From contig NC_092374.1 of the NCBI RefSeq assembly GCF_030028105.1, forward strand, positions 194,117,345-194,181,344: 64,000 nucleotides of DNA. The letters run 5' to 3'. How positions within the stretch are numbered: position 1 is the first letter of the stretch; every line of letters starts with the position of its first letter. The translations under genes were made by a program, and so were the position numbers. The notes beneath the pieces were generated by a model. The model was not told the origin of the DNA, ran no database searches, and saw nothing but the letters and a program-made list of their open reading frames with translations. Source of the stretch: Mobula birostris (Eukaryota). Below are positions 1-64,000 of the stretch, piece by piece.

Positions 1-780
1 AAATAGTGGGATTAAGGTGGGGACTGGAGTAAAATACTGGGGATAAGTGGGGAATGGGGTAAAATAATGGGGTTGAAATAGGGACTGGGGTAAAATCGTG
101 GGGTTAAATAGGAATGGGGTAAACTAGTCAGTAGGGTTAAAATGGCAACGTTTAAAATGGAGACTGGAATAACATGGGGATGGGGTAAATATATCAGTGG
201 GGTTAAAATGAGGATGGAGTGGTTAAAATGGATACAGTCATTAGAGTGGGGATTGAGGTGTAAAATGAGAATACGAGTTCTATGGGATTTGGGTAAAATA
301 GGCAGAGATGTTAAAATGGTGACAGGAAGCAGGCTAAGTAGGGATTGAGGGGATTGAACAAGAATAGGGATAAATGGGAACTGAGGAGATTAAACAGATA
401 TGGGGCTAACTGGAGACTTGGGGTTAAATTGGAATGGTGCTAAATGGGGACTGAGGGGGTTAAACAGGAATGGGACTAAATGGAGACTGAAAGGTTAAAC
501 AGGAATTGGGCTAAATGGAGACTGGGGTTAAACAGAAATGGGGCTAAATGGGGACTGAGGATTAAACAAGATAGGCTTAAATGGGGACTGGGGATTAAAA
601 CAATGGGATAAAGTGGGGTCTGATGATTGAACAGGAATGGGGCTTAATGGGGATTGAAGATTAAACAGGATGGGGTTAATTGGGGACTAGGGATTAAAAC
701 AATGGGGTAAATGGGAATGAAGTTTAAAACAGGAATGGGGTAAATGGTGACTGGAATAAATGGGCAGTGGGGGTAAAACA
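1..780 (+). repeat. G-rich degenerate minisatellite (AAATGGGGACTGGGGTT / AAACAGGAATGGGG-type units) in an intron of the upstream paralog
   Basis: Many imperfect ~10-20 nt units with GGG/GGGG runs on the + strand; the same unit type recurs at 55347-55544. Confidence 0.85.
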
Positions 781-934
781 TCAAAGGATATAGTGTTGGT
801 TCCAGAAAATGGCACCAGGTTAGCAGATCATCATCAGTTATCTTAAATGATCGAGCAGGTGTCCTACTCTGAATCTGTCAGTAACATTTACTGATGCTTT
901 AGATGCCTCATTTGCTTCTTTCTCTAATTCACAG

Positions 935-972
935 CAAAACGTAGCCTCCAGCCTGAAGAAACCACAAACCAG
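935..972 (+). CDS. 38-nt cytoplasmic exon of the upstream NCR3-like paralog (xKRSLQPEETTNQ)
   Basis: Acceptor ttgcttctttctctaattcacag|, donor cag|gtaaga; open when entered in phase 1, exits in phase 0; lies upstream of the conserved terminal exon. Confidence 0.55.
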
Positions 973-1848
973 GTAAGAAAGCAAGCATTTGCTGAGGTCA
1001 GGGCAAGTGGGGAGATCCCGGAGAGATTTGAAAATGTAGCCGAGAAATGTTAAATTGAGCTGTGTTTGGCCCTTAGCTTCAGAAATCAAATGAAGTGGTG
1101 ATTGGGTTAAAATCCATCAGAACATTTTTCATTTCCTGTCCATGTGGCTGGATTATTTCCAATAAGTCCCTGAACTGGAGATGTGAGAGGGGAGATTGAG
1201 TAGATGAGGGGTGTATTCCCTTGAGTCCAGAATAACTAGACGTTCCAGACCATGAGTGTTCACACAACTGTGGGAACTAAAACTGCTCTCAACTGGGAGA
1301 GTGTACATCAGAGGCCACTTGACACAAGTGATTCAGAAACTGCTCACCTTATTGATAAGGACAATGATTTGTGCCTCCCAGCCCCCAGCATGTGCGGGCT
1401 GTGGTAGTAGGATAATCGGCCATTGTAAGTTATCCAATTGCGTAGATGAGTGGCTGAGTCTGGTGGGGGAGGAGCTGACAGGCATGTAAAGAGGGTAAAA
1501 TGTGTGAGAGTAGGATCAGATTGATCATTGGCACGGACACGATGGGCCACAAAACTTTTTCTCTGACCTCATGAGACAAGAGGGACTTTTTTCACTCAGT
1601 GAATTATTGGAACCTGGGGTTAGATTCCACCACAGTGAGCAGAAGGGAGCTGGAAGAGCATCTGAAGGTTGATGGGCTGAGAGTGGAGCAGTGGAAAAAG
1701 CTGGATTGCTTTAGTAAGAGCCAGTGCAGCCTAGATAGGCTGAATATCCTCCTCCTCTGGCTTGCCACTACAGAGGAGTTGTTTTTATCCTCCCAACGGT
1801 TGGGCCACACCACTTAACAGAATTAAATTGGCTCCTCTGTGTTTTCAG

Positions 1849-2180
1849 TAGGAAGATGGGTCCATGAACCAACAGGTCGTGAGGAAGATTGGGAGAGAAG
1901 CACGTCCTCAACTGTGCTGTCAGCAGCTGGGTGATGAATATGGCAAAGATTCCAGATCCTGTTCCTTTGATTGAACCTTGAACCCCTGATGGCGTCAGAT
2001 TGCTCACAACTGCTCCGTGTCTTCGAGGAAAGAAATCTGTCAATGGCCCGAGTTTGTATCTCTGTGCTTACTTCAGCTTCCACCTCGGTTACTCTCCCCG
2101 AATTAACAGAGCATCCGATTAAACCAAGCTGTCTTGTCAAGTGTGGGATTCCTGGCATAATAAACCTATAGGGGAATCAT
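1849..2180 (+). CDS. Terminal exon of the upstream paralog; tandem acceptor cag|tag|; phase-0 frame 1852-1974 EDGSMNQQVVRKIGREARPQLCCQQLGDEYGKDSRSCSFD*; AATAAA at 2159-2164
   Basis: Acceptor gctcctctgtgttttcagtag, the TGA position and the poly(A) signal are all shared with the copy at 55919-56250. Confidence 0.55.
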
Positions 2181-3129
2181 ACTCTCTATAGCCACCCCAG
2201 AGACACAGACTCCGGCGGAGGCTAAAATCCGGAGCAGCACACACACAATGCTGGAGGAAATCAGTGTGTCCAGAAATATCTGTGGAAGGAAATGGAGAGT
2301 CAAAGTCTCTGGTTGAGACCCTTCCTCTGCACTGGAAACCAGAGGGAAGATAGCCAAATGTATAAAGATGGAGCATGTGCTGGCAGGTGAGGGGTCTGAT
2401 CGGCAGATTGGGGGTCTAATGTGGAAGTAGGTTCATGGGTTTGGTGAGTCAGGCAGAAGACACTGACTACAAATAAGCATATTAATGATTTATTTACCAA
2501 CAGTAAAAGATTCAACCAAACATCTAAGTCCCCAAGTTATACAAACGACAAAACTAAATATTCAACAAACACAAACCTTGTGCACAGGGGCCTTTTAAGT
2601 CTGGAGCAAACTTTCCCAATGGTTCTTTAGCACAGGTTGCAACGTCAATGTGAAGAGTCCCTGGAGACAAAGGCAAAGCTATCAAGCCTCCCACGTGATC
2701 TATTCTTATACGGGTGACTGACACGGGACACCGGTGCCATGGAACACAAGACAACCAATGGGAAACAGCTGCTTCATACCTCAAACGGGCCATTCGATGA
2801 CCAGCACGATGGAAGCAGTTTTCGACCGACAGGTTAACTATTCCCCAAAAACGGGGAGTGGGGCAGAGAGTAGGAATGTTGTCAGAGTCTGAAAGATAGG
2901 AGGGATATAGTAACCACGTCCTCGCTCCCTTCTACCTTTCAGTTCTTGTGAATAGTCTTGACCAGAAACATTAATAGTCGATTCTCTCCATCTGGATCCT
3001 AGAACCTGTGGTCCTCTATGACTCGTTGAATCTAAACCACCGTGTTGTGCTAATCGGATGAGTACCTGCAGTGTTTTGTATAATAAAGCCACTTTTCTAT
3101 TTCCTTCTCTGCCTGTCTGGCCGACCCAG

Positions 3130-4080
3130 GTTCCAAGATGTTACTGTTGAGACAAGGCAACATTTTGTGAGCAGCGAACAAAACTAACTTCCACCAACTC
3201 CATCAGAATCCTACCACTATACATATCCACCACCTTCAATGAGATCCCAGCACTGAACATATCCGCCATCTCAACGGGACCCTACCTCTTAACAGATCAG
3301 CCATCTTCAGAATCCTATCACTGAACATATCTTTACAGGAATCACTCCATCTGCAATTCCCTTGTTCATTCACCCCTCACCACTAATCTCCTTCCCGGCA
3401 CTTATCCTTGTTAGCACCTAAAGTGCTACACCTGCCTATTCACCTCTTCCTTCATCTCCCCACACTATTTTTCCAAGTGAGGAAGGCTTCACCTGCAAAT
3501 CTGTTGGGTTTGTCTATTGTGTCCACTTCTGCTGTGGCCTTCTCTACAATAGTGAGACCCATCATAAACTGGGGGAGGAGATGCCACTTCTTTGAGCACC
3601 TTCACTCCATCCACCAAAAGCGGAACTTCCCGGTGCCCAAATATTTTAATTCCACACCCAGTCCTGTTCCTACATGTTGGTCCATGGTCTCTTGTGCCTA
3701 GATGACGCCACCCTCTGGGTGGAGTGGAAAAACCTTATATTCTGTTTGGGTACCCTCCATGCCAAATGGCATGAGTACCTATTTCTCCCCCTTCTTCCCT
3801 TTCTCCTATGGTCCACTCTCCTCTCATTATCAGATTCCTTCTCCTCCAGCCCTTTATCTGTCCAGCTCACCTCCCTTCACCTATCACCTTCGAGCTAGCT
3901 TCCTTCCCTTACCCCCACCTTTTTATTCCGGTGTCTTCCCCCTTCTATCCCGATCCTGAAGAAGGGGTTCAGCCCGAAACGTCAACAGTTTACTAATTTC
4001 CATAGATACTGCCTCACTTGCTGAGTTCCTGTAGCTTTTTGTGTGCTTTGCTTTGGATTTCCATCATCTGCAGATTTTTG
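3130..4080 (+). mobile_element. Degenerate Penelope-like element 3' part, with a 36-nt tandem amplification at ~3190-3330
   Basis: Decayed version of the RT-tail/GIY-YIG sequence seen in the 45130-46290 copy; ends in the ctgaagaagggg..cccgaaacgtc motif. Confidence 0.75.
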
Positions 4081-4329
4081 CTTGTAAACAAAACTAATCT
4101 ATTAAGTATACATTTTTGGACAACAATCACTGAAATCGGCAGCCTGTAAATTCCTTTAGAGAGCTATGTGTTTGAATAAGAATCAGGTTTATTATCACTG
4201 GAATGTGTCATGAAATTTGATATCTTAACAGTAGTAGTTCAATGTAATACATGAAAATATAAGTAAATAAATTACTGTAGCCTAAACAAAATGCTGTTCT
4301 TGGACTACAGTTTAGCATTCAACACCATA

Positions 4330-4950
4330 ATTTCTCCAGGCTCGACAAGGAACTCCGAGACCTCAGACTTCATGCTTCCTTGTGTAGCTGGATCCCTCAC
4401 CTCTGCCCTTTTGACCCTCAAAACAGGTGCCATTCACACCAGTGTACTAAGCCACCTCCTTATTCTCTGAATGCTCATGACTGTGTCACTACCCACAGCT
4501 CCAACCTGCCAATTAAGTTTGCAGATGATACTATATTAATTGGCCTTATTTCACATAATAACTAAGCAATCTACAGACAAGAAGTCATCGCGCTGACACA
4601 GTGATGTAAAGAAAACAACCTCTCTCTCAATGTCGCAAAACAAAGGAGCTGGTTGTGGACTACAGGAGGAATGGAGACAGGCTAAGCCCTATTGACATCA
4701 ATGGATCTGGGGTTGAGAGGGTGAACAGCTTTAAATTCCTCGGCATAAACATCACCAAGGATCTCACATGGTCTGTACATACTGGCTATGTGTTGAAAAA
4801 GGCACAACAGCGCCTCTTTCACCTCAAATGGTTGAAGAAGTTTGGATGGGCTTCCAAATCCTAAGAACTTTCTACAGGGGCACAAATGAGTGCATCCTGA
4901 CTGGCTGCATCACTGCCTGGTATGGGAACTGTACGTCCCTTAATCACAGA
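4330..4950 (+). mobile_element. Rex1/Babar-type LINE RT fragment, interrupted by the Gypsy element and resuming at 25999-26190
   Basis: Translates to YSLNAHDC..IKFADDT and FKFLGINITKDLTW..KKAQQRLFHLK; the sequence continues across the insertion (taatcacag..actctgcagagagtgg). Confidence 0.8.
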
Positions 4951-5687
4951 TGTTACCTATCCACAGTATCGATTCCTGTGAGTGTCTCGTGATTCCCATG
5001 AGTATCGATTCCCATGAGTCTGTCGTGATTCTCATGGGCATCCCATGACTTTGTTACCTGTGAGCGTCACATGATGGCATATCCCAATGGTCTAAAAAGG
5101 GGGACCGCTGATTGTTGGGAGTCGCAGTCGGTGGTTACGAAATCGTAGAAGGAGAGAGAGAGTGAAGATTGCAGGCAACGAACAAACCCAAAAGATTGGG
5201 GTTAATCAGCGGCATTCGGTGCATTTCGAGTGTGACTGACACTGAGTATAATCCATATATGGCACGGCCTTTTGTTAACCCTTACATGGTTTGGGTGTTG
5301 TCTGGTGACCACTTTGGCGAAAGGTCAGTTATTTTGAGAAAACTTACTCTTCGTAGACTGTACTTCTCGGCTGGGATCGGTTTCAACGTTTTCTTTGTTT
5401 CTACAAGAATCAACTCATCGCTGCTTCTTGAAGTCTCTCCTCTCACTTATTTCATGAATCGCTTGGACCCTTAGACTACCACTTTAAGACTGTGCTTGAG
5501 TAAGATCTGTTAAGAATTGTCTCTAAGTTTGACTGTTTGATACCTATAGACTCATAACACTGTTAACTTCCGTTTAAGTGAGTTGTTTGTTTACTTTTCT
5601 ATGTCTTTGAGCAGAGGTTAATAAATTTCGTTGTTTATCTCTAAAAACCCGACTTAATTTCATATCTATTGCTGCTGGTACATAACA
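4951..5687 (+). repeat. 5' LTR of the Gmr1-like element
   Basis: Starts tgttac, ends taaca; aligns with 23327-23863 plus 25871-25998 at roughly 83-85% by eye. Confidence 0.9.
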
Positions 5688-5694
5688 TAAAAAT

Positions 5695-5710
5695 TGGGTC
5701 TCGTCCAGAT
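5695..5710 (+). promoter_or_regulatory. Degenerate tRNA-Pro primer binding site
   Basis: tgggtctcgtccagat just after the LTR, versus TGGGGGCTCGTCCGGGAT, the complement of the tRNA-Pro 3' end. Confidence 0.7.
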
Positions 5711-5825
5711 GTGAACAAATTTAGAGCTTATTTAGTTTAATTATTGATTTGTTTGGGGAAAGGGAAATACCCAATTCCTTTTCTTTGATTGGTTTGTGTG
5801 TGGCGATCAGCAGCAATGGATGTTA

Positions 5826-6900
5826 GAATCATAGAACACTAAAGCACAGACAACAGGCCATTCAGCCCTTCTAGTCTGTGCCAAACTTTATTCCGCTCGT
5901 CCCATTGACCCGCACCCAGTCCATAACCCTCCATACCTCTGTCATCCATGTATCTATCCAATTTGTTCTTAAAATTAAGAGTGATCCCGCATTTACCACG
6001 TCAGATGGCAGCTCGCTCAAAACTCCCACCACACTCTAATCCCACGTGCTAATCCACGTCCTGACGAAGGGTTCCGGCCTGAAACGTCGACTGATCTTTT
6101 CCACAGATGCTGCCCGACCTGCTGAGTTCCTCCAGCGTGTTGCGAGTGTTTCCTTGACCCCAGCATCTGCAGATTATTTTGTATTCACGCTCTGCGCTCA
6201 TCTGCATTACCGACAATACTCCTTGCATTGAAATAGATGCACCTGAGAACATTTCTATCTCGTACAAACTGTTGATTTCTGTCTATACTTGCAGTTCTCG
6301 CGTGACGTTTATCCTCCTCCACCTCACTATGTGCTCTAACACTTTGGTACCCCTCCCCCTGCACATCTAGTTTAAACCCCCTGGAGCGGCACTAGCAAAC
6401 TTTCCCGCAAGGGTGTTAGTCCCCCTCCAGTTCAGAACAGGTCCCACCTTCCCGGGAACAAGGCCCAATTGTCGAGAAACATGAAGCCCTCCCTCCTGCA
6501 CCAACTCCTTAGTCACATATTTAGCTGAATTATCTTCCTGTTTCTAGACTCCCTCGCACGTGGCACGGGTAGCAATCCTGAGATTGCAACCCTGGAAGTT
6601 CTGTCCTTCAACTTTTCACCTAACTCCCTAAACTCTCTTTGTAGGACCTACTCCTTTCTATCCACGTCATAGGTCCCTACATGGACCACGACATCTGGAT
6701 GCTCACCCCCGCCCCCCCCCCCCCCCTTGAGAATACTGAGAACTCGATCCGAGATATCGCGGACCCTGGCATCAGGGAGGCAGCAGACCATCCGGGATTC
6801 TCGATCTCTTCCACAGAACCTCTTATCTGTCCCCCTAACTATCGAATCCCCTATCACTACTGCTCTCCTCTTTTCCTCACTTCCCTTCTGAGTTGAGGGT
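5826..6900. mobile_element. CR1 LINE fragments (3' tail on +, ORF1 esterase-like part on -) and a Penelope-type end, nested in gag
   Basis: tagaatcatagaacac..cagccc tail; minus ORF RRAVVIGDSIVRG..VCCLPDARVRD..VVVHVGTYD. Confidence 0.75.
6058..6093 (+). ncRNA. Minimal hammerhead ribozyme motif (Penelope type)
   Basis: gtc-CTGACGA-agggttccggcct-GAAA-cgtc-gac: core intact, short stem I. Confidence 0.55.
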
Positions 6901-9482
6901 CCAGTCATGGTGCCAGACACGCGACCACTGCAACTTGTCTCTGGTAGGTTGTCCACAAGGAAATTTGCAAATGCTGGAATTTCAAGCAACACACACAAAA
7001 AATGTTGGTGAACGCAGCAGGCCAGGCAGCACCTATAGGAAGAGGCACAGTCGACTTCTCGGCCCAAAGCGTCGACTGTGCCTCTTCTAATAGATGCTGC
7101 CTGGCCTGCTGTGTTCTCCAGCATTTTTCATGTGTGTTGCCTTCCTAATTTGTCACCCACTATTCTGTCGCCTGCTCCGTTTATCTGCTCGCTTTTTAAA
7201 CTCTCCCGCTGTTCTCACAGGCCAACATTCACGCGCTTGCGCTGTCGTTCCCCGTTCAAACTGCCCAAAAAAAAGTGTTTGGGACTTTCTGGAATCACCA
7301 ACCCCTGCGGCATTAGAGAAAGTGAAAAAGGGTGAGGTGCTGGAGATTGCTAAAGAACTGAAGCTTACAGGGATAACGACGGCTACGGCAAAGCCAGTGG
7401 TTCAGAGGAAAATAGCTGAGCAGTATATAACCACGAAAGTGTTTGATGAAGAGGTGTTAAGAGAAGTTTCCTGTAAGTAAACTTGAGATGCAGCCACAAC
7501 TGGGAAAAATGAAGTTCGAGGTATTTAAAGTAGAGGTGGTGGAAAGGGAAAGAGATATAGAGAGAGAAGCTGCAGAAAAACAAAGGCAATTTGAGCTAGC
7601 GATAGAGAAGTTAAGGCTCGAGAAGCAAGCTGGTTCGAGGAAAACGGTTGTACCGTTTGTTGCCAGTCAGTAAGTTAAATTGGTTCCTCTAGTTAATGAG
7701 GCAGAAGTTGATAAATACTTCCAGCATTTTGAAAAAGTTGCTTGGAGTTCACAGTGGCCGAAAGATGTAATTAAAGGTAAAGCACAACAGGTTTATACAG
7801 CCTTAATCGGTGAGCAGGCAGCTGATTATGATACTGTGAAGCAGGTTATACTTAAAGCTTATGAATTGCTTCCGGAAGCTTATAGACAAAGATTTAGGGG
7901 TCTGAAGACATCTGTGAACCAGACTTATGTGTAATTTGCTTATGACAATTCTGTGTGTTTTGTGCGCTGGTGCATCTCTAAAAATGTGAATGGAGGTTAT
8001 GACAACTTGAAAGAGTTGGTTTTAATTCAGAAATTTAAAAGGTGCGTCCCTAATGACATAAAGGCATATTTGAATGAGAAGAACTCTGCCAAGTTGCAAG
8101 AGTCTGCTAAATTGGTAGATGAGTTTGCTTTAACCCACAAGGGTAAGTTTACTCCGAGTAAAACTTTTCAAAAGAGCAGCATGGATAGTCAGGGTAAATC
8201 AGAAGCTAGTGATAAAGGTAAGGATGAAGGGAAGCAAGTGAAGAAAAAACATTTTGTCCTATTTGTCACTATTGTAGGAAATCTGCTCATGTTATGGCTA
8301 ACTGCTTCTGTCTGAAGAAGAAGCAAAAGGAAGCAGTTCCCGATGCCTGTGTGCAACCCTTTGAAACACCCATAAACCCGCAGGGTTCGGGACATTCATA
8401 GGAGGCTCTGTCAAGGTCTGACCGAGTTCGGAAGGGATTTGATCATTTTATGTCAGAGGGATTTGTTTCAGTGAAAGAAGGGTCCTCCCAAGTACCGGTA
8501 AAAATTCTTTGGGATACTGGGGCTTCTCAGTCACTTATGTTAGATAGTGTTTTGTGATGAGACTGCCACTGGTGAGGTAAATCTTATACGAGGTATTGGG
8601 GACCACCTGCACTTCTGCACAAAGAGACAGGGTTAGTTTCAGGCCCTGTTAAAATAGGACTACGTACCAGTTTACCGGTGGATGGTGTTTATTTATTGTT
8701 AGGGAATAACATAGCAAGGGGAAAAGTTGTTCCTGCAGTGCTGCTGACAACTAAACCAATCAGTGATGATCCAAAGATGGATTCTAGCATGTACCCCTCC
8801 TGTGCAGTAACCCGAGCTATGGACAAAAAGTCCGCCAAGGCAGATAGTTCTGTGCAGCTTGTGTCTGCTGCACATGACAGTTCAAATTGGGATTCAGATT
8901 TTGATGATTTGTCAGTAACTTTTATACCTTCATTGTTTGATCAAGATCCTTGTAGTAAGTCTGATCATAAAGACTTGTCTCTGTCTAGGAAGGAGATTAT
9001 AGCGGAGCAGAAACCCTGAGATTGCCACCTTAAGAGGAAAAGCTGTCCCAGATAATGAGATTGAGAAGGCGCCACTAGGGTCGTATTTCAAGGGTAGGAT
9101 GTAAATGAGGAAGTGGAGACCACCTGAGATTCCTGCAAGTGAGAATTGGGCAGTTCTTCACCAGGTAGTAGATTAGATTAGATTATGAGAACACTCAATC
9201 CTCTTTTATTGCCGTTTAGAAATGCATACATGCATTAAGAAATGATACAATGTTTCTCCGGCATGATATCACAGAAAACAAGACAGACCAAAGACTAACA
9301 CTGACAGAACCACATAATCATACCATATAGTTACAGCAGTGCAAAGCAATACCATAACTTGATGAAGAACAGTCCAGAAGCACAGTAAAAAAATAGTCTC
9401 AAAGTCCCTCAGTCGATCGACTCCCGAGTCCCAGATAGCAGCGGCAAAAGGGAGAAACTCCCTGCCATAAACCTCCAGGCAC

Positions 9483-10937
9483 CACACATCAAAGTTGCTG
9501 GTGAACGCAGCAGACCAGGCAGCATCTGTAGGAAGAGGTGCAATCGACGTTTCAGGCCGAGACCCTTCATCAGGACTAACTGAAGGAAGAGTGAGTAAGG
9601 GATTTGAAAGTTGGAGGGGGAGGGGGAGATCCAAAATGATAGGAGAAGACAGGAGGGGGAGGGATGGAGCCAAGAGCTGGACAGGTGATTGGCAAAAGGG
9701 ATATGAGAGGATCATGGGACAGGAGGTCCGGGAAGAAAGACAAGGCGGGGGGACCCAGAGGATGGGCAAGAGGTATATTCAGAGGTACAGAGGGAGAAAA
9801 AGGAGAGTGAGAGAAAGAATGTGTGTATAAAAATAAGTAACAGATGGGGTACGAGGTGGAGGTGGGGCCTAGCGGAAGTTAGAGAAGTCGATGTTCATGC
9901 CATCAGGTTGGAGGCTACCCAGACGGAATATAAGGTGTTGTTCCTCCAACCTGAGTGTGGCTTCATCTTTACAGTAGAGGAGGCTGTGGATAGACATGTC
10001 AGAATGAGAATGGGATGTGGAATTAAAATGTGTGGCCACTGGGAGATCCTGCTTTCTCTGGCGGACAGAGCGTAGATGTTCAGCAAAGCGGTCTCCCAGT
10101 CTGCGTCGGGTCTCGCCAATATATAAAAGGCCACATCGGGAGCACCGGACGCACAGGTGAAGTGTTGCCTCACCTGGAAGGACTGTTTGGGGCCCTGAAT
10201 GGTGGTTAGGGAGGAAGTGTAAGGGCATGTGTAGCACTTGTTCCGCTTACACGGATAAGTGCCAGGAGGGAGATCAGTGGGGAGGGATGTGGGGGACGAA
10301 TGGACAAGGGAGTTGTGTAGGGAGCGATCCCTGTGGAATGCAGGGGGGGGGGGAGGGAAAGATGTGCTTAGTGGTGGGATCCCGTTGGAGGTGGCGGAAG
10401 TTACGGAGAATAATATGTTGGACCCGGAGGCTAGTGGGATGGTAGGTGAGGACTAGGGGAAGCCTATTCCTAGTGGGGTGGCGGGAGGATGGAGTGAGAG
10501 CAGATGTACGTGAAATGGGGGAGATGCGTTTAAGAGCAGAGTTGATAGTGGAGGAAGGGAAGCCCCTTTCTTTAAAAAATGAAGACATCTCCCTTGTCCT
10601 AGAATGAAAAGCCTCATCCTGAGAGCAGATGCAGCGGAGACGGAGGAATTGCGAGAAGGGGATGGCGTTTTCGCAAGAGACAGGGTGAGAAGAGGAATAG
10701 TCCAGATAGCTGTGAGAGTCAGTAGGCTTATAGTAGACATCAGTGGATAAGCTGTCTCCAGAGACAGAGACAGAAAGATCTAGAAAGGGGAGGGAGGTGT
10801 CGGAAATGGACCAGGTAAACTTGAGGGCAGGGTGAAAGTTGGAGGCAAAGTTAATAAAGTCAACTAGTTCTGCGTGCCTGCAGGAAGCAGTGCCAATGCA
10901 GTCATCGATGTAGCAAAGGAAAAGTGGGGGACAGATA
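9483..10937 (-). mobile_element. 5'-truncated Penelope-like element (RT C-terminus plus GIY-YIG endonuclease)
   Basis: YIDDCIG..FLDL..YYKPTDSHSYL and [34 protein letters not shown]; flanked by ccaggcac / ccagacac; sits inside another unclassified insertion (~9171-11326). Confidence 0.9.
9541..9582 (-). ncRNA. Minimal hammerhead ribozyme motif
   Basis: Reverse complement cagttagtc-CTGATGA-agggtctcggcct-GAAA-cgtc-gattg. Confidence 0.6.
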
Positions 10938-11339
10938 CCAGACACAGTCAACTTGCCAATACCTTGGAAGCAGCCGACCACAGCTGACCCTGAGTCCATC
11001 CGTCCGAAAACTCCGAGCTTCCGAGCAGCCTCTCTGATACAGCCTCCCGAGCGCCATCCTCTGCCGAGCGCCTTAGACCTCTCCCCGGCCGCTGAAACAC
11101 GCAAAGCCGAGGATTTCGAGGCCTTCAGCTCCAGAGATTCCGGTACCACACAGTAGCAGTGGTAGCAAAGCAGACATTTCAGAAGTTTTCCAGATGTTCC
11201 GCTGTGCACTCACGTCTGTCTCCATCAAATCAGGATTGTGCACGGTCCCCTACTTGCCATTAACAGATATTCATCAGCGGAGAGGCTGCGCGCGCTGCCG
11301 TCGCGCCATCTTCTCCAGATAGCGGATTTCCTGAAGTCT

Positions 11340-12229
11340 AGAAGGAATGAGATTTTAACTTTGGCTCATAGTATGCCCTTGGGTGGCTATCTTGGTGTGA
11401 ATAAAACTGTGAACAATGTTTTCAAACACTTTTTCTGGCCTAGGTTGAGGAAAGATGTGGCGAAATTTTGTTGAGCTTGTCACACTTGTCAGGTTGGGGG
11501 TAAACCTAATCAAGTCACCCTAGTGGTCCCATTGCAACCTATCCCTGCATTTGGTGAACCGTTTTCTAAAGTTATTGTGGATTGTGTTGGCCGATTGCCA
11601 AAAACTAAAGCTGGCCATCAATATTTACTGACCATCATGTGTACAGCATCTAGGTTTCCAGAAGCAGTACCTCCCAGGAATATAAAAGCTAAAACTGTGT
11701 CGAAGGCTCTCATAAAGTTTTTATTACTTTATTTGGGTTGCCTAAAGAAATCCAGTCTGATCAGGGAAGTAATTTTATGTCTGCATTATTTCAGCAGGTA
11801 GTTTATAAACAGGGAGCCAAACAGATTGCGTCGTCTGCGTACCATCCAGAATCACAAGGGGACTTAGAAAGGTTCCATTCTACCATCAAAGCCATGATTA
11901 GGACATTTTGTGTTGAAAAAAAGAAGGATTGGGATGAGGGAGTTCATTTGCTTTTGGTTGCAGTAAGGGAGTCAGTGCACGAGTCCCTAGGCTTTAGTCC
12001 CATTGAACTTGTGTTTGAGCACAGAGTCCGAGGACCTTTGGCATCATTAAAAGAGCAGTGGGTTAACAAAGAACTACATACTAATTTGCTGTATTATGTC
12101 TTAATGTTTGCAGCTTAGTACGGGAAAATTTAAAATCTGCTCAGGAAAGAATAAAAACTTGGTATGACAAAAAAAGCTAGAATGATGTCATTCAAGCCGG
12201 GAGATAAGGTTTTGGTTCTTTTCCCTGTG
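11340..12229 (+). pseudogene. Integrase of the Gmr1-like element (zinc-binding and core regions); C-terminal part resumes at 20428-20570
   Basis: ILTLAHSMPLGGYLG..FFWPRLRKDV; FSKVIVDCVGRLP..YLLTIMCTASRFPEAVP; IQSDQGSNF; HPESQGDLERFH; KVNNVDYVVKTPDR..HVNMIKPY. Confidence 0.9.
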
Positions 12230-14332
12230 CAAACGAACCCTTTGTATTTTATTTTTTATTGAAGTTCATCATCAAACAAACATTTCCATTAGATGTATTT
12301 CAGGTATTGTACATATATATCATATAATCATATTTGCCATAAATCTGCACATAATATTTATCTGAGGTATACACCTATAGAAAAGTGAGGAAAGAAGGAA
12401 CAAGCAAAAAGAGAAAACTATGTACAAGTAGGGAGTGATCTTTTTTTACAACATATTCATTGATTTGTGAGAATAAAATCAGGCCTATGAGGTGTTATGT
12501 AGTTGAACCATCTTTCCCAGTATGAATCAAATTGTTCCAACTTATGATTAACAGTTTCTGTTATCTTCTCCATTTTGTAAATATCCATTGTAATTTCCAT
12601 CCATACATTTAACGTTGGGCTTTCCTGTGATAACCATGTCCTGGTAAGAGTCTTTTTACCAGTCACCAGCAGTATATTCATTAAATAGTTATCTCTTTTC
12701 AACCATTCTTGAGGTACATACCCAAGATATATGGTCTTACTTTCTAGGGGTATTTCACATTTAAAGATGTTTTGTAGGGCATTGTATATCGGACCCCATC
12801 AGTCTTTTATAACGGGGCAATCCCAGAAAATATGATAATGGTTTGCACTTTGATTTCTAGAATTTCTTCAGCAAATAGGGAGGTTACTACAATATCATAA
12901 TGGGATTTCTGAGAGGATGTAATAAAATATCTTATCAAGTTTTTTCTATCCAAACTCCCTCCATTTCTGTGAACTGGTACACTTGCATTGATACTTCCAT
13001 ATTATTGTCCATTCTTCCTCAGATATAATTATCCCTCCTTTCTTTTCCCATTTTGTTTTAATGTATGAAGTCGAACGTGTTTTAAGATTTGAAAAACCCT
13101 TATACATGCTTGAAATGATTCTACTACAGTTATCTGAATTATATGCTTTTCTAAATAGCTCTATCAAATATTTACTTACATTGGTTACAATTTTAACCCT
13201 CCTATTAACATAATGTTGCATCTGTAGATACTGATAAAAGTCTTGTTTTTCTAAAAAGTGTTTCTCTTTAAGTAATTTAAAACTGAACAGTGTTCCTTCT
13301 TTCATTATATTGCAAAGAACTGTTATTCCTTTAGCTGTCCAGTCCTTAAATCTGGCAACCAGTTTATTAGGCGTAAAATCCGAGTCATATGCACACCATT
13401 TAAGAATTGCAATATCTCCCTCTAGTTTATATTCTTTTACAATAGTTTTCCATATTTTAAGAGTCCATTTCACCCATGGATTATCAATAGTATTTATGTT
13501 CCTTTGTCGGTTATTATCAGCCAAAATTGCTTGTATGGGGATGGGAAGTATTCCCACCTCAATGTTTTTCCACTGAGCATCATATGATGGATTGCACCAA
13601 CATATCACAGCTCTCAACTGTGCTGCAAAATAATAATCTTAAAGAGAAGGTAGGCCCCATCCCCCCTTTTCCTTGTCTAATTGCAAAGTTTTTTGACAAA
13701 CTCTAGGCCATTTACCTTGCCATATATATCTTGATAACATTTTGTTCCATTCATTGAATTGATTCTGATTAATCCCTTTTGGTGGGGTCTGAAAGACATA
13801 TAGTAGCCTGGGCAATATATTCATTTTAATAGATTCAATCCTTGAACTGAGACTAAAAAAAGGGATTAGGTTCCATTTTGTTATATCTTCCTTAATTGTT
13901 TTTATATATAGGCTGATAATAGCATTCTGATAATTTTGACAAATCTTTTGGCATAATGATGCCCAAATATTTGAAAGACTGTTTGCCATGCCCAAGGATA
14001 TCTACTTTCAATTACTCTTGGTGGGCTATAGTTATACAAAAGTAATTGTGTTTCATCTATGTTGATCTTGTATCCTGATAATTGACCATATTGTTCAAAG
14101 GATTGCATCAAATTAGGTAAAGAGTATGTTGGTTGCCCTAGATAAATCGAAATGTCATTCACGTAACAGGCCAATTTATGCTCTGTCCCTTTAATAGTAA
14201 TTACCCTGTTATCTTCATTTTGTCTGATGTATTGTACTAATGGTTCCAGATATAATGCGAAGAGTAGCGGTGACCATGCACAACCCTGTTTCTTGTGTCC
14301 CTTTCTAGGGTAAAACTATTTGATAAATATCC

Positions 14333-15463
14333 CAGCAACACTCACAAAATGCTGGTGAACGCAGCAGACCAGGCAGCATCTATAGGAAGAGGTACAGTCG
14401 TAATTTCGGGCTGGGACCCTTCGTCAGGACTAACTGAAAGAAGAGATAGTAAGAGAGTTGAAATTGAGAAGGAGAGGGGGAGATCCGAAATGATAGGAGA
14501 AGACAGCAGGGGAGGAGTGGATCTAAGAGCTGGACAGTTGATTGGCAAAAGGGATACCAGGCTGGAGAAGGGAGAGGATCATGGGACGGGAAGCCTGGGG
14601 AGAAAGAGGAGGGGAGCTTGGTGGGTAGACAACAGGCAAGGAGTTATAGTGAGAGGGACAGAGAGAGAAAAGAGAGAGACTGAGAAAAAAAGGGGGGGGG
14701 AATAAAAAAACTTTTAAAAATTATTAAATAAACAAATAAGGGAGGAGCATTAACGGAAGTTAGAGAAGTCAATAGTTATGCCATCAGGTTGGAGGCTACC
14801 CAAACGGAATATAAGGTGTTGTTCCTCCAACCTGACTGTATCTTCATCTTGACAGTCTCCTCTACTGTCAAGATGAAGCCACACTCAGGTTGGAGGAACA
14901 ACACCTTATATTCCCTCTGGGTAGCCTCCAACCTGATGGCATGAATATTGACTTCCCTAACTTCCATTAATGATCTTCCTCCCCTTCACACCCCATCCCT
15001 TATTTGTTTATTTATTAATTCTTTATATATATATATATATAAATATATAAAATCCCCCCCCCCCTTTTTTCTCTATCTCTCTTTTTTCTTCCTCTGTCCC
15101 ACTTACTATAACTCCTTGCCTGCTCTCCACGATCCGGGCTCCCCTCCCCATTTCTCTTTCTCCCCAGGCGTCCCATGCCATGATCCTCTCCCTTCTCCAG
15201 CCTGGTATCCCTTTTGCCAATCAACTTTCCAGCTCTTAGATTCACCACCACCCCCTCTCTTCTCCTATCATTTCCGATCTCTCCTCCCCCTCCCACTTTC
15301 AAATCTCTTACTATCTCTTCTTTCAGTTAGTCCTGATGAAGGGTCCTGGCCCGGAACGTCAACTGTTACTTTTCCTATAGATGCTGCTTGGCCTGCTGCG
15401 TTCCAGCATTTTTTGTGTGTGTTGCTTGAATTTCCAGTATCTGCAGTTTTCCTCGTGTCTGCG
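14333..15463. mobile_element. Inverted pair of Penelope-like 3' ends inserted as one unit
   Basis: 14-bp TSD tttgataaatatcc at 14319-14332 and 15464-15477; fold-back junction cttcatcttgacagt-ctcctct-actgtcaagatgaag near 14841-14880; degraded hammerhead motifs at 14395-14436 (-) and 15324-15365 (+). Confidence 0.8.
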
Positions 15464-16295
15464 TTTGATAAATATCCATTGATTTTAATCCCAGCAGTGG
15501 GGTGTCATATAGTGCTTGTATAGTTTTAATAATTGTGTCATGGAAATGAAATCTATGTAAAACTCTGTAATGAAAATTCCAATTAACCGAATGAAATGCC
15601 TCTTCAGCGTCCACGTTTATCACTATTGCTTCGATTTTACTTTTTTTTTTGCATGTGATTCATAATGTGAAGTGTCCTTCGTATATTGTCTTGTGTTTGG
15701 CGTTGTTGTATAAAACCTGTCTGATCCTTATGTATCAGTATGAGTAGAAACCCTCCTAAGTGTTTGGCCATGATGGAGGGAAATAATCTGTAATCTACAT
15801 TAAGAATGGATATTGGTCTAAATGGCCCACATTCCATTTTATCCTTGCTTTCTTTTGGTATAGCTGAGATTATTGCCTCCTTCCAGCTGGGTGGCATTTG
15901 TACCCTTTACAGGAATTAACACATTTTTAATACCTTTGTACCACTCTGCCGACCCATCTGAATCTGGTAACTTGCTTAATTTAAGCCTACTAATTGCGGC
16001 TTTTATTTCAACTTCAGTTATGTCAGCAGTCATCGTTCTATTTTGTTCTTCGCTTAAAGTGGGTAACTCTAGAGAATTCAGGAAAGTGTCAAATTTGATT
16101 ATGCTTCCCCCTGGAACTTTGGAATATAGAGTTTTGTAAAACACTTCAAAAGCTTCTTGAATTTCACTTAGCTTATTTTTTATCATTTTTGTTCTTGAAT
16201 CCCTAATTCTATGAATTGTATTTTTTTGCTTTCTTATTCTTCAGTCTCCACGCCAGTATTTTCATAGACTTAGATGCACTTTCATAATGTCTCTG

Positions 16296-17714
16296 TGTCA
16301 CATAACGTGCTGGGAACAGACCCAAATGCAAGACACAGACACTGAAGTACAAGGAACAGAACTTGACTAGAGTAGGGACGTGATAGGATTCAGGCAAGGA
16401 GCAGCGAGAAGAACGCAGACTTAGGCTAGGGAAAGCGGAACCAGGACGAGGAACCATGGACTAGGAGACAAGGCTTGGGCTCCGAGCCCCAGACTGGACA
16501 AGGACCCATAACCTGGGTCTTGCCTCGAGCTCGTATCCCAGAACCAGGCAAGGACATGACATGGCTTCAGGACAGGACGTGGCTGGGGTCTAGAGGCCAG
16601 AGCTTGGAGACAGGCTGGGGTCTTAGCTCTTGAGGCTTGAGGCTGCGGTCTTGGGTCTTGAGTTTGGCTTAGGATCCTCGAGGCTTGGGTTCTTGAGTCT
16701 TGAGCTTGGCTGTGGGATCCTCGAGGCTTGGGTTCTTGAGTCTTGTGCTTGGATGCGGGATCCTGGAGGCTTGGGTTCTTGTAGCTTGGCTGCGGAATCT
16801 TCGACGCTTGGATCTTGGAGCTTGGCTGCGGGATCTTTGAGGCTTGGATCTTGGAGATTGGCTGCGGGATCTTCGAGGCTTGGATCTTGGAGCTTGGCTG
16901 CGGGATCTTTGTCTTGAAATGCGGAGGCTGATAACTCGGAGGCTGGAGCTGAGAGACCGACTGGGAACTGAACATTAACATAGAGCCGGGACTTGTCCTT
17001 TGAAAAGCCGGGATTCATCGTTAACACGACACCAACATGAGACAGGACAGTACATGGACATAGAGCTGGGACTTATACTTAGACAAGCCAGGACTCAACC
17101 TCTCCACACCAAGGTGGGACTGGTCCACCTGTCGGGTAACGGCAGAACAGCCAGACTTACCCAACAGAGGCAAAGACAAGACAAGACATGGCTCCCCCAC
17201 AGGGCAACGGCAAAACGGCCTGACTTACCCCACGGAGGTGAGGACAAGAAAAGACAAACACCAAAGAACGACAGACAGTTCCATCTCTGCTTCAGGGTAG
17301 CTCCGAGTCTCAGTTCGGACAGCAACCTCAGCTGGCTACGGAATCAGCCGGATCCCTACCTAGCTCGGAGTGGCTGCCAGCCACTCAGCTGGCTCGGGAA
17401 ACAGCCGAATCCATACCGCAAAGAGAGCTCTGACTACTGACAGCAAGGCTCTATGAGGGGATGATTCCCCAACACGGCTTAAAGATGGCAAGTGGTCGCT
17501 CCAGACTTCCACCAGCAGGTTGCTCCCAAGGGATCTTGACAAAACAAACCAGCAGCCCACACTCAATCCCAAGGCCACTTATATTGCAAGCCCAAAGATG
17601 GGAATCAGGTACCTATGATTAACTCAAACAGGGGACAGCTGGAAGACCCGGAGCCCTGAGTCCACAGGCTGGACCGTGAACCAGAATGCGGACTTCACGG
17701 ACCGGACCATAACA
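16296..17714 (-). mobile_element. Solo LTR (Gypsy type) with an internal 36-nt tandem repeat
   Basis: TG..CA ends; 5-bp TSD ctctg; unit gaggcttggatcttggagcttggctgcgggatcttc; termini shared with the elements at 23864 and 29932; strand inferred from the 23864 element. Confidence 0.85.
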
Positions 17715-19083
17715 CTCTGTTTCAGAAGCATTAAATTTTTCCTCATTTCTTGTGTAGCCAAACGATTAATTTCATTCCTAATCATTTTAATTTCCTCTAT
17801 TGTATTCTGTGCCAAATTCAATTTGTGTTTTTTGTCCAGTTCCTTGGGCCTATTTTGTAATTCCTCAGATGTTTTATTCCTTATTTTTTTCTTATATGAA
17901 GATATCGCTATAATTTCTCCTCCTAAGACAGCCTTCAGAGTATCCCACTGAATGGGAGATGAAACCTCTCCATTATCATTGAATTCTAAGTAAAGACCAA
18001 TTTCTTTTTTAATTTGTTCGTTAAAGTAGGGATCATTGAATAGACTTGAATTTAGTTTCCAAATAGTATTCTTTAGTTGTAGGTCAAAATCAACAGATAA
18101 ATATATAGGTGCATGGTCACTTTCATCTATTGTCCCAATTCCACAGGTCTTTGTCTTTTCGAAATGTTATGAAATAGTCTATTCTTGTATATACAGAATG
18201 GGTGGCAGAATAATGAGTGTAATCCCTTCTGTCGGGGAAAAGGTACCTCCATATACCAATTAAATGAACATCCTCAAAAAGTGTATTAACTTTCTTATGT
18301 AAGGATTTTGTTTCATAGGTCTTTCTATTGGAAGAGTCTAACTTTGGTTGTAATTGTAAATTTCAGTCTCCACCACATATCAGGTGACCTTCTGTTTCCA
18401 TTACCATAATATTAGTAATTTTCTGAAAGAAACTAACATACTTCCTGGAGGTGTGTATATATTCAATAGAGTAACTGAATTTCCATCTATTTACCCCCCT
18501 ACCAGAATATATCTGCCCTCCTTATCTCACATTTCGAATACTTTTTCAAAATTTAGCTTGCTTGAGATAAGAATAGCATCTCCTCTCCTATGTCCTGATT
18601 TATACGAGGAGTAAAACAAATTAGTGAAGCCCATTCTCTTTAGTTTTCCATGCTCATTATCACTTTACTGAATTTCCTGTAAATATACTACATGGGTTTG
18701 TTCTTTCTTCATTTTTGATAGAATTTACTGCGTTTGATTGGATTCAACAGCCCATTGTCATTAAAAGAAATGATTTTTACTTTGTCCTTAGCCATGTGTA
18801 TTTATCTGTCAATATATCATTGAAATTAGCAGAATAAAACTTAATCGATCTACTCCCTCAACAAATAAGAACCAATAAATGTGAATAATAAAAAAGGCAA
18901 CGAAGGTGTGATTCTAAGGCTGAGCTCTCCAGTAGATGACCCTGGATTGAGCTAAAGGAAATGTCTAGCCGTGGGGGATAGCCCTTTCTCCCTGTGAGTT
19001 GAGGACCCCCATTATAGTACTCATAAAAGTAAGTGAACAAGTCTATGTCCATTACACAGAAAATATTTCGCTGTGTATTCCTC

Positions 19084-19085
<2 letters not shown>

Positions 19086-19121
<36 letters not shown>
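19086..19121. repeat. (TA)n microsatellite in the L1 inter-ORF spacer
   Basis: Direct reading. Confidence 0.95.
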
Positions 19122-19123
<2 letters not shown>

Positions 19124-20809
19124 TCATTTAGGTGGGGAAAAAGGAGTGAAGGAATGAATAAAAAAAACTAAGTAATATAAAATCCACATTATAATAAATA
19201 TTTCTTGAAATAGGTATAGCACTGTCTATTTTTGCTTCCGTTTATCTCATCATCACTTTTAAAGTTAGCCAAACCTTATGGCTCTTCTGGAGGGCTTGAA
19301 GGCTGTCTTCGGAAAACTCAGTCTCTTTCTGATATTCTCTCGCCCTGCTCCCGTCCCTGCTTTCTCGGTTCTCTTACTATTTCCCAAGCAGATCGGGATA
19401 ACTGCTCAGCCAGGTTTTCCCTTGGTTTGATCACACTGATGGGCAGCCCTCTGTTCCTCATGTCTGTCATCACCTCTTCCACTGTCTGATACAGTTGCAT
19501 ATCATTTTCATAAAACACCCGCAGTTTAGCAGGGTACGGATTTTGGAATCTAATCTTTCCTTGCTTTAATATTCGTCTTACTGCAGAGCATTCTTTATGT
19601 TTCTGCAGGACCGCTGGGGGTTAATCTTGATCGAAATATATTAATTTCCTGTCCAAAAACACCCTCTTCTTACACCAGGCCATTCGTAGAATCTCCGCCT
19701 TGGTATTGTATCAAATGAATCTAATTACTATTGAGCGAGGCTTATCTTCTCTGTCTCCAGTAAGCCTCGGGGCGAGGACATGATGAGCCCTCGTAATTTC
19801 AAGCTCCATAGTGGAGGGAATCTCTAGCGCGTCCCGCAGCAACTTTCCTACAAACTCCATCATAGACAAACCCTCCGCTCCTTCGGGAACATTGTATATC
19901 CTGATATTTTTCTGTCGTGGTCTTCCCTCCTGGTCAATCAGTTTACTTCCTTGCTGATTTAATATTTTTATCGTCTATGAGTACCGGTTCTACGTTTTGC
20001 ACAAGATCTTCCACCTTCTCAATTCGAGTCTCTGCCACCGCTATTTTTTGATTGACATTGGCGAGCTCTGACTTGATACCATTGAGTTGCTGTTTTATAT
20101 CTTTTTGGAATCCCCGTATCTCTTCCAAAATCCTTATCATATTTGCCGCTTCACCTGAATGAGGCCTATCGTCAGCCTCGCTAGCACGCGTTCGGTTAGG
20201 AGAGCAGCGCGTTGCACCTCTCTCGTCCATAGGCCCCGCAGTGATGCTTTTTTTTAAATCTCCATTCTTTTTCCCTATTCTTGCCCCCCTTATCAATTCA
20301 GATATTTTCAAAAGATCTTATAATTTGATGGATTAACGGGGCAATACATGGGTTTTTCCGGAGGATATATTGATTTAAGGTGCCATTCTGAACTATGACG
20401 TCACCGGAACCGCAAATGAACCCTTTGCAAGCTAAATTTCATGGTGCTTATGAGATATATATCTAAAGTTAATAATGTGGACTATGTGGTAAAAACACCA
20501 GATCGACAAAGGTCAACGCAGCTTTGTCATGTAAACATGATAAAACCATACTATGAAAAACAGTCCGCTGCTATGACTGTTGTTGTCAATAACAATGAGT
20601 CTGCCCTCCCTGGGAACTTGGTAGTTGATCCATCCGAGGCTTATTTTAAACGGAACATTATTTCTTCCAGACTAACAAATTCGACAATTTTGCAAAATAT
20701 TGATGACGAATTGGCTCATCTACAGCCACAGCAGTGGCAGCAAATGAAATTTAAAGATTTATTTCCAGAAGTTCCAAAAAGAACCACAGTAGCCTCACAA
20801 GATGTAGAT

Positions 20810-21952
20810 CAGGGGTCCCCAACCTATTTTGCACTGCGGACCGGTTTATTATTGACAATATTCTTGCAGACCGGCTGATCCCGTGGGGCGGGGGGGGATT
20901 GCCAACGGACAAGAGTAGCGGTCAAATACGTTGTGTTTACCCCAAGAGACTACAATGACCATGAAGCCTTGCGCGGGCACCAGTGCGCATGCGTGTACGT
21001 GCCGATTTTTTTGCCCCTACGATTCGTTTTTGGCGATTCTGTGCGGGTGGGGGGGGGGGTTAATCACGGCTGGAATATAGGTCAATTTTGTTTCTAAAAG
21101 GGTTTATATAACGAATTTAATATTAAACACACAGCGCATATTTTCCTCGCATGAATATAGTGATAAGTCAATTATCAGGCGAGGACAGGGTAGCTTGAAG
21201 TAAGTGTTGAACGAACTTCCAGTAGGAGGGGTTGAAGCAGGTTCGATATTATCATTTAAAGAAAAATTGGATAGGTATATGGACAGGAAAGGAATGGAGG
21301 GTTATGGGCTGAGTGCAGGTTGGTAGGAATAGGTAAGAGTAAGAGTTCGGCATGGACTAGAAGGGCAGAGATGCCCTGTTTCTGTGCTGTAATTGTTATA
21401 TGGTTATATAAATCATTTATGTCAATAGCATCATAATATTTTAAGTAACGTTTGGGTATTAAACACACAGCACATATTTTCCCCATATGAACATATAAAA
21501 TCATTGCAACACACCAATATCGCTGAATCAGTGGGAGCCCTGGGCTTCTTTTCCTGCAACAAGACGGTCCTATCGAGGGGTGATGGGAGACAGTGATACT
21601 CGAAGGGGGTTTCTTATGTCCAGTCTATGCCACAATTTAGTTTTCGTTGCATTCATTGCAGAAAACTCTGCTTCGCAGCCATATGATGTTGGAAATGGAA
21701 GTAACGTTTTCAGTGCTTTCATGGCTATCTCAGGATATTGAGCCTTGACTTTGATCCAGAATGCCAGCAGAGATGTTATGTCAAACATACTTTTCAGCCC
21801 GCTGTCATTTGCAAGCTCGAGGAGTTGATCTCCTTCCCGCGCTGACATGAATGACGCGCGGGTAATGACTTCGCGTGCGTAATGGCTCAATAGTGCATGA
21901 CAGGGAATGAGGAAAGGTGCTGCTGACTCATGTCGCCAAACCATATCATTTC
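20810..21952 (-). mobile_element. hAT (Buster/SPIN/Charlie-like) transposon deletion derivative; one TIR remains
   Basis: caggggtccccaacc TIR at 20810; minus ORF LLAFWIKVKAQYPEIAMKALKTLLPFPTSYGCEAEFSAM (hAT dimerisation region); the other TIR is not found. Confidence 0.8.
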
Positions 21953-21954
21953 CT

Positions 21955-23090
21955 TGTAGATGCTGGAAACGCCAAACCCGTAAAGCAACATCCAAATCGA
22001 ATGATCGTGGAAAAATATTCACTTGCTGAACAAGAAATTAAGTATATGTTAGAAAATGATATTATTAGATCTTCTGATTCGGATTGGAGTTCAACTTTTG
22101 TCATGGTGCCGAAACCAGATAGTAGTATTCGGTTTTGTACTGCTTGCAGAAAGGTGAATGCTGTAACAAAAACCAGATGCTTATCTAAACCCTAGGGTAG
22201 ATGATTGTGTGGACAAGGTTGGAAAAGCTAAGTTTCTTACAAAGATTGAGCTGTTAAAAGGGTGTTGGTGCGTTCCATTGATAGATAAATGTAGAGAAAT
22301 TTCTGCATTTGTAATGTTATCTGGGTTATATGAATACAATGTTTTGCCATTTGGAATGAAGAATGCTCCAGGAACCTTCCAGAGAATGATTAATTCTGTA
22401 ATTCAAGGGTTAAAACACACAGATGCCTATATTGATGATTTAGTAATAGGGAATCACACTTGGGAAGCATATATCTCTGCAGTGGAAAAGCTATTTGAAA
22501 GGCTCTCAAAAGCTAACCTCGCCATTAACTTAGCAAAAAGTGAATTTGGTCATGCCACTGTGACCTATCTTGGTTACGTTGTGGGTCAAGGCAGGCTGGC
22601 TCCTGTTCAGGCAATTTTAGAGGTTCCCACTCCAACCGTTAAAAAGGCTCTCAGAAGATTCTCGGGAATGGTAGGATATTACTGTAAGTTCCATAAGAAT
22701 TTGCTGATATTGTTCTCCCATTGACTGACCTCCTGAAGAAGGGTGAAAAGTTTGTTTTCACGGAACCTTGTCAGGAGGCATTTGATAAATTGAAAGCTAT
22801 CTTATGTCACCAACCTGTGCTCAGGTCACACGATTTTGCCAAGCCATTTTCCCGAGCTGTGGATGCCAGTGACGAGGTTGCAGTAGCAATATTACTGCAA
22901 AGGGATACTTATGATGATGTTGACCATTCTGTGCCTTACTTTTCGAGAAATTTAATGGGCATCAAAGAAAGTATTCAACCGTAGAAAAGGAATTATTATC
23001 CCTTATTTTGGCTCAGCAACATTTGTTGTTTATGTTGGCGCAACTCAGAAACCATTTGTGGTTTACACCGATCATAACACATTGGTATAT
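21955..23090 (+). pseudogene. Reverse transcriptase and RNase H of the Gmr1-like element
   Basis: PVKQHP..WSSTFVMVPKPD..RFC; LPFGMKNAPGTFQRM; AYIDDL; AVDASD. Confidence 0.9.
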
Positions 23091-23317
23091 TTGAGTAAAC
23101 TGTCTGTCCAGATGATGAACTTGAAAAATAATGTTTTTTTTTCATTAATGGAGTTGAATTTTGATATTTGTAAACACTCCTGCCATATTTTATATTAGTT
23201 TGTAGGGTGCTCTATGATAACTGTATGTGTATTGGCATTTTGTAAATTTTATACAATTGTATATTTTGTAAATTGTAGTTAAAATTTGCTCCGGATAGAT
23301 CAAAAGTTTCTTTTCTT

Positions 23318-23326
23318 GGGGGGAGG
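23318..23326 (+). promoter_or_regulatory. Polypurine tract before the 3' LTR
   Basis: ggggggagg directly abutting tgttac at 23327. Confidence 0.8.
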
Positions 23327-23863
23327 TGTTACTTGTCAGCATTATCGATTCCCGTGAGTGTCTCATGATTCCCGTGAGTATTCCATGACCTTGTTACCTG
23401 TGAGTGTCACATGATTTCATATCCCACTGGTATAAAAAAAAAGGGACCGCCGATTGTTGGGAGTTGCTTTGTTGGGGAGTTGCAGTCGAACCCAAAGGAC
23501 TGGGGTTAATCATCGGCATTCAGTGCTTTTCGGGTGTGAATGACACTGGGTATAATTCATAGGTGGCGTGCACTTTTGTTAACCCTTACATGGTTTGAGT
23601 GATGTGTCATGACCACTTCAGCAAAAGGTCAGTTACTGTGAGAAAACTCACTCTTTGTAGAAGATACTTCTCGGCTGGGATTGGCGTCAACGTTTTCTTC
23701 GTTTCTTCAAGAATCGCCTCATCGCTGTTTCATGAAGTCTCTCCTCTCACTTATTTCATGAATCACTTGGACTTTTAGACTACCAGTTTAAGACTGTGCT
23801 CGAGTAAGATCTCTTAAGAATTGTCTCTAAGTTCGACTGTTTGATAGCTATAGACGCACAGCA

Positions 23864-25865
23864 TGCCATATGGGCGTAGCTGGGAATGGACCCAAGTGCA
23901 AGAGACAGACACTGAAGGACTAGGGACAGGACTAGGATACAGGCTGAGGGCAAGGACATGGACACGAAAATCAGGAACCTGGAACAGGACTGGACAAGAG
24001 AGCTAGGAGTCCGGGCTTGGACTCAGAGCCAGAGACTGGACAAGGACCCAGTACCTGAGTCATGCCTCTGGCTCAGACCCCAGAACCAGGCAAGGATGAG
24101 GCTTGGCAGGCAGGCAGGACGAGGCTGGAGTCTTCAGGTTTAAGGCTAGAGGCGAGACTTGGCAAGAGGCAGGAGGCTGGAGTCTTCAGGCTTGATGCTA
24201 GAGGCGAGGCTTGGCAGGAGGCAGGAGGCTGCAGTCTTCAGGCTTGCGGCTAGGCAGGCACCTCCTGGGCAGGGCGCGGATCACCACCCGACAGAGGCAA
24301 GGGACAGGAAGGGACAGAACCAACCGCAGGTAATGGCAAGATGGCCTGGCTTACCTGGGAGGAGGCAAGGGACAGGAAGGGAGCTAGGTACAGGGTGGCT
24401 CCAGGACAAGACTGCAGGCGAGAAGAGTTGAGAGTACCAGCAAGACAAAGCAAGGCTTCAGGCAATGTGAGGCGGGATGAGAACTTCAGGCAAGGCGAGA
24501 GTTACCAGCAAGACAAGGCAGGACTACAGGCCAGGAACAAAAGGCAAGAGAAGGGATACAAGGAGTAAGGACAAGAACAATCTAGCAGACACGCCTGGGT
24601 CTCTGAAGGTATTTATGCAGCCAGCCCCAACAGGCATCAGCTGCCTATATTAGTGCTTAACAGGAACAGAAACAGGGTAGACAGGAAAACCTGGAGGAAG
24701 GGTGGATGGACCAGACTGTGAAGCGGAATACGGATTTCACGGAACGGATCATGACAGTAATCCCCCGCCCCCGCCCCCGCCCCCGCCCCCCCCCCTTACT
24801 GGAGTCTCCTTGCGACCAAACAGGGAATCCAGACTATGGACGACCGGGGCGGGTGAGAGGGTATTTAACAGAAAGCAACCCCGGGTGGCAAGAGGAAAAC
24901 GACAGTGTCTGTGTCGCTGGGTCCATGGTTGGCTGGATCGTTCTTTCATACGGGCGTGGCTGGGAACGGACCCAAGTGCAAGACACAGACACTGAAGGAC
25001 TAGGGACAGGACTAGGATACAGGGTGATGGCAAGGACATGGACATGAAAACCAGGAACCTGGAACAGGACTAGACAAGAGAGCTAGGAGCCCGGGCTTGG
25101 ACTCCGAGCCAGAGACTGGACAAGGACCCACTACCTGGGTCTTGCCTCTGGCTCGTACCCCAGAACCAGGCAAGGACGAGGCTTGGCAGGCAGGCAGGAC
25201 GAGGCTGGAGTCTTCAGGCTTGAGGCTAGAGGCGAGACTTGGCAGGAGGCAGGAGACAGGAGGCTGCAGTCTTCGGACTTGAGGTTAGAGGCGAGGCTTG
25301 GCAGGAGGCAGGAGGCTGGAGTCTTCAGGCTTGAGGCTAGGCAGGCTCCTCCTGGGCAAGGTGCGGTACTCCTGGGCAGGGCGTGGATCACCACCCGACA
25401 GAGGCAAGGGACAGGAAGGGACAGAACCAACCGCAGGTAACGGCAAGACGGCCTGGCTTACCTGGGCGGAGGCAAGGGACAGGAAGGGAGCTAGGTACAG
25501 GGTTGCTCCAGGACAAGACTGCAGGCGAGACGAGGCGAGAGCACCAGCAAGACAAGGCAAGGCTTCAGGCAATGCAAGGCGAGACGAGAACTTCAGGCGA
25601 GGCGAGAGTTACCGGCAAGACAAGGCTAGGCTCCAGGCGAGGAAACAGAAGGCAGAGGAAGAGATACAAGGAGCAAGGACAAGAACAATCCAGTAGCCGC
25701 GCCTGGGTCTCTGAAGGTATTTATGCAGCCAGCCCCAACAGGCATCAGCTGCCTTAATTAGTGCTTAACAGGAACAGAAACCGGGCGGACAGGAAAAACC
25801 TAGAGCAAGGGTCGACGGACCGGACCGTGAACCCGAATACGGATTTCACGTACCCGACCATGACA
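23864..25865 (-). mobile_element. Non-autonomous LTR element: two ~0.9-kb LTRs around a 187-nt internal region, inserted in the Gmr1 3' LTR
   Basis: 5-bp TSD cagca; LTRs at 23864-24756 and 24944-25865; on the minus strand a gag-like start ATGGACCCAGCG (24926) and a G-rich PPT next to the second LTR. Confidence 0.8.
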
Positions 25866-27576
25866 CAGCATTGTTAACGTCCATTTAAGTTAGTCGTTTG
25901 TTTACTTTTGTATGTTTTTCAGTCGAGGTTAATAAATTTCGTTGTTTATCTATAAAAACCCAACTTAATTTCATATCTATTGCTGCTGGCACGTAACAGA
26001 GGACTCTGCAGAGAGTGGTGCGGACAGGCCAGCGCATCTGCAGATGTGAACTTCCCACTATTCAGGACATTTACCAAGATAGGTGTGTAAAAAGGACCCG
26101 AAGGGTCATTGGAGACCCGAATCACCCCAACCACAAACTGTTCTAGCTGCTACCTTCCGGGAAACGGCACTGCAGCACAAAATTGAATTGAACTGACTTT
26201 ATTTCTTGCATTTTTCACATACATGAGCAGTAAAAATCTTTACGTTACATCTGCATCTAAATGTACAATGTGCAATGGTAGTAATTTATAATAAATAGAA
26301 CAGGCGATGCAATATACTGTACACTCAAGTTAGCGTGCGTTCATCAGTCTGAGGGAAGAAGCTGTACCAGAAACTGTTGGTCCTGGCTTTTCGGTTGCAA
26401 TACCGCTTCCCGGATGGTAGCAGCTGGAATAGATTGTGGTTGGGTTGGCTTGGGTCCCCAATGATCGCACGGGCCCTTTATACACACCTGGTCTTGTAGA
26501 TTTCCTGAATCATAGGAAGTTCACAACCACAGATGCGCTGGGCCGTCCGCACCACTATCTGCAGATTGCTGCGAAAAAGGGAGGTATCTTCCCCATACCA
26601 GGCAATGATGTAGCCAGTCAGGATGCTCCCAATTGTGCTCCTGTAGAAAGTTGTTAGGATTTAGGAGCCCATACCAAACTTCCTCAAGCGTCTGAGATGA
26701 AAGAGGCACCGTTTTGCCTTTTTCACCACAGAGCTGGTGTGCACAGACCAAGCGAGGTCGTCGGTGAAGCCAGGACTAACAGGCTTTGGGTCAGCTTCTT
26801 CCACCAGGCCATCAAACTGATTAATTCATGGTGATACATTTGAATTTCTGTGTTATATTGACTGTCCTGTTGTAGATATTATAAATTACCATAAGTCCTG
26901 TGCAGCCGCCGCCACCCGCGCCCCCCGCCCCCGCCGCATTCCAGAATGTAACGCAGCCTGTCAGAATACTCTCCGCAGTGTATCTATAGATTGTTTCGAG
27001 TGTTTTTGTTGACAAACCAAATCTCTTCAAACTCTAAATGCAATATTTCCGCTGTCTTGCCTTCCTTACAGCTGCATCGGTATTTCGGGACTAGGTTAGA
27101 TCTTCTGACATCTTCACACCTAGGAACTTGAAATGCATCTCCATGCATCTGTTGAACGCAAACGAACTGTAGAGACCGATACCAGAAGCGTCGCAACAGC
27201 TACTAGTCAGCATTGAACTCTGTTCGGTACAAATAAATGTGTCAGCTCAAAGGCTTTATATCATACGAGTGGCTCAGCACACTTTATAACAAAGCGGCAG
27301 GTATTTTTGACAGCGTGAAGCGTGAATATATCTCTATTGATAGCACCACGTATTACACGTGCGAAGCCTGTGTGAACATACCGCAATATTTATGTAATTA
27401 TCTTGGGGGAGCGGGGAGTGGGGGCTGTGGGGGGTGACTATGTGTCCATCTGTCAGTATCTATATATCCCTGTTCACAAGCACGCACCAACTTACTCATA
27501 TCAGGCACATGCTGTACCATCCATGAAAGAGTGAGCGGGTCACATTTTGTGCTCATTGTCCACCGGAAACAGAGAG

Positions 27577-27653
<77 letters not shown>
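27577..27653. repeat. (CA)n microsatellite
   Basis: Direct reading. Confidence 0.95.
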
Positions 27654-27657
<4 letters not shown>

Positions 27658-27829
27658 AGAGTGAATGTGTGTGTGTGCGTGTGTCTATGAATGCGAGTTC
27701 TGTTTATGAATGTGTGTATGTGTGTGAGAAAGAGAAAGAATCGTTAAGGAGGAGATGGTTCTGTGGATAATCTGTATGCGTGTGTGTACCTGTAGCAGAG
27801 AGATATGCATGTGTATATATGAGGGAGAG

Positions 27830-28102
27830 GATGTTACCAGGACCAGGAAGGATATACTCTGTGGATCTGTGCAGCAGGCGACACCGGGATTGCTCTGTAG
27901 GGGTGGAAAATTAGCGAGGCACTTTTGTTTGCTCCTCTCTGAAATTCTTTCGCCTGGAAGTCTCAGATTAGGTACCATCCAGGGCTACTGGGATCCGTTT
28001 CAAGCTACCCGGACTACAAGCTGCAGGCCACCGCGAACTACAATGTTATCGAGTCATACAACAGCCAGGCCCTTCAGAATACCTGGTCCATACAGACGAA
28101 AA
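27830..28102 (+). pseudogene. Putative MHC class II alpha-type alpha1-domain exon with two in-frame stops
   Basis: One frame: ..GYTLWICAAGDTGIAL*GWKISEALLFAPL*NSFAWKSQIRYHPGLLGSVSSYPDYKLQATANYNVIESYNSQALQNTWSIQTK; 22 of 27 codons end in G/C at 28003-28083; SYP..QAxAN resembles the class II alpha1 helix region; splice sites are poor. Confidence 0.5.
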
Positions 28103-29931
28103 TGTTCATCTAAACTAATCATGTTTACCCATGTTTGGGCCATATGCTTCTCACCCTTTCCTATCCAAGGGTCTTTTAAATTTTGCTATTGTACTCGCCT
28201 CAATCATTTCCTTTGCCAGCTCATTCCATATTCTCCTTATTACACTCTCACTTTAAATCTATGGCCTCTAGATTTTGGGTTCCTTTCCGTTGGATAAAAG
28301 ACTGTTGGCGTTCATCCTATCTATGCACTCGTGATTCTAAACACCTCTTTAACATCACCCTTCAGTCTCCTACGTTCCAAGGAATAAAGTTCTACTCTGT
28401 CCCACCTCTCCCTGTAACACAGCCTCTGTCGTCCTGGCAAATATTGTTTTCATTTCTTTTTCTGCTTAACGACGTCTTTCCTGGGAAATAATCATCATTA
28501 TGCGCCGTTTTGTATAACTTGGGCGCTCGTGGTCTTTCCATGACCATGATTGTTCTTGCTAAATTTTTCTACGGAAGTGGTTTGCTATTGACTTCTTTGA
28601 TGCCAAGTCTGTATAAGACCATAAGACCATTAGACAGAGGAGCATAATTAAGCCATTTGGCCCACCGAGTCTGCCTCGCCGTTAATCATGGCTGATCCTT
28701 TGTTTCCTTCCTCAGCCCCACTCCCCGGCTTTCTCCCAGTAACCTTTGATTCCATATCTAATCAAGAACCTATTAAGTTCTGCTTTAAACATGTCAAAAT
28801 ACCTGGCCTCGACAGATGCCTGTGGAAACAAATTCCACAAATTCCCCACCCGCTGCCTAAAGAAATTTCCAACAGAAATCTGTTTTAAATGGACGATCCT
28901 CTATCCTCAGGCTGTGCCCTGTTGTCCTAGCCTCCCCCAACATGGGGAACATCTTTTCAACATCTAGTCTGCCTAGATCTTTCAACATTCAAAAGGTTTC
29001 AATGAGATTCCCCCTCATCCTGCATTCCAGCGGGTACAGACCCAGACCCATCAAATGTTCCTCGAAAAGTAACCCTTTCATTCCTGAAATCATCCTTGTG
29101 AACCTCCTCTGGACCCGCTGCAAGTGACCTACTAGCCACTCCACCAATCTTCATATCATCTGTAGCCTTGGTAACAAAGCCATCTATTCCATCATCATAA
29201 AATGGGTGACTCTAGTATCTTCAGAGATTGATTGCTTGGCGTTAGTGGGCGCATTGCCAGGACTTGTGATAGCTTATCCGACAGCGGGGTGACCAAAAGA
29301 GGTGCAGCCTTATCAATGTCTTGTAGAACTGCAAGTTGAAATTTCAACTCTGATTCTGTGCGCCAAATACCTTCTTCACCTCCTTGTCTAGCGGTGATGT
29401 TACTTGCAGGGAACTGTGTATTTGTATTCCTCGGTCCCTCTGTTCTACAGCACTCCCCAGCGACCAGCCACTAACTGTGAAAGTTCGACCTTGGTTAAAA
29501 TGCAAAACAGCCCACAAAATTGAATTCAACGCTATTCGTCAATATAACTTTTCCTACTTAGTCAGCCGATCAAGAACCGCTGTTGTTCTTCATAATCTTC
29601 TGCACTGCCTATGGTACCAGCTATTTTGGTGTCAAGTGCAAACTAACCATTCTCAACCGAGTTGTTGATGTAAATTATGATCAACAATGGGCGCACCAGT
29701 CCCTGTGGGACATCACTAGTCACAGACCTCCAGTCCGGAAAGCAACCTTCCACCATTAGCTTCTGCTTCCTATCAATGATGAATCCACTTAGCTCTCTCA
29801 CCCCGGATCCCAAGCCTTCCACAAGGGACCTCGTCAAAGGTCTTGCTAAAGTTCATATAGACCACATCCACCACTTTGCCCTCATCAGTCCTCTTGGTTA
29901 CTTCTTTTATAATTTCTAATAGTGTTGTGAG

Positions 29932-31384
29932 TGTTGCAAAGTGGCGCTGGTAGCGGACCCAAATACAAGACAGTCGCTGAAGTATTAGGAACAGGACTAG
30001 AATTATCGAGATAGCAAGGTGAGTCAGGAAGAAACGACTCTGGACATTAACACAGGCCCTGGACGACACTAGGATTCAGGGCCTGGGCTAGGACTTGGGC
30101 TAGAAATACGGGACACGGACGTGGAACTAGGAACAAGGAGCCTGGACTAGGAAGATGGAACTCGGAACCAGAGTCTGGACAAGGACCCAGAACCTGGGTC
30201 TTGGTTGGGACTCAGAACCTGGGTCTTGACTCGGAACAGGAACCCGGCTTTGGGCAAGGACTCGGTACTAGGATCTTGGCAAGGACAGGACGAGGCTACA
30301 GGACAGGACGAGGTACTACAGCACAGGACGAGGTACTCAAGGACTGGACATGGATCTCCTGCAGAGGACGAGGAATCTCCAGCACAGGACGAGGACACGA
30401 AGCTCAGATTTGGACGGGGCTGGAACACGGAACCTGGACTTGGTCTTGGAACACAGAAACACAGAGCCTTGGAATTGGACTGGACACTCAGAGCCTTGCA
30501 CGTGGACTGGACGAGGTACTCCAGGGCAGGACGAGGCTCTTGGACTAGGTTTGGCTGGGTTCTTGGACTCGGCTTGGTTAGGCTCTCGGGTGCGGAGCCG
30601 GGACTCCTCCTAGGACGCAGGGCCGGGATGCTTTCGCAGGGCTGGGACACATTCTTGGACGCAGCGCCTGGATGCTTCCTAGGACGCAGGGCCAGGACCC
30701 TTTTTAGGACGCAGGGCCAGGACGACTGACAAGGTCAACTGCCGAGGTAAACTGTCCAGGTGAACTGCCGAGGATGCGGATGGGGACGATCCAGCACAGG
30801 ACGAGGAATCTCCAGCACCGGGCTGTGCGAGGTAATCCTGGGCTGGGCGAGAAACATGGACAGTGAGAGGCACCAGAACTGGATGAGGACAGGAAGCTCA
30901 GACGTTGACAGGGCTGGAACACGGGCGCCTGGACTTGGTCTTGGAACTCAGGAACACAGAGCCTTGCACTTGAGCACAAGGACAGAAAACACAGGGTCAG
31001 GACCCCTCCTTGAGGACAGGATGTAGGGCCAGGGCTCGTACGCAGAACACGGACTCTAAACACGGGAACACAAAGAGACAGTTCCAAACTCAACAATAGA
31101 TAGTTCCTTATCTTAGCGTGGCAAGACTCCGGTCTCACTCCGGCGGTTGAACTTGACAGCGATACTGACGAGATTTCAGGCGAAGGTTTCAGAAGGAAGG
31201 GGAGGGAACTGTCCAGCAGGAAATCCTTGGTTTGCAGAGGTATTTATGTGCCAGCCCAAAAAGCGAATCAGGTGCCTCAATTATGGAACCCAACGGAACC
31301 TGGGGGAAACCGGAAAACCTGGAATAAGAATCGATAGACCGGACCATGAACTGGAATGTGGAATTTACGGACCACACCATGAGA
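29932..31384 (-). mobile_element. Solo LTR of the same family as 16296 and 23864, inserted in CR1 debris
   Basis: 5-bp TSD gtgag (29927-29931 / 31385-31389); shared termini; internal caggacgagg-type repeats. Confidence 0.8.
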
Positions 31385-32453
31385 GTGAGATGTCATTTCC
31401 CACACATAAAGCTAATCAGTCCTGTTTATCTAAATGCTGGTAGATCCCGTCCATCAGATTTAATTCCAATATTTTATCACCTCCGATGTTAGGCTCACTT
31501 GGAAGAGTAACGTCATGATTAGCTGTTAGATCGGAGTACGATTATCACCACTGTCAGCAAGGAAACCATGTGGGTTTCCTACGGGCACGCCGATTTCCTC
31601 AGGCATTCCAAAGGCGTGCAGTTATTGCTCGGCTTACTGAGTTATTGACATGCTAAGCTAGCCCCGGAAGCGTGGCGACAATCCTCGCTGATATGAATTG
31701 ACGCACGCGATGCATTTCACTGTATGTTTCGATGTCCATGTGATAGGTGAAACCAATCTTTAATCTTTTGTCTTTTCTGCCCCTATGAATGAACCTTAGC
31801 CATCCTCTAGTCCTTTGGAACCTCTCCCGTAGGTAAGGAGCATCCAAGAATTCTTGCAAGTGCCTCTGCAATTTCTTCCGTAGCTTCACATGAAATCCAA
31901 GAATGCACTTCATCAGGCTTAGGGTATTTCTCCACCTTAATGTGCTTTAAGGGCGCCGATACCTCCTATAACTGGTTTTGCAACTATCCCATAAACTCCG
32001 GATCAGGACCTTACCATTGTATATTTAAGTTAACGACGGAACTGCTCGCAGCTCACGCAGCAGCACACAGACACCGAAGCTCCTCAATGCACAAAGCTTT
32101 ACCTCACTCGGGTATACACAGCGCATGCGGGGTGGAGAGAGTGGGGGACATGTAGATCAGACAGAGCATGGGGACGATGGAAGCTTTGGATCGGGGAGCA
32201 TTCGCCCCAGGAGGAGTGACTCTCTGATTGACGTCTGGTTAAAGCAAAATCAATTTGTCCTGTAGGTAAACGCCGGACTCCATGGGAATAACTTCCAACA
32301 GTAAAATCAGTGTGACGTATATGTTTGTATATTGAGTGTGTGTCTGTTGTGAATGACTGTGTGCGCGTGTGTACGTATGAGTGCGTATATTTATGTAAGT
32401 GTGTGTGTATTTGTATATTTCTGCGTGTGTTTGTGTTTGAGTGTGTATGTCTG

Positions 32454-32995
32454 TGTCATGGTCCCGACTGGCTGTCCCCCATCTCGCTCCTATCTCCTTG
32501 ATTATACATTAATTCTAGTCATTAGATTCCCAGTTGCTGCTAGTTCACTTAATTACAGCACATCTGGTTTTCACCAGAGACCGCAAGATAAGAACTCTGG
32601 CGTCACAACCACGGGTCGCAAGTTCGTTGGTCTATTCCCGTGTGAAAACTTCGTTTCCCGATCGCTTAGAACCGTTAGTTCTAAGTTCAGGTCTAGCTTC
32701 AAGTTATTCCATGAAAACCCCGTCTAGATAGGTTGAGTGACCCCATGGCGATTCGTCACAAACTGCCTAAATCTATGCACATCCATCCTACATTTCACGT
32801 TTCCCAATTAAAACCGGTTTCCGTCAGCCCCTTGTGCCCTCCGACCGAACACAAGTTATTCTATGAAAACCCCGACTCCGTGTCAAGAATCCTCCTGGCT
32901 ATCTGTTCCACTTTCGCAACGGTGCAAGGACCTCTCAAACCTATCTCCGTGCCTGTGTCCTGCACTTAGGTGCACTTCAGTCGCTGCTTGTAACA
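32454..32995 (+). mobile_element. Degenerate LTR-element remnant containing a Gypsy integrase C-terminal fragment
   Basis: tgtca..taaca ends; TSD gtctg/gtttg; [20 protein letters not shown]; embedded in a GT-rich tract. Confidence 0.65.
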
Positions 32996-34049
32996 GTTTG
33001 TGTGTGTATGTGTGGTTGTGTGTATGTCTGTGTGTTTCTGAATGAACGTGTATATTTGTGTGTAGGAGTGTGTGCACGACTGTGACCCACAGAATCACTC
33101 AGCACAGAGCTCCTTTGTTCCATCATATCTATAAAATAGCATTCTGTACTCAGCCCATTGACCAGCACGTGGTCTGCAACCTTCTCCCCCTTTACAGTTC
33201 ACACTCTATCGTACACGCTCGACTTGTCTAGTCTGTCCTCATAATATAACACAAGCCATATGAAGCCATCTAATCCAGCCAGAATCCCGGTAAAACTATT
33301 TTGCACCCTCTCCTCATCCTTCCTATAATCCTATAATCGGTGGTGCAGTGAGTTAGAGCTGCTTCTCGCTGGGCTGAGCACGGAGCGGGCGGTTTGCATG
33401 CATCAGCTCTTCACACCGCTACCGCAGCTGCTGAACGCTGAGCGACCAGTTTTACACGCGGCCGGAAACCGGACGCCGTGAGACAGGCAAGGGTGGGAGC
33501 GGGGTAAAGATCTAGTGCAAAGTTAGTTGGCATCTGAAACCTAGCCGGATTTATCGGCAGGGAGTAGTCATCTCGGACGCATGTGGGGTCTCGGATAATT
33601 TACCTGATAAAGAGCAAAGGTAGAATTAGAACTAAACTTTTATTAATTATTAGCTTTTCCGGGAGGGATCTGGGAGAATTTGTCTTCGACGATATAAAAG
33701 TTCTGTAATTTCCATTCTCTTGCGGATTGTGAACTGCATCGAATTGTGGAACCTTCCCTAATTCCCAATAAAACAGGAAATAGTGGGGGTCCATGGAATG
33801 GAAATTACTGTTAATGTTTACAGTTCTAAGATCCTTCAGGCAAAACGGAAACGTTAACATCTCGCTGTGACTCAGGGTAGAAATATTAATTGTTTCTCTT
33901 TTCGCAGATGGTGCGTGACCTGCTGAGTTTTTTAAAGCATTTTCTGTTTTTATTTCATATTTCCAAAATCTACAATATGCTATCTTAATTGTTTTATCTA
34001 TTCCGTCAAGAGGTGTGAACGACGCGATTCGTTTGTTGGCGGTTGTCCG

Positions 34050-34272
34050 GCGTACCAACAATCACAGGAGACCCGCGCGGGGTTTCTAACGTGGGAAAGT
34101 TAACAGGAACAGTTCCACACTCTTACCCTCGGATGTCCGGGTGCAGTGGTACGTGTAGTCGACACAAAGTGGGGTCTTCCTTGGTTGTAGTGGGTGACCA
34201 TGACCTCTTCCGTGCCTTGTCATGCCGTGCGCTGTCCACGGAGTGTTGCAGAACCGCCTTCCTGGCTGTTGG
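34050..34272 (+). pseudogene. Putative C1-set (MHC class II alpha2-like) exon remnant with frameshifts and an internal deletion
   Basis: Across frames: VPTIT..GKLT..HSYP/SDVRVQWY, SLVVVGDHDLFRAL, SCRA/HGVLQNRLPGCW; matches the C1 patterns YPxxIxVxW and CxVxHxxLxxxLxxxW. The B-strand Cys and splice sites are not preserved. Confidence 0.45.
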
Positions 34273-34371
34273 ATCTCACTGTTGATCACATCTGTCCAGT
34301 CCGGCGGAGGAGATCGACATTAATTCTGTTTCCCATTCAATAGATTTCCATTAGTTTCCTTCGTATCATAG

Positions 34372-34522
34372 GACGGGGATTTCCCTATCTCACTCGAGTA
34401 TGAGGTCCATTGGCTGTCTTCACCTGGTTTAGCCCGTTTGTGGAAGCGGTGTACCCGAGTGTGGCCGCTTTCGCATGCAGACAGGTACTTGGAGCTGAGC
34501 GTCTGGTGGAACCCAAGGGTAG
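34372..34522 (+). pseudogene. Possible connecting-peptide/TM/cytoplasmic exon of the MHC-like relic
   Basis: Acceptor gtttccttcgtatcatag|; phase-1 frame GRGFPYLTRV*GPLAVFTWFSPFVEAVYPSVAAFACRQVLGAERL..; donor AG|GTGAGT at 34522. Confidence 0.3.
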
Positions 34523-35402
34523 GTGAGTTGTCCCGGGAGAGGTCAAGCCGCTTCAGCAGAGGTGCTCTCCCTCCCTGGACAGCCCATTTCACCAACTATT
34601 ACCAACTGATAAGTTACCAATTATTTAACCTCTTCCGTTAAAGTGACACGTTGTTGTGGGGATTGAAGTCAAATACGAAATAATTTACATTAACTGAGAT
34701 ACGACAGTTTCGCAAGCTTTCGTTAACCATTTCGGTTTTCTACATTGAACCTTTGCCGCAATTGTTAGCGCTGTTTTCTCGCAGCTCCTGCGTCCGCGGT
34801 TTCGACCCCGATCTTTGGCGCAGTTTGTATGGGTGGAGTTTGCATATTCCGCCTGATTCCCTGCGGGTGCACCAGCCGTGTGGGCTCCCCCCACACCGCC
34901 GGGAGCTACGATTCATTCCGCGTCCCTACGACTTGTGGATTGGATCTGGGAATTGTCTCAAGCGTGGGAGCGAATTACGGGAGGAGTGGAAGGGAAGTGA
35001 GGGGAGAATGTGTAGCCCAGTCAGCACTGGAGTAGAGCCGGCGATCGGCGTGGGCTGAATTGCCTTCTTCGCGCGCTGCGCGGTGAGGGATATGAACGTG
35101 AAACTGTGTTTGGAATCTGTCAGTCCAAAAGGGAATCTTACCAAGAAGAGGACGTGGCTCATCGCTGAACGTCCCTAACGTCAGTGAAGCGCTTATTGTC
35201 ATGTTTCCCCCGCTCCTAATCTCTTTGTAACTCTCCTAGTGGTTTATCCAGCTCGTTCCAGTGATTCGGAAATCAACGGGAAAAATCCAGTGGACAGTAC
35301 TTCATCCCTCCCAATTTTCCAACAGGTTGCACGAGGAGGCTCGGTTGTAAGAAGGGAGAAGTAGCGAACACTAAATATCTCCTCTGTTTTAGTGGAGTAA
35401 CG

Positions 35403-35445
35403 ATGGAGGTGGGCGCCATTCTGTGGCTCCTGACAGTCTCCTCCG
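35403..35445 (+). CDS. NCR3: Leader exon [14 protein letters not shown](G)
   Basis: Strong Kozak context aacgATGG, hydrophobic peptide, donor G|gtaagt; upstream acceptor ctcctctgttttag at 35392. Confidence 0.85.
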
Positions 35446-38400
35446 GTAAGTAGCTTTCTGTTCCTTTATGGCTACAGCTTGGGGGAGAAGGCAATGTGCA
35501 GCGCGGGAAAAGCGGGAAGGTTCGTCTGCTTCATTTGCGTTCACGACCTACGGAGGCACTGTGGGCAGCTCGCGAGGGTCGTCACACATTCCGGCGCCAA
35601 CATTAATGTCCGCAATGTCGGCAGAACAACATAAAGCACAACAAAACGCAACAAAACAAGCTCCTTCCCTCCCTCCCACGCGCACACACGGACAGTCCAC
35701 CAATTCCGAGAACAACGTTCGGGCTTCTAGTCTCCGGGCTTCCGACATCGACCCCCTGACTAGCCGACTGGGGAAGGGGGAGCTGAATTCCAGGTCGAAC
35801 ACTGAGGACGCAGACTTCTCCTTTCTCCCTCCTTCCTTTCCAATCATGATGAAGGGTCTCAGCCCGAAACACAACTGGTTATTCCCCTCCACAACTGCTG
35901 CCTGACCTCCCGAGTTCGTCCTGTTACTCTGGATTTCCCGCATGTGCAGAATCTCTTGAGTGTGGGAGTTGGGAGGTTTTGTTACAGATGTACCAGTGAC
36001 CGTGAGGCCGCACTTGGATTATTCTGTAGAATTTTAGCCTCAGTGATTGTGGACTCCTAGCCCCGAAACAGGCCCTTCGGCCCAACTCGTCCTTGTCGAT
36101 CGTGTTAACCAGCGAACTCGTCCCATCTGCCCGCGTTTGGCCCACAGCTCCCTAAATCCCTCCGACCCATGTACTCATCTACAAGGCCTTAAGATATTTG
36201 TAGTTTACTCGCCGCCACCGCCATTTCTGTCAGCTCATTTCAGCCACGTAACACCATTTGTGTGAAGAAATTGTCTAATATCCCTTTCAAAACTCTCTCG
36301 TCTAATCTTAAACCCATGCTCTCTTGTTGATAACAACAACCCTCCCCCGGTGTAAAATGCTGCTTTCAGAATATCTATGCCCTTTATTGTGTTTCATACC
36401 CCTATCAGGTGACCCCCTCAATCTCCTACATTCCAGAGAATAAAGTACTAGTCTATGCAACCTCTCCTTGTAACTCAGGCCCCCAAATTCTGACGACATC
36501 CAGGTAAACCATATCTGCGCGCTTTCTAATTAATAACATCTGTAACAGGGTGGCCAGCTCTGTACAAAATATTCCAAGTGCAGCCTCACCAACGACTTGT
36601 ACAACAGAAACATAACTTCTGGACTCCTGTCCGCAAAGCTCTGACTGAAGTTCAGCGTACTGAACATTGTCTTCACTACCTGTCTGCCGCTTTCAATGAG
36701 CTGTGCACTCGTACTCCTAGGTTCCTCTTTTCCAGGCTCCGATCCGCACTTTCTCGGTAACTGTAACACTTCATTCCCCATTCTGCTGTTGTTCCTCCTT
36801 TACAATAACTCACTGAATCGATGTGATAAAATGATCTGTAAAATGATCAAACAAAACGTAGTTTTTCACTTTACCTCAGTACATTTACCATAATAAACAA
36901 ATTTACCAATTTTAAAGTTTGCTCTCTGCTTTCAGGCATTGGTGCTGAGAAGTTTGTGGTCATTCAGGACAAGTCCAGCATTGTTGCCACAGAAGGGGAG
37001 ACGGTGGTTATTCCATGCAGACACAATTTCACGAATAAAGTATGGTCCTACCAGTGGTTTAAAGGAGCCCAAAATGGAATAGAAGTGACCAATGAAACAG
37101 CAGAGTACAGAGGCCGCTTCTTCAGACCTCCAGGGGGTGATCCCACCACTAACAGCACAGATGTTTCCCTGCAACTGAAGGACGTGCGGCCGAGTGATTC
37201 TGGGATGTACTTCTGCAAGTTGGAGGCAATAAAATGGAAAATGTATGGGGCAGGGACGAATCTCGCAGTGAGAGGTAAGCCAATCATCAAGCATCTCCTT
37301 GTCTAAGCAAATCAGACCCACCACCCGAACAGAATTTGGTCAAGGCTGGAAAATGCTGGAGTTACTTAGCAGGTCAGTCAGCTACTGTGAGGAGAGATGC
37401 AGCAAAATGTTCAGATCTGTGACCAATCCTCAGGGAAGAGAAGGAGGGTAAACAAGAAGAAAGAAATATCTTGTAAACAATTTTTGCCTAGTGCTGAGGA
37501 AAGATCTTCCACTTCAAGCATTAACTCTGTTTCACTTCCCACAGATGCTACCTGACCTACTGAGCGTTTCCAGCATATCTAGTTGTTTTTTTTTTTACCA
37601 CAGATTTCCCGCATCTGCAGGTTTTAAATTTTCATTGTTAGAATTTCACACCCTGGATAATGATAAAATCGTTCCAGAACAGAAAATGTGGGAGAGGGGG
37701 TGAGTAGTAACAAATCAAACCTTCCCTCCAAGGACTCTGTCTTCTGATTTCTTGCTGCCTCAGTGAAGCATCCAACATAATGAAGGACCCCACCCACCCA
37801 GGACATTCTCTCGTCTCCCCTCTCCCATTGGGCAGAAGATACAAAAGCCTGAAACCACAAACTACCAGGCGCAAGGACAGCTTCTATCCCACTGTTATCA
37901 GACTATTAACTGGTTCCCTGGTATGATCAGATGGGCTCTTGACCTCATAATTTACCTCGTTACGGCATTGTCTCCCTACACTGCACTTTCTCTGTCACTG
38001 TTACACTTTACTCTGCTATTGATTTACCGAGTACTACCTCACTCAGCGCCATGTAATGATCTGATCTGAATGAACAGTATGCAAGACAAGTTTTTCACTG
38101 TACCTCAGATTATGGGACAATAATGAACTAATACCAATTCCAAAGAGGCTGTTGGTGCTGAAACCTGGAATGAACCAAACACAATGCTGGAGGAACTCGT
38201 AAGTCAGGCAGAATCTAGGGCGGGAGATTGAGAGTTGATCTTTCAAAAGGGGACACTCGGCCCATTCTGTCTGTACTGAGTCCATGCACCAACAATTACA
38301 CGCTTCAGCTTTTCTCCAGAGCCTGGCAAACACCTCCCAGTCAAATACCTCCCTGTTTGCTCTTGGACAGTAACATTATTCAAATGTATACACCGAGTAC

Positions 38401-41400
38401 GCTGTTAGTGGCAAGTTCCTTAACAGTACAAATGAGCAGAAGGATCTTGGAGTCCAAGTCCAAAGTTCCCTTGAAGGGGGCCAGATACGTTAATAGGATG
38501 GAAAAGAAGGCTTACGGCTTATTTTCCATAATTACTCAAAGAAATCAGTTCAAGAGTTGGGAAGTTGCATTGCAGCTTTACATAATTATTTAGTTTGCAT
38601 CTGGTATTGCATTCAGTTCTGTTCACCCGTTATAAGGAGGAGGGTGAGGTTTTGGAAAAGGAGCAGAAGAGGTTTACCAGCAGTCCGTCTGGTTTAGCGG
38701 GCAGGTGCTATAAGGGAAGGTTGGACAAATGTGGGTTGTTTTCTCTGGAGCAGCAAAAGCTGAGCAGAGACCTGGTAGAGGTTTATAATTTATAAGAGAC
38801 ACAGACAGAGCAGACAGTTGATATCATTTTCACAGGGAAAAGTGTCTAATACCAGAGTGAATGCATTTATAGTGAGAGGGGGTCTGTTCAAAGACGTGTG
38901 GGCAATTGTTTTACATGGAGAATGGCGGGTGCCTGGAATGCTCTGGTTGTGGTCGAGGTAGAGGCAGATACAATAGGGCATTGAACAGACTCTTAAACAG
39001 GCGCATGGATGTGCAGGAAATCAGGGATGCGGACATTTTGTTAGGAAGGGTTAGTCTAATTGGACATCTGGTCACCAATTAGTTTGTCACAACATTGTTT
39101 ACCGAAGGGCCCGTTACTGTACGGTATTGTCCAATGTTTTTAAAATAGCAATTGCTGAATTATCCAGTCCATAGCCCAATCACTTTGTTAAAATATTTCT
39201 GCTCACGTTTTACCACTTCATTCTTTCAAAGTTTCTACCCCCAATGCCAACTCCGGCTGATGGCAGGATCAGAACCGGAAACGACATCACTATCTGAATC
39301 GGGTTTAATATCACCGGCTGCCGTTTTAACAGTCGAAGATTATTAAATAGTATTCGTTCTTCTCCATCGAAAGAATTTGAATGTGTTGCTTCTCTTGATG
39401 CGGAGACAGCCCTTGATAGGGTGGAGTGGTCTTACTTATTTGAGGCTTTGGGAAGATGTCATCTTGGCCCGGGATTTATTTCCTGGATTAATTTGATCTA
39501 TCATGCTCCTATAGCTGCGGTTATAACTAATAATAAAAAAGATCTCCCTATTTTAGATTATACAGAGATACACAGCGGGGATGTCGTCTTAGCCCTTTAT
39601 TATTTAACTTGGCTTTAGAACCCCTTGCTATTGCTCTTACAGATTCTAACACTGTTCAGGGTATTAAAAGAGTGGACAAAATACACAAGGTTTCTTTATA
39701 TGCACATGTCCTGTTAGTTTATACTTCAGATCCTAGGAAATCTGTTCCTTCTATGTTATCTATATTTTCTGAATTCAGTAGTTTTACTGAGTATAAATTA
39801 GATTTACATAAAGGTGAGTTACTTCCTATTTATAATTACTCGGATCCAAATCATCAAGTACCTTTTAGTATTGCTAAAAATTAATTTATCTATCTCTGTA
39901 TTAAAATTACTAAAATATTGAGGATCTCTATAAATATATTTTTTCCATTAATTGACTACACCGAACAAATCTTTCTAAATGGTCTCCTATGACATTATCA
40001 TTAATAGGTAGAATTAATGATAATAAAATGATAGTTTTACCGAAACTCTTATATATTTCAAGCAGTTCCTTCCTTTGTTCCTAAAAAGTTTTTTGATAGA
40101 ATAGAGTATAACATAATATAATAACCTTATCTTATATTGGGAACAATAAAAATCCTAGTTTTTAGGATGGCCAAGTGGTTAAGGCGTTCGTCTAGTTATC
40201 TGAAGGTCGCTAGGTCGAGCACTGGCTGAGGCAACATGTTGTATCCTTGAGCAAGGCACTTAAATACATTTTGCTCTGCGACGACACAGGTGCCAAGCTG
40301 TATGGGTCCCAATGCCCTTCCCTTGGACAACATCGGTTCCGTGGAGAGGGAATGCTTGCAGCATGAGCAAATGCAGGTCTTCCATACAACCTTGCCCAGG
40401 CCTGCACCCTGGAAACTTTCCAAGGTGCAAATCGATTGTCTCATGAGACTAACGGAACCCTGTAAAATAAAAATCCTAGATTGAGCAAACCCTGTTTGCA
40501 GAAATTAAAAAAGGATGGTGGTATAGTTTTGCCAAATTTTAGAATGAACTTTTGGGCAATTAATATTGGGTATATTACTTTTTGGATTCACTATTCAGGT
40601 ACACATGAATGTCCTTCATGGTTGGATTTGGAGGAAAACTCGGTGAAAGGATTCTCTTTGACCTCTTTACTGGGAGCTCCTCTTCCCTTTTTGTTTTCTA
40701 AGATTAGTAGACAAGATTTTAATCCCATTAATAAACATATGTTAAGAATTTGGTTTCAGTTTCGTAGATTTTTGAGTTAAATAATTTTATCCTTTCTGGT
40801 AATATCCATCTCAATATTTTTTAAACTATCAATTTTGGATAAGGCTTTTTTAAATTTGGAAACCAAGGGAATAATAACTTTTTCAGATTTGTTTTTAGAG
40901 GACTGTTTAAGGTCTTTTTCTCAGTTCGTGGATGAATGTGATTTATCTGATGTACACTTTTTTAGATATTTACAAATTAGGAACTTTTTACGAGGTTTGT
41001 TGCCATATTTGTTGCTTATCCACCTCATATGACAAATGCTCTCTTTCAGTTTAAACCATTTCAAAAAGGGTTGATAGCTATAATCTATAAACCGTTATTG
41101 AACTCACGAATGACATCTAATGATAAAATTAAATGCGCTTGGGAATCGGAATTTCAAGAGTCATTTTCAGATAATCAATGGAGTAAAACTTTTCATTTGG
41201 TTAATAACTCATCTATTGGTGCCCGATATTCCTTGATACAGCTCAAAGTAGTGCATCAGGCCCATATGTCAAAGGATAAACGCGCGTATTTTCTCCAATA
41301 TCAATCCTATTTGTGACAGATGTAATACTGAGCTGCCCATTGTAACTCACATGTATTGGTCTTGTATCAAGCTAGATAACTTTTGGAGAGAAGTTTTTAA

Positions 41401-44400
41401 AATGCTATCAAAAGTTTTGGATCTGGATCTACAACCTCATTTGCTAGTGGCAGTTTTTGGGATTATCCCACTGGAAGCAGGAAGTATTCCTGTTTACGCT
41501 CAACGTATGATAGCCTTTTCGAACCTTACTGACTTGGAGAGTCATTTTATTGAAGTGGCAGGATTCTAATCCACCGACAGTCTTTTATTGGCTCTCCTCC
41601 ATTATGTCCTGTTTAAGTTTAGTGAAAATAAGAAATCGGACATTTGATACATCCTTTAAACTTGAGCAAATCTGGGGACCTTTTATCCAATATTTTCATT
41701 TAATTTGATTTATTACTCTTTCAATCTTTTTTCAAAATTTTAGATTTGATCAGAAAGTCTTTCTTTCTTTTTGGTCGTATCCTCAAAATGGACTGCTCAG
41801 TCCCTTTTTTTTTTGTTTTTTTTAACATAGTGTAGTGGGATTTTTTTCCTCTTCATTTAAAACTCAATGTTTTTTTTCTTTTCTCTTCATAAACTGATAA
41901 GGGGAGAATTGCTATTTTCATTTTTTTATTATATATTTTATACTAGTTTAACAATATCTATAAATTTGAAAATGTCTATCTTAATCTCGGTTGGACTGTT
42001 ACTGATATATATATTTGAGATAATTCTCCACTTGATTGTATTTTTACTCCTTTTAAATCTATAAAAAGATTACTAAAGAAAGAAAGATTCTCATAACATT
42101 GCCCTTTTGACACATCTTTTGTATCTCCTGCTGTAATTTGTAATCCACATCCCGGGTGCTGTTTTTGGAGGCCTGTATACAACTGACATTAGGGACGTTT
42201 TACCCTTGCCGTTTCTTAACTCAACCCATAGAGACTGTACACCTTGCAATTCTGTGTCATCTCTTTCCAATGACTTAATGTTATTTCTTATACACAGAGC
42301 CACATCACCCCCTCTGCCTACTAAACTATCTTTCCAATATACCGTACATCCTTGGACGTTAAGCTCCCAATGGCAGCCATCCTTTAGCCAAGTTTCAGAG
42401 ATGGCCATAACGTCATATTTGCTGATCTGTCACTGAATTTCAAGATCGTCCATTTTATTACCTATGCTGTGTGCATTAAAATACAACACAATCAACCTTG
42501 CATGTTATTCTCTGCCTGCATTGCACTTTCCCTGTAACTGTAACACTTTATTATCCATTCTGCTATTGTTCCTCCTTTGCACGAACTGATTGAATTGATG
42601 TGATGAAATAATCTGTATGGATGGCAGACAAAACGTAGTTTTTCACTGTACCTCAGTACATGTGACCATAATAAACCAATTTACCCATTTTAAAGTTTGC
42701 TCCCTGCTTTCAGGCATTGGTGCTGAGAAGTTTGTGGTCATTCAGGACAAGTCCAGCATTGTTGCCACAGAAGGGGAGACGGTGGTTATTCCATGCAGAC
42801 ACAATGTCACGAATAAGATATGGTCGCACCACTGGGTCAAGGGAGCCCAAAATGGAACAGAAGTGACCAATGAAACAGCAGAGTACAGAGGCCGCTTCTT
42901 GAGACCTCAAGGGGATGATCCCTCCACTAACAGCTCAGATGTTTCCCTGCAACTGAAGCACGTGCGGCTGAGTGATTCTGCGATGTACTTCTGCAAGTTA
43001 GAGTCTAAGGAATGGGAAATATATGGGGCGGGGACGAATCTCACAGTGAGAGGTAAGTCAGCCTTCAAGTATCTCCTTGTAAGTGCGAATCAGACACACC
43101 ACACAAACAGAATCTGGTCATGGCTGGTCAAGGCCGAACGTGCGCTGTTTTCCCTGGAGAGGCAGAAACTGATCAGAGACCTAGACCATAGAACATAGAC
43201 CCTACAGCACTTTACAGGCCCTTCAGTCCACAATGTTGTGCCGACCATGTAACCTATTCTAGAAACTGCCTAGAATTTCCCTACCACATAGCCCTCTATT
43301 TTCTAAGCTCCCTGTATCTAAGAGTCCCTTATCTGTTTTTACTACCATCACTGGCAGTGCGTGCCACACATCCACCACTCTCTGTGTGAAAAACTTACCT
43401 CTCACAACCCCCATTACCTGCTTCCAAGCACCTTAAAACTGTGCCCTCTCATGATAGCCACTTCAGCCCTGGGAAAACGCCTTTGACTATCCACACGATC
43501 AAAGCCTCTCATCATCTCATACCCCTCTGTCAGGTCACGTCTCATCCTCCATCCCTCCAAGCAGAAAAGGCCACGTTCACTCACCTATTCTCATAAGGTA
43601 CACTCTACAATCCAGGCAACATCCTTGTAAATCTCCTCTGCACACTCTCTATGTTATCCACATCCTTCCTGAACTGAGCACAGTACCCCAAGTGGGGTCT
43701 GGCCAATGTCTAATACTGCAGTTGCAACATTACCTCACACTCTTGAACTCAATCCATGGTTGTTGAAGACCATCACACCATACACCTTCTTAACAACACC
43801 ATCAACCTGCGCAGCAGCTTTGAGTGTCCTTTCGATCTCTGTGATCCGGCATACTGCCAAGAGTCTTACCATTAATTTCATATTCTGTCTTCAAATTTGA
43901 CCTACCAAAATGAACCACTTCACACTTATCTCGGTTGAAATCCATTTGCCATTTCTCAGCCAGTTCTGTATCCTATCAATGTCCCATTGTAATTTCTGAC
44001 AACCCTCCAGACTATTCACAACACCTTCAGCTTTTGTGTCAAAAGCAAACGTACAAAATTACATTTCTACTTCCTAATTCAGGTCATTTATAAAACTCTC
44101 AAAGAGGAGGAGGGTCCCAGAACAGATCCCTGCAGAACACCACATCATTGACCTACATGTAGAATACAAACCATCTACACCCCTGACCTTCTGTAGGCAA
44201 GCCAATTCTGAATCCACAATGCAAAGTCTCCCTGGATCCCATGTTGTCTTAATTTCTGAAAGAGCCTTGCATGGGAAACCTTATCAACTGCCTTACTGAA
44301 ATCCATATGCAGTGCATCCACTACTCTCCGATCATCGATGTATTTTGTTACATCCACAAAGAACTCAATCAGGCTTGTAAGGCATGACCTGCCCTTGACA

Positions 44401-47400
44401 AAGCCATACTGACTATCCCTAATCAGATTGTCTCTCCAAATGCTCATAAATCCTGCCTCTCAGAATCTTCTCCAACAACCTGCCCACCACTGAAGTTAGA
44501 GTCACTGGTCTATAATTTCCTGTGTTATCTTTACTCCTTTTCTTGAACAGGGGAACAACATTTGCAACCCTCTCATCCTCTAGTGCTTCGCTAATCCATA
44601 TTACTGATGCAAAGATCATCAACAGAGGCTCAGCAATCTCCTTCCTTACTGTCCACAGTAGCCTGGTGTGTATTTCGTCTGGTCCCAGAGACATATCTAA
44701 CTTAATACTTTTCAAAATCTCCAGCACACCCTTTTCCTTAGGGTCTATATGCTCAAGTGGTTCAGTCTGCTGTACGTCATCCCTACAATTGCCAAGTTTC
44801 TTTCCTCTGGTGAATACTGAAGCAAAGCTTACATTAAGTATCTCCGCTTCTGCCTCCGACACCATGCACATCTTTCCACTTTTGTACCTGATTGGTCCTA
44901 TTCTCACACGGCTCATCCTCTTGCTCTTCACATACTTGTAAAATGCCTTGGGATTTTCCTTAATCCTTCTTACTAAGGCCTTCTCGTGGCTCCTTCTAGC
45001 TCTCCTAATTTCATTCTTAAGCTCCTTCCTAGCCACCTTGTAATTTTCTAGAGCTCGAACAGTACCAAGTTTCTTGAACCTCTCGTAAACTTTTCTTTCC
45101 TTCTTAACTATGTGTTTAGTGGCGGGATGAGGGAGATGTCCTCCTTTTTTTTAAGAAAGGGGCTTCCCTTCCTCCACCATCAACTCTGCTCTCAAATGCA
45201 TCTCCCCCATTTCACGCACATCTGCTCTCACTCCATATTCCCGCCACCCCACTAGGAATAGGGTTCCCCTTGTCCTCACCTACCACCACACCAGCCTCCG
45301 GGTCCAGCATATTATTCTCTGTAACTTCCGCCACCTCCAACGGGATCCCACCACCACTAAGCACATCTTTTCCTCTCCCGCTCTCTCTGCTTTCCACAGG
45401 GATCGCTCCCAACGCGACTCCCTTGTCCATTCATCCACCCCCCCCCCCGCTGCCATCCCTCCCCACTGATCTCCCTCCTGGCACTTATCCTTGTAAGCGG
45501 AACTAGTGTTACACATGCCCTTACACTTCCTCCCTTACCACCATTCAGGGCCCCAGACAGTCCTTCCAGGTGAGGCAACACTTCACCTGTGAGTCGGGTG
45601 GGGTGATATACTACGTCCAGTGCTCTCGATGTGGCCTTCTATATATTGGCAAGACCCGACACAGACTGTGAGATCGTTTCACTGAACACCTACGCTCTGC
45701 CCACCAGAGAAAGCAGGATCTCCCAGTGGCCACACATTTTAATTCCACGTCCCATTCCCGTTCTGATATGTCTATTCACGACCTCCTCTACTGTATAGAT
45801 GAAGCTACACTCAGGTTGGAGGAACGACACCTTATATTCCGTCTGGGTAGCCTCCAACCTGATGGCATGAACATTGACTTCTCAAACTTCTGCTAATGCC
45901 CCACTTCCCCCTCGTACCCCATCCGTTATTTATTTATATACACACATTCTTTCTCTCTCTCTCCTTTTTCTCCCTCTGTCCCTCTCAATATACCCCTTGT
46001 CCATCCTCTGGTTCGCCCCCCCCCGCTTCTTTCTCCCTAGGCCTCTTGTCCCATGATCCTCTCATATCTCTTTTGCCAATCACCTGTCCAGCTCTTGGCT
46101 CCATCCCTCCCCCTCCTGTCTTCTCCTATCATTTTGGATCTCCTCCTCCCCCTCCCACTTTCAAATCTCTTAGTAGTTCTTCTTCCAGTTAGTCCTGATG
46201 AAGGGTCTCGGCCCGAAACGTCGACTGTACCTCTTCCTAGAGATGCTGCCTGGCCTGCTGCGTTCACCAGCAACTTTGATGTGTGTTGCTCCAGCTCCAT
46301 CATGTAGTCTTTCATGAGCTGGAGTTGGCTGCACCTCCCACAGTTGTAGACATCAGGGAGACGATCAGGTTCCATGAATTGCCACATCCTGAAAGAGCTG
46401 CATTCCACTGCCACATTTGCCATCCTGCCTGCACTGTACTATGGGCAGCCAAGACCAAATCAGCAATAACGAAAGGGAAAAAAAACTCCCCTTGCTACCT
46501 GTTTCATTGGCCTCAGCCGTTTCTTGTTCAAAGATGGCCACTTCGCTGGACCCGATCTCTCTTTTATGGTTTAAAAATAAGAAAAATCCCCACACAAGGA
46601 GAAGGAACTCATCACGTTTGGTGGTGCACTGCCTGCCTTCAGCTGCTGCCGATGCCTTTGACCTGATAGAGGTTTATAGTTTATTAGAGACACAGACAGA
46701 GCACACAATTGATATCATTGTCACAGGGGAAAAATGTCCATTTCCAGAGGGCATGAATTTAATGTGAGAGGGCGTATGTTCAAAGGAGAAGTGTGGGCAA
46801 GTGTTTTTCACAGACAGATGCAATCAGGCATTCAACAGGCTTTTAAACAGGCACATGGATGTGCAGGAAATGAAGGATACGGACATTATGTTGGGAAGGG
46901 TTAGTTTAATTGGACATCTGGTCACCAATTAGTTTGGCACAACATTGTTTACTGAAGGGCCCGTTCCTGTACAGTACTGTCGAATGTATTTGAAATAGTA
47001 ACTACTGAACTGTCCAGTCCACAGCCCAATCACACTCTTTGTTAAAATATTTCTGCTCACGTTTTACCACCTCATTATTCCAAAGTTTCTACCCCCAATG
47101 CCAACTCTGACTGATGGCAGGATCCGAACCAGAAACAGAATCAGTAACAGAATCGGGTTTAATATCACCGGCATATGTTGTGAAATTTGTTTACTTAAGC
47201 TGCAATACAATGCAATACATGATAATGTAGAAAAAGTAATAGATAAGCAGATCAATTACAGTAAGTATAAATGTATATTAAATACTTAATTTAATAATCC
47301 TGCAAAAACAGAAATAATTTAAAAAATCTGAGGTGGTGTTCATGGGTTCAAAATCCCTTGAGAAATCAGATGGCAGAGGGAAGAAGCTGTTCCTGAACCG

Positions 47401-50400
47401 CTGAGTGTGTGAGCCTTGAGGCTTCTGTGCTTCCTTCCCAATGGTAACAATGAGAAGAGGGCATGTCTTGGGTGATGGGGGTCCTTAATGATGGACGCCA
47501 CCTTTCGGAGGCACCATTGCTTGAAGATGTCTTAGATACTGCGGAGGCTGGTACCCAAGATGAAGGTGACTAATTTTACAGATATCTGTAGCTTCTTCTG
47601 ATGCTGTGCAGTAGCACACCTCCCCACCCCCTACCCATACCAGACTTGACGCAGCCTGTCAAAATGCTCCCCATGGTACATCCATAGAAGTTTTCAAGTG
47701 TTTTAGGTAACAAAACAGATCCCCTTAAATTCCTAATAAAATACAGTTGCTGTCTTGCCTTCTTTATCACTGCATCAATATGTTGCTGCCAGGTTAGATC
47801 CCCAGAGATATTGACAGCCAGGAACTTGACATTGCTCACTCTCTCCACTTCTGATCCCGGCATACGGATTGGCTCGTGTTTCCTCATTTTACCCTTTCTC
47901 AAGTCTGCCAGATTACCTACCATGTGGGGCGATTCTATCCCCCTCCTTGGCTCTTGAACTGGGGCAGCTACATTCAGAGGGGCCTCGAAGTGTTGAGCGG
48001 TAAATTCCCGGTTTGAGATCATCCATTTCTCTCCTTGAAGGATGCCGGCAGGATATTTGGGCAAGTTGTTGCTTCCATGGTGACTGACACAAACTCACTC
48101 AAGCTCGTATGGATGATGTTCCCCATTCTCAGTTGCTACCCACTTCATTTCCATTCCAAATTTCTACACCAAAACATCTATCCCCAGTCTCCTCACTGTC
48201 AGGGTCAGCTCAAACGCAAGCTAGAAGAACATCATCTTCTACTTCCCCCTGGGTTGTCCACAAGCTGACAGTGTGAACTTTGAATTCGTCAACCTCCTGC
48301 AAACTGCTCCCCCTCTGACCCTTTTCCCCTCCTCCTGATCTACTCCGTTATCCCTACAAACAAAAGACGACAAACTGCAGAGTAACGAAACCTTCCATAA
48401 CACACAATGATGAAGCATGTTAGGATGAGGATGAAAATGAAGTCAGGTTTAATATCACTGGCAGATGTCATGAAATGTGTTTTTTTACAGCTGCAGCAAT
48501 GTATAATAATAAAATCTATAAATTACAATATAAATAAAACTTTATGCAACTTTTTCCCATCCTGTGCTGTGGCCGCTCGATGCCAGGCAGTAATGCAATC
48601 AGTTAGTACATCTGTAGAAATCTGCAAATCTGCAGATGACATACCAAATCTCCAAAAACTTTTAATGCAATATAGCCTATGTTGTACCTTCTTTGTAATT
48701 CGATCAACATCCTGGGTCCAGGATAGATCCACAGGGATGGTGACACGCACGAACTTGAAACTTCTCACCCTTTCCACCTCTGATGAGGACTGGGGTGTGT
48801 TCCCTTGACTTCCCCTTCATGAAATGGTCTTATTGATATTAAATTCAAGGTTGTTGTTGCAACATCACTCAACCAGCTGGTCTTTCTCACTCCTGTACAC
48901 CTCCTCATCACCATCTAAAATTTTACCAAGAATAATTATGACGACAGCCAATTTATGAATGGCATTTGAGCTGTGCCTAGCCACACAATCGCCAGTGTAG
49001 AGAGAGTAGAGCAGTGGGCTAAGCATGCATCCTTGAGGTACACCAGTGTTGATCGTCAGTGAGGTGGTGATATTATTTCCAACCCGCACAGACTCTGGTC
49101 TCCCAGTGAGGATGGCAAGAATAGAGTTGCAGAGGGAAAGTCAGGAGCACAGGTTATGGGACGTGTTTGGATGCACAGTAGAGAGCATCCTAACATGCTG
49201 GATTGCTGTGTGGTACAGAAACTCACAGTGATGGATAGGATGACTCTACAACATGTAGTTAAAATAAGACCATAAGATATAGGTGCAGAATTAGTCCAAC
49301 TGGCCTAATTTGGAAGAGTCTGTTCCATCATTTCATCATGTCTGATCCATTTTCCTCTCAACCCCAATCACCTGCTTTCTATCTGTGTCCTTTCATGCCC
49401 TGACCAGTCAAGAAACTCTGCCTCAAATATACATAAACACTTGGCCTCCACAGCTGTCTGTGGCAACAAAGCCCAGAGATTAACCACTCAATGGCTAAAG
49501 AAACTGCTCCTCATCTCCTTTCTAAAAGGACGCCCCTCTTTTTCGAGGCTGTGTCCTCATAGGAACATCCTCCCCACATTCACTCTATCAAGGCCTTTCA
49601 CTATTCAATAGGTTTCAATGAGGTCACACCTTGTTCTGAATTCCAGCGAATACAGACCCAGATCCAGAGCCATCAAACACTCTTCATATGACAAGCCAAT
49701 GAACAGCTTGTCATATGTGTCCTTCAAAATGCAAAACACAACCTCGGTATTGGCCTATCCACCATCAAAGATCAGAATCAAAATCAGATACTTCCCCCAA
49801 TGTTATCAGGTTGATCAACACCTCCACCATTAACCCACCCCACCACCACTACATCCACATCAGCCACTCCTCTCCACAGCCCTCAGCACCCTTCCCATGC
49901 ACTGTCACTTTACAGTTACCTGTACATTGTGTTTTATAGGATTAGTTAAAAGTTAAAGTCTGAGCCTTTGTTGCCCAGCGGGCCGGTGCTTATGCCAGTT
50001 TCGGCGGCGTGAAGCGACTGAGAGTATCTGACTACCCTGTGGATTGGATGCCAGTCTATCGTGAGGTTAACCCCCAGCATTTTGCCAGTACCCATTTTCA
50101 GCTGGGGGTGGACTGGAGCAGTATGTGGTAATGTGCCTTGCTGAAAGACACAACACGCTGCCTTGACCGAAACTCGAACTCACGACCTTCAGATCATGAA
50201 CCCAACGCCCTAACCACTTGGCCACGCGCCACACATTTTACAGGATGGGTGTATATTTATACACTATAGTTTTTTGTTTTTATGCTTATTGTCTCTTTTT
50301 AATGCTGCATCAGAACTGGAGAAACAATGATTTCATCTTCCTTTAAACTCTTGTACTGACGATTGACAACAAACAATCTCAAATGTTGAATGTTTCCAGT

Positions 50401-53400
50401 CTTTAACACTGGGCCTTAATTCTCACCCCAATGGCCAACTTCCAAATGGGAAGCATTGACTTTCTCCTTTCCCATTTCAGGAAAAAGCAAGAGCTTCACG
50501 GTTACGCAAGGCCAGTCCAGTATATTTGTACGTGAGGGTGAAACGGACCTCATGATCTGTAGCGCAAATGCCAATCACTCCGGAGACATTGTGTTCTACA
50601 GCTGGTACAGCAAAGCATCTGAAGCTTCCAACGGGACGGCAGAGTATGCAGGGCGCGTCCTTGGGCCTGACCAGGAGGATTCCTTCAAAGCTTCCATGAA
50701 GCGGATGGATGTGAAGGAGTGTGATACCGCAATGTACTACTGCAAAGTACGGATAGACGGGATTGGCGAGGAAATCGGAGAAGGAGTATGGCTGACAGTC
50801 AGTCACACACGTGAGTCGTTCCCCAGCCCAAGACAATACTGAGCTTATTACCACCCACCAACACACACCCTTCCCCATCAACTTTCTATTCATGAGCCCT
50901 GTCTGCTTTCCAACCTTCACTTCCAGTGTCATCACCAACAGGACTGGCTGACCATTGCTGAATGTAGATGGGAGACTAAAGATAACAACAATTACATTGG
51001 GGTGACTGGCTAGAGATCACACACTTATCAACCAATGAACAATGATTGGCTCACTGTGCAGATTATAGAAGAGTGGCAAAGGCTCACACACAATCCTCCC
51101 TCACACTGGTACCCAGTATGGCAGTGGGTCACACATTGTCCTCTTCCCTCTGGGATTGGGTGGGGCAGTGAGTTACAAGATGTTCTCTGCCCCTCTTGGT
51201 TGAGGTGAAGCAGTCAGTCACACACTACTCTCTTCCCCCTCTGGGACTTGTTGGGGCAGTGGGTTACACTCTGTCCAACCCCACTCTGGGACCCGGAAGG
51301 GTAGTGGGTTACACACTGTCCTATCCTATTCTCAATGGATTCTTCCTGTGATGGTGTGGCCAATCCCCACCTCCGGTTGCTCGGGTTTTCTCCCACACCC
51401 CAAGGATGTGTGGGTCAGTGGTTTAATTGATTGCTGTAAATTGCCCCCAGTGTGTTGGGAAGTGGAAAAAGTTGGATGGATTTGAAGAGAAGGTGGGGAG
51501 GATCAGTTATCAGTAAAATTAATAAGAAAATGTAAATGGGATTAGTGTAGGACTTATTAATGTTAGACGAAGATCAACGTTCAATGTGACTTTATTACCT
51601 TTTGGTCATCCTATACAATTATTGGAAGAGCAACTTCCCTGTGCTTCCTGCCTTGGAATTGGGAGGAGGGGGTGTGGCAGGGACAGGAACGATCTCACCA
51701 GTGGGGTTAAACACTTTCAGGTCAGCTGCCATATCATTGCATGCTTCACCAGTCTCGAAGGGCCAAATGGCCCATTTGTGCTCGTGTGTTCTGAGTTGTT
51801 TTCTCCCCCACAGGCAAACTGAAACCTGTCACAATTCTCCTGGTGATACTGTTGACGGTCTTTGGAATACAAGGGAGCATCCTACTCGTCAGCATCCTGT
51901 TTCTTCGAAAACTACGCAGAGCAGAAAGTAAGGAGACTGAATTCTTTACCTCCATGGCCAGTTTAGGATCATCAGACACATAAGGATTTGGCCATTCGGC
52001 CCAACGAATTTACTCCATCATTCCACATTGAGGGATTTTTTTCCTCTCAACACCATTCTCCTGCCTTCCTCCATAACCTTAGAAACCAATACTGAACCTA
52101 TCAACTTGTGTTTTAAATATACACAATGATTTGGCCTCCACATTCATCTGTGGCAATGAATCTTCTGCTACAGAAACTCCTCATAATCTCCTATTCTGAG
52201 CGCTGCCCTCAGGTCCAAGACTCTCTCAATATTGGAAATATTGTCACCACATACACTCTGTTTAGGCCTTTCAGTATTTGATAGATGTCAAAGATCCCTC
52301 CCCACCATTCTTCTCAACTCCAGCGAGTACGGCCCAGAGCTAGCAATCCTCATACATTAACTCTTTCATTCCCAAATCAGTTTTGTTATTCTCCTCTGGA
52401 TCCTCTCCAATGCCAGCACATTGGTTCCTAGATATGGAGACCAAAACGGCACATAACACTGCCAATGTTCTTTGACGATGCCTTATATCCTTAAAGGTGA
52501 GGAATATTTGGAAAGCCCAGGGGGTTCACCAGCATGTGCAGATAAGCAGGGCAACTGAGGTAGTAGATCTGTGAGTCAGCAGCACAGACACAGGCCCTTC
52601 AGCCCAACTCATCTCTGCTGACTGAGATGGCCCATAAGTCTTTGGTCATGATGATGTGAGCTGTGGTATTTCTTGAGATCATGGCCCAGACTAAGTTGTG
52701 CTTTTAAGTTTGTAGGGATGGTTTTCAGGACAGTGAATGGAGTTGGGGGTCAGATTAGGGTGTATAGACATAGACAGGGATGTGAAGGAGGTAGAGGTCA
52801 GGACTCCACTCTGCACCCAGTGATGTGGATAGTTGAGAAGATGCACTCCGAGTCCAGGACTCTGCTCCACGCTCGAAATCCAGCGATACTGTCATGGCAA
52901 CGAAGTACATTCAGAGTTTAGGCCTCTGCTCTGTGCACAAAGGTTAGTAATGTGGGTGAAAATGTCCATGAAGGACACCCATGAATTCCGGACTGTCTCG
53001 AGTTGGTGGGTCCCAGTATTGAACATCAGTGCGATCCAGAGGCACGAGGCCCAGTCAGTCGGCCCCTAATGGTAATTGTGCCCAATTCTGCAGATTTCTC
53101 TGATGACTGGGCTGGATAAATTTATTGTCAGACGCTCCAAGATGCGATGAAATCCCTTCCCTGTTTGAAGCTCACTGGTGTACGTGGTAATATTAAATAC
53201 AACAACAGATACAGCCATGAGGACAAGACAACAGACTGGTGCAAGGAGAGCAGTGCAACGCATCGTAGTGCAAAAAGAAATGCTCACCAGGGACAGGGAG
53301 GGCAGAATAGTGGGGTGGCACGGTGACATTGTGGTTCCTGGAACACTGTCACAGTGCCAGCGAAGGAGAAGTCTTGCCCACAGAGGGGGTTCAGAATTTG

Positions 53401-54524
53401 CTTGCCTGTAGAAGGCAGAGGGTAGTTGTAGATGGAGCCTATTCTGCCTGGAGGATGGCGAACTGCGGTGCTCTGTACTGCTCTGTTCTGGGACCGCCGC
53501 TCTTTGTGATTTTTAGAAATGATTCAGATGTAGAAGTGGGAGGGCGTGTTAGTAAGCTTGTAGATAACATGAAGTTTGTGGAGTTGTGGATAGTGTGAAA
53601 TGGTGGCAAGGATTACAACAGGCCATTGATAGGATGCAGAGCTGGGCTGAGAATGGCACGTGGAATTCTATCCTGAAAAGTGGGAAGTGATTCACTTCGG
53701 AAGCTTTAATTTGAAGGCAGAATACAGGGTGAATGGCAGAATCTCTAGCAATGTGGAGGAATAGAGGGACCCTGGAGCCCACATCCATAGATCCCTCAAA
53801 GTTGCCTGCAGGTTGATTGAGCCGTGAAAAAGGCGTATGGTGTATTGGCCTTCACTAATTGGGAGATGAGTTCAAGAACCGTGAAGTAATGTTGCAGCTC
53901 TATAAAACCCTGGTTAGACCACAATTTTGAATTGAGCTGAGGTCTCATCACATCAAGTACAGTTTTGTGTGTTAATAAGATGGCAAATGTATCTGTTACT
54001 CTGGATTTCCAGCATCTGTGGAATCTCTTGTGGATCTCTTTTATATTCCTTCCCCAGATGTTAGGTGAGACGAGAAATGAAGGTCATTGGTTTAGGGTGA
54101 AAGGTGAAATATTTAAGGGGAACTTCTTCACTCATGGATGGTGTGAGTATGCAACGAGCTTCCAGTGGGAAGTGCTGGATGTGGGTTCAATTGCAACATT
54201 TAAGAGAAATTTGGATCAGTACATGGATGGGAGGGGCATTGAGAGTTCAGTTCCAGGTGCGGGTCAATGGGACTTGACAAAAAACAGGTCAGCACAAAGG
54301 GCCTGTTTCTGTGCTGTCATATCCAATGTCAATGGGTCACCTATGTAAGATTGAAGGGACTGTAGAAGTTCTGAGACTAATGTTTAGGCTGTAGGAGAGC
54401 CATGGGTAACGAGAGTGAAACTAGGGCTCCCATGGACAGTGAGTGGGTGGGACCTGCCAGTGTTTGTACTAATATGCACATAATTAATTTTACAGCTGAT
54501 TTAACTTCAACCTATTTGGATTGA
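35403..54524 (+). CDS. NCR3: NKp30/NCR3-family receptor with three VJ-type Ig domains (join 35403-35445, 36936-37274, 42714-43052, 50481-50810, 51814-51927, 54496-54524; 397 aa if all exons are included)
   Basis: All introns GT-AG and phase 1; open frame from ATG to TGA; the V domains carry the NKp30 signature (human EVRNGTPEFRGRL vs [13 protein letters not shown] and [13 protein letters not shown]). Family member; one-to-one orthology not established. Confidence 0.85.
36936..37274 (+). CDS. NCR3: V1 exon, VJ-type Ig domain (339 nt)
   Basis: [49 protein letters not shown]; ttcag| and |gtaagc. Confidence 0.95.
39340..42085 (+). mobile_element. 5'-truncated L1-clade LINE in the V1-V2 intron
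   Basis: [28 protein letters not shown]; LEPLAIAL; KVSLYA; C-terminal Cys/His remnant; A-rich tail. Confidence 0.85.
40159..40464 (+). mobile_element. tRNA-derived SINE nested in the L1
   Basis: A-box-like tggccaagtgg and B-box-like ggtcgag; TSD aataaaaatcctag on both sides. Confidence 0.75.
42714..43052 (+). CDS. NCR3: V2 exon, VJ-type Ig domain (339 nt), duplicate of V1
   Basis: 28 nt differences from V1; ttcag| and |gtaagt; flanking introns are homologous to V1's. Confidence 0.93.
43190..45110 (-). mobile_element. CR1 LINE ORF2 fragment with 3' tail
   Basis: [33 protein letters not shown]; [28 protein letters not shown]. Confidence 0.85.
45130..46290 (+). mobile_element. Penelope-like element 3' part (GIY-YIG), sense to the receptor gene
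   Basis: Same family as 9483-10937; contains ..[34 protein letters not shown]. Confidence 0.85.
46186..46227 (+). ncRNA. Minimal hammerhead ribozyme motif with an intact core, in the V2-V3 intron
   Basis: cagttagtc-CTGATGA-agggtctcggccc-GAAA-cgtc-gactg: stem I agtc/gact, stem II ggg/ccc, palindromic acgt. Confidence 0.65.
49955..50235 (-). mobile_element. tRNA-derived SINE
   Basis: Reverse complement begins gtggcgcgtggccaagtggttagggcg..gagttcgag; core similar to the 40159 copy. Confidence 0.7.
50481..50810 (+). CDS. NCR3: V3 exon, membrane-proximal VJ-type Ig domain (330 nt)
   Basis: [52 protein letters not shown]; tttcag| and |gtgagt. Confidence 0.92.
51814..51927 (+). CDS. NCR3: Transmembrane exon [38 protein letters not shown]
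   Basis: Acceptor ttttctcccccacag|, donor |gtaagg, phase 1-1; ~25-residue hydrophobic run followed by a basic stop-transfer sequence. Confidence 0.88.
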
Positions 54525-54537
54525 AGAACCCAGGATG
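54496..54537 (+). CDS. NCR3: 42-nt cytoplasmic exon TDLTSTYLD* (TGA at 54522-54524)
   Basis: Acceptor taattaattttacag|, donor gatg|gtaagt; the other two frames stop within 3 codons. Confidence 0.7.
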
Positions 54538-54544
54538 GTAAGTT

Positions 54545-55345
54545 GTAAAGCAAAATAAAAACCTGCAGATGCTAGAAGTCTGAAATAAAATCAGAGAACG
54601 CTGGGATATTCAGCAGGTCAGGCAGCACCTCCAGAGAATCAAGCAGAGTTAAAGTTCTGGAATCATAGGTTTTCAATAGAACTGGGCAAAACTGAAAATA
54701 TAGCTTAGATTGGATTGCTGTGAGGAGGGGATGGGCAGAGAGAATAAAAGAGTGGAGTGAGAGAGACGATGTCATAAGTGAAGATTGCTCGCGATGAGGG
54801 AGGAGATAGATAATTTGTTCATTTTTGCTTAGAAAAGGTTCAACTGCGCATCTCTGTGCTTTTTGAATTTTGTGAGAGTACAGTCGATGCTTTGGGACGA
54901 AACCCTTCTGTAGAACTGGACAGAAAAAGCTGAGGAGTAGATTTAAACGGTAGGGGGTGGGGGAGAGAAAGACAAGGTAATAGGGTGAAGCCTGAAGGGA
55001 GAAGGATGAAGTAAAGAGCTGGGAAGTTGATTGGTGAAAGTGACAGAAGGGGGCAGGAGCACCAGAGGGAGGCAATAGGTGGGCAAGGGGAGAAGGTTAG
55101 AGGGGGAAATGGGGATGAGAAATGCTGAGTGGGGTGGGGTTGGGACGCATTACCAGAAGTTCGAGAAATCAATGTTCATGCCATCAAGTTGAAGGCTACC
55201 CAGATGGAATATAAGGCACTGTTCCTCCAACCTGAGTGTGGTCTCATCACGACAGTAGAAGAGGTCATGGATAGACATATGGGAATGGGAATTGGAATTA
55301 AAATGGGTGGCACTGTATTTTTCTGGCGGACGGAGCATAGGAGCT
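54545..55345 (-). mobile_element. Degenerate Penelope-like 3' fragment(s)
   Basis: ATHFNSNSHSHMSIHDLFYCRDETTLRLEEQCLIFHLGSLQLDGMN. Confidence 0.75.
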
Positions 55346-55346
55346 T

Positions 55347-55544
55347 GACTGAGGGGCTTAAACAGGAATGGGATTAAATGGGGACTAGGTGTTAAATGGG
55401 ACTGGGGGTAAATGGAGACCGGGGGTTAAATAGTAATGGGGTAAATGGGGATTAAGGGATTAAACAGGAATTGGGTTAAATGGGGACTGGGAGTTAAATG
55501 GAATGGGGTTAAATGGGGACTAGGAGGTTAAACAGGAATGGGTT
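55347..55544 (+). repeat. Short copy of the G-rich intronic minisatellite
   Basis: Same units as 1-780, about 200 bp. Confidence 0.8.
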
Positions 55545-55918
55545 CAGTCTGATTGGTGGCACGAATTCGATGGGCCAAAGAACCTTTTCTCTGACCTCAG
55601 GAGACAAAAGGGGAAACTTTTTCACTTAGTGAGTTATTGGAACCTGGGATTAGGTTAAGTCACAGCGAGCAGAAGTAAGCTGAAAGAGCATCTGAAGGTC
55701 AATGAGCTGAGAGTGGAGCAGTGGGATAAGCTGGATCGCTTTTGCAAGAGCCAGTACAGGCTAGATAGGCTGAATATCCTCCTCCTGTAGCTTACCACTA
55801 CAGAGAAGTTGGTTCTTTCCTCCGAACTGTCGGGCCACTCCTCTTAACAAAATTAGAATAGTACAGCACAGTAAAGGCCCTTCGGCCCACAATTAAATTG
55901 GCTCCTCTGTGTTTTCAG

Positions 55919-56250
55919 TAGGAAGATGGGTCCATGAACCAACAGGTCGTGAGGAATATTGGGAGAGAAGCAGGTCCTCAAACGTGCTCTCAGAAGTCAG
56001 GTCATGAATATGATAAAGATTCCAGTTTCTGTTCCTTTGATTGAACTTTGAACCCCCAATGGCATCAGATTGTTCACAACTGCTTCGCGTCTTCGAGGAA
56101 AGAAATCTGTCAGTGGCCTGAGTTTATGTCTCTGTGCTTATTTCAGCTTCCACCTCGGTCACTCTCCCCGAATTAACAGAGCATCAGATTAACCAAGCTC
56201 TCTAGTCAAGTGTGGGATTGCTGGCATAATAAACCTATAGGGGAATCATA
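55919..56250 (+). other. Terminal exon of the receptor gene (3'UTR in this copy); AATAAA at 56228-56233
   Basis: Homologous to 1849-2180; the ancestral frame 55922-56044 is still open (EDGSMNQQVVRNIG..CSFD*). Confidence 0.6.
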
Positions 56251-57133
56251 CTCTCTATAGCCACCCCAGAGACACATACTCGGGCTGAGGCTGGAATCCG
56301 GAGCAGCACACACAATGCTGAAGGAACTCAGTGTGTCGGGCAATATCTGTGGAAGGAAATGGGGAGTCAAAGTCTCTGGTTGAGATCCTTCCTCTGCACT
56401 GGAAACTAGAGGGGAGATAGCCAAATGTATAAAGATGGAGCAAGTGCTGGCAGGTGAGGGGGGGTGATCCGCAGATGGGAGGGGGATGTATGGGTTCATG
56501 GGTTTGGTGAGTCAGGTAGAAGACACTGACTACAAATAAGCATATTAATCATTTATTTACAAACAGTGAAAGATCTAAGTCCCCAAGTTACACAAACTGC
56601 AAAACTAAATATTCAACAAACAGAAACTTGTTGCCTGACACCGAACACTGGTTACCTGGCACACAAGGCAGCCAATGGGGAAAAAGCTGCTTCATACCTC
56701 AAACGGGCCATTCATTGTCCAACACGATGGAAGCGGCTTTTGACCGACAAGTTAACTATTCTCCACATAACAGGGATGGGGCAGAGAGTGGGAATGGTGT
56801 CAGAGACTGAAACATAACAGGGATATATTAACCACATCCCCTCTACCTTCTACCTTTCAAATCTTGTGAATGGCCTTGACCAGAAACAGTAATAGTCCAT
56901 TCTCACCATAGGTGAACCTTGATTCCGGATCCTAGAACCTACTAGGACCTGGCACTGTCCTCTATGACTCATTGAATCTAAATCACCATGTTGTGCTAAT
57001 CGGATGAGTGCCTGCAGTGTTTTGTATATTAAAGCCACTTTTCTACTTCCTTCTCTGCCTGTCTGGCCCGTCCCAGGTTCCAAGTTGTTACTGGTGAGAC
57101 AAGGCAACATTTTGTGGGCAGTAAACAAAACTA

Positions 57134-57420
57134 ACTTCCGCCATCTACAAAGGGATCCTACCACTGGACATATCCACCATCTCCAACGAGATCCCAGCAC
57201 TAAACATATCCACCATCTTCAATGGAATCCTACCAGTTAACATATCTGCCATCTTCAACAGGATCCCAACACTGAATATATCCGTCATCTCCAACGAGAT
57301 CCTATCATTAAACATATCCGCCATCTCCCAATGGGATCCTACCAGTAAACATATTCACCATCTTCAATGAGATCCTAAGCAGATTCACCATCTCCAAAGA
57401 GACCTGACTTCTAAACATAT
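57134..57420 (+). repeat. Eight-unit ~36-nt tandem array derived from Penelope RT-tail sequence
   Basis: Unit ccaccatctccaacgagatcccagcactaaacatat ([12 protein letters not shown]), within a PLE remnant at ~57100-58290. Confidence 0.8.
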
Positions 57421-58492
57421 CCTTACCTCCACAGGGATCACTCCATCTGCAGTTCCCTTGTCCATTCATCCCTCACCACTAATCTCCCTCCTGGCACTTA
57501 CCTCTGTTAGCGGCTAAACTGTACACTTGCCTATTCACCTCCTCCCTCACTTCTGTTTAGGGCCCCAAACAGTCTTTCCAGGTGAGGCAAGACTTCCCCT
57601 GCAAACCTGTTGGGGTTGTCTATTGTGTCCGGTTCTTCCGAAGTGACCTCCTCTACATTGGTGAGATCCCGTTGTAAATTGGGGGGGTGGAGGCAATTTG
57701 TTAAGCACCTCCACTCCATCCGCCAAAAGCGGAACTTCCCAGTGAACTAAGATTTTAATTCCAATTCCCATTCCCATTCCCATTCCGAGATATTGGTCCA
57801 TGGCCCCGTCTTGTGCCAGGATGAAGCCACCCTCTGGGTGGAGTAGCAACACAATATCTTCCGTTTGGGTAGCCTCCAACCAAATGGAATAAGTATTGAT
57901 TGCTCCTTCTGATAACCCCCTCCCCACCTTCCCTCTTCTTCTATTCCCCACTCTAGCCTTTTACATCTTCTCACCTGCCTATTGCTTCCCCCTTGCTCCG
58001 CTCCTCTTCCCTTTCCCTATGGTCCACCCTCCTCTCCTATCAGATTCCTTCTCGTCCAGCACTTTATCCTTCCAACCCACCTGCCTTCCCCTATCACCTT
58101 CTAGCTAGCTTCCTCCCCTCCCACCCCACTTAAACTTGTTATTCTGGCATCTTCCCCCTTCTTTTCCAATCCTGAAGAAGGGTCTCGGCCAAAATATCAA
58201 CTTCATTTCCATAGATGTCGCCTGATTTGCTGTGTTCCTCCAGCATTTTGTGTGTGGGGTGCTTTGGATTTCCAGCATCTGCAGACTTTTGCATGTAAAC
58301 AAAACTATTCTATTAAATAAATGTTTTCTGGACTACGAGCAGTGCAATCTGAAGCCTGTAATTTCCCTTTGGGAGCTGCGCCTTTGAATCAGGTGTTATG
58401 AAATTTATTAACTTAGCAGCAGTAGTTCAATGTAATACATAATAATATAGAAAGAAACAATAAGTGAATAAATAACAGTAAATATATATATA

Positions 58493-58529
<37 letters not shown>

Positions 58530-58619
58530 TGAAAAGATTAAAATAGTGCAAAAATGGAAATAATATATATCTTTTAAAAGTGAGGTAGTGTTGGTGGGTT
58601 CAATGTTCATTTAGGAATT

Positions 58620-59535
58620 GGATCAGCAAATTTGCTGATGATACAAAGATTGGAGGTGTAGCAGACAGTGAGGAAGCTTTTCAGAGCCCGCAGAGGGACT
58701 TGGACCAGCTGGAAAAATGGGCTGAAAAATGGCAGATGGAGTTTAATACAGACAAGTGTGAGGTATTGCACATTGGAAGGACAAACCAAGGTAGAACATA
58801 CAGGGTAAATGGTAAGGCACTGAGCAGAGCAGTGGAACAGAGGGATCTGGGAATACAGATACAAAATTCCCTAAAATGGTGTCACAGGTAGATAGGGTCG
58901 TAAAGAGAGCTTTTGGTACATGAGCCTTTATTAATCAAGTATTGAGCATACAAGCTGGAATGTTATGATGAGGTTGTATAAGGCATTGGTGAGGCTGAAT
59001 CTGGAGTATTGTGTTCAGTTTTGGTCACCAAATTACAGGAAGGATATGAATAAGGTTGAAAGAGTGCAGAGAAGGTTTACAAGGATGTTGCCGGGACTTG
59101 AGAAACTCAGTTACAGAGAAAGGTTGAATAGATTAGGACTTTATTCCCTGGAGCGTAGAAGAATGAGGGGAGATTTGATAGAGGTATATAAAATTATGAT
59201 GGGTATAGATAGAGTGAATGCAAGCAGGCTTTTTCCACTGAGGCAAGGGAAGAAGAAAACCAGAGGATATGGGTTAAGGGTGAGGGGGGAAAAGTTTAAA
59301 GGGAACATTAGAGGGGGCTTCTTCACACAGAGAGTGGTGGGAGTATGGAATGAGCTGCCAGATGAGGTGGTAAATGCGGGTTCTTTTTTAACATTTAAGA
59401 ATAAATTAGACAGATACATGGATGGGAGGTGTATGGAGGGATATGGTCCGTGTGCAGGTCAGTGGGACTAGGCAGAAAATGGTTCAGCACAGCCAAGAAG
59501 GGCCAAAAGGCCAGTTTCTGTGCTGTAGTTTCTAT
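58620..59535 (+). mobile_element. CR1 LINE 3' fragment (RT C-terminus and tail)
   Basis: ISKFADDTKIGG; WAEKWQMEFNTDKCEVLH; LYKALVRLNLEYCVQFWSP. Confidence 0.9.
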
Positions 59536-60165
59536 GGCAGAGGGAAGAAGCTGTTCCTGAATTGCTGAGTGCATCTCTTTAGGCTTCTGTACCTCCTTCT
59601 TGATGGTAACAATGAGACAGAGGGCATGCCCTGGGTGATGGGGGTCCTGAATAATGGGTGTTGCCTTTCTGAGGCACCGCGTCTTGAAGGTGTCTTGGGT
59701 ACTATGGAAGCTTGTTCCCTAGATGGAGCTGACTAATTTTACAACTTTGTGAAGCTTATTTCGGTTCTGTGCGGTAGCCACCTCCACCTCCACCCCCATA
59801 CCTGACAATGATGCAGCCTGCCAGAATGCTTTCCACCATACATCCTTAGAAGTTTTCGAGTGTTTTAGTTGACAAACCAAACCTCTTCAAACTCCTAATG
59901 AAATATAGCCGCTGTCTTGCCTTCTTTATAACTACATCTATGTGTTGGGACCAGGCTAGGTATTCAGAGATCTTGACACCCAGGAGCTTGAAATTGTTCA
60001 CTCTCTCCACTTCTGATCGCTCAATGACGATTGGTTTGTGTTCCTTCATCTTATCCTTTCTGAAGTCCACAATCATCTCTTTGGTCTTACTGAGGTTTGG
60101 GTGCCAGGTTGTTCTGTGACACCACTGCACCAGCTGCCGTATTTATCTCCTGTACACTGTACCAT
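59535..60165 (-). mobile_element. Rex1/Babar-type LINE 3' fragment
   Basis: NLSKTKEMIVDFRK..KLLGVKISEYLAW..KKARQRLYFIRSLKRFG; related fragments at ~26330-27140 and ~47350-49260. Confidence 0.8.
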
Positions 60166-60787
60166 CTGCAGCATTATTGCGGTATCCTGAAGGATTCAGC
60201 AAGCTGGACTCTCAGGAATGCAGGTACGACTGCAGCAGCCATGGCTGGAGCAGACTGCGGGCTGGACTGAAGTGGCAGACCCCAGGCCCAGCAGCGAAAA
60301 ACGAAACAAATGTTTAGCCGATTTAAGAGCCGAACGGGATTTAAAAGATTAAAGTGTGGAGGCTGAGGGCAAAGGACAAAGAGATGTTCAGCTCAATACT
60401 CAGTTCAGTGTACTTGTCTCAGCACTGAACTGGCTCTGTGGCCGGGGACTCAGACTCACTTTCGGGGACTCTGCAGTTCATGTTCTATCTGTTACTTGTT
60501 TTTTTACTGTTTTGCACAATGTGTTCTTTCCTCGCACCGTGGAAGTTTGAATGCCTTTGTTGTGAGGATCTTTTTATCATGGATTCTATCGTGCTTTTTT
60601 TTGTTTTGTGGCTGCCTGCAGTAATCTCCATCTCAGGGTTGCATATAGTATATATACTGTGATAATAATAAAGTACTTTGGACTGTTAAACCTTGAAAAG
60701 AGACAAAGTGAGATGTGCTTTTCTTCCCTCTGGTCCAGCAGTGCTGCTCTCCCGTCAGTAGAGAACAGAGTTGCAGTGAAAGGGTGC

Positions 60788-60806
60788 CGGCCAGCAGGGG
60801 GCAGTG
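60788..60806 (+). promoter_or_regulatory. CTCF-like motif
   Basis: cggccagcagggggcagtg closely matches the CTCF core CCA(C/G)CAGGGGGC; motif match only. Confidence 0.3.
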
Positions 60807-61984
60807 TTGCGCTATGCGCTGGAAAACCCAACAGCACACAAAGCTGTTGAAGGACCCTTCACTGGGTCAGGTAGAACCTGTGGAGGGAAATGGGCAGTCA
60901 GCGTCTCAGGTGGAGACCCTTCCTCGGGTCTGAAGTGCCCACTTGACCATCTGCATGAGAGGAAAGCTGCCCCTCTGCATCACCCTTTGGGATGGACTTT
61001 GAGTTGAGTTGAGGCCTCCATCAGACGGAGTTGACCATGGATAATGCATCCTGGCTATCCAGATAAGCAAACCAGGGCAGTACAATATAGAGAGCAAGCT
61101 GTTGCCCATGCAGCAAGCTCCCCCTCTCCATGCATCTGATGAATCCAAAGGAACGGCAGAGGCCGATACAGTTTGGTACCAGAAACATCGCAGGAGTTGC
61201 CAGTCAGCATAGAACTCAGTTTGGTACCAGAAATCTGTCAGCTCAATGGAGGGTTGCCTTCGGGACTCCAGCTCTAGATTTTTCCCTCTGGGTTTACTCC
61301 CGAAGCCTTCTCCATGAGTGGGTAGAGGGCAAGGCAGCGGAGGTTTGAGATCAGAGTTTTACTTTTTCCTGGATGAGCTGCCAACCATGGCTGGCGAGCC
61401 CCAGCCGCCCGAAGAAACAGGTTTTAAGGTGCCAATAACACGCCTTTATCCTTCTCCTGTCAGCAGAAACGGTGCAAATAATATGTATGATATTATTATA
61501 TATGCATATTATTCTTATATGCATTAACATTATATTTCAATACAATACTGCATTATATGCAGTGAATTCTGCTTAGCTGGACCACATCAGGACCATTTTG
61601 CCCCAATTAGACAATGTTTTATGGAAATAGAAACAATGTGGAAAAAGGACAAAGTACCATTTTACTGAGGGGATCAGGCTGGAGACCAGCCACATGGAGT
61701 GTAAGGTGCTGCTCATCGTCGACCGACATGTTGGACCTAAAATGGGAAATGGAGTTAAAACGTTGGGCCGCCTGGAAGTTCCACTTCTGGCAGATGGAGC
61801 GGAGGTGTTAGTAGAAGCGGTCCCCAAATTACAAAGGGTATTTAAATGAAATAAAGAGCAAATTAAAATATGGCCAATATTACTACAGTGCCATAAAACT
61901 GTGCAACACACACAAAATGCTGGAGCAACTCAGCAGGTCAAGCAGCATCTATGGAAATACCTTTCAACAGTTCCAGCACATCCT

Positions 61985-64000
61985 CTTTCTTAATGTCTAT
62001 ACACGCAAGCATTTCCTTCTGCCGTGAGCTATCCCTACAATTGCCAAGGTCCAGGTGAATACTGAAGCAAAGTATTCATTAAGTACCTCCGCTACCTCCT
62101 CTGACTCCATGCAGATGTTTCCACTATCGCACCTGACTAGTCCTATTCTCACACAGCTCATCCTCTTGCTCTTCACATACTTGTAGAATCCCTTGTTTTT
62201 TTTTAATCTGCTCATCAAGGCCTTCTCATGGCCCCTTCTGGCTCTCTTAAGCTCCTTCCGGGCACCCTTGTAATTTTCTAGAGCTCTAACAGTACCCAGT
62301 TTCTCGAACCTTTCATAAGCTTTTCTTTTCTTCTTGACTAGATTTTCTACATCCTTTGCACACTATGGATCTTTTACATTACCATCCTTTCCCTGCCTCC
62401 TTGGAACATACTTATGCTGGATACCATGCAAATGTTCCCTGAACATTTGCCACATTTCTGCTGTGCATTTCCCTGAGAAGTCCCACTTAGTGGAGCAATA
62501 ATATCAGCACCAGACTCCGGAGCAAAGGTTCCCGAATTCGAATCCAAGTCGGGTTGAGTGTCGAGCTAGCAACTTGGCCTGGTAAAAACAAGAATAACTT
62601 GCTACGGAAACACCGTCATGACGGTGCCCCTATAACCCCACCGCCGATTTAAGGGCTATTCTTATTATCTTCTTTCCCTGAGAACATCTGCTCCCAATTT
62701 ATGTTCCCAAGTTCCTGTCTAATAGTATCATATTTCCCCCTACCCCAATTAAATGTTTTCCCTAATTGTCTGCTCCTATCCCTCTCCAGGGCTATGGTAA
62801 AGGTGATAGAGTTGTGATCACTATCTCCAAAATGCTCTCCCACTGAGAGACCTGACACCTAACCAGGTTCTCTTCCCCATACCAGATCAAGTACAGGCTC
62901 TCATCTAGTTGGCTTATCTACATATTGCGTCAGGAAACCCTCCTGAACACACCTAACAAGCTCCACCCCATCTAAACCCCTTGCTCTAAGGAGATGCCAG
63001 TCAATATTAGGAAAGTTAAAATCGACCATCACAACAACCCTATTATTGTTGCACCGTTCCAGAATCTGTCTCCCTATCTGGTCTTCGATGTCTCTGTTAC
63101 TACTGGTGGGGGGGGGGGGGGTCTATAAAAACACACAGTAGAGTTATTGCACCCTTCCTGTTCCTGACTTACACCCACAATAGACAATCCCTCCATGACC
63201 TCCTCCTTTTCTGAAGCCGTTATACTATCTCTGGTTAGAAGTGCCATGCCCCCACATCTTTTGCCTCCTTCCCTGTCCTTTTTGAAACATCTAACCCCTG
63301 GCACAATCAGCAGCCATTCCAGCCCCTGAGACATCCAAGTCTGTGCAATAGCCACAACGTCATAGTTCACGTATTGATCCACGCTCTATGTTCACCCGCC
63401 TTGTTTCTGATACTCCTTTCATTAAAATAGACACATCTCAAACTATATGGCTGAGTGCATCTTTGCTCTATCATCTGCTGATCCTTCCTCACAAACTCCC
63501 TACAAGCTGTCTCTACCTGTGTGCTAACCACCCCATCCTCTGCCTCTTCACTTTGCTTCCAAACCCCCTGTAAATCTAGTTTAAATCCTCCGCAATAGCA
63601 TTAGCAAACCTCCCTCCCAGGATATTGGTTCCCCTCCAGTTCAGGTGCGACCTATCCCACTTGTACAGGTCACCCCTTCCCGAGAAAAGATTCTAATGAT
63701 CCTAGAACTTGAAACCCTGCCCTCTGCACCAAATCCTCAGCCACTCATTCACCTGCACTATCTTCCTGTTCTGACCTTCCCTAGCTCATGGCACTGGGAG
63801 TAATCCGGATATCACCACCTTGGAGGTCCTGCTCTTCAGCCTCCTTCCTAACTCCCTAAACTTACTGCACAGGACCTCAACCCCTCTTCTGCTCCCGGGA
63901 GAGGCAACGCACTATACTGGCGTCTCTTTTGCTGCCGCAGAATCGCCTATCTGTCCCCCTAACTATCAAGTCCCCGATGACTATTGCTCCACGTGACTTC
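61985..64000 (-). mobile_element. CR1 LINE fragment (endonuclease region and ORF1 end)
   Basis: YDVVAIAQTW..FKKDREGGKRCGGMALL; VGEHFGDSDHNSITF; [11 protein letters not shown]. Confidence 0.85.

Follow-up and report, generated by a model that had tools for sequence, protein, structure and literature searches.

At the three-V locus of the manta ray Mobula birostris lies a genuine immune-receptor gene that is transcribed and belongs to the NKp30 (NCR3) family in the broad sense applied to elasmobranchs. Probably, it is one elasmobranch NCR3-family gene that encodes a type I membrane glycoprotein with three tandem, germline-joined VJ domains, with the three-domain form being constitutive and produced by exon duplication. 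The default mRNA would most likely contain all three V exons in the order leader-V1-V2-V3-TM-tail, with V1 as the putative ligand-binding tip.

Exon organization

The gene was read in the window (the whole 64-kb stretch of manta DNA that was analysed), and all of its exons lie on the + strand. A leader exon at 35403-35445 (43 nt; 14 codons and one further base; phase 1; GTAAGT donor) is followed by V1 at 36936-37274 (339 nt; Pfam V-set E 2.8e-12), V2 at 42714-43052 (339 nt; E 2.7e-12), and V3 at 50481-50810 (330 nt; E 1.4e-7). V1 is a VJ-type V-set exon of the tip type and V2 is its duplicate, also of the tip type; V3 is a divergent VJ-type exon and is membrane-proximal. An earlier sequence-only reading had described one leader and three phase 1-1 V exons of exactly these lengths, and the same layout was obtained when the exons were read directly with their consensus splice sites. 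Downstream are the TM exon at 51814-51927 (114 nt, phase 1-1), which RNA joins to both V3 and the tail exon, and a 42-nt tail micro-exon at 54496-54537 that contains an in-frame stop codon (54522-54524). At every exon the acceptor is a pyrimidine tract plus AG and the donor is GTAAG or GTGAG.

The Cys and Trp are retained in V1, V2, and V3 alike, as are the Y-x-C motif and a J-like G-x-G-x-x-L-x-V end (YGAGTNLTV in V2, IGEGVWLTV in V3). Each J-like end is encoded within one open exon, uninterrupted by a heptamer-nonamer break. V1, V2, and V3 are all V-set, and no C1-set exon is present between V3 and TM. A tblastn search of the 64-kb window recovered no additional V exons, and open reading frames of at least 75 aa at 27830-34522 contained nothing recognisable by eye. 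The TM helix has 0 charged residues, and its exon shares 89% identity with the corresponding TM segment in M. hypostoma P0002.

The exon at 35403-35445 is the sole leader-like exon in 33000-50480. The view that no second leader lies between V1 and V2 was upheld by two approaches: short-word blastn with the leader region returned none, and neither did a scan from V1 to V3 for ATG-started hydrophobic phase-1 mini-exons. The leader peptide also opens P0158, P0002, and P0156, and is found within P0001 and P0157.

Duplication of the V1 and V2 exons

V1 and V2 share 82% amino-acid identity and differ at 28 nt. Their common GIGAEKF start, pointed out before, is correct in that both exons open with (G)IGAEKF and their initial 92 nt are identical. 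Self-blastn and alignment extend the likeness into the intron flanks, where the copy containing V1 spans 36746-37349 and the copy containing V2 spans 42523-43127 (both +, 88.6% identity). The downstream intron was part of the duplication too, since 38769-39318 and 46660-47172 form another collinear pair (79%). The intron between V1 and V2 is 5.4 kb long and rich in repeats. In the proposed scheme, a phase 1-1 V exon with its intron flanks would have been duplicated in tandem and in frame to give the three-domain form, which would have placed two tip-type domains (V1 and V2) ahead of an older, distinct, membrane-proximal V3. Positive selection between V1 and V2 is not indicated by their dN/dS of about 0.75; the 5' third is perfectly conserved.

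Membership of the NCR3/NKp30 family

The nearest named relatives are NCR3 proteins, in agreement with the previous description of an NKp30-family gene in which one leader serves three VJ-type domains that are joined in the germline. When V1 was searched against 1.84 billion proteins, the top matches included two nurse shark NCR3 proteins, P0038 (E 9.1e-14) and P0138 (E 3.0e-8), as well as the lungfish NCR3-like proteins P0072 and P0073. Among solved structures, V3 matches human NKp30 best (E 1.2e-5). For V1, the top match is SIRP-alpha (E 2.6e-9), and human NKp30 is among the best non-antibody structures. A domain tree, rooted on lungfish NCR3-like sequences and containing no SIRP, Ig, TCR, or UrIg domains, nests V1, V2, and V3 among elasmobranch NCR3-family domains.

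Like mammalian NKp30 (PDB 3NOI, 3PV6, 9FWW), the manta product is a type I membrane protein with germline-joined VJ-type V domains, each from one phase 1-1 exon, and the two share an N-G-T-x-E-[YF]-x-G-R stretch and the J-like motif. The manta gene differs in its three V domains instead of one, in an uncharged TM helix where mammals have Arg, and in a tail shortened by the stop in the micro-exon. The mammalian Arg serves for pairing with an adaptor (CD3-zeta or FcR-gamma). With three V domains and no charge in the TM helix, the manta gene falls outside a strict mammalian definition of NKp30 (single V, stalk, basic TM residue, binding of B7-H6). The SIRP-alpha/beta proteins, from which the automatic names of these genes derive, also have a VJ-type V domain, but they consist of one V and two C1-set domains; the manta gene lacks this V-then-C1 arrangement and has no C domain.

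The nurse shark NCR3 family, including QTT61898 (P0038) and QTT61904 (P0138), was reportedly described by Kinlein et al. 2021 (Immunogenetics 73:333). Those receptors are likewise diverse, non-rearranging elasmobranch VJ proteins that fall in the same tree as the manta domains. In contrast to the three V domains of the manta gene, the two retrieved entries are single-V (213 and 170 aa), and the V3 type belongs to a ray-only clade.

Relatives in rays and sharks

The three-V architecture is present in public automatic ray and shark annotation under unrelated or wrong names. M. birostris P0158 (NCBI 'SIRP-like, partial') is identical to leader-V1-V2 and the start of V3, and P0155 (M. hypostoma LOC134346461) and P0157 (Hemitrygon akajei) have the order L-V1-V2-V3-TM. 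The horn shark Heterodontus francisci also has a three-V model, P0003, named 'turtle homolog B-like'. The comparison of domain counts in other chondrichthyan models that the sequence-only reading had suggested has found three V domains in M. hypostoma, H. akajei, and the horn shark; P0155, P0157, P0003, and P0158 all resemble the manta gene in the order leader, V, V, V, TM. These other-species models are automatic predictions that may lean on each other and may be chimeric in tandem clusters. No published description of the architecture was found in the literature searched, a body that did not include Kinlein et al. 2021. An AlphaFold model of the P0155 ectodomain contains three beta-sandwich domains, with inter-domain geometry that is not trustworthy (pLDDT 66, pTM 0.43), and Foldseek matched this model to generic multi-Ig chains only.

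In the domain tree, manta V2 is sister to domain 2 of P0155 (Mhyp461_d2; support 100/88). Manta V1 groups with domain 1 of P0155 (Mhyp461_d1) and with Mhyp900_d1 of P0002, in a three-row node supported at 88/52, and the nine-row batoid V1/V2 clade is supported at 100/100. The analysis shows manta V1 and V2 to be orthologues of domains 1 and 2 of the three-domain model P0155 in M. hypostoma. V3 falls in a separate ray-only clade (100/100) that includes domain 3 of P0155 and is always membrane-adjacent. Because the horn shark triple lies in the shark branch of the tree, its tripling was probably independent.

Paralogues have one, two, or five V domains; the five-V model, M. hypostoma P0001, lacks a TM and appears doubtful. 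The order in the ray family is a tip-type domain (A) and then the V3 type (B), as in A-B, A-A-B, and A-B-B-B-B. Differences in domain number are seen from one paralogous gene to another and not among isoforms. All 3 isoforms of the horn shark three-V gene have three V domains, and white shark isoforms X2 and X4 have one each; in related shark genes, the cytoplasmic tail is the only part that varies among annotated isoforms.

Transcription of the locus

Public RNA contigs from two runs (X1 and X2) were aligned at 90% likeness, and the tables for V1-V2 were swamped by repeats. Spliced contigs from both runs contain the V3-TM joint, 50810 to 51814 (GT..AG). The TM-tail joint was recovered in the same two runs as a loose end after 51927 that corresponds to 54496 onward, and no loose end was obtained upstream of the V3 acceptor. 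V1 and V2 are both present in mature RNA: run X2 yielded a contig at 36935-37105 for V1 and one at 42778-42900 for V2, and the run holds 0.61 of the sampled V2 words. Depth in this run was approximately 4.5 for V1, 4.3 for V2, and 5.5-6.8 for V3-TM, and zero in unique intron bins. Contigs of either run cross no leader-V or V-V junction, and L-V1, V1-V2, and V2-V3 went unseen because the RNA contigs are too fragmentary. In run X1, V3-TM-tail is present and V1/V2 words and contigs are absent. The 5' half of V3 is absent as well, so the V1/V2 gap looks like a fall-off of thin, 3'-biased coverage. From the combined data we infer that V1, V2, and V3 lie within one mRNA molecule.

Alternative explanations of the locus

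The V exons could instead be interchangeable cassettes, as the sequence-only reading proposed, with alternative splicing from the single leader giving L-V1-V3, L-V2-V3, L-V3, and L-V1-V2-V3; tip domain and receptor length would then vary with no rearrangement. The earlier statement that exon phases permit in-frame skipping is accurate, and any subset of V exons stays in frame because all are phase 1-1 and multiples of three. The signal peptide is completed by a 5' stretch common to V1 and V2, which means that L-V2 would be processed like L-V1, and run X1 offers V3-TM-tail without V1/V2 words. That run, however, also lacks the 5' half of V3, as expected of coverage fall-off, and the junctions L-V2, L-V3, and V1-V3 were not observed in the fragmentary RNA contigs. 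The splice sites are all strong and alike, V1-V2-V3 stand in series in every orthologous model of three ray species (P0158, P0155, P0157), and shark isoforms vary only in their tails. Cassette use is unlikely on this evidence and, even if true, would give a handful of forms and not a repertoire. It is highly improbable that V1 and V2 are separate transcription units, or that one is a dead duplicate, with the V2 leader lost or hidden. M. hypostoma P0001 and P0002 do both begin with this leader, next to which stands a V2-like domain in P0001 and a V1-like one in P0002, and V1 and V2 are 5.4 kb of repeat-rich intron apart. Yet there is no leader-like exon between V1 and V2, V2 is intact with canonical residues and strong splice sites, it occurs in mature RNA at V1-like depth, and in the tree it stands nearest to domain 2 of P0155 rather than to the first domain of P0001. 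The constitutive three-domain gene is preferred over both.

A different question is whether the locus is decaying. The tail of the manta product has 16 residues and is cut by an in-frame TGA in a conserved micro-exon, compared to 82 residues in M. hypostoma P0155. This micro-exon corresponds to the ADLTSPQLDEGPGTAQDG stretch in Hypanus P0156, with phase and GTAAGT donor preserved; low-stringency tblastn with the tails of relatives gave noise except for an ADLTS match, which points to homology of the tail micro-exon. A decaying gene would combine this premature stop with two skipped upstream tail micro-exons and low-level, possibly degraded transcripts. Such decay would fit a TGA in a micro-exon whose homology, phase, and donor are otherwise preserved, the low RNA depth of about 5, and an M. 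hypostoma orthologue whose tail also lacks the tyrosine motifs of P0002. It is improbable, however, since the leader, the TM exon, and all three V exons are intact, V1/V2 dN/dS is about 0.75 rather than 1, the 5' third of V1 and V2 is fully conserved, and the H. akajei model (P0157) is short-tailed too. The short tail in H. akajei suggests that three-V genes with short tails may have been maintained. As part of the preferred three-domain gene, the truncated tail may mean that the manta product does not signal or depends on a partner, as a counterpart of the long-tailed two-domain receptor next to it, which has tyrosine motifs.

Implications for receptor diversity

NKp30 is the one natural-killer receptor that can be traced across jawed vertebrates, and its VJ domain has been discussed as a relative of the ancestral domain of antibodies and T-cell receptors (PMC12227049, PMC10751288). 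The ray family contains two kinds of in-phase VJ exons, used in 1 to 5 copies per receptor, and shows that duplication of exons freely multiplied and stacked VJ domains with no rearrangement involved. It is doubtful that these VJ exons serve as alternative cassettes or that the tandem tip domains pair in an Fv-like manner, within or across chains. If cassette use were true, one leader would give receptors that differ in tip and length between cells; if Fv-like pairing were true, a composite binding site would be formed from non-rearranging VJ domains that may be linked to the MHC. Public annotation already includes these genes under wrong names, and the adjoining long-tailed and truncated-tail genes hint at paired receptors.

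Exon organization

The gene analyzed here is a real, transcribed member of the elasmobranch NKp30/NCR3 family, and it carries three consecutive V-set domains. All of its exons lie on the plus strand. The leader exon (35403–35445, 43 nt) encodes 14 residues plus one base and ends at a GTAAGT donor. It is followed by V1 (36936–37274, 339 nt), V2 (42714–43052, 339 nt), and V3 (50481–50810, 330 nt), which are all phase 1-1 and match the Pfam V-set domain with E values of 2.8e-12, 2.7e-12, and 1.4e-7, respectively. Downstream are a transmembrane (TM) exon with an uncharged helix (51814–51927, 114 nt) and a tail micro-exon (54496–54537, 42 nt) with a stop at 54522–54524. Each V exon has an acceptor consisting of a pyrimidine tract and AG, a GTAAG or GTGAG donor, the canonical Cys, Trp, and Y-x-C, and a J-like G-x-G-x-x-L-x-V end; (G)IGAEKF is the common start of V1 and V2. 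The sequence-only reading had described a single leader, three phase 1-1 V exons, GIGAEKF on V1 and V2, and no second leader, all of which was reproduced. No second leader turned up ahead of V3, either by short-word blastn with the leader region or in a scan for hydrophobic phase 1 mini-exons beginning with ATG, and tblastn with the three domains as queries found no further V exon in the 64 kb.

Transcription

RNA contigs from two public runs of the same species (X1 and X2), at least 99% alike to the window, were used to examine expression. The joint from 50810 to 51814, with GT..AG ends, is present in contigs of both runs, and the same contigs continue from 51927 directly into the sequence from 54496 onward. 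In X2, V1 is covered by a contig at 36935–37105 (depth 4.5) and V2 by one at 42778–42900 (depth 4.3; 0.61 of V2 words present). Unique intron bins have zero depth in this run; mature RNA therefore includes both exons, with a depth close to that of V3-TM. No contig across L-V1, V1-V2, or V2-V3 was recovered from the public RNA contigs. X1 contains V3, TM, and tail and nothing for V1 or V2; because the 5′ half of V3 is absent too, this gap looks like thin 3′-biased coverage rather than exon skipping. One X1 contig (50782–50876) crosses the V3 donor into the intron at a depth of 5.5, the same as the spliced form. Such read-through would end the protein at a stop at 50842 and could give a secreted three-V form, or the contig may be plain unspliced RNA.

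Duplication of V exons

The three-V form originated through in-frame exon duplication and has been conserved among related rays. The duplicated block containing V1 and V2 (36746–37349 versus 42523–43127) is 88.6% identical, and a second collinear pair (38769–39318 versus 46660–47172) is 79% identical. Therefore, the copy took in intron on either side and has since been fragmented by repeats. Between the V1 and V2 exons there are 28 nt and 20 residue differences, and dN/dS is approximately 0.75 over codons outside an identical 5′ stretch. This stretch comprises the first 92 nt (36936–37027 and 42714–42805), while the adjoining upstream intron has six differences in 90 nt, which indicates either a recently converted tract or very strong constraint. 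The matching stretches of P0155, a Mobula hypostoma model, differ at several residues, which suggests that gene conversion took place recently in the manta lineage.

The approximately 190 nt upstream of the V1 and V2 acceptors (36746–36935 and 42523–42713) have a third copy, 69% alike, at 37967–38145 in the V1-V2 intron. RNA contigs cover this element at very high depth (hundreds to thousands), and it is thus regarded as a high-copy SINE-like repeat that ends no more than about 40 nt from the acceptor. Fragments of LINE-type endonuclease and reverse transcriptase, present as open frames on the minus strand (42091–42408, 44175–45036, and 47576–48064), also fill the V1-V2 and V2-V3 introns.

Relatives and domain phylogeny

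When V1 was used as a query against 1.84 billion representative proteins, the best matches were multi-V proteins; nurse shark NCR3 (QTT61898 and QTT61904) and a lungfish NCR3-like protein were among the single-V matches. Among solved structures, V3 best matches human NKp30 (E 1.2e-5), and V1 matches SIRP-alpha best (E 2.6e-9), with NKp30 at 5e-8. The P0155 ectodomain, modeled with AlphaFold, showed three beta-sandwich domains at low confidence (pLDDT 66, pTM 0.43), and its Foldseek matches were generic multi-Ig chains only.

The three-V gene is already in public annotation, under wrong names. P0158, a partial NCBI model from Mobula birostris, matches leader-V1-V2 and the 25 opening residues of V3 without a difference; the window is thus giant manta, and the three-V join has already been predicted automatically. 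P0155 (M. hypostoma LOC134346461, 467 aa) has the layout L-V1-V2-V3-TM-tail, which is shared by P0157 from Hemitrygon akajei. P0002 (M. hypostoma) and P0156 (Hypanus sabinus) are L-V-V3-TM proteins with long tails containing tyrosine motifs. P0003 (horn shark) has three V domains and P0004 (catshark) two. P0001 (M. hypostoma XP_062903898) combines one V2-like and four nearly identical V3-like domains without a TM; it represents either a genuine secreted protein with five V domains or a chimera predicted across a tandem array. In two papers (PMC12227049 and PMC10751288), NCR3/NKp30 figures only as one non-rearranging VJ gene linked to the MHC, and the three-V architecture is not described.

A domain tree places V1, V2, and V3 inside the elasmobranch NCR3 family, although it has no non-NCR3 outgroup and does not formally exclude other VJ families. 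V1/V2-type ray domains form a single clade (support 100/100), in which manta V2 is sister to P0155 domain 2 (100/88) and manta V1 falls with the first domains of P0155 and P0002 (inner node only 88/52). The V1/V2 split therefore predates the divergence of the two Mobula species. A separate clade (100/100), long-branched and restricted to rays, contains the V3-type domains. Across the ray family, the domain grammar is tip-type first and V3-type beside the membrane.

Proposed alternative use of V exons

The V exons were also proposed to serve as cassettes that are alternatively spliced from the one leader. Their phases permit such in-frame use, and an L-V2 product would undergo the same processing as L-V1; however, no observation favors it, the splice sites are all strong and similar, and variation in V-domain number lies between paralogues. 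Automatic models, which are not independent proof, argue in the same direction: three V domains are retained in every orthologous model, the horn shark three-V gene has three annotated isoforms with differences in the tail only, and white shark isoforms X2 and X4 each have a single V domain. Meaningful cassette splicing is judged improbable.

Cytoplasmic tail and neighboring gene

The tail micro-exon reads TDLTSTYLD-stop-RTQD(G), aligns with Hypanus ADLTSPQLDEGPGTAQDG and P0002 ADLPSPQLEEGPETAEDG, and retains phase 1-1 and a GTAAGT donor. It is therefore a conserved tail exon with an in-frame stop (TGA) and a three-codon shortening in the manta gene. Relatives have two further micro-exons ahead of it that are skipped in manta RNA, and the RNA contig extends 71 nt beyond the TM exon, that is, 29 nt past the micro-exon, into either intron or a further exon. 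The tyrosine motifs of P0002 have been lost from the M. hypostoma orthologue, and the tail of the H. akajei model is short. Positions 934–972 encode AKRSLQPEETTNQ, which is 92% identical to the C-terminus of P0002, and form the last coding exon of an upstream neighbor, a two-domain long-tailed NKp30-like gene. From the tail stop, the skipped micro-exons, and the tails of relatives, we infer that the three-V receptor would be short-tailed and non-signaling or partner-dependent, located beside a long-tailed two-V gene.
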